Shown: positions 1-64,000 of the stretch, piece by piece
Position numbering within the stretch: position 1 is the first letter of the stretch
How the letters are laid out: each line of letters opens with the position of its first letter
NCBI GenBank assembly: GCA_022784465.1
Contig: JALFUR010000008.1
Coordinates: 3,349-67,348 of the forward strand
Length of the DNA stretch: 64,000 nt
Reading direction: 5' to 3'
DNA from: Christensenella sp.
Lineage (GTDB): Bacteria; Bacillota; Clostridia; Christensenellales; UBA3700
The notes under the pieces: model-generated
What the model was told of the DNA's origin: nothing
The model's input: the letters and a program-made list of their open reading frames with translations, nothing else
The model's database searches: none
Made by a program: the position numbers and the translations under genes

Positions 1-408
1 ATAATCCGTATAAGCTAAATCGTTATCTATTGTTCCAGGAATACCTATAACTTTTACGCCAAACATTTCATATAAATCTTTAGCTCCTCTATAGCTTCCA
101 TCTCCTCCGATAACAACTAGTCCTTCTATTTCATAAGCATCTAGATTATCTGCAGCAATTTGAATATATTCTTTTTCTTTAAATTCTGGACAACGAGAAG
201 TCTTTAGGATTGTACCTCCTCTTTGAATAATATCTGAAACAGATCTTTTATTCATTTGGAAAATTTTATTGTTTACTAAACCAGTATATCCTCTTTCTAC
301 GCCATATACTTCAAGTCCACTATTTATTGCATATCTTGTTACGGCTCTAACACAAGCATTCATTCCTGGTGCATCGCCACCACTCGTTAATACAGCAATC
401 TTTTTCAT
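1..408 (-). CDS. pfkA: ATP-dependent 6-phosphofructokinase, N-terminal part (runs off the left edge; not in the ORF track)
   Basis: Manual translation from ATG at 408: [23 protein letters not shown]...GGTILKTSR...VVIGGDGS...GIPGTIDND, all PfkA motifs; lies downstream of dnaE as in many Firmicutes. Confidence 0.95.
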
Positions 409-532
409 TTTTTGCTCGTATAATACATTTTAGATTTAACTAGATCAATCATCTTAGTTAGATGTATTATTTTCTAACTCGCGAATATTATAGTATATTA
501 TTTAAAAAAGTTACTAATTATTTTAATAATTT

Positions 533-3500
533 TTAATTATTAATTACAACTTTTACTTTATCCCTACCAAAAGTGTCAATTATCATCATTTCTATAGCAT
601 CATCGACATTTATGGTATTAGGATAACTATACAATTTCTTTCTATATTGTATTTTAATGATATCGTTTCCCGTATTTCTTGCACCAACGATATGATACAA
701 TCTGTTATTTAAAATCTCAAGTTTATCATCATCTGGGCACAAAATATAAACAGTTTTAGATGATTTAATTTCTTCTTTTTTCTCCACAGCGTTTTCATTT
801 TTATCAAGCAAACTAATTCTAGAAACACCTATGCTTACTTGCCCTTCCTTGAAATTCAATCTTCCTGTAATATCTACAACAATATCATTTTTTAAGAAAG
901 ACTTACATGCTTCATAGGTAGATGCGAACATAACAACCTCAACAGTACCATATAAATCCATAAACTTTGCTGTCGCCATAATAGAACCTGATTTAGTTTT
1001 TTTCTTTATAACGTCATCTAAAAGTCCTGCTATTCTAATTGTTTTGCCGTCATATTCACGTATTATTTCCTCTTTTTCTAAAGAATCTTCGATATCTTCA
1101 CTCTCTTCATCTTCTTCTGAATCATCGCCACTAGACAAAGCTGCAGCAATATCTCCCAAATTAAATGTGAATTCTTTTAATTCTTCCTCATATTCCTCAA
1201 GTGGATGACCGGACATATAAGTGTTTAACACTTCTTTCTCCATCGAAAGTAATTCAAGTTTATCAAACTCTTTTCTCTCAATTAGTTTCTCTTCTTGTTC
1301 TTCTTGCATAAAGTCAAAGAAAGATAATTGGCCTGATTCTTTGTTCTTAATATCGTTGTTTGCTCTTGATAATACTCTTGGATAATTATCAATAATTGTT
1401 GCGCGAGTATGTTTAAAGCAATCCATTGCTCCTGCCTTAGCAAAATTTTCTATTGTTGTTTTATTTGCAGCACCAGAAGCGCAGTTTCTTTCACAAAAAT
1501 CTGTTAAAGACTTATAATCTCCATTTGCTTTTCTTTCTTTAACAATATCATCTGCAACTTGAATACCAATATTCTTTATGGCAATTAATCCAAATCTAAT
1601 CTTACCATTTTCAACTTTAAATAAAGCTTCACTCTTATTAATATCAGCTGGCAAAATTTCAACACCATATTTTTTTGCAAGAGATATGTATTTAAGCAAT
1701 TTATCCGTTTTTGTAATTCTATTATTCAAAATAGCGCATACAAGTTCAACTAAATGGTGACGCTTTAGATATGCTGTTTGATATGCAACGTGTGCATACG
1801 CAGCAGCATGCGACTTGTTGAAAGCATATGTGGCGAACTTTTCCATAGCGTCAAACGTCTTTGTAGCAGCTTCTTCGTCAATACCTCTTTCTTTTGTTCC
1901 TTGCATGAATTTGCCTCTTTCTTTAGCCATAACTTCAGGTTTTTTCTTACCCATAGCACGTCTAAGCATATCGGCTTCTCCAAGCGTATATCCCGCCATA
2001 ACACGAGCTGCATTCATAACCTGTTCTTGGTAAACGAAAAATCCGTAAGTGCTATTTAAAATTGGAGCTAAACTCTCATGATAAAGTGTCACTTTTGAAG
2101 GATCATTTCTTGCTGCAAGATACGCATCAATATTATCCATTGGTCCAGGTCTATACATTGAGATACCTAAAATTAAATCTTCAATATTATTAGGATGCAG
2201 TTTAGTCATAAACCCTCTCATACCGCCTGAATCTAATTGGAATACAAAGTCTGTATCTCCTTGCGAAATCATTTCATAAACGCTTTTATCATCTACGCCT
2301 ATTTTGTCAAAATCTATTACTTCACCAGTTTGTTCCTTTACATACTTTATTGCGTGGTGAATATCTGTTAAAGTAATCAAGCCTAAAAAGTCCATCTTTA
2401 ATAGGCCCAAAGCTTCTGTTTCTGTCTTTTGGAATTGTGTGATTACATCAACTTTATCTTTTTTCTTTTGAATAAGAAGTGGACAAGCGTTGATAACCTC
2501 CGTATCGCAAATAACAACACCTGCAGCGTGCATGGAAATATTCTTAGGCATTTCTTCAAGTTTCTTTGCCATATCAACAACTTCTTTTATTTCAGGTATT
2601 GTATTATACGCTTCTATAAAATCTGGTATGCCAGGGATATCATCGCCGTCTTTATTCTTTGCATTTCCAAGTGCTAAATCAATTGTTAATTTAGGATCTG
2701 TTGGAAGCATTTTTAAAACCTTATTTACCAAATCTAAAGGCACATCATATACTCTAGCCACATCACGTATTGCGTTTTTTGCCTTTAAGGTTCCTAAAGT
2801 AAGAATTTGACATACCTTATCTCTGCCATATTTATTAACTACATAATCTATTACTTCGCCTCTTCTTTCTGTACAAATATCTATATCAAAATCTGGAGGA
2901 GAGTTTCTTTGTGGATTTAAAAATCTTTCAAACAAAAGATCAAATCTTAATGGTTCAACGTTAGTAATACCAATTGCATATGCAACAATTGATCCAACAC
3001 CGGAACCACGCCCAGGACCAATTGGAATATCGTTTTCTCTTGACCAATTTATAAAATCCCAAACCACAAGATAATACGAATCAAATCCTTTAGTATGTAT
3101 AACATTTAATTCCATATCGGCTCTTTCTCTTATTTCTTGGCTATAGTTTTCTCCATATCTTCTTATAAGCCCTTCATCAGTTAATTTTCTTAAATAAGAT
3201 TCTGGTGTATATCCTTGTGGTGGCACATAAGTTGGATATAACTTTTCAATTTGATTTTCAATAAATCCAAGGCCTTTGCATTTTTCCATTATCTCTACAG
3301 TATTTGTCAAAGCTTCTGGAATCCAAGAGAATATTTGTTGCATTTCTTCGTAGCTTTTTAAGTAAAACTCTTCAGAATCAAACTTCATTCTTCTCTCATC
3401 AGACAATCTAGCTCCAGTTTGAATACAAAGCATTACATCGTGCGCTTGAGCATCAGATTTTTTAATATAGTGTACGTCATTTGTTGCAACGACTTTTGCT

Positions 3501-4165
3501 CCAATTTCTTTTGCCAATTTAGCAAGTAGTGGCAATATTTGTCTTTCTTCTTGAATCCCATGATCTTGCAACTCAATATAGAAATCTTCCTTGCCAAAAA
3601 TCTCTTGCAACTGCAAAGCATACTCTTTTGCTTTTTCATATTCATTGTGAAGTAAAAACTGCGGTATAACACCAGCCAAACATGCAGAAAGGCATACTAG
3701 TCCTTCGCTATGTTGTCTAATTGTCTTTAAATCTATACGTGGCTTACCATAATAACCTTCTATATAAGATAGGCTGGTAAGTTTCATCAAATTGTTCAAT
3801 CCCTCTTGTGATTTTGCAAGCAAGACTAAATGGTTATAATCATATCTTCTTGTAGAATCTTGTTTACTCATGTCGTCAACAGTGTAAAACTCATTGCCGT
3901 AAATCACATTAAATTCTCTATCTTTTGGTATTAATTTTTTAAACGCTTTTAATGTTGAATATGCAGTAAAAGAGGCCATCATATTACCATGATCAGTAAT
4001 TGCAACACCTGGCATTCCTAACCTTAAGCACTCGTCAAAAAGTGGCGAAACGCTGCCATGCAACAAACGTGCTGCTCCGTCAAGTAAACTATACTCAGTG
4101 TGCACATGTAAATGCACAAATGGAACTTTTTCTCCTGGTTCTACTTTTGTAGTTAAATCTGCCAT
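533..4165 (-). CDS. dnaE: DNA polymerase III alpha subunit
   Basis: PHP domain HLHVHTEYSLLDG/TDHG, GPGRGS, PDFDID catalytic motif, HAAGVVI, YAFNKSHAAAY, C-terminal OB fold. Confidence 0.97.
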   Translation of the reverse strand: MADLTTKVEPGEKVPFVHLHVHTEYSLLDGAARLLHGSVSPLFDECLRLGMPGVAITDHGNMMASFTAYSTLKAFKKLIPKDREFNVIYGNEFYTVDDMSKQDSTRRYDYNHLVLLAKSQEGLNNLMKLTSLSYIEGYYGKPRIDLKTIRQHSEGLVCLSACLAGVIPQFLLHNEYEKAKEYALQLQEIFGKEDFYIELQDHGIQEERQILPLLAKLAKEIGAKVVATNDVHYIKKSDAQAHDVMLCIQTGARLSDERRMKFDSEEFYLKSYEEMQQIFSWIPEALTNTVEIMEKCKGLGFIENQIEKLYPTYVPPQGYTPESYLRKLTDEGLIRRYGENYSQEIRERADMELNVIHTKGFDSYYLVVWDFINWSRENDIPIGPGRGSGVGSIVAYAIGITNVEPLRFDLLFERFLNPQRNSPPDFDIDICTERRGEVIDYVVNKYGRDKVCQILTLGTLKAKNAIRDVARVYDVPLDLVNKVLKMLPTDPKLTIDLALGNAKNKDGDDIPGIPDFIEAYNTIPEIKEVVDMAKKLEEMPKNISMHAAGVVICDTEVINACPLLIQKKKDKVDVITQFQKTETEALGLLKMDFLGLITLTDIHHAIKYVKEQTGEVIDFDKIGVDDKSVYEMISQGDTDFVFQLDSGGMRGFMTKLHPNNIEDLILGISMYRPGPMDNIDAYLAARNDPSKVTLYHESLAPILNSTYGFFVYQEQVMNAARVMAGYTLGEADMLRRAMGKKKPEVMAKERGKFMQGTKERGIDEEAATKTFDAMEKFATYAFNKSHAAAYAHVAYQTAYLKRHHLVELVCAILNNRITKTDKLLKYISLAKKYGVEILPADINKSEALFKVENGKIRFGLIAIKNIGIQVADDIVKERKANGDYKSLTDFCERNCASGAANKTTIENFAKAGAMDCFKHTRATIIDNYPRVLSRANNDIKNKESGQLSFFDFMQEEQEEKLIERKEFDKLELLSMEKEVLNTYMSGHPLEEYEEELKEFTFNLGDIAAALSSGDDSEEDEESEDIEDSLEKEEIIREYDGKTIRIAGLLDDVIKKKTKSGSIMATAKFMDLYGTVEVVMFASTYEACKSFLKNDIVVDITGRLNFKEGQVSIGVSRISLLDKNENAVEKKEEIKSSKTVYILCPDDDKLEILNNRLYHIVGARNTGNDIIKIQYRKKLYSYPNTINVDDAIEMMIIDTFGRDKVKVVINN

Positions 4166-4171
4166 AACTAT

Positions 4172-5113
4172 TTATCCCTCTATTTCTTCTGCCATTTTTT
4201 CAATTTTCTTTAGCGCTCTATTTAATGAACTTTTTGTTATATTAAGTTTTTTACTTAAAACGCTCATACTTGATTGTTTATCTTCAAGTCTTGCTCTGCA
4301 TACCATTGCAGTTTTTTCATCAAGTTTATCATATCCAAAATGGGCTATTACTTTTTCAATCAATTCTATGTATTTTATATTAGCACTCATTGTTTTATCC
4401 ACATTTGATGCCATAATATTTGATGTTCTATTTAATTTATTATTAACTTCTCTTTCTACGTTTACTTCACTTAATTTTATAACGCTTTTCATTGCTTTTA
4501 AAAAAGCTAGAATATCTTGAACGTGTTCTGAAGACTTTGTATAAAGCGCATAGGTCGTTTCTCTATCTATATAAGATAAATTTAAATTACACTCTTCTAG
4601 TTTTTTCTTCAAACAAAGCGCATAATTTTCTTCTGTAAAAGATAATTCTAAATGGTATCCACGCTCTTGTTCAATCCCTCCTGGAAAGTACACGCTTCCT
4701 ACACTTACAAACACGCCTTGCATATAGCTTTGCACTTTTGCATAATTTGTCATTGATTCTATATATGAGCAGTTATCATCGACAATATATTTATCGTTTT
4801 CAAAATGTGACAAATGCATTTGATGTAACATATCATTAGCTTTTTTGCCTTCAACAATAAGTGAACACAAATTACTGTCCGAGGAAGAAAAATTAATTTC
4901 AACATCAATGTTAAACAATTCTTTTATTAAATCACATATCTTTAGAGCAATTTGTCTTGTTTTACATTCATATACTAAAGAAAAAGTGTGACCCTTATAT
5001 AGTTCGATTGAACCCATAAGCTTTGTCACAGCGGTCAAAAAAGACAATTCATCTTGTTTGTCTTTTCCTACTTCTTGCAATATTTCTTCAATAGTATCTT
5101 CAGTATAATTCAT
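4172..5113 (-). CDS. whiA: DNA-binding protein WhiA
   Basis: 313 aa; GVFVSVGSV..P...YHLE, REVNNKLNRTSN..ASNVDKT, C-terminal HTH (ITKSSLNRALKKI); upstream of dnaE. Confidence 0.88.
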   Translation of the reverse strand: MNYTEDTIEEILQEVGKDKQDELSFLTAVTKLMGSIELYKGHTFSLVYECKTRQIALKICDLIKELFNIDVEINFSSSDSNLCSLIVEGKKANDMLHQMHLSHFENDKYIVDDNCSYIESMTNYAKVQSYMQGVFVSVGSVYFPGGIEQERGYHLELSFTEENYALCLKKKLEECNLNLSYIDRETTYALYTKSSEHVQDILAFLKAMKSVIKLSEVNVEREVNNKLNRTSNIMASNVDKTMSANIKYIELIEKVIAHFGYDKLDEKTAMVCRARLEDKQSSMSVLSKKLNITKSSLNRALKKIEKMAEEIEG

Positions 5114-5865
5114 TATTGTTTAGACCTTAAGACAAGAGGCTTGTCCCCTATATTTATTACTCTATCCTCGATTTTATATTCTTCTACCAACTTTAGGGCA
5201 TAATCACACTGTCCAATTTGTTCAATTTTATGCGCATCAGAGTTCACGATAAAATTGCAACAAGTAGAAAGTAATTCTTCTAATCCTTGCTTATTTGGAA
5301 CTGAGTGACGAGTAGAGATTTCTACGTATGTTCCATAATCCGAGCATACTTTTCCTATTTCTCTATAATCCACTAAAAGATTAAATCCTGGATGTGTCAC
5401 AACATCGATTTTATAGTTTTTTATCATGTTTATAAATGCTTTAGTATTTTTCTTTTTTTGAGCGCTTGAACATATTCCTGCGTTTCCAAACATTGCTGGA
5501 AGAACCATATTAAACATTGGTGCAATGCTACGCTTTGTTGCAGATAAATGGTATCCGCATAATATGATATCCATTTCTTGTTCTTGCTCTTTAGTTAAAT
5601 CGACCTCGCCATCCATTGTGATCAAGTTTGCTTCAACCCCTAAAAGGACTTTTATGTCTTTTTCATTAAGATTCTGCACTTGAAGTTTCATTTCCTCAAA
5701 AGATTTTGGTGTTAAACCTGCAAAAGGCTGGCCAAACCCATGATCAGTAATAGCAATAGCTTTAAGACCTAACTGTTTTGCTCTATTAACATTTTCAGCA
5801 ATAGTTCCCTTTCCATGAGAAAACACTGTATGAGTATGGTAATCTGCATTAATTGATAAAGACAT
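5113..5865 (-). CDS. PHP-domain phosphoesterase
   Basis: DYHTHT..SHG, AITDHG, GVEAN, HPG, NSDAH metal-binding motifs; stop codon overlaps the whiA start (TAATG). Confidence 0.9.
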   Translation of the reverse strand: MSLSINADYHTHTVFSHGKGTIAENVNRAKQLGLKAIAITDHGFGQPFAGLTPKSFEEMKLQVQNLNEKDIKVLLGVEANLITMDGEVDLTKEQEQEMDIILCGYHLSATKRSIAPMFNMVLPAMFGNAGICSSAQKKKNTKAFINMIKNYKIDVVTHPGFNLLVDYREIGKVCSDYGTYVEISTRHSVPNKQGLEELLSTCCNFIVNSDAHKIEQIGQCDYALKLVEEYKIEDRVINIGDKPLVLRSKQ

Positions 5866-5884
5866 CTTTTCCTTTTATTAATCT

Positions 5885-6760
5885 TTAGATTAATATTACT
5901 TCATATTGTAATCGAACCTTAAACTCCTTGTCAACCTTGCTTTGTGCTAGATTAGCAAGCGTTATAAAATCCGTGCTTGTAGCCCCTCCAAGATTAATTA
6001 TAAAATTTGCATGTTTATTAGATATCATGGCATTACCTACTTGCATTCCTTTAAGTCCAGCCTTTTCGATATAATAACCTGCGGAAATGTCGTTTGCCTT
6101 TTTAAATACACTCCCAAGTGATGCTTGTGCTGGCTGTAATTTTTTTCTAAAATCCATATATTTATTCATTCTTGCTTGAACAGCAAGTTTGTTATCTTCT
6201 TTAAGTTTAAGCATTACACCAAATACAACGATCTTTGTTTCTAAAATTTTTGAATGTCTATATGAGTATAATAAATCTGCGCATTTTACTTGTTCATATT
6301 TTCCGTCAATTAATATGTCTACAAAATCTATTAAGTCGCATATTTCTCGATTAAATGCTCCTGCATTCATAGCAACAGCACCGCCTATAGTTCCTGGAAT
6401 TCCTATTAATTCCTCTATACCAGACAAGCCTTCTTCCTTTGCTAAAGATACAATTTTAGATAATAAAGCTCCTGCTTCGGAGTATATACAATTATTTATT
6501 TTTGCGCACCTGTTTATACTTTTTGTACAAATAAAAGCACCCTTATATCCTGAATCGCTAATCAATATATTGCTACAATTACCAACAATAGTATAAGGAA
6601 TACAAATATTATCTAACTCTTGTATAATATTTTTTATTGAATGAGTTTCTTGCGGGTAAATTACATAGCGAATTTTTCCACCGCTTTGAAATAGCGATAG
6701 GGATTTTTGATTATATTTGATTGAGCAATTAAAACGTTTAAAATAATCAATATACTGCAC
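5885..6760 (-). CDS. murB: UDP-N-acetylenolpyruvoylglucosamine reductase
   Basis: GNCSNIL, GIPGTIGGAVAMNAGA, YRHS, QP...SLGSVFK, KHANFIIN; GTG start. Confidence 0.93.
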   Translation of the reverse strand: MQYIDYFKRFNCSIKYNQKSLSLFQSGGKIRYVIYPQETHSIKNIIQELDNICIPYTIVGNCSNILISDSGYKGAFICTKSINRCAKINNCIYSEAGALLSKIVSLAKEEGLSGIEELIGIPGTIGGAVAMNAGAFNREICDLIDFVDILIDGKYEQVKCADLLYSYRHSKILETKIVVFGVMLKLKEDNKLAVQARMNKYMDFRKKLQPAQASLGSVFKKANDISAGYYIEKAGLKGMQVGNAMISNKHANFIINLGGATSTDFITLANLAQSKVDKEFKVRLQYEVILI

Positions 6761-6790
6761 AATAAAAATTATGCAATTGCAAAATAAATA

Positions 6791-8599
6791 TTACTTTTTT
6801 CTTAAAATATATACTTCAAGTGGATCTATAACTATTCTTTTATCATTAAATACTCGTCTTGATAATAAATCAACATATTCGCCATCAAGTAAATACGATG
6901 CTCTAATTTCTCCGCTGTTAGCAAGAAGGATAATTGAACTATCATTATTCTTTCTTTCTATAATTAGATAATCATCTTCTTTTATATTGATATCGCCAAG
7001 AATTTCTTCTTTATATTTCTTTCTAATCTCTCCTAAAGCCTTATAGTGTGACAATAGTTCATTGTTAATTGCATCCCACTTCATTGTTTGTCTATTTAAT
7101 GGGTCTTCAAAACCTTGCATTCCTATTTCATCACCATAATAAACAGATGGGATTCCTGGAAGTATGTACTGTATAGAGGAAGCAATCTTCATTCTTTTAA
7201 TAGCAGTTTTTAAACATCTATCATTTAGCACGTAATTTTGTCTTTCTTCTTTTGATTGAGGTACATACTCGCATCCAAGTGCAGTTAAAGCTCTTACTGT
7301 ATCATGAGTGCCAATTAAATTCATTGAAACATCAAGCGATTGTTTTGGGTAATGTTCAACAATTGAATCTATACTCTTTTTAAAATCAATTGCACTTCCG
7401 CCTAAAGTGTAGTTTAATATTGCATCTTTAAAAACATAATTCATAACGCCGTCTAATTCTTCGCCTTGGAAATAATGTCTTCTGTACTCATAAGCAATTT
7501 TATTAGAAGCATCTTCCCATACTTCCCCAATTATCACAGCGTTTTTGTCACATTTTTTTATGGTTTTTCTTATTTCTTTTACGAATATCTCTTGAAGTTC
7601 ATCTACAACATCAAGTCTCCAACCTTTTACGCCCATGCTTGTCCATTTCTTAATAACGCCATTTATAGGATTCGTTATTAAATCTCTAAATCCATTTGGC
7701 ACAGGTTTAATTGTTGGGCACACTGTGACGCCCCACCAACAATGATAATTATCTGGAAAATCATAAAATGTATACCAATTATAATATGGACTTTGTTGTG
7801 ACTGATAAGCGCCTATTGAATTGTATGTATTAAATTTATTGAAATATAAGCTATCCGCTCCTGTGTGATTAAATACTCCATCAAGCATAATTGATATGCC
7901 TTTTTCTTTTGCTTTATCAATTAGTTCTTTAAATTTTTCTTCATCTCCAAGAAGTTCATCAAGCATATGATAATCTCCTGTATCATATCTATGATTAGAA
8001 GATGATTTAAAAATTGGAGATAGATAAATCATATTTACATTTAATGATTTTAAATAATCTAATTTATCTATTATTCCTTGGAAATTACCACCATAAAAAT
8101 CGTTGGCTCTATATACTCCATCCGTGTCTTTAAGTGTTAGTGGGTCATTCCAATTTTTTAATACGCCCTTTTTATTAAAGACAGCTTTTGGGTCATTTCC
8201 TTTATTGAATCTATCTACAAAGATGTGATATATAATACCGCCTTTTATATCATTTGGGGTATTGTAATCTTGATCAAAAATAGTTAATTGAAAACCTTTG
8301 TTATCATCATCGAATCTTATATCGCCTTCTTCTGTTGATAAATTAAAATGATACCAATAAAGTCCTACATCTAAATCATTCACCTCTACATTAAAACACG
8401 AATATCCATCTTTTGAATTAACATAATTTAAAGGATAGTCAACATATTCGTCACGTTCATCAAAATAAACACGCAATGTAATATTGTTGACAAAAACCCC
8501 ATCTTTACAATAAATGCTAAATGATACGGTCTCGTTATTTGAGACCGCACCAAATGGCGATTTGCATTTTAAATCGTGTGGATTGAAATAGATTTCCAT
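6791..8599 (-). CDS. GH13 neopullulanase/amylopullulanase-like glycosidase (probable glycogen degradation)
   Basis: SNHRYDT, DGVFNH, GWRLDV, GEVW, GTHDT GH13 regions; last gene of the glg operon. Confidence 0.9.
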   Translation of the reverse strand: MEIYFNPHDLKCKSPFGAVSNNETVSFSIYCKDGVFVNNITLRVYFDERDEYVDYPLNYVNSKDGYSCFNVEVNDLDVGLYWYHFNLSTEEGDIRFDDDNKGFQLTIFDQDYNTPNDIKGGIIYHIFVDRFNKGNDPKAVFNKKGVLKNWNDPLTLKDTDGVYRANDFYGGNFQGIIDKLDYLKSLNVNMIYLSPIFKSSSNHRYDTGDYHMLDELLGDEEKFKELIDKAKEKGISIMLDGVFNHTGADSLYFNKFNTYNSIGAYQSQQSPYYNWYTFYDFPDNYHCWWGVTVCPTIKPVPNGFRDLITNPINGVIKKWTSMGVKGWRLDVVDELQEIFVKEIRKTIKKCDKNAVIIGEVWEDASNKIAYEYRRHYFQGEELDGVMNYVFKDAILNYTLGGSAIDFKKSIDSIVEHYPKQSLDVSMNLIGTHDTVRALTALGCEYVPQSKEERQNYVLNDRCLKTAIKRMKIASSIQYILPGIPSVYYGDEIGMQGFEDPLNRQTMKWDAINNELLSHYKALGEIRKKYKEEILGDINIKEDDYLIIERKNNDSSIILLANSGEIRASYLLDGEYVDLLSRRVFNDKRIVIDPLEVYILRKK

Positions 8600-8605
8600 G
8601 CTTTT

Positions 8606-11041
8606 CTATTTCTTCTTTTTATTAGTAAATTTAACTGGTTTTAAATGCCAAATTCTATCTACATATTCTTGAACAGCTCTATCTGATGAGAAGAATCCAG
8701 CATTAGCAGTATTCATCAATGACATTCTAGCCCAACGTTCTTTATCTGAATAAGCCTTATCTAATCTGTCTTGTGCATCGCAATAAGATGCAAAATCAGC
8801 AAGAACCTTATAGTGATCAGCATTTCCTAAAATTAAGCTATCAGCAATCTCGTTGAATTGAACTCCAGCGATTCCTGATCTTAATCCATCGATAACAGCT
8901 CTTATTCTTGGATTTGAATGATAATAACTTGAAGCTTCATATCCTCTTCTATTTAATTCATCTACTTCTGAAGCAAGCAATCCAAAAATAAAGATATTTT
9001 CGTCTCCTACTCTTTCGTGAATTTCGATATTTGCTCCATCCATTGTTCCGATTGTAACAGCACCATTAATCATGAATTTCATGTTACCTGTACCTGAAGC
9101 TTCCTTACCTGCAATGGAAATTTGTTCTGAAACATCACTTGCTGGCATAACTATTTCTGCTAAAGATACACGATAGTTTTCTAGGAATACAACCTTAATC
9201 TTTCCTTTTATATCTGGATCGTTATTAATTTGTTCACCCAAACAATAAATTAATCTTATTATTTGTTTTGCCATATAATAACTTGGAGCAGCTTTTGCAC
9301 CAAATATAAATGTTCTTGGATTTATATCTAAATCTGGATTTGCCTTTAATCTATAATATAAATCTAAAATATGAAGAGCATTTAATAGTTGTCTCTTGTA
9401 TTCATGTAATCTCTTAACTTGAACGTCAAATATAGAATCAGGATTTACCTCAACTCCATTGTTTTCTTTGATGTATTGAGCAAGTTTAATTTTGTTTTCT
9501 TTTTTAATCTTAAGAATGTTATCCAAAACTTCTTTATTGCCCTTAAATTGTTCAAGTTTCTTTAATTCGTTAGCATCTTTTAAGAATCCTGGTCCGATAA
9601 GTTTCTTAATGTAATCACTTAGTCCTGGATTTGATTGAGAAAGCCATCTTCTATACGTAATACCATTAGTTACATTTGTAAACTCCATTGGGTGCATTAC
9701 ATAATAGTCATGGAATATATCGTCTTGCAAAATTTTAGAGTGCAATTGAGATACACCATTAATTGTATTTGATGCAGCAAGGCACAAATTAGCCATCTTA
9801 ATTTGATTGAAAGACAATATTGCATTGTATGCAACTTTATTCCAATCATTTGGATAGAATGCCCAAAGTTCATTGCAGAATCTTTGGTTAATTTCACAAA
9901 TAATTTGATAAATTCTTGGCAACAATTGCTTAAACAAATCTTCTGGCCATTTCTCAAGAGCTTCAGCCATAACGGTATGGTTAGTATAAGAAATTGTTCT
10001 TTTTACCATATCCCAAGCTTTATCCCAAGAATAACCATATTCATCTAAAAGCAATCTCATCATTTCAGGAATACACAAAGTTGGGTGTGTATCGTTAATA
10101 TGAATGGCTACCTTATCTGGAAGAGAATCCAAATTTCCATAGTCTCTTAAATGTTTCTTGAATATTGACTGCATAGAAGCAGAAACAAAGAAATATTGTT
10201 GTTTTAAACGTAATTGTTTTCCTTCAATGTGGTGATCTGCTGGATATAAAACTTTACAAATACTTTCAGCTAAAGCTTTTTGTTCAAGGGATTTAACATA
10301 TTCTCCTTGTGAGAATAATTGCATATCAAAATCCATTGGGGCTTTTGCTGACCATAATCTTAGTTTATTAACAGCATCAACGTTATATCCTGATACATTC
10401 ATATCATAAGGAACTGCGTCAACTACATAGCAATTTACATGGTCAATGTATAATCTACCATTTTCCCATCTTTGATTAATTTGTCCACCAAACTTAACTT
10501 GGAAAGTATCTTCCTCTCTTGGTGCTAACCAAACATCACCATTTTGTAGCCAATCATCTGGCAACTCAAGTTGCCAACCATCATTGATTTTTTGTTTAAA
10601 AATACCATAATCGTATTTTATTGAAAAACCACTAGCAACATAATTTAAATTTGTTAATGATTCCATATATGCAGCAGCAAGTCTTCCCAAACCGCCGTTT
10701 CCCAATCCTGCATCAGGTTCAATATCATATATTTCTTCTAAAGTGGTTCCAAAATCTTTGCACACTTTCGCAAAAGTATCTGTTAATCCAAGATTGAACA
10801 AATGGTTCTTTAAAGATCTTCCTAAAAGGAATTCCATAGACATGTAATACACTTGTTTGGTTTCTTGTTCAACTCTTTTTCTTTTGAAAACCAATCGTTT
10901 TTCTGTCAATATGTCTCTTACTGTATAACATATTGCTCTGTATAATTGATGTTTACTACAGTTGTCTACTGTTTTACCAAAGTATCTTTGACATTTATTC
11001 TCAATTATACTTTTCAATTCTGCTTCTGTTATGTGTTCCAT
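8606..11041 (-). CDS. glgP: Glycogen/starch phosphorylase
   Basis: GLGNGGLGRLAA, NDTHP, KRLHEYKRQ, EASGTGNMKF (PLP lysine). Confidence 0.97.
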   Translation of the reverse strand: MEHITEAELKSIIENKCQRYFGKTVDNCSKHQLYRAICYTVRDILTEKRLVFKRKRVEQETKQVYYMSMEFLLGRSLKNHLFNLGLTDTFAKVCKDFGTTLEEIYDIEPDAGLGNGGLGRLAAAYMESLTNLNYVASGFSIKYDYGIFKQKINDGWQLELPDDWLQNGDVWLAPREEDTFQVKFGGQINQRWENGRLYIDHVNCYVVDAVPYDMNVSGYNVDAVNKLRLWSAKAPMDFDMQLFSQGEYVKSLEQKALAESICKVLYPADHHIEGKQLRLKQQYFFVSASMQSIFKKHLRDYGNLDSLPDKVAIHINDTHPTLCIPEMMRLLLDEYGYSWDKAWDMVKRTISYTNHTVMAEALEKWPEDLFKQLLPRIYQIICEINQRFCNELWAFYPNDWNKVAYNAILSFNQIKMANLCLAASNTINGVSQLHSKILQDDIFHDYYVMHPMEFTNVTNGITYRRWLSQSNPGLSDYIKKLIGPGFLKDANELKKLEQFKGNKEVLDNILKIKKENKIKLAQYIKENNGVEVNPDSIFDVQVKRLHEYKRQLLNALHILDLYYRLKANPDLDINPRTFIFGAKAAPSYYMAKQIIRLIYCLGEQINNDPDIKGKIKVVFLENYRVSLAEIVMPASDVSEQISIAGKEASGTGNMKFMINGAVTIGTMDGANIEIHERVGDENIFIFGLLASEVDELNRRGYEASSYYHSNPRIRAVIDGLRSGIAGVQFNEIADSLILGNADHYKVLADFASYCDAQDRLDKAYSDKERWARMSLMNTANAGFFSSDRAVQEYVDRIWHLKPVKFTNKKKK

Positions 11042-11069
11042 AAATATTTAAGCCTACCTTTTTTGTATT

Positions 11070-12617
11070 TTATATTTGCTTATATAATTCTATATATTGA
11101 TCAGCTATTGTCTTCCATGAGAAATCTTTTTTCATTCCATTATGAACGACCTTTGCCCAATCATCTTTATAGTCTCTATATAATCCGACTGCTCTTTCAA
11201 TAGCGTTCAGCATGTCAGAAGCATTATAGGTAGCAAAAGTAAACCCATCGCCTGTGCCATCTACATGATTATAAGCTTGAACCGTATCTTTTAATCCTCC
11301 AGTCAATCTTACGATTGGAACTGAAGCATAGCGCATTGCTATCATTTGCGATAATCCGCATGGTTCAAATTTAGATGGCATCAAAAACATGTCTGAAGCT
11401 CCATAAATCTTACTAGCCATATCAGCGGAGAAATTGATTATAGCTCTTAGTTTTCCAGGATATCTTGATTGCATATCTTTTAAGATATTTTCATATTTCC
11501 AATCTCCTGTTCCTAAAACTACTACTTGAACATCCATATTTAAGATTTTGTCCATAACTGCTGTTACCAAATCTATTCCTTTTTGGTGTGTTAATCTTCC
11601 AACCATACCAATCATAGGAACATTTTCATTTTCTGGTAAGCCTAAAAGTCTTTGTAAACCAACTTTATTAAACTTTTTGTTTTCCAAAGAATTAATGTCA
11701 TAGTTTACAAATAATGACTTATCCGTTTTTGGATTGTTCTTTTCCTCATCAATTCCGTTGATAATGCCAGATAATTTAAACTTTCTTTGTCTTAAAATAT
11801 CTTGCATTCCATATCCGTAGAATGGATCAAGAATTTCATTTGCATACGAAGGAGATACTGTTGTAACCCTTGCTGCGCTTTCGATTCCACCTTTCATATA
11901 ATTTGCACAATCTTTATATCTAACTAATTTTGATTGATCGTAATTTAATCCAAGAACATCTCCAATTATTCCTTCCCCGTATTGTCCTTGGAATTCAATA
12001 TTATGTATTGTAAATACAGTTTGAATGTTTTTGCAATATTCATCGCCTCTATAGAAGCAATCTAAAAATACTGGAGTTAATGCTGTATGCCAGTCATTTG
12101 CATGAATGATATCCGGTTTAAAATCTATAATCTTTAATACTTCTAAAACCGCTTTAGAAAAGAATGCAAATCTTTCTCCATCGTCATAATGACCATATAG
12201 CCCATGTCTTTTAAAATAATATTCGTTATCTAAGAAATAATAAATAACTCCTTGATAATTATACATAAATACACCACAATATTGGCTTCTCCATGATACT
12301 TGAACATAACAATTACCAAGATATTGCATATTGTTTTTAAACTCTTGTGGGATACCTAAATATAGAGGCAACATTACTCTTGCATCAATACCTTTCTCGC
12401 ACAAAGCCTTAGGTAAAGCCCCTGCAACATCTGCAAGGCCTCCTGTTTTAATAAAAGGAACAGCTTCCCCTGCAATAAATAAAACTTTTTTGCTAAATTG
12501 TGTTTTATTTTCAATTTTTGTCTTTGGAGCAGCAGCAACCGGCTTTTTAACTTCTTTAGCCTTTGCTACCTTTTGTGTCTTTGGTGCTGTTTTTACAGCC
12601 TTCTTTGTGTTTGCCAT
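11070..12617 (-). CDS. glgA: Glycogen synthase with N-terminal Lys/Ala-rich extension (start reassigned to ATG 12617)
   Basis: KTGGLADV, HANDWH, FEPCGLSQ; AGGAGG SD 9 nt before ATG 12617. Confidence 0.95.
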   Translation of the reverse strand: MANTKKAVKTAPKTQKVAKAKEVKKPVAAAPKTKIENKTQFSKKVLFIAGEAVPFIKTGGLADVAGALPKALCEKGIDARVMLPLYLGIPQEFKNNMQYLGNCYVQVSWRSQYCGVFMYNYQGVIYYFLDNEYYFKRHGLYGHYDDGERFAFFSKAVLEVLKIIDFKPDIIHANDWHTALTPVFLDCFYRGDEYCKNIQTVFTIHNIEFQGQYGEGIIGDVLGLNYDQSKLVRYKDCANYMKGGIESAARVTTVSPSYANEILDPFYGYGMQDILRQRKFKLSGIINGIDEEKNNPKTDKSLFVNYDINSLENKKFNKVGLQRLLGLPENENVPMIGMVGRLTHQKGIDLVTAVMDKILNMDVQVVVLGTGDWKYENILKDMQSRYPGKLRAIINFSADMASKIYGASDMFLMPSKFEPCGLSQMIAMRYASVPIVRLTGGLKDTVQAYNHVDGTGDGFTFATYNASDMLNAIERAVGLYRDYKDDWAKVVHNGMKKDFSWKTIADQYIELYKQI

Positions 12618-12631
12618 ATGCAAAAACCTCC

Positions 12632-13747
12632 TTAAACAGTTTTATTTTTTACTATAACTATTGGATAAGAATTTGTGCCACTTATTCCCTTTTCTTCTGT
12701 AACTGTAACATTTTTATCTGTAATTACATAATCTAAAGATGCATTTTTCATTACACGACCATTTTCCATGATTATTGAATTAGTAATTTCTGCTCCTTCT
12801 TCAACTTTTACACCACGGAATAAAATACTATTAACTACTTTACCATTAATATCACAACCATCAGCGATTAATGAATTTTCAACAGTTGCATGAGCTCTAT
12901 ATCTTGTTGGAACGCTGTCCTTAACTTTCGTATAAACCTTTGCACCTTCAACTCCAAATAAATCATCTCTTACTTGTTCTTGAAGAATCTTCATGCTTTC
13001 GTTGTAGTAAGATTTAACATCATCTATAAGTGCACAATGGCCATTTACATGATAAGAATAAATCTTTAATTCGCTAGACTTTTGTTGTATTATGTTTTTC
13101 TCAAAATCTACAAAACCTCTTTCAAAAGTATCTCTAACTAATCTTATTAGAAGTTCTGTCTTTAATAGATACACATTGATTCCAATTTCACACTCTTCTT
13201 TAGAAGCAACTTGTGTGATTCTTGTTCCAACAACTCTAGAATCTTTATCTAAATCTAACAAAACTCTCTTTGATGTTGTTGGATTTGAAGTATATGTAAG
13301 CATAGTAATATCTGCACCTTTTTCTAAATGCTTAGCATAAACATCATCAAAATCGATATTGGCAATAACATTACTATTTGTGATAATTACATATTCTTCA
13401 GATGCTTTCTCGAAGAACTCCATAATACCATATAAAGCTTCAATCTTTCCTTTAAATACACTTCTTGTTGTATTAGAAGCATATGGAGGGAAAACTGTAA
13501 TACCGCCATTTTTTCTATTTAAATCCCAATCTCTACCCATTCTAATATGGTCCATTAAAGAAGAATAATTTGAACGAGTAATAATTCCTATTTGTGTAAT
13601 TTGGCTATTTACCAAATTAGACAAAGTAAAGTCTATACATCTATATCTACCAAATATTGGAAGAGAAGCTGCAGTTCTATGTAATGTTAATTCATTCAAT
13701 TTTGTTTCTTGATCACTTGCAAAAATAACGCTCATTATATTATTCAT
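12632..13747 (-). CDS. glgD: Glucose-1-phosphate adenylyltransferase subunit GlgD
   Basis: GRYRCIDFTLSN, WDLNRKNGG, lacks the catalytic GGxG motif, C-terminal beta-helix; follows glgC. Confidence 0.93.
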   Translation of the reverse strand: MNNIMSVIFASDQETKLNELTLHRTAASLPIFGRYRCIDFTLSNLVNSQITQIGIITRSNYSSLMDHIRMGRDWDLNRKNGGITVFPPYASNTTRSVFKGKIEALYGIMEFFEKASEEYVIITNSNVIANIDFDDVYAKHLEKGADITMLTYTSNPTTSKRVLLDLDKDSRVVGTRITQVASKEECEIGINVYLLKTELLIRLVRDTFERGFVDFEKNIIQQKSSELKIYSYHVNGHCALIDDVKSYYNESMKILQEQVRDDLFGVEGAKVYTKVKDSVPTRYRAHATVENSLIADGCDINGKVVNSILFRGVKVEEGAEITNSIIMENGRVMKNASLDYVITDKNVTVTEEKGISGTNSYPIVIVKNKTV

Positions 13748-13758
13748 AGCTGCACCTC

Positions 13759-14952
13759 CTAGTCAACCATTGCCTTAACAGGCACTACTTCGTTTTCTTT
13801 AACTTTTGCGTTTGGACCTACAACTGTAATTTGCCATTCGCCTTTAACTGGTCCTACTTGAGTATCTCCAACTTTTGCATTTTTATTTACAACAGCATTT
13901 TGTCCAACTATTGCAAATCTTACATCTGCGCCTTCTTCAATGTGAGCATTTGGCATAATGTTGCAATTCTCAACATATGCTCCTTTTGCGATTCTAACAC
14001 CAGAGGAGATAACGCTATTGATAACTGTTCCCTCAATTTCACAACCTTCTGTAACCAAAGAGTTAACAATCTTTCCTGTTTGTCCAATATAGTGAGGTGG
14101 CTCAGCTGCATTTCTTGCATAAATTTTCCAAGAATTATCATCTAAGTTTATTCCAGATTCTTCGTTGATTATATCCATATTTGCTTCCCATAAACTTGCA
14201 ATAGTACCAACGTCTTTCCAATAGCCTTCAAAATTATATGCAAATAATTTTTGACCATCTTTAAGCATGTTTGGAATGATATTTTTTCCAAAGTCATTGC
14301 TTGATTTTGGATCTGCTTCATCCTCAATTAAATATTTTCTCAATTTTTGCCAATTGAAAATATAAATACCCATAGAAGCATTTGTGCTCTTTGGTTGTTT
14401 AGGTTTTTCCTCAAATTCGTATACTGAATTATCTGGATTTGTATTCATAATTCCAAATCTTGATGCTTCTTCGATTGGAACATTAATTACTGCTATTGTG
14501 CAATCTGAACCTTTTTCTTTATGATAATCTAGCATTTTATCATAATCCATTTTATAGATGTGATCGCCTGATAAGATAAGTACATATTCTGGAGAAAACT
14601 TATCAATAAATGCAATATTTTGATAAATTGCGTTTGCTGTTCCCTTATACCAGTCTCCTGACTCTCCTGTAACATAAGGTGGTAAAACAAAAACTCCTCC
14701 GTTTAATCTGTCTAAGTCCCAAGGTTGACCATTACCTATATATTGGTTTAAGTCAAAAGGCTTATATTGTGTCAAAACACCAATTGTATCAATATTTGAA
14801 TTTATACAATTTGATAATGGAAAATCTATAATTCTATATTTTCCACCAAAGGAAACCGCAGGCTTTGCTACATCTCTAGTTAGAGAATAAAGTCTCGTTC
14901 CTTGTCCTCCTGCTAATAACATTGCTACACATTCTTTCTTATTAGAAAACAT
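13759..14952 (-). CDS. glgC: Glucose-1-phosphate adenylyltransferase
   Basis: [46 protein letters not shown]. Confidence 0.97.
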
Positions 14953-14966
14953 GTAATATATCCTCC

Positions 14967-16874
14967 TTAATCTATAACTTTCTTTTTCTTTGTCTTTCTA
15001 ACAGGCTTTGGTTTAATATATTGAACGCTGTTTGCTGGAATATGAATATTGATATATTGCTTTTCTCCATGCATTTCGCCTGCCACCGCTTTATATTTAA
15101 CTGGCGAGTTTCCACATCCGCCATACAATTTGCTATCTGAGTTTAGGACAACATTATATGTTGTATTATCTGGTACTCCTATAGAATAATCCTTTCTTTC
15201 AACAGGTGAGAAATTAACAACAATAATTGTATAGTCTCCTTGTTTATCAAATCTCTTAAACACTACAATGTTTTGAGTATTATCATCAGGAATTATCCAC
15301 TTAAATCCATCATACGTTGTATCTAATTCATACATTTCTTTATGAGACAAATAATATTTGTTCAAATCTTTTACAAAAGTTTGCAAATTTCTATGAGAAT
15401 CGTAATCTAATAAAAACCAATCTAATTGCTTTTTAAAATCCCATTCAATAAATTGTCCAAACTCACATCCCATAAACAATAGCTTTTTGCCTGGATGCGC
15501 CATCATGAATCCCATAAAAGCTTTATCTCCATCAAATTTTTCTTGATATTCTCCTGGCATTTTATTTAGTAAAGAGGCTTTACCATGAACAACCTCATCA
15601 TGTGAAATTGGCAAAATAAAGTTCTCGCTATATGCATATGTTATTGAGAAAGTTACATTATTATGCATATCTTTTCTGAAAAATGGATTTGCCGAAACAT
15701 ATCTTAACATATCATTCATCCAACCCATATTCCATTTATAGTTAAATCCAAGTCCGCCATCAAATGGTGGCTTTGTAATCATAGGAAATGCTGTAGATTC
15801 TTCAGCAATCATTATTACTCCTGGATTTTCAGATAAAATTGCAGTATTTAAAGCTCTTAAGAAATCTATAGCCTCTAGATTATAATTTCCTCCACCAATA
15901 TTTGGTCTCCATTCTCCGTCTTTTCTTCCGTAATCTAGATAAAGCATTGATGCAACTGCATCAACTCTTATTCCATCCACGTGAAATTCTTTTGTCCAAT
16001 ACGTTGCAGAAGAAATCAAAAATGATTGAACTTCCTTTTTCGCAAAATCGAAAATTCTAGTACCCCATTCTTTATGTTCACATTTAAGTTCATCTTCATA
16101 TTCATAAGTCTTACAACCATCAAATTCATACAATCCATGTGCATCTTTTGGGAAATGAGCAATAACCCAATCTAATAAAACTCCTATTCCGTTTCTATGA
16201 AGAGTATCAATAAAATATTTAAAATCGTCTGGCGTTCCATATCTTGATGTTGGAGCAAACATTCCCGTGACTTGATAACCCCAACTTCCATCAAATGGAT
16301 ATTCTGTAACTGGCAAGATTTCTACGTGAGTATAGTTCATCTCTTTTACATATTGAACTAATTCATTAGCTATATCTCTATAATTCATTACATTCCCATC
16401 AGCATGTCTTCTCCAACTACCAAGATGTAATTCATATATATTCATTGGACTTTCGTAGGTGTTTACTGTAGCCCTATTTTTTAACCATTTTGCATCTGAC
16501 CATTTATACGTAGACTTATACAATTTAGATGCATTCTGAGGAGCCGTTTCCGCATGAAGAGCATATGGGTCGGCTTTCATTAAAATTCTGCCGTCTCTTG
16601 CTTCAATGCTGTATTTATAAATATCGTAAATCTTAGCACCTTCAACAAATCCTTCCCAGATTTCTTCTCCGACTTTTGACATTGGGTGCTTTGATCTATC
16701 CCATGCATTAAAATCTCCAACAACACTTACACTTTTAGCATGAGGAGCCCATACTCTAAAAATCCAGCCCTCTTTTCCGTTGACTACTTGTTCTTGTGGA
16801 CTAAAAAGCTTATATGCTTGATGATTTGTTCCCTCATGAAAGAAATAAATTGGTGCTTTTAATGTCTCTTGCAT
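14967..16874 (-). CDS. glgB: 1,4-alpha-glucan branching enzyme
   Basis: [38 protein letters not shown]. Confidence 0.97.
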
Positions 16875-16904
16875 TACGAATCTCCTTTACGTTTTATTAA
16901 TAAA

Positions 16905-16933
16905 ATTATAACATTTGCGCGCGTGAGATTCAA
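16905..16933 (-). promoter_or_regulatory. Sigma-A promoter of the glg operon
   Basis: Minus strand TTGAAT-17 nt-TATAAT with extended TGn; AGGAG SD before glgB. Confidence 0.8.
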
Positions 16934-16996
16934 CAAATATATGACAAAAATGAACTGTTTAAACCAGTTTTTTAGGGTAAATTTGACAAGAAAATA

Positions 16997-17036
16997 ATAA
17001 AAAATGTGACTTGCAATTTAGTTGCAATGAGTCACA
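16997..17036 (-). terminator. Intrinsic terminator after malL-cobB
   Basis: TGTGACT..TTGCAA / TTGCAA.GTCACA stem followed by a T-tract on the minus strand. Confidence 0.65.
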
Positions 17037-17049
17037 AAAAATAGCAGCC

Positions 17050-17769
17050 TCAAAATTGAGAGAAAATCTCGCCGAGCGAGGCATGAATTAGTAGGTCTGC
17101 TTTGTCATCAGCTGGAGTTGTTGATTTGTTTATTAAAACAAGTTTGTTGCCATTATAGAAATCTATTAAACTTGCAGCCGGCTGAACAATTAGAGAGGTT
17201 CCTCCTACTATAAGAACATCCGCTTGTGAAATTAGTTTTATAGATTCTTTAATCGTGCTGTTGTCTAATGGCTCTTCATATAAGACAACATCGGGCTTTA
17301 CAATGCCTCCGCATTTACATTTTGGAATAGAACCGCTATTTTTTATAAACTCTGCATTATAAAATGATCCACAACTTTGACAATAATTTCTATGTATTGA
17401 CCCATGTAATTCTAGTACATTTTTAGAGCCTGCGATTTGATGCAATCCATCAATATTTTGAGTTACAATGCCTTTTAATTTTCCTTGTTTTTCTAATTGC
17501 GCTAATTTTATATGCGTTATATTTGGCTTCGCATCAAGAATAAGCATCTTGTTTTTGTAAAATCTAAAGAACTCTTCCGTGTTAGATAAATAAAAAGAAT
17601 GGGATATAATTCTCTCTGGAGGATAAGCGTATTCTTGATTATACAATCCGTCAACGCTTCTAAAATCCGGAATGCCTGATTCCGTACTTACCCCTGCTCC
17701 CCCAAAGAACACTATGTTTGTAGAATTAGATATCCATTCTTTTAAAATATCAAGTTTATTATTGTCCAT
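17050..17769 (-). CDS. cobB: NAD-dependent protein deacylase (sirtuin)
   Basis: GAGVSTESGIPDFRS, TQNIDGLH, HGS, CxxC...CxC zinc site, KPDVVLYEE. Confidence 0.93.
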   Translation of the reverse strand: MDNNKLDILKEWISNSTNIVFFGGAGVSTESGIPDFRSVDGLYNQEYAYPPERIISHSFYLSNTEEFFRFYKNKMLILDAKPNITHIKLAQLEKQGKLKGIVTQNIDGLHQIAGSKNVLELHGSIHRNYCQSCGSFYNAEFIKNSGSIPKCKCGGIVKPDVVLYEEPLDNSTIKESIKLISQADVLIVGGTSLIVQPAASLIDFYNGNKLVLINKSTTPADDKADLLIHASLGEIFSQF

Positions 17770-17788
17770 TTTTATTACTTGTATAGAC

Positions 17789-19489
17789 TTATTCCTCTAT
17801 TTCAAATACTGTAGCTTCAAATGGTTTTAGTGTGTAATTTTGCAATGTTAAAGTATTAATCTCATCATAATTACTTATAGCAATGCTAGATGTTTTACAT
17901 ACAAGTCCTTGTGGTACTTTAAATTTGATTTCCTTGTTTTTAAAGTTACAAACAACAAAATATGACTTGTTTTGAAGCTTCCTTTGATATACAAACAAAT
18001 CCTTGCTTTTTTCATAATATGGAATATAACTTCCCTTTATGATTATTTCTTTTCCTTTTCTAAAAGCAATAAACTTTTTGTAGAAATTTAAGATACTATT
18101 TGGATCTTCTTCACTTGCTTTTACGTTTATTTGTTTATAGTTTGGATTGATATACATCCAAGGCGTTGCGGTTGAGAAACCAGCATTTTCAGAATCGTTC
18201 CATTGCATAGGTGTTCTAGCGTGATCTCTTGCTCTTTTCGCCATAGCTTTTCTTGCAATTGGCATTAGTGGTGGACAAACCTTTTTCATAATGCCAAAAA
18301 TTCGTCTTGCCATAATATCTTTATATTCATCATCTTTTAGAACCATATTTGTCATTCCGATTTCTTGTCCTTGATAAACATATGGCGTACCTCTTTGCAT
18401 TTGCATTGCAACAAGAAGCATTTTTGCAGCATACTCTTTATTCTCTTGGCAATAGCCTACAAATCTTGGCCAGCTTCTTGGTTGATCGTGGTTTTCTAAG
18501 AACAACGTAGGTTGAGAAGTTAATGGCAAAGTTTGCCAATTTGATAAAATCTTTTTAAACTTTACTAAATTAAATTTCTTAGGAAAAACCATTAGTATTG
18601 AATCAGGAGTTGTAACATGTTCAAAAGAAAATACTGAATCTAATTCTTGTACTGATTCGTCAATACTGTTAAATGCATCTTTAAATGTTATTCCTTGAGA
18701 CTCTCCTACAGTCATTGAATCCCACTTTCCAAAAGCTTTTTGATTCAATTCATGCATAAACTCATGATATCTTGGTCCCATACAATAATTATGCTTTCCC
18801 ATAAGAGGTGCATCTTTTAATAGAGAACCATTTGGAAGATTGCCATTTTTATCATAAACCTTTGATATGTAAGTTATAACGTCACATCTAAAGCCATCTA
18901 CTCCAAGTTCAAACCAGTAATTACAAATATCTGCTACTTCTTGTCTTACCTTTGGGTTCTCCCAGTTTAAATCGGGTTGTTTCTCAGAAAACAAATGCAA
19001 ATAATATTCACCTGTTAATTCATCATATTTCCAGGCAGGGCCTACGAAATTCGACATCCAGTTATTAGGAGTTTTTTTACCGTTTTTGCCTCTACCTTTT
19101 CTCCAAATATAGTAATCTCTATATGGATTATCTTTTGATTTTCTGCTTTCTTGGAACCATTTATGCTCATCAGATGTATGGTTTACAACTAAATCCATTA
19201 TTAGTTTAATGCCTCTATCGTGCATACCTTTTACCATTTCTTTAAAATCATCTAATGTACCAAACTCGTCCATTATATCTCTATAATCTGATATATCATA
19301 TCCATTGTCATCATTTGGTGATTTATAAATAGGAGAAAGCCATACTGCATTTACACCTAAATCTTTTATGTAATCCAATTTTGAAATAATACCTTGTATA
19401 TCTCCTATTCCATCTCCGTTAGAATCACAAAAACTTCTTGGATATATTTGATATACCACTGCATCTTTATACCATAATGTTTTTTCCAT
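17789..19489 (-). CDS. malL: GH13 oligo-1,6-glucosidase / alpha-glucosidase
   Basis: YQIYPRSF, DNGYDISDY, DLVVNHTSDEH, QPDLNW, GFRCD, ENHDQPR. Confidence 0.88.
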   Translation of the reverse strand: MEKTLWYKDAVVYQIYPRSFCDSNGDGIGDIQGIISKLDYIKDLGVNAVWLSPIYKSPNDDNGYDISDYRDIMDEFGTLDDFKEMVKGMHDRGIKLIMDLVVNHTSDEHKWFQESRKSKDNPYRDYYIWRKGRGKNGKKTPNNWMSNFVGPAWKYDELTGEYYLHLFSEKQPDLNWENPKVRQEVADICNYWFELGVDGFRCDVITYISKVYDKNGNLPNGSLLKDAPLMGKHNYCMGPRYHEFMHELNQKAFGKWDSMTVGESQGITFKDAFNSIDESVQELDSVFSFEHVTTPDSILMVFPKKFNLVKFKKILSNWQTLPLTSQPTLFLENHDQPRSWPRFVGYCQENKEYAAKMLLVAMQMQRGTPYVYQGQEIGMTNMVLKDDEYKDIMARRIFGIMKKVCPPLMPIARKAMAKRARDHARTPMQWNDSENAGFSTATPWMYINPNYKQINVKASEEDPNSILNFYKKFIAFRKGKEIIIKGSYIPYYEKSKDLFVYQRKLQNKSYFVVCNFKNKEIKFKVPQGLVCKTSSIAISNYDEINTLTLQNYTLKPFEATVFEIEE

Positions 19490-19588
19490 AATCCCTCCTA
19501 GTACTCTTATATTTTATCATAATTATTAATAAGTGAATATCCTCATTTTGATTTGACTATCTTTTGTCAATATCGTTAGAATAATGAC

Positions 19589-21142
19589 ATGAGTATTTTG
19601 ACAATAACTGGACTAAGTCACATTTTTGATAACAAACAACTTTTTGATAATGCTTCCCTAACTGTTAACAATGGTGAGCATATTGGTGTTGTTGGACTAA
19701 ATGGCGCCGGTAAATCTACTTTTATGAACATAATATCTGGAAAACTATCTCACGATTCCGGCGAGATAAAATGGCTTAATGGAATTAGATGGGGATATTT
19801 GGATCAACAGGCAACAATTGATAGATCTTTAACAGTTATGGAATACTTAAAAACATCCTTTCAGCACCTATATGAACTTAATGATTCACTAGAAAAAATA
19901 TATGAACAAATGGGCTCTATAGAAGATATGGATGAGTTAGACAGATTAGTGCTTAAATCATCTAAAATGCAAGAAAGGCTTGAAGAGGCTAACTTCTATG
20001 ATCTTGAAGCAGAAATAAAAAAAGTCGCTACAGGTTTAGGAATTCATAACTATGGCTATGACACTTCGGTTTCTAAATTGAGTGGCGGACAACGCGCAAA
20101 ATTAATGCTAGCTAAGCTATTATTACAAAAACTTGATGTAATGCTTCTAGATGAACCAACCAATTTTTTAGATTTAGAACAAATCGAATGGCTAAACAAA
20201 TATTTAAATAGCTTTAAAGGAACATTCATTTTAATTTCTCATGATACTCGTTTTTTGAATGATACATGTAAGATTATTATTAATATTGAAAATGCACAAA
20301 TAGTTAAATATTGGTGCTCTTATGATGAATACTTAATTCAACACGAGCAAAAAGCACAACAATATGCAGACAACTATGAGAGACAGCAAAGAGAAATAAA
20401 GAAAATGGAAGAATATATAGCAAGAAATAAAGCTAGAGCTGCCACTGCAGGAATGGCCAATTCAAGACAGAAAATGTTAGATAAAATTGAAATATTACAA
20501 AAGCCTATTAACGCAGAAAAGCCAACTTTTTCTTTCCCATATATTCAAGTAATTACTCGCCATATGTTAGAAGTAAAGGATTTGCTTATTGGCTACAACA
20601 ATAAGCCAATATTACCACCTATCAGTTTTTCTCTCGCATCTGATACCAAGTTATGGATAAGAGGAACTAATGGACTTGGAAAAACAACCCTACTTAAGAC
20701 TTTAATACACAAAATACCTTCTTTAGGCGGTTCTTTTGATTTCCATTTATCTTCTAAAATTAATTATGTAGAACAAGATTTAGAATTTAGATCCAATCAA
20801 ATTAGTGCTACTACTTTTATGAATGAAACCTTTCCTCGTATGAATTTCAAAGAGATAAGAAACCAACTTGCGCTTGTAGGATTAAAAGGCGAACTGGCAA
20901 CAAAGCCAGTGGGAAATCTATCCGGTGGAGAGCAGGTTAAAATAAAGTTGTGCTCTATTATGCAAAAAACCTCTAATATTCTCATACTTGATGAGCCAAC
21001 AAACCATTTGGATGTAAACGCAAAAGATGCACTATTTGAAGCACTAGCTAGTTATCCTGGAGCAATCTTACTTGTAACGCATGAACCAGAATATGCAGAA
21101 AGAATCTGCACTGATATATTTGATATCAAGGAAGAATACTAA
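19589..21142 (+). CDS. ABC-F family ATPase (YfmM-like translation factor)
   Basis: Two ABC domains (GLNGAGKST, LSGGQ, LLDEPTN; GTNGLGKTT, LSGGE, ILDEPTN), no TM segments, linker ARNKARAATAGMANSRQK. Confidence 0.9.
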   Translation: MSILTITGLSHIFDNKQLFDNASLTVNNGEHIGVVGLNGAGKSTFMNIISGKLSHDSGEIKWLNGIRWGYLDQQATIDRSLTVMEYLKTSFQHLYELNDSLEKIYEQMGSIEDMDELDRLVLKSSKMQERLEEANFYDLEAEIKKVATGLGIHNYGYDTSVSKLSGGQRAKLMLAKLLLQKLDVMLLDEPTNFLDLEQIEWLNKYLNSFKGTFILISHDTRFLNDTCKIIINIENAQIVKYWCSYDEYLIQHEQKAQQYADNYERQQREIKKMEEYIARNKARAATAGMANSRQKMLDKIEILQKPINAEKPTFSFPYIQVITRHMLEVKDLLIGYNNKPILPPISFSLASDTKLWIRGTNGLGKTTLLKTLIHKIPSLGGSFDFHLSSKINYVEQDLEFRSNQISATTFMNETFPRMNFKEIRNQLALVGLKGELATKPVGNLSGGEQVKIKLCSIMQKTSNILILDEPTNHLDVNAKDALFEALASYPGAILLVTHEPEYAERICTDIFDIKEEY

Positions 21143-23319
21143 TATATTTTTTGGCTGATAATTTTATAATCCTTCCATTCAAAATCTAATTTTTTATTTC
21201 CTTTTAGATGATAGCCTGTTACCTTTCCATTTGGCCATTCTTTAGGAATAGCAGGAAGAATTTTAACATCTTGTCCATCATCATATACGAGCATTTCGAA
21301 AACTGCTGCGCTATAGCCGCAATTACCATCCATTTGATATGGAGGATGGAAATCCCATAGATTATCATATAGATTTTCGCTAATTAAAGATGAAATCATT
21401 TTATATGCATTTGCTCCATCTTTTAATCTAGCATATAAACAAGCTTTATTTGCTTTGCTCCAACCTGGATTTAACGAACCATGTTCTCCTCTATCTTCCA
21501 AACTCACTCTAGCTGCTTGCATTAAATCTGGAGTTTTTGAATTAATATCATAATATGGATATAATCCAAGTAAATGCGACGCATGTCTATGGTGATATTG
21601 ACATCCGTGCAACTTATAAACTAGTCTTCTTAGGAATTTTGGGCCTTTCCATTCATCTTCTGTAATCCATTCTTTTATTTGTCCCCAACTGCCAACACTT
21701 AGTGGTTTTAATTTACTGCAAACATTTTCCAAAGATTCTATAAATGCCACATCGTCATTTAAAGTCTTTGCGGCTTCTATTGTATTTTTAAATAATGAAT
21801 AGATTATTTCCTGCTCGTAAGTATTACCTTTTGTAATAGGTCCATGTTCTGGCGAATACGAAGGAGAAGAAACATATCTATCCAACTTTGAATCGTATTT
21901 TAAATTCTCTAACCAGAATTGTGCATTTCCCTTCATTGCAGAATATATTTTTTCTTTTAACACATCTTTATCTTGTGTATACAAATAATAGTTATAGCAA
22001 TCTTGTAAAATCCATGAGCTAGCCGCAGGAGACCAACCCCAGTCAAAATCCCATCCTGGACAAGTCCAACCAAATGGAGTATTTTGAGTGTGGCATACCC
22101 ATCCTTTTGATACATTGTGATACATTTTTGCTGTAACTGCTCCTGGCTTTTGCATTGATGAGATATAATCTAAAAGAGGAATTGCTTCATCAAATAGTCC
22201 CGCTTGGTATACATTCCAATAGCACATTTGCAAATTTACATTTAAGTGATAATCTGACTCCCAAGCTGGGTCTTCAATATCATTCCACACACCTTGCAAA
22301 TTAGCTGGAAGCGAACCAGGTTGAGAAGAAGCAGCTATAAGATATTTTCCATAAGCAAAAACCAACTCTTCAAGTTCAAGTTTTTCATCATTGCTTGCAC
22401 TCTTATTTTTATATTTTTGTAATAATACATCAGTATTAATTTCGCTTTGATATTCTGTTAATTCAAAAGTTTGTTTTTCAAAATTTTCTTTAGATTTTTT
22501 AACATGTCTTTCTTCAACAGTATTTTTATCATATTTAGATATTTGTCTGTCAATTATTTGTGATGGATCTTCTCCTCTATATGATGGATACACATTTGCA
22601 TAGTCTGTTGCTGCAAACAAAGAAAGAGTCGTGTTTTTAGCATTTAAAATACTAACACCATCAGCAACTTTAATTTCTCCGTCTGTAGACAATAATAATC
22701 TCATTTCATATTTTAATTCATTATCTTCAAGAGAGCCTTTTAGCACTATTTTTTCTTGGTTGTATTCAATAATTGATCCTTTTAAATCACTTTTAACTTT
22801 AATTAAAAAAGAAGCAGGAGATGATGAAGAAAGAACTGAAACAATACAATTATCTTCAATGGAAGCAAAATGTTTTCTTTCATAATGAATGTTATTGCTA
22901 TCATAACTAACATATGAAATTGAATCATTTAAGCATAATCCTCTTTCATAGTTTTCAACATTATTATGATTTAATTCAATATAAACATTTCCAAAAGGCA
23001 TAAATCCGCCATAACCATCTTTTATTCCCACCAATTGTTGTCTAAGTTTTTTGGCAGTCTTTTCGTCATTATTTTCCAATGCTTCTTGAATCTTTTTTAA
23101 ACTATCATATCTATCCAAGTTTCCACCCATATAATCTGGGCGAGACTTAGCTGGGCCTCCCTTCCATAGGCTTTTTTCATTAAATTGAAGTCTTTCCGTT
23201 GTTGTCAAACCAAAGACTTTCATTCCTAAAGCTCCATTCCCAATAGGAAGCGCATTCTTTTCCCAGCCTGCATGAGAGTCTTGAGCAGGCATTCCATATT
23301 TTAAAACATATCTTTTCAT
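21139..23319 (-). CDS. GH95 alpha-L-fucosidase-like glycosidase, no signal peptide
   Basis: ALPIGNG, QFNEKSLWKGGP, PANLQGVWN, DYHLNVNLQM, SPEHG, HRHASHL, QMDGN. Confidence 0.9.
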   Translation of the reverse strand: MKRYVLKYGMPAQDSHAGWEKNALPIGNGALGMKVFGLTTTERLQFNEKSLWKGGPAKSRPDYMGGNLDRYDSLKKIQEALENNDEKTAKKLRQQLVGIKDGYGGFMPFGNVYIELNHNNVENYERGLCLNDSISYVSYDSNNIHYERKHFASIEDNCIVSVLSSSSPASFLIKVKSDLKGSIIEYNQEKIVLKGSLEDNELKYEMRLLLSTDGEIKVADGVSILNAKNTTLSLFAATDYANVYPSYRGEDPSQIIDRQISKYDKNTVEERHVKKSKENFEKQTFELTEYQSEINTDVLLQKYKNKSASNDEKLELEELVFAYGKYLIAASSQPGSLPANLQGVWNDIEDPAWESDYHLNVNLQMCYWNVYQAGLFDEAIPLLDYISSMQKPGAVTAKMYHNVSKGWVCHTQNTPFGWTCPGWDFDWGWSPAASSWILQDCYNYYLYTQDKDVLKEKIYSAMKGNAQFWLENLKYDSKLDRYVSSPSYSPEHGPITKGNTYEQEIIYSLFKNTIEAAKTLNDDVAFIESLENVCSKLKPLSVGSWGQIKEWITEDEWKGPKFLRRLVYKLHGCQYHHRHASHLLGLYPYYDINSKTPDLMQAARVSLEDRGEHGSLNPGWSKANKACLYARLKDGANAYKMISSLISENLYDNLWDFHPPYQMDGNCGYSAAVFEMLVYDDGQDVKILPAIPKEWPNGKVTGYHLKGNKKLDFEWKDYKIISQKIY

Positions 23320-23382
23320 AGTTATATTATACTTTTAATAATTGTTTTTTTCTATATCTATAATTAATAAAAAAAATTGCAA

Positions 23383-23418
23383 TTAAAAACCCCTTCTACA
23401 TATATGCAAAAGGGGTTT
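23383..23418 (-). terminator. Intrinsic terminator after gap
   Basis: AAACCCCTTTTGCAT/ATGTAGAAGGGGTTT stem followed by a T-rich tail. Confidence 0.8.
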
Positions 23419-23447
23419 GGATTTCTTATAAATTAAGTTCTAAACAA

Positions 23448-24512
23448 TTATTTATTTAATAATTTTGAGAAATATTTAATTGTTCTAACCATTTGGCTTG
23501 TATAAGAATTTTCATTATCATACCAAGAAACAACTTGAACTTGAGTTTTGCCACCTTCCATTGGGATAACCATTGTTTGAGTAGCATCAAATAATGAACC
23601 ATATTTCATTCCGATAACATCTGAAGAAACGATTTCATCTGTGTTATATCCGAATGATTCTGTAGCAGCAGCCTTCATAGCAGCATTGATTTCATCTTTT
23701 GTTACAGACTTGTTAACAACAGCAACTAAGATTGTTGTTGAACCTGTAGCTGTAGGAACTCTTTGTGCAGAACCGATTAATTTTCCGTTTAATTCAGGAA
23801 TAACTAATCCGATAGCTTTAGCAGCACCTGTAGAGTTTGGTACGATGTTTTGAGCACCAGCTCTAGATCTTCTTAAATCTCCCTTTCTTTGTGGTCCATC
23901 AAGAATCATTTGATCTCCTGTGTAAGCATGAACTGTTGTCATGATACCAGCTTCGATTGGAGCTAAATCATTTAAAGCCTTAGCCATTGGAGCTAAGCAG
24001 TTTGTTGTACAAGAAGCAGCAGAGATAATGTTATCATTTGCTGTTAATGTTTCATGGTTAACATTGTAAACGATTGTAGGAAGATCGTTTCCAGCTGGAG
24101 CTGAAATAACAACCTTCTTAGCACCAGCATCAATATGAGCTTGAGCCTTTGCTTTTGAAGTATAGAAACCTGTACATTCCAAAACAACGTCAACGTCTAA
24201 TTGACCCCATGGAAGTTCAGCAGCGTTTGCTTTTGCGTAAATTGTGATTTCCTTTCCGTCAACAATGATAGCACCTGGAACTACAACTGTCTTTCCATCT
24301 TCTGCTAATTGAGCATCCTTGAAATCTACTGTATGTCCCATTGCAACATAATTTCCTTGCATTGTGTCATACTTTAATAAGTGAGCTAACATTTTTGGGC
24401 TTGTTAAATCGTTAATAGCTACTACATCATAACCTTCTGCTCCAAACATTTGTCTGAAAGCCAAACGACCGATACGTCCAAAACCATTAATTGCAACTCT
24501 TACATTTGCCAT
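23448..24512 (-). CDS. gap: Type I glyceraldehyde-3-phosphate dehydrogenase
   Basis: [24 protein letters not shown]. Confidence 0.98.
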
Positions 24513-24569
24513 AATAATATGTCCTCCAAAAATTAAAATTTATTATCTTTTTTTTATTTTTCAAAAAAT

Positions 24570-24598
24570 ATTTTAGCAATATTAAGTTTATTTAGCAA
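24570..24598 (-). promoter_or_regulatory. Sigma-A promoter of gap
   Basis: Minus strand TTGCTA-17 nt-TAAAAT with extended TGn; GGAGG SD downstream. Confidence 0.7.
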
Positions 24599-24649
24599 GC
24601 GATTTAACATATAAGTTAAATAGTGTTAATTGTAATCGTATTGTTTTTA

Positions 24650-24678
24650 AATAAAAATGCCCTTAGACACAAGGGCAC
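24650..24678 (-). terminator. Intrinsic terminator after the acyltransferase operon
   Basis: TGCCCTT-loop-AAGGGCA followed by TTTTTATTT. Confidence 0.75.
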
Positions 24679-24698
24679 TTAATGTTTAAAGCTAAAAT

Positions 24699-25382
24699 TT
24701 AAAAATGGAATCGTTTTTTAAATTCTGCATATATAACTTCTCTTCCAAACACGAAAGAAAATGCTATTGTTACAAATCCTATTGAAGCGCTTACTATTGA
24801 TGCAATGGCATTAAACTTTAGTAGTAATACTGCAATTAACCATATTATTTCTATTGAGCATAATACTATTGTTTGGAAAGCATATCTATACCAATTTCCG
24901 CCAATAAATACAATCATTAAAAATACAACATTTAGTATTGACAATAAAATTGGAGATATAATTCCAATCGATATATTTAAAGCATTACTCATTCCGTGAA
25001 AATAATAATGCAAAAATACAGCATTAATAAATATTATTGTCCATGTAAAAATACCAGATAAAATTTGCCTTGTATTGTGTGGATAAAATACATATTGTAA
25101 GATTGTTAACCATACGAAAGCCAAGCATGATGTTGCCACCAAAAATAGTGCCCAATTATGAGACATTATTGATGAAACCAAAAATGCCATTAAAATTATA
25201 GAAGTTAATCCAATAAATATATCTCTAACAAGCAATTTTACAGGTTTTTTCAATCCCTTTTGAGGATAACTACCTGAAACCATTGGCACAGAAGCATCTA
25301 CAACGTCAGTATGAGCGCCACATAAAGGACAATTTATTTGATTGTCATTCATTTTGCAATTGCAATATTTACAAACTCTCAT
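24699..25382 (-). CDS. Membrane protein with N-terminal zinc ribbon (DUF6320-like)
   Basis: CKYC...CPLC, about 6 hydrophobic segments, C-terminal EFKKRFHF; translationally coupled to the upstream acyltransferase. Confidence 0.7.
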   Translation of the reverse strand: MRVCKYCNCKMNDNQINCPLCGAHTDVVDASVPMVSGSYPQKGLKKPVKLLVRDIFIGLTSIILMAFLVSSIMSHNWALFLVATSCLAFVWLTILQYVFYPHNTRQILSGIFTWTIIFINAVFLHYYFHGMSNALNISIGIISPILLSILNVVFLMIVFIGGNWYRYAFQTIVLCSIEIIWLIAVLLLKFNAIASIVSASIGFVTIAFSFVFGREVIYAEFKKRFHF

Positions 25383-26908
25383 TATTGAACACCTCCATTG
25401 CCTTCTACGTATATATTTAATCCTAAAGAAGTTAATTCTCTTACAAAATCTCTTTCAATACTACTTCTTTCTACTGACCTTATAAAAGAAATTACGCATT
25501 TGTTATTAAAAGTAATACCGCTCATTGAAATTCCTCCAGATCTGTCGTCTTTTAATACAAACTCAAATCTATCTACAATGCTTTTTAATTCATCTGGAGC
25601 ATTTAAATTTCCAACATTCGAAAATACTGTAGTGAAACCTTCTTCTCCCAAAGTTCCGCTAACAATTTTTAATGCAATATCTTTTAGGAAGATTGGAGCC
25701 ATACGAATAAATAGATTTCTCTCGTCTCTCATATTTGCATTAATGCTCTTTTGAAGATAATCCATGTCTGTTCCTTTTTCTAGTTGTTCTTTTACTGTTT
25801 TAATGGTTTCTTCTAAAGATAACTCCATTTCATTTATTTCTATTCCAGTAAAATAAGCAAAGTTTCTCAAAGTTTCTGAAGGGAATCTTTTTCTTAAATT
25901 AATTGGAATTTGAATTATATATGGTTTAGTATCTCTATCAAAAGCTCTTCTTCTTAAAAACGCCATTGAGTAAACTGCTGTAAGAAAAACGGTAACTGTA
26001 CAATTGAACTTTTTAGCAAGAGCTTTTAATTCGTTAGCATCCATAACTACATGTGTAACCACGCTTTCTTTTGTGTATTTATCTTTAATATGGTATGCGT
26101 GTTTAATTTCTCTTTTTATACAATTGCCTTTTGTAGCATAGTGGTCAAAACTATCTTGAATCTCTTCTTCTTTAACTTTATCTAGAACGTTTAAAGCACA
26201 TTTATAATCTTTAATAGAACCATATTTTAATTCATAGTATCTAGTAATTAAAGTTGTTAAAAATATTGTTCCACCTGTACCATCTGTTAAAGAATGGAAA
26301 AAATCGCAAGCAATTCTGTTGTTTTCAACCAAAACTCTAAACAAATAATTTTTTCCATCAAGATTAATTGATCTACATGGATATTTACCACCATCTAAAA
26401 CTTTAGGATTTTTTTCTACTCTTTCAAAATAATACCAGAAAAACCCTTTTTTTATTGTAACCATAAAGGTTGGCATTCTATCTACCATATCAAGTAATGC
26501 CTGATTTAATATATCTTTATCTATTGGGTCTTTCATAACAGCAGCAATTCTAAACACCATATTCCAATCACTAGAAGATTGAGGTGGATATACTTTTGCA
26601 GCATTATCTAATGAATACCATTCTGTAGGATTAAATTTTTCTCTAGTTGTAAGTTTTTGCACAGCTGGCTCTTGTTGAACTAATTGAAGTTTTACTCTAT
26701 CTACATCTCCGCTTAATAATAAATCATATGAAATATTAAACATTTTAGTAATTGATTCTAATTGTTGAATATCTGGAATAGATGCACCTAGTTCCCACTT
26801 ACTAACTGCCTTATCTGACACATTTAATTTCTCGGCAAATTGTAATTGAGTCCATTTATTATGTTTGCGCAATTCTAAAATAACTTTTCCTATTTTTTCT
26901 GCGTCCAT
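25382..26908 (-). CDS. XRE-HTH fused to an alcohol-acetyltransferase/condensation-like acyltransferase (start reassigned to ATG 26908)
   Basis: N-terminal LRKHNKWTQLQFAEKLNVSDKAVSKWELGASIPD; then WYSLDNAAK, FFHSLTDGTGG (HxxxDG), PINLRKRFPSETLRNF, FSNVG; GGAGG SD before 26908. Confidence 0.8.
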   Translation of the reverse strand: MDAEKIGKVILELRKHNKWTQLQFAEKLNVSDKAVSKWELGASIPDIQQLESITKMFNISYDLLLSGDVDRVKLQLVQQEPAVQKLTTREKFNPTEWYSLDNAAKVYPPQSSSDWNMVFRIAAVMKDPIDKDILNQALLDMVDRMPTFMVTIKKGFFWYYFERVEKNPKVLDGGKYPCRSINLDGKNYLFRVLVENNRIACDFFHSLTDGTGGTIFLTTLITRYYELKYGSIKDYKCALNVLDKVKEEEIQDSFDHYATKGNCIKREIKHAYHIKDKYTKESVVTHVVMDANELKALAKKFNCTVTVFLTAVYSMAFLRRRAFDRDTKPYIIQIPINLRKRFPSETLRNFAYFTGIEINEMELSLEETIKTVKEQLEKGTDMDYLQKSINANMRDERNLFIRMAPIFLKDIALKIVSGTLGEEGFTTVFSNVGNLNAPDELKSIVDRFEFVLKDDRSGGISMSGITFNNKCVISFIRSVERSSIERDFVRELTSLGLNIYVEGNGGVQ

Positions 26909-27161
26909 ACTTATTCCTCCTGACAATATTACTTTAAAATCCTATGCATATTTTATCTACCTAATCGTTCTCTACTGGGTATATTTTTCACTCTACTTCA
27001 AGTAGAATGCTAAAAAATTTAGGTAGATTTACTCTCCATTTACAAAATTATACCATATTTTTTATAATAAATGTGGAAATAAGAAAGAACCTCAATATTT
27101 TTTATTTTCTTAAAAACATAGAATTAATCAACCCGGTGATTTTTCTCTATGGTAAGCACAC

Positions 27162-27202
27162 AAAAAAAATGAGCAAACATCGTAATTTTGCTCATTTTTT
27201 TT
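27162..27202. terminator. Intrinsic terminator after the aminopeptidase (potentially bidirectional)
   Basis: AAAAAAAATGAGCAAA-loop-TTTGCTCATTTTTTTT. Confidence 0.8.
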
Positions 27203-27218
27203 ATTTTTAAACAATTAT

Positions 27219-28337
27219 TTATTTTAGATTTTCAGGATTCAAACATTTTAATTCATCAAGCACAAAAATTCCGTCTTTTCTAACGAGTACATCATCAAAG
27301 TAGATTTCTCCACCGCCCATTTCTTTTGTTTGAATTAATACTAAATCCCAATGAACAGATGAATCATTTCCATTGTATGCATCATCGTAGCTTGCACCAG
27401 GAGTAAAGTGAATTGAACCTCTTATCTTTTCATCGAACAAAATATCTCCCATTGGATTCTCTACATATGGATTTACTCCAATTGCAAATTCTCCAACGTA
27501 TCTTGCTCCATCATCTGTATCAAAAATTTCGTTAATCTCTTTATTATGATTTGAAGTAGCTTCAACAATTTTTCCATCTTTAAACAATAAAGATACATTT
27601 TCAAATTTAATACCATTTTCCACGCTTGGTGTATTATATGTTATTCTTCCGTTAACGCTATTTTTTACAGGAGCGGTATATACTTCCCCATCTGGGATAT
27701 TGCATTTGCCTGAGCATTTAATTGCAGGGATTCCCTTTATAGAGAAAGTCAAATCTGTACCAGGTGCAACAATTCTAACCTTATCTGTCTTATTCATCAA
27801 TTCAACAAGAGGAGTCATGGCATCATCCATTTTTTGATAATCTAAATTGCATACTTTAAAATATAGATCCTCAAAAGCTTCTGTGCTCATTGCACTCATA
27901 GCGCTCATTCCTTGAGTAGGATATCTAAGTATTACCCACTTAGTATGTTTTACGCGTGTATCTAAATGAACAGGTTGAGAATACTTTGATAAATAGATTT
28001 TCATTTTATCTGATGGTACATCGCTTTTTTCGAAAGCGTTTTCTCCGCCTCTAATACCAATGTATGCCTGCATTTTTTTCATTTTATAGTTGTCAAAATC
28101 TGCCATTTGTTCAGCAAGTTCATTGCTCATATTCATACAAATTTCTCTTTCAACTCTATTATCTTTTATTGAAACATAAGGATATCCGCCTGCTTTAACA
28201 ACTTCTTGAACTAAGCAATTTACTAATTGATAATCAATTCCTGTTGCTTCAATGAAAACGTTTTCTCCTTTTTGAACTCTACACGAATAATTTACCAAAT
28301 TATGCGCTAGTGTTCTTATTCTTTGGTCTAATAACAT
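27219..28337 (-). CDS. M29 family aminopeptidase (AmpS/PepS-like)
   Basis: NIPDGEVYTAP, GEFAIG, ILFDEKI.GSIH, SSVHWD. Confidence 0.9.
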   Translation of the reverse strand: MLLDQRIRTLAHNLVNYSCRVQKGENVFIEATGIDYQLVNCLVQEVVKAGGYPYVSIKDNRVEREICMNMSNELAEQMADFDNYKMKKMQAYIGIRGGENAFEKSDVPSDKMKIYLSKYSQPVHLDTRVKHTKWVILRYPTQGMSAMSAMSTEAFEDLYFKVCNLDYQKMDDAMTPLVELMNKTDKVRIVAPGTDLTFSIKGIPAIKCSGKCNIPDGEVYTAPVKNSVNGRITYNTPSVENGIKFENVSLLFKDGKIVEATSNHNKEINEIFDTDDGARYVGEFAIGVNPYVENPMGDILFDEKIRGSIHFTPGASYDDAYNGNDSSVHWDLVLIQTKEMGGGEIYFDDVLVRKDGIFVLDELKCLNPENLK

Positions 28338-28561
28338 TACAAAACCTCCACATATTTAATCATAATGATTATACACCGAAATCAGTATATATAGACTAAA
28401 ATATTTTATTTAGGATTTATTCTATTTATTTTGGTAATTATTCATGATATTTAAATTATTGTTTTAGGAAAAATATGATTCATAATATTATTATTTTTGT
28501 TTTAAAAAAAACAATAATATGCTAATATACTCTTGATAATTATTTTTAGGAGGTAATGGTT

Positions 28562-29551
28562 ATGCCATTAATGAACACAAAAAAAATGTTTGAAAAAGCA
28601 TACAATGGCGGTTATGCTATTGGAGCTTTTAATGTTAATAACATGGAAATCATTCAAGGAATTGTTGAAGCTGCTATGGAAGAAAATGCTCCACTTATTC
28701 TTCAAGTATCTAAGGGTGCTAGAAATTACGCAAACCCAGTATATTTAAGAAAGATGGTTGAAGCTGCTGTTGAAGTTTCTGGACTACCAATTTGCTTACA
28801 CTTAGACCATGGTGATTCTTTTGAATTATGCAAAAGCTGTATCGATGGTGGATTTACTTCAGTTATGATCGATGGATCTGCTCTTCCTTACGAAGAAAAT
28901 GTTGCTTTAACAAAGAAAGTTGTTGAATATGCACATGATACAACAAATCATCCATATGTTACTGTTGAAGGCGAATTAGGAACACTTGCTGGTGTTGAAG
29001 ATGAAGTTTGCCATGAACACACAACATATACAAAGCCAGAAGAAGTTATTGACTTCGTTACAAGAACAGGTGTTGACTCTCTAGCTATTGCTATTGGTAC
29101 ATCACATGGTGCATACAAATTTAAACCTGAACAATGCACAAGAGATGAAAATGGTGTATTGGTTCCACCTCCACTAAGATTCGATGTTCTTGAAGCTGTT
29201 TCTGCTAAACTTCCAGGATTCCCTATCGTATTACATGGTTCTTCATCAGTTCCTCAAGAATTCGTTAGAATCATAAATGCTAATGGCGGAAAGATGCCAG
29301 ATGCTGTTGGTATTCCTGAAGCACAATTAAGAAAGGCTGCTGCTATGAGCGTATGCAAAATCAATATTGACTCAGACTTAAGATTAGGTTGCACAGCTGG
29401 TATTAGAAAGCATTTTGCAGAACATCCAGAACATTTCGATCCAAGACAATATCTTGCTGATGCTAGAACAAACATTAAAACTGTTGTTAAACACAAATTA
29501 ACAGAAGTTTTAGGATGCGCTGGAAAAGCTGACGAAATCTTAGCTGACTAA
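28562..29551 (+). CDS. fba: Class II fructose-1,6-bisphosphate aldolase (start reassigned to ATG 28562)
   Basis: GAFNVNNME, HLDHG, SVMIDGS, GTSHGAYK, VLHGSS, KINIDSD; AGGAGG SD 8 nt before 28562. Confidence 0.96.
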   Translation: MPLMNTKKMFEKAYNGGYAIGAFNVNNMEIIQGIVEAAMEENAPLILQVSKGARNYANPVYLRKMVEAAVEVSGLPICLHLDHGDSFELCKSCIDGGFTSVMIDGSALPYEENVALTKKVVEYAHDTTNHPYVTVEGELGTLAGVEDEVCHEHTTYTKPEEVIDFVTRTGVDSLAIAIGTSHGAYKFKPEQCTRDENGVLVPPPLRFDVLEAVSAKLPGFPIVLHGSSSVPQEFVRIINANGGKMPDAVGIPEAQLRKAAAMSVCKINIDSDLRLGCTAGIRKHFAEHPEHFDPRQYLADARTNIKTVVKHKLTEVLGCAGKADEILAD

Positions 29552-29572
29552 TTTATAAAGCAATCAATTAAG

Positions 29573-29602
29573 ACAGAGGATGTTTCATCCTCTGTTTTTT
29601 TT
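29573..29602 (+). terminator. Intrinsic terminator after fba
   Basis: ACAGAGGATG-TTT-CATCCTCTGT followed by a T-tract. Confidence 0.88.
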
Positions 29603-29635
29603 ATTATTTTTTCCTAAAAATTTATATAAAAATAA

Positions 29636-29664
29636 TTGACACATTATATAAGTATATATATAAT
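29636..29664 (+). promoter_or_regulatory. Consensus sigma-A promoter of the regulator-potABCD operon
   Basis: TTGACA-17 nt-TATAAT. Confidence 0.85.
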
Positions 29665-29670
29665 TTGCTT

Positions 29671-29740
29671 GTTTAATAATTTTAAACTTAAAGTTTAGAG
29701 AAAAATAACCGATTAATTTTTAAGTTTAGAAATACTAAAC
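29671..29740. promoter_or_regulatory. Three GTTTA-N7-TAAAC operator-like palindromes
   Basis: GTTTAATAATTTTAAAC (29671), GTTTAGAGAAAAATAAC (29693, imperfect), GTTTAGAAATACTAAAC (29724). Confidence 0.65.
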
Positions 29741-29765
29741 AATACAAATATGATAAGAAGGACGT

Positions 29766-30299
29766 ATGGAATTAGGAATTAAAATTAAATCTTTAAGATT
29801 ACAATGTGGATTCACACAAGAAGAACTTGCAGATAGATGCGAGCTTACAAAAGGTTATATTTCTCAGCTTGAAAACGACCTTACTTCTCCATCAATCGCA
29901 ACGCTTGTAGATTTATTAAATGCGCTTGGTACAGATTTAAAGGAATTTTTCTCAGATTCAGATAATCAAAAAGTAGTTTTTACAGAAGAAGACTTTATTG
30001 TTAAAGAGGATGATCAATATACTCAAACTTGGCTTGTACCTAATGCTCAAAAGAATGAAATGGAGCCTATTATTGTTACAATTAATCCTCATGGCAAATT
30101 AGACGAAGATCAACCTCATGAAGGCGAAGAGTTTGGTTATGTATTAGAAGGAGAAATTGTTCTACACTTAGGAAAAAAATCTAAAGCAGTAAAATGCGGA
30201 AGTTCTTTTTATTATGAAGCAAGTAAGATTCATTATATTGAAAATACTACAGATAACTTTGCAAAAATCATATGGGTTTCTAGCCCACCTCAATTCTAA
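29766..30299 (+). CDS. XRE-HTH + cupin transcriptional regulator (PuuR-like)
   Basis: TQEELADRCELTKGYISQLENDLTSPSI; cupin HEGEEFGYVLEG; first gene of the pot operon. Confidence 0.9.
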   Translation: MELGIKIKSLRLQCGFTQEELADRCELTKGYISQLENDLTSPSIATLVDLLNALGTDLKEFFSDSDNQKVVFTEEDFIVKEDDQYTQTWLVPNAQKNEMEPIIVTINPHGKLDEDQPHEGEEFGYVLEGEIVLHLGKKSKAVKCGSSFYYEASKIHYIENTTDNFAKIIWVSSPPQF

Positions 30300-30310
30300 G
30301 GAGAAACAGC

Positions 30311-31921
30311 ATGAGCGAATATATCATTGAACTTGTTAATTTGAATAAAAAATATGATACAAAGGCAGTTGTAAAAGATGTTAATTTAAAGATTAAACAA
30401 GGTGAGTTTGTTACAATTTTAGGTCCATCAGGATGCGGAAAAACAACTACACTTAGAATGATTGCCGGATTTGAACAACCAACATCAGGCCAAATATTAT
30501 TCGGTGGAAAAGATATTGCTGGTCTTCCTCCTTACAAAAGAGAAGTAAATACAGTATTCCAAAAATATGCATTGTTCCCTCATCTAAATGTATTTAATAA
30601 TGTTGCTTTTGGCTTAAAACTAAAAAAGATTGTAGACGATAATGGCAAAGAAATTAAATTAAAAGATACTCTTGTTAAACAAATCGTTTACGATAAAGAC
30701 CATAATCCAACTAATGAAACAAAACTAGTTAAATTAAAAAAAGCATATAAATATAAAACAATAAATACTAAAAAAGGCGCACCTAAATTAAAAAAAGTTA
30801 ACCTATGGAAAGAATACATTGATGAAAAAGTAAAAAAAGCACTTAAAATTGTTGGTCTATCTGATTACGAGACAAGAAACGTAAACTCTTTATCTGGCGG
30901 ACAACAACAAAGAGTTGCCATTGCAAGAGCTATTATAAATGAACCAAAAATTCTTTTATTAGATGAACCTCTTGGCGCTCTTGATTTAAAAATGAGACAA
31001 GAAATGCAACTTGAATTAAAAGAAATGCATAAAAAACTTGGAATTACTTTTATCTATGTTACTCACGATCAAGAAGAAGCATTAACAATGTCAGATACAA
31101 TAATTGTTATGAGAGATGGCAAAATCATGCAAAAGGGCTCTCCAATGGAAATATATAACGAACCAGTTAATGCTTATGTCGCTGACTTTATCGGAGAAGC
31201 TAATATCTTTGACGGAATTATGAAAAAAGACAAACTTGTTAATTTCTGCGGAGTAGATGTTGATTGCGTAGATGTTGGATTTGCAGAAAACGAACCTATT
31301 GAAGTAGTTATAAGACCAGAAGATTTGGTAGTAAAAAAACCTGGACAAGGTTTTATAGATGGAGTTATAAAATCTTCAATGTTTAGAGGCGTACACTATG
31401 AAGCAAGCTGTATCGCAAATGGTTACGAATTTATTATTCATAGTACAAAAGAATACCCTGCTGGAACTGAAGTTAGTTTAAGTGTTGATCCTTTTGATAT
31501 TCAAATAATGAAAATCGAAGTTAGAAAGAATGTTGTTCCTGTTGTATTTAAGAGCGAAAATACTTTCTCTTTATATGATGAGATTTACGAATTTGATCCA
31601 ATCGCTTTCTTTGGAGAGCAAACTTCTTCTCTAGACTATATTGGCAAAGAAGGTGTTGTTTCTATTGAATTTGATAAAGTCGACATGACTGATGACGAGT
31701 GGGATGCTCCTCTATCTGGAAACGTTGAATCAATGATATATAAAGGAAAAAATTATTTTGTTACTATTCGAACAGACAATAATAAACACATCTTTGCAAA
31801 TACAGAATACCTATGGGATAAGGGTGATCGTATCGGAATAAGAATTAAGCCTGAAGATTTTACTTTTGAAGGTTTTGAATCAATCGAGGAAATAAAAGAG
31901 GAAATAAAAAATGAAATTTAA
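30311..31921 (+). CDS. potA: Spermidine/putrescine ABC transporter ATPase, enlarged
   Basis: GPSGCGKTT, VNTVFQKYALFPH, LSGGQQQRVA, LLLDEP, YVTHDQEEA; TOBE-like C-terminus apparently duplicated. Confidence 0.92.
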   Translation: MSEYIIELVNLNKKYDTKAVVKDVNLKIKQGEFVTILGPSGCGKTTTLRMIAGFEQPTSGQILFGGKDIAGLPPYKREVNTVFQKYALFPHLNVFNNVAFGLKLKKIVDDNGKEIKLKDTLVKQIVYDKDHNPTNETKLVKLKKAYKYKTINTKKGAPKLKKVNLWKEYIDEKVKKALKIVGLSDYETRNVNSLSGGQQQRVAIARAIINEPKILLLDEPLGALDLKMRQEMQLELKEMHKKLGITFIYVTHDQEEALTMSDTIIVMRDGKIMQKGSPMEIYNEPVNAYVADFIGEANIFDGIMKKDKLVNFCGVDVDCVDVGFAENEPIEVVIRPEDLVVKKPGQGFIDGVIKSSMFRGVHYEASCIANGYEFIIHSTKEYPAGTEVSLSVDPFDIQIMKIEVRKNVVPVVFKSENTFSLYDEIYEFDPIAFFGEQTSSLDYIGKEGVVSIEFDKVDMTDDEWDAPLSGNVESMIYKGKNYFVTIRTDNNKHIFANTEYLWDKGDRIGIRIKPEDFTFEGFESIEEIKEEIKNEI

Positions 31922-32717
31922 GCAATTTTCAAGGAAATATCTTTCTATTCCTTATGGAATCTTTATGGCAGTATTTATAGTGCTACCTTTAATAATCCTA
32001 TTTTTATACTCTTTTGCTGAAAATCAGCAAGATGGATCTTTGTCTTTCTCTTTTACTTTTGAAAACTTTAAACAAGTATTCTCATCGACAAATCTAATAA
32101 TGCTAAAAAGATCTTTTAAAGTAGGAATTATTACTACACTTGTTTGTTTAGTTGCAGGCTACCCTATAGCTTTAATATTAAATAATTCTACATTTAAATA
32201 TAAAAGTGTAATAGTTATGCTATTTATGATTCCAATGTGGGTTAATTTCTTAATAAGAACTCTAGCCACAAAATCTGCATTTAACGCACTTGGTATTCCT
32301 CTAGGAGGATTTGCTGTTACTTTTACTATGATATATAACTATATACCATTTATGATTATGCCTATCTACAATACCATGCAAAAAATTGATAAATGCTTAT
32401 TTGAAGGCGCAAGCGATTTAGGAGCAGGACCTTTTAAAACATTACTAAAAGTTACCTTACCTCTTTCTTTGCCTGGAGTTTTAAGCGGCATTACGATGGT
32501 ATTCATGCCTTCTATAACAACTTTTGCAATAGCAAATATTATGAGTAACAATAAATATTCCCTAGTTGGTGATTATATTCAAAACGAAGCACTAAACGCC
32601 GCTAATTTCAACGTTGCTAGTGCTATAAGTTTAATTATTTTAATCGTAATTGGAATTTCTATGTTTGTAGTAAACAAATACGATAAAGATGGAAGTGCAG
32701 CAGGAGGTATGATGTAA
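31911..32717 (+). CDS. potB: Spermidine/putrescine ABC permease
   Basis: PMWVNFLIR, YNYIPFMIMPIY, EGASDLGA loop. Confidence 0.9.
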   Translation: MKFKQFSRKYLSIPYGIFMAVFIVLPLIILFLYSFAENQQDGSLSFSFTFENFKQVFSSTNLIMLKRSFKVGIITTLVCLVAGYPIALILNNSTFKYKSVIVMLFMIPMWVNFLIRTLATKSAFNALGIPLGGFAVTFTMIYNYIPFMIMPIYNTMQKIDKCLFEGASDLGAGPFKTLLKVTLPLSLPGVLSGITMVFMPSITTFAIANIMSNNKYSLVGDYIQNEALNAANFNVASAISLIILIVIGISMFVVNKYDKDGSAAGGMM

Positions 32718-33556
32718 TGAATAACTCTAAAATTAAATCTATTGCATTAAAATCTTTATCTTGGACTTATGTAGCTATAATACTAGGCATATTATATATT
32801 CCAATTATTTGGATGATTATTTGGTCATTTACTGGTTCTATTTCTTTCTCTAGTTGGAACGGATTTACTTTTGAAAATTATTCCAACTTATTTGTTGGTA
32901 GTCTATCTGACGAGATCTTTAGCGCTCTTTTAAATACACTAATAATCGCTGTTGCTTCTTCTTTTATAGCAACAATTTTAGGAACAGCTGCAGCTATAGG
33001 ATTACACAGCATAAGAAAAAAATGGATAAAAACAACATATAGCAACATAAATCAAATCCCTATGGTAAATTCGGAAATAGTAACCGCTATGTCTATGATG
33101 TTGTTGTTCCAGGTTCTTAGAAGAGTTTTTGGAACTGGTTCTGATGTAGAAATGTTTGAAGTAATTCTTGCTCACGTTACATTCTGCACTCCATATGTGT
33201 TACTAAATGTTGCTCCAAGACTTGCTCAATCAGACAATAAAATCTATGAAGCAGCTTTAGACTTAGGATGCAATTACTGGCAAGCCATATTTAAAGTGGT
33301 AATTCCAGAAATAATGCCAGGTATTATTGTAGGCTTTGTTATGGCATTCACTTTAAGTATTGATGACTTTGTTATAACAGAATTCACAATAGATGGATTT
33401 AGCACAATTTCTACGCTAATATACCATAAAGCATCAGGCAAAAAACCTCTTCCATCAGAGTTTAGGGCATTGTTTACAATAATCTTCTTTGTGGTTCTTG
33501 GACTATTAATATTTATTAATAAGCCACAAAAAGAAATAAAGGAAAATAAAAAATAA
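32717..33556 (+). CDS. potC: Spermidine/putrescine ABC permease
   Basis: LYIPI, AHVTFCTPYV, EAALDLG, FTLSIDDF. Confidence 0.9.
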   Translation: MNNSKIKSIALKSLSWTYVAIILGILYIPIIWMIIWSFTGSISFSSWNGFTFENYSNLFVGSLSDEIFSALLNTLIIAVASSFIATILGTAAAIGLHSIRKKWIKTTYSNINQIPMVNSEIVTAMSMMLLFQVLRRVFGTGSDVEMFEVILAHVTFCTPYVLLNVAPRLAQSDNKIYEAALDLGCNYWQAIFKVVIPEIMPGIIVGFVMAFTLSIDDFVITEFTIDGFSTISTLIYHKASGKKPLPSEFRALFTIIFFVVLGLLIFINKPQKEIKENKK

Positions 33557-33576
33557 ATATATAGGAGTTTTTTAAA

Positions 33577-34854
33577 ATGAAAAGAAAAGTAGTTTTAATT
33601 TTGGCCATCGTGTGTTTAGTTTCTTTGTTAATCGTCCCAGGATTAGCAGGATGCACAAAACGTGAAAACATTTTAAAAGTTTTAAGCGTTGCAGAATATA
33701 TCGATCCTGAACAAATCACTGCATTTGAAAAATATTACAAAGAAATAACAGGCGAAAAAATAACCGTTAAGTATCAAGAAGCTGATACAAACGAATTAAT
33801 GTATGCAAAAATTGCTACAAAAAATTCTGACTATGACATTCTATGCCCTTCAGATTATATGGTAGAAAGAATGTATAAAGAGAACCTATTATTGGATCTT
33901 GCTGAAGATTTAGGTGAAAACGTTGAAGATTATAGAAAGAACGTATCTAGTTTTATTACTGACGAAAACGGATTGTTTGCTTCAATAAGTTCTAAATATT
34001 CATGTGCATATATGTGGGGTACAATGGGTATTGTTTACAATAGAGGAAAAATCCCAACTTCTGAAATTTCTTCACAAGGCTGGGGTGCATTATGGAACTC
34101 AAAATATTCTGGAAAAATCCAAATGAAAGATTCTGTAAGAGATTCTTATGCTGCTGCATCTTTATATACATATAAAAATACTGCGAGTGCACATTACGAT
34201 GCTACAATGACAATCGCACAAGCTCTAAATGCTACAAATGATTCTCAATTAGAAATTGTTAAAAAAATGCTTATTGCTCAATCTCCTTATGTATATGGAT
34301 ACGAAGTAGATGAAGGAAAAACAGATATCGTTTTAGGAAAGACAGACCTATTATTACAATGGTCAGGAGATGCTGTATATACATTAAGTGAAGAACACAT
34401 GGACGAGTGTGGAAAATATCCAGATCTTGCATATTATGTTCCTGAAGAGGGCGCAAATGTTTGGTGCGATTACTGGGTAATTCCTGCTTATGCTGGCAAC
34501 AAGAGAGCTGCGGATTTATGGATAAACTTTATGTGTTCTGATGAAGCTGCAATTGCAAACATGGATTTTATTGGATATACTTCAGCAATAGCTTCACAAG
34601 CAACTTTTGATTACGCTATTGATTATGCAGATTACATGGAAGATGGCGTTTCAATCGATGAAGATAGATACACACATGTAGATTTGTCTTATTTTTTCTC
34701 AACTATTGAAGAAGCAAAAACTCCAGTGTTTACAGACATTGTACAATTCCCTTCTAAAAATATAGTAGATAGATGTGCTGTTATGGTAGATTATGGAGAT
34801 AAAAATGAAACAATTCAAAATCTATGGTATGCAGTTAAATCTAATGCACAATAA
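33577..34854 (+). CDS. potD: Spermidine/putrescine-binding lipoprotein
   Basis: Lipobox LAGC; EYIDP, PSDYMVERM, YMWGTMGIVYN, WSGDA, PEEGANVW. Confidence 0.88.
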   Translation: MKRKVVLILAIVCLVSLLIVPGLAGCTKRENILKVLSVAEYIDPEQITAFEKYYKEITGEKITVKYQEADTNELMYAKIATKNSDYDILCPSDYMVERMYKENLLLDLAEDLGENVEDYRKNVSSFITDENGLFASISSKYSCAYMWGTMGIVYNRGKIPTSEISSQGWGALWNSKYSGKIQMKDSVRDSYAAASLYTYKNTASAHYDATMTIAQALNATNDSQLEIVKKMLIAQSPYVYGYEVDEGKTDIVLGKTDLLLQWSGDAVYTLSEEHMDECGKYPDLAYYVPEEGANVWCDYWVIPAYAGNKRAADLWINFMCSDEAAIANMDFIGYTSAIASQATFDYAIDYADYMEDGVSIDEDRYTHVDLSYFFSTIEEAKTPVFTDIVQFPSKNIVDRCAVMVDYGDKNETIQNLWYAVKSNAQ

Positions 34855-34873
34855 TTAACTCTCTAGATAATTA

Positions 34874-34914
34874 AAAAACCCCTTTTGTTGGATTTTTCAA
34901 TAAAAGGGGTTTTT
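34874..34914. terminator. Bidirectional terminator between potD and the DEAD-box helicase
   Basis: AAAAACCCCTTTTGTTG-loop-CAATAAAAGGGGTTTTT. Confidence 0.88.
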
Positions 34915-34923
34915 GTTTAGCTA

Positions 34924-36513
34924 TTATTTATTTTTATATGCTTGAAATTTTCCTTTTGGAGCAAATTTCTTGTTAATCTTCTCCATTTTCCTTAATCTTT
35001 CTTCTTTTTTACGTTTCTTTTCTTCAGATATTTTTTTATCTTGTCTAGACTCTTTTTTGGAAGTGAAATTTTCTTTTTTGTGTTTATTTTGTTTTTCTTC
35101 AGCTTTTGCTTCCTCTACTTTTAACTTTCTACTACCAATCATAAGTCCATTTAATTTTTGAATTTTCTTAGCATTAACTTCTCCTACTTCTACAAAAGAG
35201 AAGGTATCATCCACTTTTATATCTACAATTTCATGGATGCTTAATCCGCATTTTGATGTTACAAGTTTTGCAAGTGTAGCCTTATCTAACATATCCTTTT
35301 TTCCAACAGTCAAAAAGAACCTCTTGTTAGATGCTAATCTTTCTACTTTATGAAACTTGTTTGAACCATCTTTTGGCAATGTATATGAGCCTTTTAAATC
35401 GTCTAATTCAAAATATTCTAAAGCATTATTTGTCTTCGTCTGATAAGCTTGAACAAATCCAATTTGAGAAGAATCTATAATAGTGTAAGCAATTCCGTCT
35501 GAATTAGCTCTAGCGGTTCTTCCTATTCTATGTACATAAAAATCCGAATCTGATGGCGGATCAATATTGAAGATCGCTTGAATAGCTTCGACATCGATTC
35601 CTCTTGCCGCAACATCAGTAGCAATCAACATCTCATACTTGCCATCCTTGAAATCCTTCATTATTCTTGTTCTGTCTTTTTGTTTCATATCTCCATGGAT
35701 AACAGCCACACTTTGTTTGGCTTTTTTCAAAGCTTCAAAAATCTTTTCTGCTCTACTTTTTGTATTACAAAAAGCAATACATCTTTTGAATTTATTAGAT
35801 TTTAATATTTGTAAAACTGCAGCAATTCTTTGGTCGTCTTTCACCATAGTGTAGTACTGTTTTATCTTTGGAATATCCTCTCCCTCAATTGTTGCTAAAA
35901 CATATTCAGGCTCATAAAACTTTTCTTTTACAATATCTTCTATTTGCTTAGGAATAGTTGCTGAGAATAACATTTTTTGGCATGTTTGCTGTGGTATGGC
36001 TTTTAAGATCTTTTCTATATCTGGTCTAAAGCCCATATCAAGCATTTCATCCCCTTCATCAAGAATGATCATTTTATTCTCTTGTAACTTTAAAGTGTGT
36101 CTATCTAGATGATCTAATATACGACCTGGAGTACCTACAATTACTTGTGGTTTTTTTCTAAGATATAACAATTGCCTTTGAAGGTTTTGTCCGCCATATA
36201 GCCCGGCAACTCTAAATCCTTCATAATACTTAGTTACAGATTTAAAAACATCGCATATCTGTATTACAAGTTCTCTTGTAGGACATACAATTAGTGCCTG
36301 AACTTTATTGTTGTCTGTATTAACCATTTGAATAATTGGCAAAACAAAAGCCAAAGTTTTACCCGTTCCAGTTGGTGCTTTTGCAACAAGGTCTTTTCCT
36401 GAAAAAGCTATAGGTAAAACCTTTTCTTGTATCTCGGACGGATTAACTATGTTTTGCTCATCTAACGCTCTTAAAATATGGCTATCTATTTTAAATTTTT
36501 CAAAATTATTCAT
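34924..36513 (-). CDS. DEAD-box RNA helicase with DbpA-like RNA-binding domain and basic tail (start probably ATG 36513)
   Basis: Q motif PSEIQ, APTGTGKT, PTREL, TPGR, DEGD variant, SAT, ARGID, HRIGRTAR. Confidence 0.92.
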   Translation of the reverse strand: MNNFEKFKIDSHILRALDEQNIVNPSEIQEKVLPIAFSGKDLVAKAPTGTGKTLAFVLPIIQMVNTDNNKVQALIVCPTRELVIQICDVFKSVTKYYEGFRVAGLYGGQNLQRQLLYLRKKPQVIVGTPGRILDHLDRHTLKLQENKMIILDEGDEMLDMGFRPDIEKILKAIPQQTCQKMLFSATIPKQIEDIVKEKFYEPEYVLATIEGEDIPKIKQYYTMVKDDQRIAAVLQILKSNKFKRCIAFCNTKSRAEKIFEALKKAKQSVAVIHGDMKQKDRTRIMKDFKDGKYEMLIATDVAARGIDVEAIQAIFNIDPPSDSDFYVHRIGRTARANSDGIAYTIIDSSQIGFVQAYQTKTNNALEYFELDDLKGSYTLPKDGSNKFHKVERLASNKRFFLTVGKKDMLDKATLAKLVTSKCGLSIHEIVDIKVDDTFSFVEVGEVNAKKIQKLNGLMIGSRKLKVEEAKAEEKQNKHKKENFTSKKESRQDKKISEEKKRKKEERLRKMEKINKKFAPKGKFQAYKNK

Positions 36514-36588
36514 GGCTAAATTATACACTTAAAAATTAAATTTACCTAATGATTTGCCAAGTTTTATATTTGATGTATAATTAATAAT

Positions 36589-37320
36589 ATGAAAACAGCA
36601 GTAATATTTGGTGGTTCAAAAGGTATTGGAGCAGAAATTGCTCGTGAATTTGCAAGAAACAATTATTTTGTAGTAATTAGTTATAATAAATCTAAATCAA
36701 GCGCAGAAAACGTATTACAAGACGTAAAGAATAATGGCGGAGATGGTATTATTATCAAGGCAGATATCTCAAATTATTTTGAGGTTAATGCGCTTGTAGA
36801 TAAAGTTGTTTTATTAAGAAAAACTATCGATGTTGCAATTATGAATGCAGGCATTTCTAAAACTTCTCTTCTAATTGACTCATCAATTGAAGATATTCAA
36901 GAACTTGTAAATACAAATTTATTGGGAACTATATACTGCTGCAAAGCTATTGCTGCTATTATGTGTTCTCAACACTCAGGAAAAATTATTAATATAGCTT
37001 CTATGTGGGGAGAAGTTGGCGCTAGCTGTGAAAGTGTATACTCCGCAACAAAAGGAGGTATTATAGCCTTAACCAAATCTTTAGCAAAAGAATTGGGCTA
37101 CAATAGCATTAATGTAAATGCAATATCTCCAGGATTAATAAATACAGACATGAATGCTCATTTATCTAAACAAGATATTTCAGACATAATAGACATGACG
37201 CCGTCTTCTAGAATTGGAAATCCATCAGATATAGCAAAGGCCGCTATTTGGCTTGCTAGTGATGATGCAAGTTACATAAACGGCCAAGTTATTTCCATTA
37301 ATGGTGGATTTGTTATTTAG
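36589..37320 (+). CDS. SDR oxidoreductase, FabG/YmfI-like (possible EF-P 5-aminopentanone reductase)
   Basis: GGSKGIG, NAG, SMWGEVGASCE..YSATK (YxxxK), VNAISPG. Confidence 0.8.
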   Translation: MKTAVIFGGSKGIGAEIAREFARNNYFVVISYNKSKSSAENVLQDVKNNGGDGIIIKADISNYFEVNALVDKVVLLRKTIDVAIMNAGISKTSLLIDSSIEDIQELVNTNLLGTIYCCKAIAAIMCSQHSGKIINIASMWGEVGASCESVYSATKGGIIALTKSLAKELGYNSINVNAISPGLINTDMNAHLSKQDISDIIDMTPSSRIGNPSDIAKAAIWLASDDASYINGQVISINGGFVI

Positions 37321-39017
37321 TTTGGTTCATCAGAAACTTCTATTTCAATATCAAAATCATTTAATGCTTTTTGCAAATTAGAATCAGATACGATTCCTGC
37401 ATTTGATCTTCCTATAACATATACTCTAACGGCATCTAATGAGGAAAGTTTTATTCCATTAAATGCATCTTCTTCAAATATATATTCTTCAGTTGAACTA
37501 GCACTGCTAGAAGCAAAATAGAAATATTCAATCATGCTTCCGTTAAATGCATTATCTTCAATTACTGTTGTTTTTGCAGGTATACATAATTTTGTAAACG
37601 CACTTCCAGAAAAAGCATAAGATTTTATTGCAGTTATTGGCTTATTCAATAAGCTTTTAAAAGTATATACTTTTTTTGAATCTATCTCTAAATAAGAATT
37701 TGTGTCATCGCTAAATCTTCCTACATATGAAATTAATTCATTGTCATTATTTAATACTATAAAATGCTTTTTCTTTGTAGGAGTATTTCCTGAATAGTAT
37801 TCAGGTAAACTTTCTACTGTAAAGTTATCATTGTATAATATATTTTCTGTTGTTCCATCTTCTTTAGTATGTCTAAATTTAACATAATAATCTACAACCT
37901 TTGTATTGGTGCTTGTTGAATTGAAAAATGCCAACGCGCCATCTCCAATATATTCTGTTTTTTCACTTAAAACTAAATCTTTTGCAGATAATAATTTTAT
38001 ACAACCCATAAACATGCCATCAGATATAGTAGTTACCTTGTTTGCTAATGCCACTTCTATTAAGTTAATGTCATATGCAAAAGCATATTTGCCCACGCCA
38101 ATTTCTTCACTATCCTCATTTTGTTCAAAAACAACACGATTCAAAGAAGAAGAACCACTAAAAGCATAATCTCCAATCATTGTTACAGATGGAGCAATTC
38201 TAAAGTATTTAAAATTGTTAGATATTGAAGCAAAGGCATATGAGCCAATAGTTGTTAATTTAGGTAAATATAATTCATTTAAGCCACTTTCTGAACCTAC
38301 ATATGATTTATAAAAGGCATATGAACCAATAGTTTTAATTCCGTATTCTCCCTCTTTATTATATAAAGCAATCTTTTGTAAACCACTTTCTCTGAACGAA
38401 TAATTACCTATTGTTTCTAAATTTTCAGAAACTCTAATTGCGTCAAGTGCTCCGCATTGATAAAATGCATAATCGCAAATTTCTGTTACAGATTGAGGAA
38501 TATTTAACCATCTATATCCATCACTTTCTGCCTCATAATCTTTTGTTAAAGACGTACATCCATAAAAAGCATAGTTGCCTATATATTTAATATTTTGAGG
38601 TAATCCAACGCTCTTTAGTCCTGTACATCCATTAAAACAATAATCAGGAATATACTCTAACCCCTCAGGCAATTTAACATATTCAAGTTTTGTTGAACCT
38701 GCAAAACATTTATCTGCTAATTTAACATCTTTTGCGTCATCATCAAAACTAATACGAGTTACTTCTGTATCAGTAAAAGCTCCTGCAGAAATAGATACTA
38801 ATTTTTTTCCGCCTATTTTGGAAGAGATAGTAATTGAAGTATCTTCTCCTTCATATGAAACAATAGTAACGCCATTGCCCTCACTGCGAACGATGTAGTC
38901 GTCTAATTTAAAATTATTGCCCTTTTCAATAGAATTTAGATATACCCCAAGTATTGTTGCCCCTATAGCAACAAAAATTATTGAGAGTAAAGCAATTAAT
39001 TTTGCGTATTTTTTCAT
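37317..39017 (-). CDS. BspA-like leucine-rich-repeat surface protein
   Basis: N-terminal TM/signal segment; many xIGxYAFxxCxxL LRR_5 repeats. Confidence 0.85.
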   Translation of the reverse strand: MKKYAKLIALLSIIFVAIGATILGVYLNSIEKGNNFKLDDYIVRSEGNGVTIVSYEGEDTSITISSKIGGKKLVSISAGAFTDTEVTRISFDDDAKDVKLADKCFAGSTKLEYVKLPEGLEYIPDYCFNGCTGLKSVGLPQNIKYIGNYAFYGCTSLTKDYEAESDGYRWLNIPQSVTEICDYAFYQCGALDAIRVSENLETIGNYSFRESGLQKIALYNKEGEYGIKTIGSYAFYKSYVGSESGLNELYLPKLTTIGSYAFASISNNFKYFRIAPSVTMIGDYAFSGSSSLNRVVFEQNEDSEEIGVGKYAFAYDINLIEVALANKVTTISDGMFMGCIKLLSAKDLVLSEKTEYIGDGALAFFNSTSTNTKVVDYYVKFRHTKEDGTTENILYNDNFTVESLPEYYSGNTPTKKKHFIVLNNDNELISYVGRFSDDTNSYLEIDSKKVYTFKSLLNKPITAIKSYAFSGSAFTKLCIPAKTTVIEDNAFNGSMIEYFYFASSSASSTEEYIFEEDAFNGIKLSSLDAVRVYVIGRSNAGIVSDSNLQKALNDFDIEIEVSDEPN

Positions 39018-39027
39018 ATTTCAACCT

Positions 39028-40695
39028 CTATCTAATTAGTATCTTTTCGACATCATAGATGTCTTCACTATCTGTAATATTATTCATTTTTAATGTGTTA
39101 CATTTTCTTGGTGTAACATTAAAGTCTAAGACTGTAATACCATATACATGTCTACAGAACAATCCATACACAGGCATATCATAGTATACACTATTGTCAT
39201 GCGAATTCATATAGAAATGAAGCACTCTTGTTATTTCTGGATAACCATTCATTGATAGTTCATAATCGCTTGGACCTACATTTAAAGATTCCTTTGTATC
39301 TCTATACGTAACATCAAAGTTAGCAAGACGAACGCCTTCAACTCTATATTCTTTTTTATCAACTACACATCCTGTTATTGCACTGGCAAGTTCAACATCT
39401 ATAGCTTCAATATTTGTAACACTTATATTCTTTATAGAACCCATTTCCCCATTTGAGCCTTTATTTGCATCTAATCTGTTTCCTAGCCAAATTAATAGAG
39501 GAGAGGAAATTCCTTCCATATAAATATGATCTATTACAACATCGCTTATATTAGAACCATCTGCGGATTCTATAGCAATGCCTGCATAACCACCTACAAT
39601 TTCTGGCATAAAGAAATAACAATTATATACTTTAATATTTTCAATATCTTTTGAAGTCTCAGTTCCAATTTTAAAGCAATTTGCCATAGATAAAATTGTG
39701 CATCTATTAACTTCAACTTTATCTACTTCTTCACTGCCATTTGCCTTTATGCAAATACCATCATCTGCAGTTGAGATAAAACAGTGGTCAATTTCAACTT
39801 TTTGAGAACTTACTATATCAAAACCATCTGCATTTGCTACATGAATATGATTATCAATAATACAATCTTCTATCTTTATATTATCGCTGTCTATAATTTT
39901 GCATGTCCAGTTAGCTGCTTCATAATAAACCAAGTTTTTAATTTTTAAGTCTGAGCAATTCTCAAAATACATCAAATTAGGTCTATTTGAAGTACGAGCT
40001 TCTCTTAGTCTTTTTCTTGCTTCAAGAACTCTATCTTTTACATTAAATTCATCAAGTGGCATTAAAGGCGAATCATTTAGTGCCTCGTTTGTGTAAGTTG
40101 TACCATTTCCAACTAGTTTTCCTGGACCATATATCTTAATATTCTCTGCGTCTTTTGCATAAAGAAGAGCAGGACCATCTTTTTCTATGGAAAATTCTAC
40201 TTCGTAATATAAAGAATGGCTATAACCAACGCTTTCAATAAAGCAATCTTTTTCAATAATTAAAGTTATATTGCTTTTTAATTCTATAGGCAAAGATACA
40301 AAGGAAACATCAATAACTATAGTTCCGCCCTTTTCTCCTAAATCTTCAATTACGCTTTCAACAATATTTTTATTTTCAACGGGGCTGGTAGTATTTGTTA
40401 TTCCTTTATTAGATATTTTTACTACTTTGTCCTCGTTATATGAAGCATCTTCTAAATAATCTTCATAATTAATATTTGAAATATGAGAATATGTCTCATC
40501 AAAAACATATTCTTTCTCTACTAAATCATCAATAGATTTATATGAAAGCAAATATTTTGGAAAAGAATAATACAACAAAAATACGCTCATAAAAACAGAA
40601 AACAAAATTAGACCAATCAAAATAATTACAATTGTAACAATGATTGATTTATTCTTCTTTTTTATAGGTTTATCTTGTAATATTTCTTCAGACAT
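39028..40695 (-). CDS. Membrane-anchored GH28/pectin-lyase-fold glycosidase
   Basis: N-terminal TM helix; ELKSNITL, NADGFD, TADDGICIK, KIGTE; beta-helix repeats. Confidence 0.8.
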   Translation of the reverse strand: MSEEILQDKPIKKKNKSIIVTIVIILIGLILFSVFMSVFLLYYSFPKYLLSYKSIDDLVEKEYVFDETYSHISNINYEDYLEDASYNEDKVVKISNKGITNTTSPVENKNIVESVIEDLGEKGGTIVIDVSFVSLPIELKSNITLIIEKDCFIESVGYSHSLYYEVEFSIEKDGPALLYAKDAENIKIYGPGKLVGNGTTYTNEALNDSPLMPLDEFNVKDRVLEARKRLREARTSNRPNLMYFENCSDLKIKNLVYYEAANWTCKIIDSDNIKIEDCIIDNHIHVANADGFDIVSSQKVEIDHCFISTADDGICIKANGSEEVDKVEVNRCTILSMANCFKIGTETSKDIENIKVYNCYFFMPEIVGGYAGIAIESADGSNISDVVIDHIYMEGISSPLLIWLGNRLDANKGSNGEMGSIKNISVTNIEAIDVELASAITGCVVDKKEYRVEGVRLANFDVTYRDTKESLNVGPSDYELSMNGYPEITRVLHFYMNSHDNSVYYDMPVYGLFCRHVYGITVLDFNVTPRKCNTLKMNNITDSEDIYDVEKILIR

Positions 40696-40708
40696 ATTAT
40701 TCTTATGT

Positions 40709-40729
40709 GCAAAATATTCAATATTTTGC
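40709..40729. promoter_or_regulatory. Perfect 21-bp palindrome (operator candidate) upstream of the GH28 gene
   Basis: GCAAAATATT-C-AATATTTTGC between an extended -10 (TGtTATAAT, 40748-40756 minus) and ATG 40695. Confidence 0.6.
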
Positions 40730-40783
40730 GCTTATATAATTATAATCATTATAACACACGCATAGACGCAAATGAAATATAAA

Positions 40784-42382
40784 TTAGTTTAAGGTATTTA
40801 TTTTGCTAACTAAGTTTAGTGCGGTATTTATCCCATCTACCGCAGCAGACATAATTCCGCCCGCATATCCTGCGCCCTCTCCGCAAGGAAATAGTCCTTT
40901 TATAGTAGAAAATCCGTCTTGATCCCTCATGATTCTTACAGGACTTGAAGATCTTGTTTCAACTCCCGTAAATATTGCATCTTCACATCCAAAGCCTTTA
41001 ATCTTCTTGTCAAAAACATCCATTGCTTTAACTATGCTTTCTACAACATAACTTGGTAGACATGATCTTAAATCCGCCTTAACAACACCTATAGGGTAAG
41101 AAGGCAAAACGCTGCCGAAATCTGTAGATATTTTATTCTTTTTCAAATCCCCATATCTTTGACATGGTGCTTTATAACTATTAGATATACTGTATGCAAG
41201 TCTTTCGTATTTTCTTTGAAACTCTACACCTGCAAGAACATCATCTTGCTTAAAATCACTTGGCGTAACACCTACAAGCAAAGCGCTATTTGCATTTTGC
41301 CCATCTCTTTTTGAATAACTCATTCCGTTTGTTACAACCATATTCTCTTCGCTAGAGGCAGCAACAACATATCCACCTGGACACATACAAAATGTATAAA
41401 CACTTCTATCATTATCTAAATGGCAACTTAATTTATAAGGTGCTGGTGGAAGCAATTTATACGATTCACCATATTGAGCATATGAAATTTCTTTTTGATT
41501 ATGCTCTACTCTTACTCCAATAGAAAAAGGCTTTGGCTCCATTAATACTTTTTTAGACAACATTAAAAATGTATCTCTTGCACTATGACCTATTGCTATA
41601 ATACAAGCATTTGTTAAAATTGAATCTTGTTTGCCATCGTGCTCAATTATTACTTCTTCAAGTTTTCCCACATTGTGTTTTATGTCAACAAGCTTATGAG
41701 AAAAATGTATTTCTCCGCCTAGAGCAATGATTTCTTTTCTTATATTTTTAACAACATCAACAAGAATATCTGTTCCTATATGAGGCTTTGCTTCGTACTT
41801 AATATTTTCATTAGCTCCATGTTTGACAAACTCATTTAAGACCACGTTTATCATGTCAGAATTAATACCTGTATTCAATTTTCCATCAGAAAATGTTCCT
41901 GCGCCACCTTCTCCAAATTGAATATTTGATTCTGTATCAAGTATTTGTTGTTCATTAAACCTTCGAACACTTTCCATTCTTTCTTCTACGCATTTTCCTC
42001 GCTCAAACACTATTGGATTTAAACCAAATTTTGCAAGTGTTAAAGCAGCAAATAATCCAGCTGGTCCACTTCCTATAACAACTGGTCTATATTTAGATTT
42101 AGCCTTTGTGCCATTTACAAGAGCCTCTATTGTGTTTTCCTTAGGATAGTACTCTTCATATTTTCCGCAATTTATTAGTCCTTTTTCTTCATTTGACACA
42201 TCTACAACAAATGTTGAAACAATCTTTATATCCAATTTATTTCTTGAATCAATTGATTCTTTTATTTTCTCATATGACAAAATAGAAGAAGGCTTAATAC
42301 GTAGAGTTTTTGACAAGGCTCTCTTTATATCTAAATCAGTATTAATTATGGGCAATTTTATATTAGATATTTTTATTCTCAT
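40784..42382 (-). CDS. Uncharacterised NAD(P)/FAD-dependent oxidoreductase
   Basis: GSGPAG, QFGEGGAGTFSDGKL, FCMCPGG, ETRSSSP, GEGAGYAGGI. Confidence 0.88.
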   Translation of the reverse strand: MRIKISNIKLPIINTDLDIKRALSKTLRIKPSSILSYEKIKESIDSRNKLDIKIVSTFVVDVSNEEKGLINCGKYEEYYPKENTIEALVNGTKAKSKYRPVVIGSGPAGLFAALTLAKFGLNPIVFERGKCVEERMESVRRFNEQQILDTESNIQFGEGGAGTFSDGKLNTGINSDMINVVLNEFVKHGANENIKYEAKPHIGTDILVDVVKNIRKEIIALGGEIHFSHKLVDIKHNVGKLEEVIIEHDGKQDSILTNACIIAIGHSARDTFLMLSKKVLMEPKPFSIGVRVEHNQKEISYAQYGESYKLLPPAPYKLSCHLDNDRSVYTFCMCPGGYVVAASSEENMVVTNGMSYSKRDGQNANSALLVGVTPSDFKQDDVLAGVEFQRKYERLAYSISNSYKAPCQRYGDLKKNKISTDFGSVLPSYPIGVVKADLRSCLPSYVVESIVKAMDVFDKKIKGFGCEDAIFTGVETRSSSPVRIMRDQDGFSTIKGLFPCGEGAGYAGGIMSAAVDGINTALNLVSKINTLN

Positions 42383-43502
42383 ATTTTTCTTTTATTCCTT
42401 GAGCACATGCTAGGCCCATTGCTAAAGCTGCAGATAGATTGTACCCACCGCATTCTCCATCTACATCTAATACCTCACCTATAGCATATAATCCCTTTTG
42501 TTTGTTTGATTCAAAACTAATTGAATTAAACTCGTCAGTATTTAATCCTCCGGCTGTTACTTGCGCTTGATTTATTCCCTGTAAGCCTTTTACTTCAACT
42601 CTATAGTTTTTCAAATCATGAGCTAAATCTTTAGAGCTTTTAAATAAAGATAATATAGATTTATGAACAATTCCTAAATCCCCATGTTCGTTAATAAACC
42701 CTCTTAATGTTTCTTCTTCCATGCCTGGCACGAAATCAATTGTAATGTATGAATTTATATATTCGCCCTTAACTATAGAACGCGAAATAAATGTAGATAA
42801 CTGAAAAGATATAATCCCACTAATACAATTATCTTTAAACAACATTTCCCCATTATTTGTATATACCTTCTTATTATTTATATACAAATCAGCCTTCACC
42901 TTGCTTCTAACGCCACTACAGCCTTTTATTTCGCTTGTTTTTATTGGAACAAGTGTTTGAACGAGATTTTTACATTTGTGCCCATAAGGCTCAAATAAAG
43001 CGTGAGAGTTTATACCAAATGTAGCATTGCTACCTGTTGCCAAAACAATATTGTCAGCAAGAAAATCACCTAACGTAGTTTGAACCTTAAATGGATTTTT
43101 TTCGATGATGCTTTTCACTTTGCATGAAGTAATTATCTCAACACCTTCTTTTTTTAAATTGTTTAATAAAACGTTTAAAACCGTGTTTGCAGATTCAGAA
43201 TATGGGTATTCTCTACCTTCTGAATCTATTCTTAAAAGTAAACCTAATTCATTTAGATATTGTTCAAGTTTATCTATTGAGTAAGCGCTTAAAGTATTTT
43301 TTAAAAAATCGCTATTATATTTATCTATACTTAAATTTTTGTTTAAAATATTACATTTTCCATTTCCGCTTACTAATATTTTTTTTCCAATTCTATCATT
43401 AGCTTCTACAAGCAAGACATCTATACCTGCTTTTTTTAGTTCTAAAGCACATATAATACCGCCTAATCCCGCTCCAATAACAATTACTTCATATTTTTTC
43501 AT
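42363..43502 (-). CDS. HI0933/BaiN-like flavoprotein
   Basis: GAGLGG, GKKILVSGNGKCN, GREYP, AQVTAGG, GEVLDVDGECGGYNL. Confidence 0.9.
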   Translation of the reverse strand: MKKYEVIVIGAGLGGIICALELKKAGIDVLLVEANDRIGKKILVSGNGKCNILNKNLSIDKYNSDFLKNTLSAYSIDKLEQYLNELGLLLRIDSEGREYPYSESANTVLNVLLNNLKKEGVEIITSCKVKSIIEKNPFKVQTTLGDFLADNIVLATGSNATFGINSHALFEPYGHKCKNLVQTLVPIKTSEIKGCSGVRSKVKADLYINNKKVYTNNGEMLFKDNCISGIISFQLSTFISRSIVKGEYINSYITIDFVPGMEEETLRGFINEHGDLGIVHKSILSLFKSSKDLAHDLKNYRVEVKGLQGINQAQVTAGGLNTDEFNSISFESNKQKGLYAIGEVLDVDGECGGYNLSAALAMGLACAQGIKEKYENKNI

Positions 43503-43560
43503 GATTCAAGTATACCATTATGTTTAATATTTTTAAATCGTTTATATTGACTCTTTTTTT

Positions 43561-43594
43561 AACTAAAATAGGCACTAAGACTAATCTTAATGCC
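43561..43594 (-). terminator. Intrinsic terminator closing the giant-protein operon
   Basis: Minus strand GGCATTAAGA-TTAG-TCTTAGTGCC followed by TATTTT. Confidence 0.65.
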
Positions 43595-43618
43595 CATTTT
43601 GATTATTTTTATTTTAAA

Positions 43619-44152
43619 CTATGCAACTGTAACAATAATTGTTGTATCGTATGTAGTTACATCATCAACTAAGGTGTAATTAATTTCTAAATACTTAAAT
43701 GTTTTTGCTGTTGAATCGATAGCCATAATAATTTGAGCATTTTCAATTTGCGATTCAATTCCAAATAAAGCATTTACATCTTTAATTCCTGCCCTTAATT
43801 CTGCTTGAGATTGCAATGTGTTTTCTGTAATGACAATATCACTTAAATTGTCTTCAGAATATTGCATATTTGTTACCTCAGTAGCAAAACTACCATCAAA
43901 TTTAAATCCCTCATATTTAGTTGTTTCTTTTCCGTTTGAATATGTATATATAACTTCTCCATCATTAGAAACATTTATTGAAACATTTGTTGATGTTGCT
44001 GCTGATGTTGCATTAAAGAAGTCTTTAGCTGTAAATCCTAAAGGAATTTTTCCTTCTCCTTGATCTTCTTCTTTATCTTTACATCCAACCAAAGTTCCTA
44101 CAAGAGCAACCATTAATACTATCAATAAAATTAAAATTGTATTCTTTTTCAT
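43619..44152 (-). CDS. Lipoprotein of unknown function
   Basis: MKK + hydrophobic stretch + lipobox LVGC; beta-rich mature part; GGAGG SD. Confidence 0.85.
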   Translation of the reverse strand: MKKNTILILLIVLMVALVGTLVGCKDKEEDQGEGKIPLGFTAKDFFNATSAATSTNVSINVSNDGEVIYTYSNGKETTKYEGFKFDGSFATEVTNMQYSEDNLSDIVITENTLQSQAELRAGIKDVNALFGIESQIENAQIIMAIDSTAKTFKYLEINYTLVDDVTTYDTTIIVTVA

Positions 44153-44163
44153 TTTTCTTCCTC

Positions 44164-47100
44164 CTATAGGTTTTCCTTCTTTTTCTTTAATGCTATTAAG
44201 CCTACAACTAATAATCCAGCTAAAGAAGCTGATGCTGCTGTTGTTGCAAGAGTATAAGGTCTATTTGTAACCTTTCCTGCAATTGTTTTTGCTGCAACAA
44301 TAGCATTTGATGCACTCTTTAACAATTTCTCATAGTTTTTATCTGCTTTTGCTTTCTTTGTAGCATTAACTATAGCTTTATCTTCTTCAGATACTTTTTC
44401 GTAATTTTCTAACATTTCCTTGTATGTTTCAATATCTTTAAATGTTAATTTATTAGATAATACATCAAGTACTTTATTAATTTCATTAGGATCGTATGTT
44501 AATGTAAACGCAATTCTAATTACTTCTGATTCTAAGTGTGTCTCTGATTCTAATAACTTAATATAGATTTCTTTTCTCAATGAAGAATTGCTTGTAATTG
44601 TAAAATCAAGTTTGTCTGAATCTATAAATGTTACTCCATCTGAACTTACTTGAATAGTTTCGCCTGCTGCTTTACCAGCAACTCTTACATTATTGTAGTT
44701 AATAACTAAATCTTTTACGGTTAGATAGTCGCTTGCAATGTGAGCTTTTGTAATTGTAAATGTCAAATCAACGCTTCCAGCTGAGTAGTTTCCTTCTCCT
44801 CCAGTAACAGTGACTGTATATTCACCAATTTCAATTATCTCTGAAACTTCCTCTCCTAAAGAATTCTTAACTACAAATGTGCATCCTGTTCCTGTTGTAT
44901 TTAATGCAATCTCATCAATTAAATTTCCGCCTGTATATTCTGCAGAAGATTTAACTAATGTCATTGTAGAAATATCTTTTTCTTCAATTGTTAAATCACC
45001 ATTTGCAACAACAGTTAAAATATATTGATCACTATCTTCACCTATTAACTTAGCTGTTACAACAGAACTATATAAACCACAATCTTGTCTCATTGTTTCA
45101 GGATCTAGAGTTTCAAAACTTAATTGAACATCATCCCCTTCAACAATTTCCAAAGAACCCTCTTCATAAGTGAATCCTGTTCCAGTTGGAGCTAATGTAG
45201 TATCACCAAAGCCCATTGTAAAGCTTGAAATATTAACTTTTAATTCTCTTTGAACAATTTCAAATTCTAGCGAAACTTCCTTTGTTGTTGTATATGTATA
45301 ATTTTGATCATCTACATTCATAACAATTACATAGTATTTTCCAACATTAATTGGCTTAATAGAATCATCATAATTGTATCTAACAACAGCAGTAGGTTCA
45401 TCTCCGTTCTTTGTGTTATCAAAGTAAACTTTTACTGACTTTTCTGTTCCATCATAAACTAGATTTTCATTTGCTTCAACTCTGTTTAAAGTTAATCTAA
45501 CTTTTGTCAAAGTAATAGCACCATTAACAGTAACAGTGTAGTTGTTCTTCTTTTCTCCTTCTAATGTAGCAGTAATTACATAAGTACCTACATTTGCTGT
45601 AGCAGCAAATCCATCTGATGCATAAACTGGGTATACATCATCAGGAATACCATCTTTAACATAAATTTGATTTCCTGTTGGTCTAGCTGTAATTACAGAA
45701 GTATCAAACTCTGCGCCATATTCTTTTGTGAATGAACCAATATTATAAGTCAAAGCTTTTGGCTCTACAGTAAATTTAGCAGAAGAATCTACAACAAAGT
45801 TATAGTTGTCAGCGCTTGTACCAGTACAATTAGAGAATATTTCATATTCACCTACATTAGCATCTTCTGCAGCTCCAAGTGATGTAAATTGAATATATAC
45901 ATCATCTCCTTCTATCAAGCTATCTGTACTTAACAATGTATATCCAATAGTACCATCAAAAACTTCACCATAAACTTTAGAAGTAGGATTTGCTTGAACT
46001 TGTACATTTAACTTATTAATTGTAAATAAGTAATATGGCTTATATGTATCAATAACATTAACACAAGAAGAATCCATAATAATCTCATAGTTGTCCAAGT
46101 TTATGTTATTGTCTGCAACAACTATATAATTTCCTGCGTTTTGTGGTTTTTCAACAGGTCTATAGATTTTTGAATTAAATTCAAGTTTATCTTCTTCAGT
46201 ATAAGTATCATCTTCAACATAGTACTTATACTTAATACCCATATCTCTTAAGTTTACATCAGCAATCTTTAATCCTGTTACTGTAGCAAATGTTGAATAT
46301 TCTTTTGTTAAATCAGTAGCTGAATAATCTACAGAATCAATTAAAGCACTTGTATCCATAGAGATAGTAACTTGTAGACCAGTAACCTCATATAACATAT
46401 ATTCTGTAATAGCATTGTAGTTAATATATGCATCAGTATTAAATTCAATTTTTACTACATAAATACCTTTTTTAACAACGCTTGTAGAACTTGTTGAAGT
46501 ATCTGCCACATATTTTCCATCTACGAGTGTAGCTGGATAATATATAAATGAACCGAAGATTTCTTCATATACGCCTCTGTCTAAGTTTGTGCATACACCC
46601 ATCATGATACAAGGAACACCATTATATCCCTTATATGTTTCTGATTCAAAGTATACTTCCTTATCTACGCCGTCGATAGTAATAGTCTTCTTTGGATATA
46701 GAGATGGATCTGCACTATAAATCACATCATATTTTTCATATTTAACGCCCTTTGAGTTTAGATATGATCCGTTAGAATATTCTCTACACATCTTAACGTT
46801 TGCATAGCCGATATCTATATATCTAGTAATCTTACTTACTTGTCCATATTCATCATTTTGGATAGAAATTACAGCATTCTCTCCTTCTAATACCTCACCT
46901 TCTGTACTTGAGATTCCAGATACATTTGGTAATAAGTAATTTCCAGCAACAGAACCATCTGCAAGTGCAATGCTTACTGAATATCTTCCTACTGAAATAT
47001 AATCATTACCAGCTGTATATACGAAGTTTATGGCAGTTGCATCATATACGTTTGAAATAACAATATTAGCATTTGATGCTGTTAATTCATCACCATAGCC

Positions 47101-49950
47101 CTCTGTTCTATTTAGCACTTCACCTGTTGAGTTTATTACAACATATGTTGCCTTGTTTTCATATGCTGTATATTCTAATGCGTTTAGATTTGAGAAATTA
47201 ATATTGATTACTCTTGGAGCAACAGTAATAGAATATTCTTTTACTAACGAGTTATCTAATGTATAGTTTGTATTACTAAAGTCAGATATTACTATCTTGT
47301 ATTCTCCAGCATCCAAAATATTAGAAATTTCTACGAAATTCTTCGTATAGTAATACTCAAGTGTTGGATCTTCTGTCCAATCATCGCCTCTTGTTCCTAC
47401 TAAAGAATATGTGCCATCAGCATTTTGCGCATAATATGTTGTTCCGTTTAACAATCTATTAGAAGCAACTTTTACATATTTAACTTTATAATAAGTCATT
47501 ACCGAAGAACCAATATCTGATCCTAACAATCCACTAACATATTTATAGTTGAAATTAGCATTTTTTCCAAAATATGTAAAATCTACAGGAGATGTATAAG
47601 ATGTGCCATCTACGCTGTTTGTTATTGTCTCCCAAGCTGCATTAATTGGTGCTTTATTGATTGTATAAGTATAATATGGCATCCATTTTAATGCTTCTGC
47701 ATCGTAATATTCATTGTCCACTCTATACGCAACTAATCTTGTACTTTCTGACATGAAATCATATTTTTCTTCATATCCAGATGTTGCTCTATTGTATACA
47801 GATAGTTCATATGTTCCAGCATCTTTTATAATATTAAATCCATATTCTGTGAATGAACCTTGTTTATATACCGTCCAAATGTTGCTATCTACATAAGAAG
47901 TTCTAGACGCACCTACAGAAATTGTAGAATCAGAACCTGGATAATTAAACTTGGTCTCAACTCCATTTTTTAATGTATACAAATATACTGTTGGAGTAGA
48001 AATGCCCGTATTTGTATCATATGTTTTGTTACCTAAATCATAGGTTTTTCCGCCACCTTCTAATTTGTATTTAACTGCATATCCATATGAACCATCAAGT
48101 TGAACATTTAAACCTGTTGTTCCTCTTGGAATGACATCTGTAACAGATACTTTTGCATAATTTGTTATAGCATCAGACATATTTGATGCCATTTCATAAT
48201 AATTTCTATTTACTTCGGAAATCGAACCAGACTCATCATATAAGTGAATATTCCAAGTAAACATTCCAGCATCATCTACATAATAATCTGACTTTGTTAC
48301 ATCAAAATCAATCTTTATATTTGCTGCAGTATCATAACCATTAAATGCTAAAGTAAATACTCCAACTTGTGCATTATCAAAAGTTAAAGTAGATGAATTA
48401 AATACTCCGGCTGTTGGAACAACATTTCCATCATCATCCACAATTCCCATCTTTAGATAGTTTGGAGATGGTGTTGTATCGCTAATTCCAACAGGAGAAA
48501 CTCTAGTTGCATCACTTTTCGCACTTGTTGAACCACCCTGAGCTGCAAAGATAGCATCACGCATAATAGGTGTTGTAGTTTGCAATGTAGCCAAATCAAA
48601 AGTGTAATAAATATTTTTAATTGTATCTCCACTTGATGCTCCGGCAATACAGCCTCCAATAAAATGATTTTCTGCTTTAGCGCCACTACCATCATCTGTA
48701 GTTAACGCAAATGGTAGTTGAACTTTATTAAATTTCCCAACATAATATGCAGCAACACCCGTCCAACTACATATAACGCCATCTATAGTACCATTAGCAC
48801 ATGAGGATACTTTTGTATTAGATTCATTTGTATGTCCTGGTGTATAAGCAGGAGCAGAACAACTTAAATTACTTCCACATATAATGCCTGAAAATCCTAC
48901 TCTGTTTTTTCCAGATTCAATAGTTGGTTCTCTTTCCCATGCATATACAATTCCTTGACCTGCTGCAGTAGCATTTGTTATTTTTGATGCATTTGTAAGA
49001 CACCCAATCATTCCGCCAACGAAGGTTCTTGGGTATCCTCTTTGAATCGCCGCAGAAGATTTTCTACCTTGAGTTACAGCAGATAAATAGTTCCCTTTTG
49101 TTATTTCAATATAACTATTTTTAATATTAGATTGATGAATAACTCCAGCATATCCACCTAAACATGTGGTTGCAAAACCTTCTACATCATTCTCCTCTGT
49201 TTGCGAATAATGATATACTCGTCCGTTCACAACAAGCGACGTATTATTAAAATCTGAATAAACGATATATCCTGAAATTATTCCTATTGACCAGCCTCTA
49301 GGAGACTTGCCATTCCAATAGAAGGAGCCATTATATTGAATTTTAATATTTTCCCATTTGCAATTGACCATTGTTCCAGCAAAATATCCCATTTGTCTTG
49401 GCATTTTATTGCTGAAATTTTGAGTCGTCCAACCAAAAGGAGAGCCTGATTCGTTTTCCTTATCATTGCTACCAAAGTTAAAATATGCATTTAAATCATT
49501 TTCGCCATATGCAAATGTTCCATTTGTTCCACCCAAATTATAATGACCAACAAAAGCATCATTTGGAACGCCCGTTTTATCTGTAAGTTCTATTTCAAAT
49601 CCACATCCATCTAGATTATGATATTTAACAATTGAGCCATTCATGGTTCTAGATGTTGAAAAACTTTTTGTTAAATATCCATATACTTGAGAAGATTCTG
49701 TTCCTGATGTTGATAAAAACGTATTTAATGACGCCTCGTCTGAAATTGGTATTGAACCAGATATAGAGGCATAAGGTGATACATATCCATCTTCAACAAC
49801 GCCATTTGCTCTTATAAGTGTATCTGCAGATACTTCTGTCTTTTGGCTGTTTTCAAAAACGCCTGCAAGTACACATATCATTGAGGCAATAACAACAACT
49901 GCCACAATGCTTAATATTATTGATTTAATTTTATTTTTTGTATTAGTCAT
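44164..49950 (-). CDS. 1928 aa membrane-anchored surface protein (GLUG/beta-helix-like head, MBG/Ig stalk)
   Basis: N-terminal signal; GGYAG/VGGMIG repeats; KxYG...GD...VGxYxI...NY...T(I/V) MBG-like repeats; C-terminal TM + KKKK; GGAGG SD. Confidence 0.8.
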   Translation of the reverse strand: MTNTKNKIKSIILSIVAVVVIASMICVLAGVFENSQKTEVSADTLIRANGVVEDGYVSPYASISGSIPISDEASLNTFLSTSGTESSQVYGYLTKSFSTSRTMNGSIVKYHNLDGCGFEIELTDKTGVPNDAFVGHYNLGGTNGTFAYGENDLNAYFNFGSNDKENESGSPFGWTTQNFSNKMPRQMGYFAGTMVNCKWENIKIQYNGSFYWNGKSPRGWSIGIISGYIVYSDFNNTSLVVNGRVYHYSQTEENDVEGFATTCLGGYAGVIHQSNIKNSYIEITKGNYLSAVTQGRKSSAAIQRGYPRTFVGGMIGCLTNASKITNATAAGQGIVYAWEREPTIESGKNRVGFSGIICGSNLSCSAPAYTPGHTNESNTKVSSCANGTIDGVICSWTGVAAYYVGKFNKVQLPFALTTDDGSGAKAENHFIGGCIAGASSGDTIKNIYYTFDLATLQTTTPIMRDAIFAAQGGSTSAKSDATRVSPVGISDTTPSPNYLKMGIVDDDGNVVPTAGVFNSSTLTFDNAQVGVFTLAFNGYDTAANIKIDFDVTKSDYYVDDAGMFTWNIHLYDESGSISEVNRNYYEMASNMSDAITNYAKVSVTDVIPRGTTGLNVQLDGSYGYAVKYKLEGGGKTYDLGNKTYDTNTGISTPTVYLYTLKNGVETKFNYPGSDSTISVGASRTSYVDSNIWTVYKQGSFTEYGFNIIKDAGTYELSVYNRATSGYEEKYDFMSESTRLVAYRVDNEYYDAEALKWMPYYTYTINKAPINAAWETITNSVDGTSYTSPVDFTYFGKNANFNYKYVSGLLGSDIGSSVMTYYKVKYVKVASNRLLNGTTYYAQNADGTYSLVGTRGDDWTEDPTLEYYYTKNFVEISNILDAGEYKIVISDFSNTNYTLDNSLVKEYSITVAPRVININFSNLNALEYTAYENKATYVVINSTGEVLNRTEGYGDELTASNANIVISNVYDATAINFVYTAGNDYISVGRYSVSIALADGSVAGNYLLPNVSGISSTEGEVLEGENAVISIQNDEYGQVSKITRYIDIGYANVKMCREYSNGSYLNSKGVKYEKYDVIYSADPSLYPKKTITIDGVDKEVYFESETYKGYNGVPCIMMGVCTNLDRGVYEEIFGSFIYYPATLVDGKYVADTSTSSTSVVKKGIYVVKIEFNTDAYINYNAITEYMLYEVTGLQVTISMDTSALIDSVDYSATDLTKEYSTFATVTGLKIADVNLRDMGIKYKYYVEDDTYTEEDKLEFNSKIYRPVEKPQNAGNYIVVADNNINLDNYEIIMDSSCVNVIDTYKPYYLFTINKLNVQVQANPTSKVYGEVFDGTIGYTLLSTDSLIEGDDVYIQFTSLGAAEDANVGEYEIFSNCTGTSADNYNFVVDSSAKFTVEPKALTYNIGSFTKEYGAEFDTSVITARPTGNQIYVKDGIPDDVYPVYASDGFAATANVGTYVITATLEGEKKNNYTVTVNGAITLTKVRLTLNRVEANENLVYDGTEKSVKVYFDNTKNGDEPTAVVRYNYDDSIKPINVGKYYVIVMNVDDQNYTYTTTKEVSLEFEIVQRELKVNISSFTMGFGDTTLAPTGTGFTYEEGSLEIVEGDDVQLSFETLDPETMRQDCGLYSSVVTAKLIGEDSDQYILTVVANGDLTIEEKDISTMTLVKSSAEYTGGNLIDEIALNTTGTGCTFVVKNSLGEEVSEIIEIGEYTVTVTGGEGNYSAGSVDLTFTITKAHIASDYLTVKDLVINYNNVRVAGKAAGETIQVSSDGVTFIDSDKLDFTITSNSSLRKEIYIKLLESETHLESEVIRIAFTLTYDPNEINKVLDVLSNKLTFKDIETYKEMLENYEKVSEEDKAIVNATKKAKADKNYEKLLKSASNAIVAAKTIAGKVTNRPYTLATTAASASLAGLLVVGLIALKKKKENL

Positions 49951-49967
49951 TTTTATTTACCTCCTTT

Positions 49968-52900
49968 TTAGAATGTTGCCCTATCTTTGCTCGACGTTTT
50001 CTTAACTTGCCTTGTTTGCTGAACAGATTTAACTTTACTTTTTTTCTTTTTCTTCTTGTTACTTGCAGAAGCTGCAATTGCAACAATTATTATTACCACG
50101 ACAACACCAACTCCTATTCCTATATACAAGATGTTATCCATGATAATATCCATTATACTTGGCGTTTCTGTCGTGCCTTCTGTATCTCCAGGCTTAGTGA
50201 TTGCTCCTGTACCCTCTGTTACAACAAGAGTGTTATTGATTACTTGAGATGTTTCATAGTTGCCATCGTTAAATACGATTACTATTCTATATTCTCCTGC
50301 TGGCAAACATCCATTTTTATCTAATTCAATCTTCTTGCCTGTTGCTTTGTCATAATATTCAAATTGACACATATCTTTAGTTTCAAAAACATTTATAAAT
50401 GTTCCACCTAAAGCACTTATGTTAGTTGATGAAGTAATTTGATTAAAGTAAGCTTGAAGTGTATCTAATTGAACTTCAACTGCTTTCTTTGAAATCTTCC
50501 ATGAAGTCTTTATTGTCATGTCTGCATAATCATCACTTGTAAAAGTAATGTATCCTTCATATTCGCCTGCATCTACAGGAAGAGCATTGTCATCATAACT
50601 TACTGTTACTTTAGTTCCTTTATAATATACATATTGAATAACTTTTTGATCTTCATAGCCAGGAACATATTCAACTATCATCTTGCCTGTTGCAGGATCT
50701 GTATCAAAACCTGTAAACTCTGCTGGATGGAAATTACCATCGTATACAATAACTTCCTGTTGCATTACCGGTTTAATACCACCTGACATCGCTGTTTTAT
50801 CAATTATTAATTTTGCAGAATATATTGTTGTTGCATAATTTTCTAATGATAGAACTGCATCAATTGTATAAGTACCAACTTTATTAAACTTAAATGGTTC
50901 GAAAGCTGCATCAGAATAGTCTCTTTCTTCTGATTGATATCTATAAACAAGTCTTGCGCCCTTGTCTAAATATGCTTTTAACGCACTTCCTTCAGAATCA
51001 TCGATAAATAAATCATAATATGTTTCTTCACCTTCGAAATTAACCTTTTTATCATTAAATTCAATGCCTTCAAAAGAAGCTTGTGTAATTGTTAATGTAA
51101 CAACTTTTGATACGCTCTTGTAATTTAAATCACCCGTAAACACAACTCTAAATCTGTATGAGCCAGTATTGATTTGTGTTCCTGGATGCTCTAAATCGAT
51201 TGTTACATAAGTTCTTGTTTCATTATCCCAATATTGAAGAAGGAATACACCTGATTCCATTAATGGTATTTCAGCAACAGTAGAACCTGTCAAATCATAA
51301 TATATGCCATTTATGATAACTGTTGATTTGTATTCTTTTGATTCTACATGAATATTTCCTAATAATACGTCATAAATATGTTTTTCACCATCGTATTTGA
51401 TAGAAATATCATCAGCGCTGATTGTTGTTTCAGCTTGTGTAATATTCAAGTAAGTATCGCCATATTTTTTATCATAGAAATAACTATTTCCACCAAAAGA
51501 AATGTCTACTAAATATCTTCCAACGTCAGATACACTGCTTAAAGGATTTTCTAAATCTACAATATCATTTACAACCTTGTAATAAATAATATCAAAGTCT
51601 TCAAGTGTGTAAACATTATCTGCATATTTTCCTAATGTAACAATGTCATAAGGAATTACATTTTTATTAGCAAATTGTTTAGTTTGTTCTGTTAAATCTA
51701 ACTCTAAGAATACTTTTGTAATAGTAAAGCTAATTATAGAACCAGTATTATAAACAGCATAGTTAGAATCACTAATTGTTAGTTTTGCAAAATATTCACC
51801 AGTTTCAATTACGCCACCTGTTGTGCTTATGTCAATTGGTGTACCTGTGCAGCTGCTATCTTTATAGTAAGTTACAACGACATTTTGCTTAACGCCAAAT
51901 GCATCTAAATAATAACCTGTTAACACATGAGGTAATCCGTTAAATGAAATCTTTGTTGTATAATCTGCATTGCCATCAATTTGTGTTTTGACGCTTACAT
52001 CTTTCTTGACAATGTTTAATTCCATGCTTGTTAGATTTAGTATATAACTGCCTGTATCTATTGCAAACTCGCCTTGAACAGTATATTTGCCAACAGAAGG
52101 ATGAGCTGTAATCTCGCCTTTTTCGTTATATGTTTGTTTAGCATTTGTTATTAGATTTAATTCAACATCCTCATCTGCTACACCCTTAATTGTTATAGAA
52201 GTAGGGATAATTTCTCCATAGATATATTCTGATTTTAATTGATCTGAATAATCTGCCAAATTTACATTTAGTGTGGCCTTATTGATTTTCGTAGCACCTT
52301 CATAATATGAATCGCAATTCTCTAAAGATAAATAATCAACATAAATTGTTCCATCCGTAAAGAATACACGATATTTATTTAGAGAATCTCCTACGCTATC
52401 TACATATAATCTTAATGTTCTATCCCCAGCAGCCATTGAATCATAAATTGCTCTAACTGTTAAATTTGTTTCAATAATTTTTGGAGCTTCAAATGCATAT
52501 GTCTCAGAATATACTATTGAAGTCTTATCCATATCTAATCCATCTTCTTTGTATACTTTTACTGTTAGACCTAAATCAATTGTATCTTTAGCGTCATAAG
52601 TCTTTGTAAATAAATCTCTAAATACCAAAGAAGATAATGCCTGACCATTATAGAACAAATTATCTAATGTTATTCCAATATAAGCTATAACAATTTTTAC
52701 AGACCAGTTTTTGGCTTCTTCTACATCGTCTGCACCATTTAAAACATATCCATCACCATTTGCATAATATGTTTCATAAACGCCTTGTTCGCTTACCAAT
52801 CTCATTTTTAAGAATGAGTTATCTATATCGAAATCTAACACGAATTGATTTGGAATATTAGCTTTTAATTCGGCATCATATCTAATCCAAATTTCTTGGC

Positions 52901-55900
52901 CGTTCTCGTCCAATTCATAAGAATATTCAAGATATGCACCAGAAGCACCGAATATTGGTTTAAAGTTAATATATACTTCAACTGGGCAATATCCTAGTTC
53001 TGCATAATAGCCCAAATATGTTTGATAGTTCAAAGTAATAACATTGTCTAATTGTGTTTGTATTGTATCAATTTTTAAAGTAAATGTTTGCTCTGTTCTA
53101 TTACCAACAGCATCTACATATATTACTTTTTGACTTGATGTAGTACCATCTAACAATAATTGACAATCCCATGTAGTTCCAACCTCAGTTTTTGAAGTAT
53201 GTCCACTACCTGAAGCTAATCCAGATAAATTGTTATCTGTTACTGTATATGTTATTAATACATTTTTCGTTTGCCAATCATCCAAATCAAATGAAGACAA
53301 CTCTAATAGTTCGCTTACTGGGACTGCTTCTTGATATTCGTAATAATGAACATTCTTGATAATAGGAGCCTCGTTATCTATAAAGGCTTGAACTGTAGCT
53401 GTTCCAACTTGCAAATATAAAACATTTGCATTACGAGCGGCTTCTTCTTTTTCTAGTTCGTATGGATTATCTAGATATGCAACGAATGTATATACATATT
53501 TTCCTGTAGTATTAACTGCAACAGATGAAGTGATATTACTTCCCATAGCAATTAGATCACCTTGAGTTGCTGATCCTATAGCATAAGAATAATAATCAAC
53601 TACATTTGCTGTATATGTTCCATCATTTTTATAACCTACCGAAATGGTATCTGATGTCAAATAGTTTGTTGATGTAGAATTACACTCAGCAACAAATAAT
53701 CCTTCAGAATCAGAAAGTATTTCATATTGATATCTATTTGCTTCATCATAATTTGCTAATACTTTTGAACTTTCAGAATAATAACAATAATCAAAATTTG
53801 TACCATTTTCTGTTACTGTCTTTTTAGCTAAATAGGTATAAAGACCTGGCAAATATGTTCTAGATGTATCTGTAACAGGATATTTATAATCTGTTTCGTT
53901 AAAACCGTCCATAATTGTGTATGTAATATCATATGCATACGCATCTTCATAAACAGTTGCTGTTTCAGAATTAGATCTAGTCAAAGCAATTGTAGGAGAA
54001 TTAATAGGATCTCCACTATAATTCTTTGAATAATTAGATACAAAGTTTACCGTATTTCCTGCATTATTGTTGTTTTTATAAGATAAAGAAACAACTTCAC
54101 CAAATGTGTATTTTATTGCACCTTTTCTTGCTGCAGATAACAAGAAAATTTGCGCTCCAACTTCTTCACTTGTCCAAATATTTGTTCCTGAGTACTCTCC
54201 ATAATTATCTTCATTGTACTCGCAGCTCCAAATAAATTTTCCAAGCTTATCCGTTGTGTCAGATAAGAAGAAATTCTTTGATGCTCCAACAACATCATCA
54301 ATTGTTCCTTCACCTATATAATGGCCTCCATCAAAGAAACCATCTGCAACAACTTCAACTCTGATTGGGTCTACTTCTTTTGAATAATCATACTCAAATA
54401 AAACATTACCACCTTGGTTTGTAGCATAAATCTCTGTCCAGTTTCCATAACCAAGCATTCTTCCTGAGTCCAAAGTTGTATAAACCTCAGCGCCAGGAGA
54501 AGTGTTGTTGGCTACGAAAGATAGATAATCATATAGGATAACAGTGTTATCAATTGTTACGCTAGAGCCAATGTAATCAAATAGACATCCAGGTATTACT
54601 TTTATAGCACGTTTATTTACGTCTGTACCTTCTTCCCACCAGTCATTAGTTCTTGAACCATTCCAAGCAGAAATAATACCATCAATTTGTCCAGGTTGGA
54701 TATCAAAAGAAGTATAATTATTCTTATCAGAGATATATAATGTTCCTCCTATTGCTCCACCAGCAAAACCATATGCGCCATGATAACTTCTATTTTTAGG
54801 GCTATGTTCCATTCTCGCATTTACTGAACCATTACCTGTTAGTGAACAATTCTTAACAATTGCTGTTGTTTTTGTAATAGTTCCAACTAATCCTCCACAT
54901 ACAGTCAATGATTTCTTTGTAGGTGTAACGGTGGTGCCATTAGACGAACCTTCTGCGGCTGCCGTAATACCACCATAATTATTAATTGTAACTCTTTCTA
55001 ATCTAGAATTATCTGCCATAACGCCAACATATCCACCAACAATAGCTGAATTGTTTCTCATTCCAGTGTTTGAATTTGATGCAGAGTGACATATAGCAAA
55101 CGCACCTGTATTAGATACTGTTAAATTACAATTAAATATTGTTCCACCGTATAATAATCCACAAACTATACCTGCAACTGATGTTGCTTCATAACCTGCT
55201 GGGCTCTCTAAGGCCAAATTTGATTCTGTTAATGTTGAATCAGCGCTATAATCAGAATTCCAAATTATATTAGCATTTAGTATTGTACCTAAGTTTACTG
55301 CACATAACATACCTGCGTATTGATAGCCGTTATAACTTCCATCTGCGCTCATGTTTCCAGCAGTATTTCTATAACTTCCATTATACGAAAGTACAGAACC
55401 TCCTAAAGGAGCAGTTATTGTAATTGTGTAAGCATTACAATCCAAGATTCCAAAGAATGCAGCTGTGGAACTTGAAATTCCTAAAGTTTGCATATTATAG
55501 TCAATATCGCTTGTTAGTATTCCAACATAATATGCATAATCTGAAGAACTACATAAATCGATAAAGCTCTTTAATTCTGTGGCATTAGTAATGTATGTTT
55601 TTGTATATGTACTACCCATATATTTATAACTTGCGCCAAGAGTTGTCATATGGTATCTTCCATCTGAACCTAGCACATAATATCCATCTCTTTCTTCTTG
55701 AATCTTTGCAGCAACAGTTGAACCTGTTTGAATTTGAGAAATAGATAAATCATATAAATATCCGTCTCCACTATTAAATGAAGAAACATATACAGCGGCA
55801 GCAGAAGCTGAATCCGCTTGTTTTGCATTAAAGGTTATACCTATCGACAAAATAAGTACTAAAACCATTAATGCACATATTAAACTTGTTATAAGAGGTA

Positions 55901-55919
55901 ATCTTCTTGTTGTTCTCAT
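49968..55919 (-). CDS. 1983 aa membrane-anchored surface protein, paralog of 44164-49950
   Basis: N-terminal signal; VGGYVG/CGGLVG/AGGAIGG repeats; YDG...(D/N)xGxY...NY MBG-like repeats; C-terminal TM + KKKKKK; GGAGG SD. Confidence 0.8.
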   Translation of the reverse strand: MRTTRRLPLITSLICALMVLVLILSIGITFNAKQADSASAAAVYVSSFNSGDGYLYDLSISQIQTGSTVAAKIQEERDGYYVLGSDGRYHMTTLGASYKYMGSTYTKTYITNATELKSFIDLCSSSDYAYYVGILTSDIDYNMQTLGISSSTAAFFGILDCNAYTITITAPLGGSVLSYNGSYRNTAGNMSADGSYNGYQYAGMLCAVNLGTILNANIIWNSDYSADSTLTESNLALESPAGYEATSVAGIVCGLLYGGTIFNCNLTVSNTGAFAICHSASNSNTGMRNNSAIVGGYVGVMADNSRLERVTINNYGGITAAAEGSSNGTTVTPTKKSLTVCGGLVGTITKTTAIVKNCSLTGNGSVNARMEHSPKNRSYHGAYGFAGGAIGGTLYISDKNNYTSFDIQPGQIDGIISAWNGSRTNDWWEEGTDVNKRAIKVIPGCLFDYIGSSVTIDNTVILYDYLSFVANNTSPGAEVYTTLDSGRMLGYGNWTEIYATNQGGNVLFEYDYSKEVDPIRVEVVADGFFDGGHYIGEGTIDDVVGASKNFFLSDTTDKLGKFIWSCEYNEDNYGEYSGTNIWTSEEVGAQIFLLSAARKGAIKYTFGEVVSLSYKNNNNAGNTVNFVSNYSKNYSGDPINSPTIALTRSNSETATVYEDAYAYDITYTIMDGFNETDYKYPVTDTSRTYLPGLYTYLAKKTVTENGTNFDYCYYSESSKVLANYDEANRYQYEILSDSEGLFVAECNSTSTNYLTSDTISVGYKNDGTYTANVVDYYSYAIGSATQGDLIAMGSNITSSVAVNTTGKYVYTFVAYLDNPYELEKEEAARNANVLYLQVGTATVQAFIDNEAPIIKNVHYYEYQEAVPVSELLELSSFDLDDWQTKNVLITYTVTDNNLSGLASGSGHTSKTEVGTTWDCQLLLDGTTSSQKVIYVDAVGNRTEQTFTLKIDTIQTQLDNVITLNYQTYLGYYAELGYCPVEVYINFKPIFGASGAYLEYSYELDENGQEIWIRYDAELKANIPNQFVLDFDIDNSFLKMRLVSEQGVYETYYANGDGYVLNGADDVEEAKNWSVKIVIAYIGITLDNLFYNGQALSSLVFRDLFTKTYDAKDTIDLGLTVKVYKEDGLDMDKTSIVYSETYAFEAPKIIETNLTVRAIYDSMAAGDRTLRLYVDSVGDSLNKYRVFFTDGTIYVDYLSLENCDSYYEGATKINKATLNVNLADYSDQLKSEYIYGEIIPTSITIKGVADEDVELNLITNAKQTYNEKGEITAHPSVGKYTVQGEFAIDTGSYILNLTSMELNIVKKDVSVKTQIDGNADYTTKISFNGLPHVLTGYYLDAFGVKQNVVVTYYKDSSCTGTPIDISTTGGVIETGEYFAKLTISDSNYAVYNTGSIISFTITKVFLELDLTEQTKQFANKNVIPYDIVTLGKYADNVYTLEDFDIIYYKVVNDIVDLENPLSSVSDVGRYLVDISFGGNSYFYDKKYGDTYLNITQAETTISADDISIKYDGEKHIYDVLLGNIHVESKEYKSTVIINGIYYDLTGSTVAEIPLMESGVFLLQYWDNETRTYVTIDLEHPGTQINTGSYRFRVVFTGDLNYKSVSKVVTLTITQASFEGIEFNDKKVNFEGEETYYDLFIDDSEGSALKAYLDKGARLVYRYQSEERDYSDAAFEPFKFNKVGTYTIDAVLSLENYATTIYSAKLIIDKTAMSGGIKPVMQQEVIVYDGNFHPAEFTGFDTDPATGKMIVEYVPGYEDQKVIQYVYYKGTKVTVSYDDNALPVDAGEYEGYITFTSDDYADMTIKTSWKISKKAVEVQLDTLQAYFNQITSSTNISALGGTFINVFETKDMCQFEYYDKATGKKIELDKNGCLPAGEYRIVIVFNDGNYETSQVINNTLVVTEGTGAITKPGDTEGTTETPSIMDIIMDNILYIGIGVGVVVVIIIVAIAASASNKKKKKKSKVKSVQQTRQVKKTSSKDRATF

Positions 55920-55932
55920 ATTGTCCCTCCCT

Positions 55933-58900
55933 CTACATTACATAAACTGTAATAGTTTGTTTTTGAACCAAAGTTCCGCTACCATATGCAACTGTTACTG
56001 TTGCTTGCATTTCATTTGAAATTACAAGTTTAGTATAAGTTGTATTTGCATTGTATAGAACTCCGCTTCCTGTTAGTGTTACTTCTGTTTTTCCAGTTGG
56101 ATCATATGTGTAGTAAGTACCAGAAGATGTTGCTGTAACTGTAGCTACACTTCTTGTATAGTAAGTTGTTGAAGAACTATAATTTGATCCTGTCAATTCA
56201 ACTTCTATAAATTGTTCATTATGAGGTACATAATATGTTCCGTTTGCTGGTACTCCTTCACCTGTATATTCTTCAAATGAATAATATATTGCTTCAGCAT
56301 CATAATCAACTCCATTTCCTCTTAGAGTAACAGAATTGTAAGAACCATCAATATAGAATGAACCAGCTGTAGATGCATCAACTTCTTGTGCTACATAGTC
56401 AAACTTTGTTCTATTTCTTGAACCAGCAGCATAACCGTAATTTGTTGAGCCATTACGTAATGTTGTCAAATCAACCAAACATTCTACAAATTCACTTGTT
56501 CCATCTGTGAAGTATACTTTTAGATTTCTTAATGCCTTACCTGTTCTTTGTTCAGCTTCACTTAAATTTGTTCCGCCGTACATTAATTGGAAGAAGAAAC
56601 CTTCATCACCAATATGATCTACTACTTTTGGTAAGAACTCAACATCGACTGTTTGTTCAATTTCAAATGGTGTTCCATATCCGAAATAGAAGTATACAGT
56701 TTCCATTCCACCTTCACTTGTTAAGTTCAATCTTGTAGTATCCCAATATACAGGTAACTCATATGTTGTTACACTATTTTCAATAGTTAACTTACATACT
56801 TTCTCATTATATGTATAAGTATTAGCTACACTGTTATATCCAAATGTTTCATCTGTTCTTAACTTTGTTTTCAATGCAGACAAATCACTTAATGAAACTA
56901 CAGTTTCAGAGTAAGCAGTCTTCTTTGTTAAACCATCTTCATACTCTAATTTTGCAATGTAACTTGTTACATATCCAACATTCAAGTATGGTGTAAATAC
57001 ATCATATGTTAATGAACCATTTTCAGCTATGTTATATGAATATGGATTTATAGCTTCTGCAGTAATTTCAGATGTATCGATAATCATTCTACTTGCAGAT
57101 CTATCTAATACTTCACAAGCAATATTGAAATACAAATCGTTTGTCAAATAACATTTAGCTGTTAATCCTTTTTGTGGTTCCATATTTATTTCAAAATCAT
57201 ATTCCCACTTTACAACTTTCATTGTTCCCATAACGCCGTTTTCGTAAATAACACTTACAGAATCTGGGAATGGTTTTCCGTTTTGGAAATTAACTGTAAC
57301 TGGGTCAATCTTATATGTTCCACCACTATATACAGAACCTTCAAGTAGAACGTCCTTAACAGCAGTTGCATCAACATGAACATTTATCTTGAATTCTTGA
57401 TAGAAAGGTGTAGCGCCCAAATATGAATATGGTTCGATTACGCCAGTCTTATTATATTCAGATATGTCGTATCCGATTGCAATTGTAAATTGGTTATAAT
57501 CTTCTGTGTATACAACATCAAAAGCATCTATTTCATTCCATTTCCATGCTATAGGCATTTCAAGAACTTTTCCGTTTGTAAACTTAATATATGCTGTTGA
57601 AGGATAATAAGAATGCTTATTAGCCAAGTTGTTATAATCGTAAGGATTAATTGTCAATGTAGACTTAGTTAATGCCTCATCGAAGTATACACCAATTATT
57701 TCATTTCTTGACATTGTTATTGTTACAGGTTGAGTCCATGTGAACAAGTCTCCTGATGGATATTGATCTGGGTCAAGAGTAACAGTAACACCTGTTGATG
57801 AATAATCATTATTATTGTTCCAACTATAATCTATAGCATCTGAGATTCCATTCCATTTTACATATACATAATCTGAATAATTATCATAGTTAACTAGAAC
57901 TTGATCAGAATATGGATTTAAATTAGCATACTTATTCATATCTGATTGATACAAATAGAATTCATATGGTTGAACATCCAAAGTATTAATTCTTTCTCCA
58001 AATGAAACTGAAGTAACTTGTTTAGATTTTACATTGAATGTAATAACAATATCTTGCTCTACGTCAGTTCCTTTAGCGATAGTAGCTTTAATCTTATAAG
58101 TTGCTCCTTCAACAGAACCATAATATTCTGGTTTAGTTGAATCCAATCTATAGAATAATTCTTCAGCATTTCCTAAATCCCATAAATCTACTGGCATTGT
58201 TCCAGCATATCCATTTTCATAATAGAAATATAATCTATCTGGAGTATAGTTGCTTAATGCTGTTGTTGTACCATCTTCAGATTTTGTATCAAATTGATAC
58301 AAATCAACTTCAATTACGTTATCTTTAGCACCTGCCATAATAATATCTGATACAGTTGAGTTAAAGTAATGAATTGTCATTCTCTCCTCAGCGCCGTTAG
58401 GGAATAGAACATATACTTCTTCATCCCAGCTTCCGTCTTCTGTAGTATCACACACATAACCATATGTATGGTTAATTGCAGGAAGTCCGGTTAACAAATC
58501 AGTGTCGATAACAAGCTCTCCGTTAATTTCTGATTTTGTATAGAATTGTAAAGTATCTGTAGCAAATCTTCTTGATACATTATCTGCTGTAACAACAGTA
58601 ATATATGGAGGCATTGCTTCATAAACACTCATGCTTAATGGCTTGATTGAAGTAATTTTCTCACCACTTCTTACAACGAATTTAATAGTTAATTCCTTTG
58701 TATTTGCTCCGCCATTAAATGGTGCTGTAGCAACAATTCTATAAGTTCCTGGAGTAGATAAACTCATTGAAGACACATCAGCATCTAATGGAGTTTCTGT
58801 TGATTCGCCTTGTTTTGTGAATCCTTTTACTCTAAATGAGATTGCACTCTTATACAAGTTAGTATTCTCTTGATATGTTGCTTCTTTATTTGTAAAGTAA

Positions 58901-61900
58901 GTATTAATCACATCTTGTAGAGGGTTTAACGAACTTGTAGAATATGGATCATATGTTATTGTAGATGGAATTCCATCCCAAGTTACTGCGCCGTTATGTC
59001 CAACATAATCAGGATTACCAACAGATGGAGATGTATTAAATATATGCAATTCTGTATAATACAAATCTGATCTGTTCTTTTCCGCAGGATTATAAGACAG
59101 CGTACTTTCTCCGTTATAGAACGTATAAGGATTTCCTTCTGGGTCATAAATAGCTGTATTATGGTCATGACAAGTTAGATAAATATTTGTCAATTGTCCA
59201 GATACAAGGTTTAGACCAAGATGAGTTTCATTTGTAACTGCAAATGGTATCAATCTGTTAATAACACTCTTTAATTTTGATTTTAAGTTTGTAATTGCAC
59301 CCATTAATCCAGACAAATCCATTCCGATTAATCCTTTTAAGATATCTCCTAATATATCGTCAACAATAGCATAGATATCATCGAACAATGCACCACCATT
59401 AATTCTATCCCAGAATACTTGAGCTAAATAGTTGCCACTAAATTGGAATGAAGGATTATCCTTAGTCATTTCTTGTAGGTTCAATATTGTTTCTGGTCCA
59501 AAGATGTAATACATCAAACCATCAATCAAATTATTTATTTGATATTCATTAACTGTAATATCTGCATTTAAAATACCTGTTGAAGTTAATGATAATGTTA
59601 TCATGTCGAATAATGATAAGAAATCAAGACTTCCAAACATAGCACTTAATCCGTTTTGAACTGTTAGAATATAGTAACCATAAACTCTTCTTGTTACTGG
59701 TAAGCAAATATAATATGAATATGTTGTTTCTCCTGTTGTTTCATCAGTTACTGCATCTGTTTGATAAATAATTCTTTCTAAAGCAGCAGATGGTTGTGGC
59801 AAATCTGCAAATGTAGCAAAGTTTGTATTAACTGTTAATTGTTGAGTTGTTGCAGTTGAACCACTTTCTACTATTTGATAGTAATTTGAACCATAGAAAT
59901 AATACTTTCCAATATTATCTACATTTGTTTGTCTTGTAAATTCATTAGAAGAGATAATTTCTGTTGCTTTTATTTCTCCAACAGCTACGTTTGTATTTGC
60001 TGCTGATTCATCAATTATATCTTGTGCTTCATCTTCTGGTGTTGTTGGTTCTCCCGTAATTGGATTTGCAAATTTATCAAGCATAGAATCAATGCTAGAT
60101 AACAAACCATCAATTGTTCCAGAAAGCATTGTAACTAAATCTAAGTCAATAGCAAGTTGACCCATTACATCACCAACGTCTACTGAGATACCGCCTAAAA
60201 TTTTCAATGGCAAGAATCCTTTACAAATATTCAAATATAACTTTCCGTCGTTATAATTCAATTCAGCGTATAACCATGTATCAATTGAGCCTGAACCTGT
60301 ATTATTGAATTCGGCTTGGTCAATTGCAGCTACAGTAACCAAGATAGAATCTTTTGCTGCTGTAGAGTTTGTTTTTGCTAAAGCTTTCTTAGCTTTTAAT
60401 TTTTCAATATAAATTCTTGTATATAAAGGCTCGCCTGAAGTAGATGTATATTGATTCAAGTCAATGAATAAACCAATATCCAAGTTCTTTAGAAGAGATC
60501 TAACCATAAATTCTCCACTTACGGCATTCCAGTCTGGAATATTGTCTAGATTCATTTCAAACTTATATGCACCTCTTTCGCCTACGCCTAACGCAACAGT
60601 AATATCTGCAAATACAGCATCTTCAACATTTAAGCTAGCGCCTATTGTTCCTGCAAGTAAATCAATTGCTGCGCTTAAAGATAAATCCATATGCAAATCA
60701 AAACCAAGCAATGTTTGGAAGATTGAATCAAACATTTCTGATGTTAAAGCTAGAGAAATCTTTGTATTGTTTGCAGAAATTGCAGGCAATAACATTCCTA
60801 ATACATCCATTATTGGACTTGTTGCTTCTTGTTGAGATTCACCAGCTGATGCTGTCTCATCAGAAGCAGCTGTCTCGTCAGAAGGTGCGATTTCATCAGC
60901 ATTTGCAATTTCGCTTGCTGGTTCTGTAGGAGTAAGTAAACTATCTACCAAACCATTAACTAATGATGTTAAAGATAAATCACCTAATGAGCCAAGCAAA
61001 TTAGACATAATAACACCTAGTTTAGCAACTATAGTTGAGTTTGCAATTTCGAAATCAAATAAGCCTAATCCGTTTGCATCGATAATGATACTATTTTGAT
61101 ATATATATAGACCAATCCATAGATTTCCTTCATATATCAATTCTAGTTTAATTTGTGTATTCTTGAAATTGTTGAAATCTAAATACCATTGTAATGCCAA
61201 TTGTACTTCTGTATTCCAATCATCAAAGTTAACTTGCATTGGAATAGCAAACGAAGACGCTTGATCAACTACGATATTATCTACAATTCTATTAATATCC
61301 CACAAACTTGATACTGTTGTTGCATCTAAAGTTAAAGTCAAAGATAAGTCTCCGATAACTCTTAATAATGCATCAATAATATTGTCATAGAATAATTCGG
61401 TTGACGCTGCCAATGTATTAAACTTAACTTCATGTTCTGCAATTAGTTTTGAAACATCTCCAATTTGAACTGGAGCCTTATCTGTACCCATTTGCAACAT
61501 GATTGATAAGTCTTCATCGAAATAGTTACCTGTTTCTTTTGTCCACTTTGGCAATAATGCGCCGTTTATTCCAAGAGTAATTCCTTCTGTTCTGTTTAAT
61601 ACTAGTTCTACAGAAAGTTTCATTACTTCATTCAAATCAATACCTAAATCAATTCCAAATGAGCCAAGTAAGCTTTGTATAGCAGCAACTGTAACGGCTA
61701 CTGATACAATATTTGAATCGATATTTATCAATAATGCTTGAGCTTTATCAAAAGAAGCAAAAGGATCTTCACCTTCGCCTGCGCTTGCAGGAGTTGACTC
61801 AGCTGGTGGATTTATACCCAATAAAGCAGCCAAATCAAATGTCAAATCCATGATTTCTTTGTCGCCCAATAAACTATATATTAATGTTGTATAATCTAAT

Positions 61901-64000
61901 TCTAAATATAAATCAGGTAACTTAATATTTAATAATCTTAAATTAGATAATTCTATATATACATTATTACCAACACCATATAAACCTAAAATAGTTGTAT
62001 TCTTCTTGAATAATACTTCGTCTCCAATACAAATATCTTGATCATTTGTAGCTATTTCAAGAATTAAGTAGCTCTTTGTAGGATCTTCTTTATTCAAAGC
62101 GATTCCTATATTTAAAGATACGTCCATCTTGAAATCTGCAGTAAAGTTCCATAATAATTGTTTATCTGCAAGTGCTGTTAATCCAAACATTGAAATAAGT
62201 GGAGCAAGATTGTAGCATCCTTGAGAGAAATCAACAGTCAAGTTCATACTTAAATATGTTCCAGACAAAATATTAGTTAATAATTTTGAAACAGAATCAA
62301 CATAGTCCTTTTCTACTATTTGATAATATGTTGTTTCAGGATCGTATTCTACTTTTCCTTCTCCTGTTCCTAATTCAACTTTTGTATATTCTTTTGTTGT
62401 ATTGTTATAAGTATAGAAAGTACCTGTTGTCTTATTAGACAATCCAGTAGCAACTTTACGCTCATGCGTTCTATACAAAATATATCCTTCTAAGTTAGTT
62501 TCTGCACCATATACTCCGTTATAAGAAGTTCCACCTAATTCAGGATTAAACTTATCTAAATGCTCAGAATTATAGCACAACATAAAGCTATGTAGAGAAA
62601 TACCTACACTTAGGCCTTCAACAGGTATACTTGTTTTTACAAACTCACCTTCATCGTGACCATAACCAATAACCCATTCGTTGTTATATACAAACGCATA
62701 TTGTTTACCCTTTGAGTTTTTTGGAGCGTTTTCTGGTAGAATTCCTGTTGCAATTGAATCAGCTTTATATACATAAATAGACTCATTATCATAACCTATT
62801 AATACTTCTTCAGTATATAAGTTATCTAAATAATATTTATCTCCTTGTACATAAACTATACAATAATTATCTATAGAATCCTCAGGTGTTAAAACAAGTT
62901 CGCTGGTCATTTCTTTTGTTGTATAAATAGTTGTTCCATTTGAGTAAACAACACTCTTATAAGAAGCTTTTTGACCAACATACCAATAACCATCTTCGCC
63001 GATAAATCCATCTCTAGAATCAACAGCAGCAGAGATATCTATAGATTCAAATCCATCTTCAGAGAAGTTCAAATCTACTCTTGCAATCATGCCATCTGGC
63101 CAAGTAAAGCCTAAATCTCCAGCCAAACTTGTTAATGCTTTCCAGAATATTGCATTTATAGATAATACAATTGCCGTTTGATCATCGTTAGTTCCAAACA
63201 AATCGCCAAAACCAACAATAGAACCAATTGACTTTAATAGAGTAATAACATTTGTAGAAACTTGGTAGTTACCAAATTCATCATATGCTAAAGCAACGCA
63301 TTCTACTGAATCATAAATTTCAATTTCTTCCTCAGTTAATTCTTCGTTTGCTGAAGAAAGAACAGATTCTTCTTGGTTTACTCTTTGACTTCTTAAGTCA
63401 GCCCAGTTAACCCAATCTGCCATTCCTAAAGTCTCCTTAAATAATTTATCAAGAGCATTAGTAACTAGGTTTGTAACATACTGAACTATACTTGGAATGC
63501 CATCTAGATTAATCTTGATGTTGCTTCCTGCATAATATCTATCAAGCAAATGATCTACGTTAACATATAATCCACCATCCATATAGTAAGCACCAATAAG
63601 TGGTGTAGTATCAACGTATTCACGAGTTACAGCATCAATTAAATACAACTCTAACATCAATAAGTTGTTATCAACTAATTTTTCCTCTCCATTTTCTGTA
63701 ACATATGTTTCATTGCCATAATTTAAATCAAAATCAATTGCCGCTTCAAGTCTTAATCCTGTTGAAGCGTTCATTACTAAAACATTTTCTGGTAGTATTT
63801 GTTGAGCCATAATTGAATTAATTGCAGCTCCTAGGTCTACTGCCTCACCTGTATCTATAACTAAATCTAAAGAAAGAGCAATATTTGTAAGACTAAAAGG
63901 TTCGAAATCTATATTATCATAGACTCTTTGTGGGATACCGATATCAAGTTTTGCTGTTTGATAGCTACGATCCATATTAACAGCACAACGTAGAATTTCT
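55933..64000 (-). CDS. Giant (>2688 aa) repetitive cell-envelope protein, 5' end outside the window
   Basis: Frame stays open upstream of ATG 63975 to the edge (..EILRCAVN-M) with no SD; repeated amphipathic beta modules, then Big_4-like repeats (PxxVxVxYxNG...MxVxW). Confidence 0.8.
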   Translation of the reverse strand, partial: EILRCAVNMDRSYQTAKLDIGIPQRVYDNIDFEPFSLTNIALSLDLVIDTGEAVDLGAAINSIMAQQILPENVLVMNASTGLRLEAAIDFDLNYGNETYVTENGEEKLVDNNLLMLELYLIDAVTREYVDTTPLIGAYYMDGGLYVNVDHLLDRYYAGSNIKINLDGIPSIVQYVTNLVTNALDKLFKETLGMADWVNWADLRSQRVNQEESVLSSANEELTEEEIEIYDSVECVALAYDEFGNYQVSTNVITLLKSIGSIVGFGDLFGTNDDQTAIVLSINAIFWKALTSLAGDLGFTWPDGMIARVDLNFSEDGFESIDISAAVDSRDGFIGEDGYWYVGQKASYKSVVYSNGTTIYTTKEMTSELVLTPEDSIDNYCIVYVQGDKYYLDNLYTEEVLIGYDNESIYVYKADSIATGILPENAPKNSKGKQYAFVYNNEWVIGYGHDEGEFVKTSIPVEGLSVGISLHSFMLCYNSEHLDKFNPELGGTSYNGVYGAETNLEGYILYRTHERKVATGLSNKTTGTFYTYNNTTKEYTKVELGTGEGKVEYDPETTYYQIVEKDYVDSVSKLLTNILSGTYLSMNLTVDFSQGCYNLAPLISMFGLTALADKQLLWNFTADFKMDVSLNIGIALNKEDPTKSYLILEIATNDQDICIGDEVLFKKNTTILGLYGVGNNVYIELSNLRLLNIKLPDLYLELDYTTLIYSLLGDKEIMDLTFDLAALLGINPPAESTPASAGEGEDPFASFDKAQALLINIDSNIVSVAVTVAAIQSLLGSFGIDLGIDLNEVMKLSVELVLNRTEGITLGINGALLPKWTKETGNYFDEDLSIMLQMGTDKAPVQIGDVSKLIAEHEVKFNTLAASTELFYDNIIDALLRVIGDLSLTLTLDATTVSSLWDINRIVDNIVVDQASSFAIPMQVNFDDWNTEVQLALQWYLDFNNFKNTQIKLELIYEGNLWIGLYIYQNSIIIDANGLGLFDFEIANSTIVAKLGVIMSNLLGSLGDLSLTSLVNGLVDSLLTPTEPASEIANADEIAPSDETAASDETASAGESQQEATSPIMDVLGMLLPAISANNTKISLALTSEMFDSIFQTLLGFDLHMDLSLSAAIDLLAGTIGASLNVEDAVFADITVALGVGERGAYKFEMNLDNIPDWNAVSGEFMVRSLLKNLDIGLFIDLNQYTSTSGEPLYTRIYIEKLKAKKALAKTNSTAAKDSILVTVAAIDQAEFNNTGSGSIDTWLYAELNYNDGKLYLNICKGFLPLKILGGISVDVGDVMGQLAIDLDLVTMLSGTIDGLLSSIDSMLDKFANPITGEPTTPEDEAQDIIDESAANTNVAVGEIKATEIISSNEFTRQTNVDNIGKYYFYGSNYYQIVESGSTATTQQLTVNTNFATFADLPQPSAALERIIYQTDAVTDETTGETTYSYYICLPVTRRVYGYYILTVQNGLSAMFGSLDFLSLFDMITLSLTSTGILNADITVNEYQINNLIDGLMYYIFGPETILNLQEMTKDNPSFQFSGNYLAQVFWDRINGGALFDDIYAIVDDILGDILKGLIGMDLSGLMGAITNLKSKLKSVINRLIPFAVTNETHLGLNLVSGQLTNIYLTCHDHNTAIYDPEGNPYTFYNGESTLSYNPAEKNRSDLYYTELHIFNTSPSVGNPDYVGHNGAVTWDGIPSTITYDPYSTSSLNPLQDVINTYFTNKEATYQENTNLYKSAISFRVKGFTKQGESTETPLDADVSSMSLSTPGTYRIVATAPFNGGANTKELTIKFVVRSGEKITSIKPLSMSVYEAMPPYITVVTADNVSRRFATDTLQFYTKSEINGELVIDTDLLTGLPAINHTYGYVCDTTEDGSWDEEVYVLFPNGAEERMTIHYFNSTVSDIIMAGAKDNVIEVDLYQFDTKSEDGTTTALSNYTPDRLYFYYENGYAGTMPVDLWDLGNAEELFYRLDSTKPEYYGSVEGATYKIKATIAKGTDVEQDIVITFNVKSKQVTSVSFGERINTLDVQPYEFYLYQSDMNKYANLNPYSDQVLVNYDNYSDYVYVKWNGISDAIDYSWNNNNDYSSTGVTVTLDPDQYPSGDLFTWTQPVTITMSRNEIIGVYFDEALTKSTLTINPYDYNNLANKHSYYPSTAYIKFTNGKVLEMPIAWKWNEIDAFDVVYTEDYNQFTIAIGYDISEYNKTGVIEPYSYLGATPFYQEFKINVHVDATAVKDVLLEGSVYSGGTYKIDPVTVNFQNGKPFPDSVSVIYENGVMGTMKVVKWEYDFEINMEPQKGLTAKCYLTNDLYFNIACEVLDRSASRMIIDTSEITAEAINPYSYNIAENGSLTYDVFTPYLNVGYVTSYIAKLEYEDGLTKKTAYSETVVSLSDLSALKTKLRTDETFGYNSVANTYTYNEKVCKLTIENSVTTYELPVYWDTTRLNLTSEGGMETVYFYFGYGTPFEIEQTVDVEFLPKVVDHIGDEGFFFQLMYGGTNLSEAEQRTGKALRNLKVYFTDGTSEFVECLVDLTTLRNGSTNYGYAAGSRNRTKFDYVAQEVDASTAGSFYIDGSYNSVTLRGNGVDYDAEAIYYSFEEYTGEGVPANGTYYVPHNEQFIEVELTGSNYSSSTTYYTRSVATVTATSSGTYYTYDPTGKTEVTLTGSGVLYNANTTYTKLVISNEMQATVTVAYGSGTLVQKQTITVYVM
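60851..60904. repeat. Degenerate 18-bp in-frame tandem repeat (about 3 copies) in an acidic linker
   Basis: gctgtctcatcagaagca / gctgtctcgtcagaaggt / gcgatttcatcagcattt, encoding ADEIAP-SDETAA-SDETAS. Confidence 0.65.

What the first reader, a model, noticed from the sequence alone, without database searches (positions are those of the whole stretch)
59150..64000. Tandem ~300-500 aa amphipathic beta-sheet modules in the giant protein: possible lipid-binding or transfer conduit
Seen: at least four diverged repeats. Each has long strands with alternating hydrophobic residues ending in a hairpin motif: LIGAYYMDGGLYVNV (~63560-63600), ILGLYGVGNNVYIEL (~61945-61993), WIGLYIYQNSIIIDA (~61075-61120), WLYAELNYNDGKLYLNI (~60225-60277). 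An amphipathic helix, an acidic Pro/Ala/Glu linker and a strand-helix-strand block follow (IVLSINAIFWKAL / VSVAVTVAAIQSLL / ISLALTSEMFDSIF / ADITVNEYQINNLI). Established: LolA/LppX-type carriers and repeating beta-groove bridges (AsmA/TamB/VPS13) use one-faced hydrophobic sheets lidded by helices. Inference: this could be a chain of lipid-binding cavities outside the membrane, which would be unexpected in a presumed monoderm.
Basis: partly seen in the sequence, partly recalled or inferred. Interest (0 to 1): 0.75.

Follow-up and report, generated by a model that had tools for sequence, protein, structure and literature searches.

The report
Novel repeat module, giant surface lipoprotein
The stretch encodes five ancient copies of an undescribed ~300-residue domain inside a 3,077-residue membrane-anchored surface protein of a small-genome pig-gut Clostridia bacterium; it most likely builds a long surface fibre, and whether it also holds lipids could not be tested.

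Summary
The minus-strand gene runs off the window end. In full it encodes a 3,077-aa lipoprotein: signal peptide, lipobox Cys27, Thr/Pro linker. Residues 136-1788 hold five homologous modules of about 190-330 aa. BLASTP misses the repeat. Profile-profile comparison finds it (up to 97.6%, E 3e-12; reversed and neighbour-protein controls below 3%), and so does an iterative HMM.

The module matches no Pfam, NCBIfam or PDB entry and shows no sequence relation to TamB, YhdP or DUF6583. It occurs only in giant lipoproteins (2,300-12,531 aa) of two families of one Clostridia order, in 5 to 19 copies. The gene heads a conserved operon with two more giants and a small lipoprotein, next to a two-component system.

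Best reading: a variable-length segmented surface fibre. The lipid-conduit idea stays open. The modules are unusually hydrophobic and the lineage lacks fatty-acid synthesis, which keeps the idea alive without showing it.

The parts
55933..64000 (-). Giant lipoprotein gene A, the part inside the window (residues 390-3077 plus the stop). The full gene runs to window coordinate 65166 and encodes 3,077 aa.
   Evidence: signal peptide, lipobox Cys27 and Thr/Pro linker seen; Cys27 present in at least 90% of 17 aligned relatives
63922..64000 (-). Module M1 (residues 136-415), last 26 residues only. The rest, including its hairpin (residues 206-219), lies beyond the window end.
   Evidence: joins the iterative HMM at iteration 4; hhalign M1-M4 53%, M1-M5 52%
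62971..63891 (-). Module M2 (residues 426-732). Hairpin at 63556-63600, acidic linker at 63310-63378, strand-helix-strand block at 63133-63171.
62290..62970 (-). Tyr/Trp/Gly-rich beta insert between M2 and M3 (residues 733-959). It is largely missing in three more distant relatives (20-29% covered).
   Evidence: its residues 902-951 match C-terminal residues 3004-3048 (86%)
61372..62289 (-). Module M3 (residues 960-1265). Hairpin at 61948-61992, acidic linker at 61750-61815, strand-helix-strand block at 61666-61707.
60370..61371 (-). Module M4 (residues 1266-1599). Hairpin at 61075-61119, acidic linker at 60814-60933, strand-helix-strand block at 60718-60759.
59803..60366 (-). Module M5 (residues 1601-1788), a shorter copy covering model positions 68-217. 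Hairpin at 60226-60276, acidic linker at 59992-60063.
   Evidence: joins the iterative HMM at iteration 7, E 4.4e-4; hhalign M1-M5 52%
59137..59802 (-). Post-M5 region (residues 1789-2010).
   Evidence: weak match of residues 1804-1888 to the module model, iE 0.0037
55936..59136 (-). C-terminal beta-rich region (residues 2011-3077), less hydrophobic, with its own diverged repeats and a sub-threshold Big_4 signal.
49968..55919 (-). Giant B (1,983 aa, N-terminal membrane anchor). It starts 13 nt after A and does not carry the module.
44164..49950 (-). Giant C (1,928 aa, N-terminal membrane anchor, sub-threshold MBG_2 match). It does not carry the module.
43619..44152 (-). Small lipoprotein (177 aa), the last gene of the tightly spaced A-B-C-lipoprotein run.

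Best explanation
Gene A encodes a cell-surface fibre. Shown: it has a Sec signal peptide with a lipobox cysteine, and the genome has Lgt and LspA, so the protein is most likely lipid-anchored in the outer leaflet of the only membrane. A Thr/Pro-rich linker of about 65 residues follows. Then come five homologous alpha/beta modules (residues 136-1788). Each has a one-faced amphipathic beta-meander that ends in a conserved hairpin, then amphipathic helices, a poorly conserved acidic loop, and a second strand/helix half. The protein ends in a ~1,070-residue beta-rich region. Inferred: the linker crosses the cell wall, the modules form a segmented, strongly acidic stalk whose length is set by the copy number (5 to 19 in relatives), and the stalk holds the C-terminal region away from the cell for contact with a partner surface. 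A probably acts together with the co-transcribed giants B and C and the small lipoprotein, under the adjacent two-component system.
For: Anchor: the N-terminus has a signal peptide and lipobox. Cys27 is present in at least 90% of 17 aligned relatives. Lgt and LspA are present. There is no further membrane-span-like segment.

Walled monoderm: no Omp85 or TamB; two PBPs and MurB are present.

Repeat: with controls (0 of 66 decoys).

Beta-meander: of the top 50 plmDCA couplings, 16 fall on four antiparallel ladders.

Copy number varies with a kept order M1-M2-(M3)n-M4-M5. The orthologs have 5 copies. P0017 and P0018 have 12, with nine tandem M3-type copies at a ~255-aa period. P0041 has 14. The 7,280-, 7,368-, 11,348- and 12,531-aa proteins have 19, 17, 9 and 10 detected copies.

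The module was found only inside giants. A module profile against proteins of 149-585 aa returned 1 hit, a contig-cut fragment. Of 51 representatives among 1.84 billion, nearly all are 2,000-7,116 aa.

Surface-protein company: Flg_new in 3 of 13 relatives scanned (one of them just under Pfam's cut-off) and Big_4 in 5 of 13. A has a sub-threshold Big_4 signal in its C-terminal part.

The order ZnR-RR-HK-A-B-C-lipoprotein is kept in two genera whose A proteins are only about 33% identical.

Real, constrained gene: 33 of the 40 listed strain differences are synonymous, and its sequence is present in contigs of two pig-gut metatranscriptome runs.
Against: No three-dimensional model could be made, so 'rod-like' and 'segmented' are inferences from sequence. 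No known adhesive domain was found; Big_4 is below Pfam's cut-off. The modules are far more hydrophobic (43-44% AILMFVWC, mean hydropathy above 0) than the protein's own C-terminal part or typical stalk domains, which a purely structural stalk does not explain. The repeats are ancient (about 19% identity), unlike the near-identical repeats of classical variable-length stalks. Conservation is even along the protein, with no hypervariable tip as many adhesins show. No binding partner is known. RNA-library contigs do not prove transcription.
Confidence: 0.5

Rival explanations
1. Lipid carrier or conduit. Each module would enclose a hydrophobic cavity, or adjacent modules would form a groove, and the chain would bind or pass fatty acids or lipids between the environment (or a neighbouring cell) and the membrane of a bacterium that cannot make its own fatty acids.
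For: The strands are strictly one-faced over 474 copies. Module mean hydropathy is +0.1 to +0.2 with no membrane spans, higher than TamB or YhdP. The share of period-2 amphipathic windows (13-14%) is in the range of YhdP and TamB (13-18%). No ketoacyl synthase was found in the own genome or in 0 of 24 same-family genomes, against 7 of 16 sampled other families of the order, and in only 1 of 5 module-bearing genomes of the second family. DegV (two copies) and PlsX are present. The Atlas model of a relative's fragment lists LolA and DUF4292 clusters among weak neighbours.
Against: No sequence or profile relation to any lipid-binding family: Pfam at E<=10 on single modules, PDB profiles, TamB and YhdP at most 1.5%. 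There is no second membrane to bridge. By pattern inspection about a quarter of each module looks helical, unlike the nearly all-beta AsmA-like grooves; this was not computed by a predictor. Nine of the 16 other families sampled also lack the synthase yet lack this protein, so the protein is not needed for that lifestyle. The two module-bearing lineages amount to two evolutionary events, not thirty. The Atlas model is poor (pLDDT 0.50) and its TM scores are at most 0.42.
Confidence: 0.15
2. Envelope coat or scaffold. A, B, C and the small lipoprotein would assemble into a fixed surface layer or wall-associated lattice that protects or shapes the cell, with no specific external ligand.
For: Four tightly spaced, co-oriented genes with 11-17 nt gaps. 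All four products carry N-terminal membrane anchors or lipoboxes. The set is collinear in five further genomes of the genus and in genomes of two other genera. Conservation is even along A, without a variable tip. The protein is strongly acidic, with a net charge of -234.
Against: The module copy number varies from 5 to 19 between lineages, which fits a length-tunable projection better than a fixed lattice. No S-layer or wall-binding family was detected. B homologs were found in only 7 of 15 same-family genomes searched with that query. No interaction among the four proteins was tested.
Confidence: 0.2
3. The repeat is a chance resemblance of hydrophobic beta-rich segments and not a real domain family.
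For: BLASTP self-comparison finds nothing at E<=1. Single-module HMMs hit the other modules only at domain E-values from 4e-4 to 0.5.
Against: Profile-profile scores of 37-90 stand against 16-25 for reversed controls and under 20 for neighbour giants. All alignments are in one register. The iterative HMM closes over all five modules with at most 1 decoy hit. Relatives hold nine tandem copies at a regular ~255-aa period.
Confidence: 0.01

Closest known systems
Fibrillar adhesins and variable-length 'Periscope' surface proteins of Gram-positive bacteria (for example SasG/Aap, Sgo_0707; definition read in passages of PMC9210967; PMC8201768 seen as a search listing only)
   Same: Very long secreted protein. 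Cell-surface anchor at one end. A central run of repeated domains whose number differs between relatives. A different beta-rich region at the far end. Thr-rich and acidic composition.
   Different: The anchor is an N-terminal lipid anchor, not a C-terminal LPXTG. The repeat unit is a ~250-330-residue alpha/beta module with no match to any known stalk domain, against the usual 70-120-residue Ig-like or SHIRT-type units. The copies are about 19% identical, not near-identical. No recognised adhesive domain. The modules are unusually hydrophobic.
AsmA-like / repeating beta-groove lipid bridges (TamB, YhdP, YdbH; VPS13, ATG2; passages of PMC10345924)
   Same: Long protein built of repeated amphipathic antiparallel strands, with loops that often begin with a helix. 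Length scales with the number of repeats. The period-2 hydrophobic signal is of similar strength.
   Different: No sequence or profile similarity. The organism has no outer membrane to bridge. The anchor is a lipoprotein signal rather than an N-terminal membrane helix. More helix per unit by inspection. A continuous groove was not shown.
LolA / LolB / LppX / LprG-type lipid-binding half-barrels
   Same: By my inspection, a comparable number of strands (about 11-13) and helices (3-5) per unit. One-faced hydrophobic sheet. A LolA cluster appears among weak structural neighbours of a poor Atlas model. LolA-like folds are known in monoderm Clostridia (GerS; abstract of 10.1101/2025.01.13.632879 in the listing).
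   Different: No Pfam or PDB sequence match. The units are about 50% longer. They occur only as 5-19 tandem copies inside giants and never alone. A cavity was not shown.
DUF6583 (PF20224), membrane-anchored Bacillota proteins of unknown function
   Same: Best structural neighbours (TM about 0.40 over about 240 residues) and a feature-based neighbour (0.85) of the Atlas model of a relative's M4-M5 fragment.
   Different: hhalign of all five module profiles against three DUF6583 proteins gave at most 0.2%. The family was found in only 2 of 151 genomes of the class and not in this genome. The only paper holding the term is unrelated by its title.

Membership tests
Bacterial lipoprotein (Lgt/LspA pathway) | N-terminal signal peptide ending in a lipobox with an invariant Cys | tested here: met
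   The N-terminus has a hydrophobic core (19-residue hydropathy 3.04) followed by L-S-A-C27. Cys27 is present in at least 90% of 17 aligned relatives. Lipoboxes are visible in 5 of 7 further giants. The lipobox pattern itself is recalled knowledge.
Bacterial lipoprotein (Lgt/LspA pathway) | The genome encodes Lgt and signal peptidase II | tested here: met
   PF01790 at 5.9e-49 and PF01252 at 3.8e-28, both above the curated cut-offs.
Fibrillar adhesin (as defined in PMC9210967) | Large length and a cell-surface anchor | tested here: met
   3,077 aa with a lipoprotein anchor.
Fibrillar adhesin (as defined in PMC9210967) | Repetitive region of repeated (stalk) domains | tested here: met
   Five homologous modules and 5-19 in relatives. 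None is a known stalk domain.
Fibrillar adhesin (as defined in PMC9210967) | The repeats fold into a rod-like stalk | not testable with these tools
Fibrillar adhesin (as defined in PMC9210967) | An adhesive region | tested here: inconclusive
   No known adhesive domain. Only a Big_4 signal at 19.4 bits, below the 22.1-bit cut-off. The C-terminal region has its own repeats.
Periscope proteins | Highly identical tandem repeats whose number varies between strains | tested here: not met
   The modules are about 19% identical and BLASTP finds no self-hit. Number variation was seen between species and genera, not examined between strains.
AsmA-like / RBG lipid-transfer proteins | Match to the AsmA, AsmA_2, TamB, DUF3971 or Chorein_N family models | tested here: not met
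   No Pfam family on the whole protein at E<=0.01 or on single modules at E<=10. hhalign against E. coli TamB and YhdP gave at most 1.5%.
AsmA-like / RBG lipid-transfer proteins | Bridges two membranes (inner to outer, or organelle to organelle) | tested here: not met
   No Omp85 and no TamB in a 98% complete genome. PBPs and MurB are present.
AsmA-like / RBG lipid-transfer proteins | Continuous hydrophobic groove made of repeated units of about five antiparallel strands plus a loop | not testable with these tools
   An antiparallel meander of at least four strands is supported by coevolution. Groove continuity needs a model.
LolA / LppX / LprG lipid-binding fold | Sequence match to PF03548, PF07161 or to solved members | tested here: not met
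   Pfam and PDB profile searches A3, A5 and A6 gave nothing.
LolA / LppX / LprG lipid-binding fold | Unclosed beta-barrel with a helical lid enclosing a hydrophobic cavity | not testable with these tools
   The only lead is weak: a LolA cluster at TM 0.22/0.42 to an Atlas model of pLDDT 0.50.

The most novel reading that the evidence does not exclude
The modules are a new family of lipid-binding units. Strung 5-19 in a row on the surface of wall-bearing, single-membrane gut Clostridia that have lost fatty-acid synthesis, they would capture fatty acids or lipids from the gut lumen or from neighbouring cells and hand them towards the membrane. That would be a monoderm counterpart of bridge-like lipid transport.
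Probability: 0.12. Interest if true: 0.85.

Novelty: new variant of a known kind. Interest (0 to 1): 0.45.

Why it matters
These bacteria have genomes of 1.3-1.9 Mb, yet they spend about 9 kb on this gene and about 21 kb on its operon. Relatives spend up to 38 kb on a single such gene, so the protein must matter for life in the gut. Its main building block is a domain with no family name, no solved relative and no paper found in the searches made. Naming and folding it would annotate several hundred kilobases of 'dark' sequence in gut metagenomes. It would also show how reduced-genome, fatty-acid-dependent Clostridia touch their surroundings. If the hydrophobic modules do carry lipids, this would be the first bridge-like lipid system outside double-membrane cells.

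Tried and rejected
Searches and comparisons that gave nothing:
- BLASTP self-comparison: no repeat at E<=1.
- Single-module HMMs against the protein: only marginal cross-hits.
- Pfam on the whole protein, single modules, the insert and the C-terminal pieces: nothing above cut-off. NCBIfam: nothing.
- PDB by sequence (three chance hits at E 0.23-0.67) and by three profiles: nothing real.
- ESM Atlas on residues 950-1850: scores at most 0.86, leads only.
- ESM Atlas on fragment P0038: the held model is poor. The DUF6583 and LolA neighbours are leads only. DUF6583 was then rejected at the sequence level.
- TamB and YhdP by hhalign: rejected.
- Standalone single-module proteins: none found. That search is word-filtered and scored only 8,000 candidates.

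Coevolution: I first read long-range couplings as the C-terminal half of a module packing on the sheet face. An enrichment test showed these couplings are at chance level, so I withdrew that reading.

Tools that did not run:
No model was made, and therefore no fold search.
- Complex prediction (M3 against M4, to ask whether adjacent modules pack) never entered the queue. There is no verdict.

RNA: contigs of two metatranscriptome runs cover 29 and 27 of 30 bins, but contigs cannot show transcription or its level.

Literature: searches for this family listed nothing that, by title or abstract, describes it.
Full report
WHAT IS THERE.

The finding lies in one long minus-strand reading frame, window 55933-64000, that is still open at the window's end. 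The window is contig C7:3349-67348 of a 1,588,862-base, 15-contig genome rated 98% complete. In the contig the frame continues to window coordinate 65166 and gives a 3,077-residue protein.

The N-terminus has a basic start, a hydrophobic core (19-residue hydropathy 3.04, the only membrane-span-like segment in the protein) and a lipobox ending in Cys27. Cys27 is kept in at least 90% of 17 aligned relatives. A Thr/Pro-rich linker follows, up to about residue 95. The genome has Lgt and signal peptidase II.

It has no Omp85 and no TamB, while it does have two penicillin-binding proteins and MurB. The organism is therefore a walled, single-membrane bacterium, and the protein is most likely a lipid-anchored surface protein.

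THE REPEAT IS REAL.

BLASTP of the protein against itself finds nothing at E<=1. I collected 18 relatives, aligned 17 of them (A1) and compared 160-residue profile windows with hhalign, 253 pairs in all. The top hits fall into one register: M3 against M4 at 96% (E 1.6e-9), M2 against M4 at 91%, and M2 against M3 at 79%.

With whole modules the probabilities were:
- M3-M4: 97.6% (E 3.2e-12)
- M2-M4: 95.0%
- M2-M3: 81.8%
- M1-M4: 53.1%
- M1-M5: 51.7%
- M1-M3: 14.6%
- M4-M5: 14.5%
- M2-M5: 10.1%
- M3-M5: 3.6%
- M1-M2: 1.0%

The ten reversed-profile controls gave 0.3-2.9% (scores 15.9-24.9, against 21-90 for the real pairs). As an empirical null, profiles of the two neighbouring giants B and C against M2-M4 gave at most 0.9%.

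An iterative HMM seeded with M3 orthologs, run over 84 family sequences, recruited M4 (5e-25) and M2 (1.9e-4) at iteration 2, M1 at iteration 4 (7.9e-4) and M5 at iteration 7 (4.4e-4). Reversed decoys gave at most one hit. The final module limits are residues 136-415, 426-732, 960-1265, 1265-1599 and 1601-1788.

A fifth copy (M1) straddles the window end. A possible sixth fragment (residues 1804-1888, iE 0.0037) is doubtful.

Only the fourth listed block (residues 1868-1881) is not part of a secure copy.

ANATOMY OF A MODULE.

Pooling 474 copies from 91 family sequences gives these figures:
- Odd positions of strands b0, b2, b3 and b10 are 83-88% hydrophobic, and even positions 9-36%.
- The even positions of b0, b2 and b10 are 28-32% Asp/Glu.
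- The hairpin b4-b5 is the most conserved element, at 1.40 and 1.64 bits per column, against 0.47-1.29 for all other elements.
- The acidic linker is among the least conserved elements (0.63 bits).

Direct-coupling analysis supports four antiparallel ladders: b0 with b1/b2, b2 with b3, b3 with b4, and b10 with b11. I ran a mean-field version and a pseudo-likelihood version (346 copies, effective number 295). Sixteen of the top 50 couplings lie on these ladders.

I first thought that the couplings also showed the second half of the module packing on the sheet's hydrophobic face. A count showed such pairs to be at chance level (7 of the top 50 against 8.2 expected, and 13 of 100 against 16.4). 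The tertiary arrangement is therefore unknown.

The modules are unusually hydrophobic for an exported, soluble-type region:
- Modules: 43-44% AILMFVWC, mean hydropathy +0.1 to +0.2.
- The same protein's C-terminal third: 32%, -0.36.
- E. coli TamB and YhdP: 38-39%, -0.23 to -0.33.

The mature protein is very acidic, with a net charge of -234.

WHAT IT IS NOT, BY SEQUENCE.

- No Pfam family on the whole protein or on single modules at E<=10.
- No NCBIfam family.
- No solved structure by phmmer or by three profiles.
- hhalign of the five module profiles against TamB and YhdP gave at most 1.5%.

The ESM Atlas holds a 441-residue fragment of a relative (M4 plus part of M5), with a poor model (pLDDT 0.50). 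Its nearest structural clusters are DUF6583-type Bacillota proteins (TM about 0.40). Further down the list are a LolA cluster (TM 0.22/0.42) and a DUF4292 cluster. These are leads only. At the sequence level DUF6583 is unrelated (at most 0.2%).

WHERE IT OCCURS.

Against 1.84 billion representative proteins, residues 950-1850 find only 51 proteins at E<=1e-3, nearly all of them 2,000-7,116 residues long.

Among 41 related genomes, 20 have the protein: the own genome, 19 of 24 others of the same family, and 0 of 16 sampled other families of the order. In a wider sample of the order, 18 of 301 genomes have it: the own genome, 12 of 14 others of the family, and five genomes of one further family. 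In that second family the reading frames are 9,559-12,531 residues long.

A module profile found no standalone single-module protein among proteins of 149-585 residues. The one hit is a contig-cut fragment.

The copy number differs widely while the order M1-M2-(M3)n-M4-M5 is kept:
- 5 copies in the orthologs.
- 12 in P0017 and P0018, with nine tandem M3-type copies at a ~255-residue period.
- 14 in P0041 (0 of 66 decoys hit).
- 19 and 17 in two 7,300-residue proteins.
- 9-11 detectable in the 11,000-12,500-residue ones.

Five of these seven further giants show a lipobox in the printed N-terminus.

CONTEXT.

A is followed after 13 nt by giant B (1,983 aa), after 17 nt by giant C (1,928 aa) and after 11 nt by a 177-residue lipoprotein. 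B and C have N-terminal membrane anchors and lack the module.

Upstream lie a histidine kinase, a response regulator and a zinc-ribbon protein. The order ZnR-RR-HK-A-B-C-lipoprotein-two flavoproteins is kept in a second species of the genus. It is also kept in another genus whose A protein is only about 33% identical; there the zinc-ribbon gene was not matched.

The stretch is held by pig-gut metagenome runs of several studies. It is also present in contigs of two pig-gut metatranscriptome runs, covering 29 and 27 of 30 bins. That is compatible with expression but does not prove it. Of the 40 strain differences listed (70 more were not shown), 33 are synonymous.

MECHANISM.

The best-supported reading is a lipid-anchored, wall-crossing, segmented surface fibre. 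It shares the defining traits of fibrillar adhesins as given in PMC9210967 (passages read): great length, a surface anchor and a repetitive domain region. As in that class, the copy number varies, here between lineages. The far (C-terminal) end is a different beta-rich region, with its own repeats and a sub-threshold Ig-like Big_4 signal. Relatives carry Flg_new and Big_4 domains.

Two parts of this reading are not shown: the rod shape, and any ligand.

THE LIPID IDEA.

It cannot be dismissed. The one-faced sheets, the positive hydropathy and the physiology all point the same way. The genome has no ketoacyl synthase (all 14 control genomes have one), and nor do any of 24 relatives of the family, while 7 of 16 other families sampled do. 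Only 1 of 5 module-bearing genomes of the second family has one, and that is an atypical 894-residue frame. DegV (two copies) and PlsX are present. The lineage must therefore take up fatty acids.

Against this, nine other sampled families also lack the synthase and do without this protein. The two lineages count as two events. There is no second membrane to bridge. No family relationship to any lipid carrier was detected.

I put it at about 0.12-0.15.

EARLIER NOTES OF THIS SCAN.

Searches returned AI notes from other genomes that describe what appear to be relatives. They describe giant lipoproteins labelled Christensenellales with an undescribed 190-300-residue repeat (e1-4887153, e1-4631779, e1-2131032, e1-2831106), and a four-gene operon of three giants plus a small lipoprotein (e1-3568626). 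All read the protein as a surface fibre.

They agree with my results but are not independent evidence. The order name is theirs; my own calls give only 'Clostridia' and 'Clostridiales bacterium' as source names.

VERDICT.

The module is a domain family without a Pfam, NCBIfam or PDB counterpart, and none of the papers listed by my five searches describes it, judged by title or abstract.

Noticed in passing
whole genome G000 and relatives (no window coordinates): No ketoacyl synthase (PF00109) in the own 98%-complete genome or in any of 24 same-family genomes, while 7 of 16 other families of the order have one. DegV (two copies) and PlsX are present. The family appears to depend on outside fatty acids.
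   Followed up: partly
window 43619-64000 and L002:9489-12096: Conserved gene order: zinc-ribbon protein, response regulator, histidine kinase, giant A, giant B, giant C, 177-aa lipoprotein, two FAD proteins. It is kept across genera whose A proteins are only about 33% identical. B and C match no Pfam family, apart from a sub-threshold MBG_2 hit in C.
   Followed up: partly
window 62315-62464 (residues 902-951), 56025-56157 (residues 3004-3048) and 56280-56436 (residues 2911-2963): A short Thr/Tyr-rich hairpin-like repeat occurs in the insert between M2 and M3 and twice near the C-terminus (hhalign 86-90%). It recalls wall- or glycan-binding repeats but matches no Pfam family.
   Followed up: partly
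loci L053-L062 (G262:C9, G444:C50, G309:C4): A second family of the same order carries single reading frames of 11,348, 12,531 and 11,640 residues. They have lipobox N-termini and at least 9-11 copies of the module, and long stretches between the copies remain unassigned.
   Followed up: partly
window 60464-60835 (+): A 123-aa plus-strand ORF lies wholly inside module M4 of the giant gene. It is most likely a chance frame on the opposite strand.
   Followed up: no
window 6791-19489: A run of glycogen/starch genes on the minus strand: alpha-amylase-family proteins, glycogen phosphorylase, starch synthase, two nucleotidyl transferases of GlgC/GlgD type and a branching-enzyme-like protein.
   Followed up: no
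window 37317-40695: A BspA-type leucine-rich-repeat protein (566 aa) and a GH28 glycoside hydrolase lie downstream of the operon. An LRR homolog is also nearby in another genus (G014).
   Followed up: no
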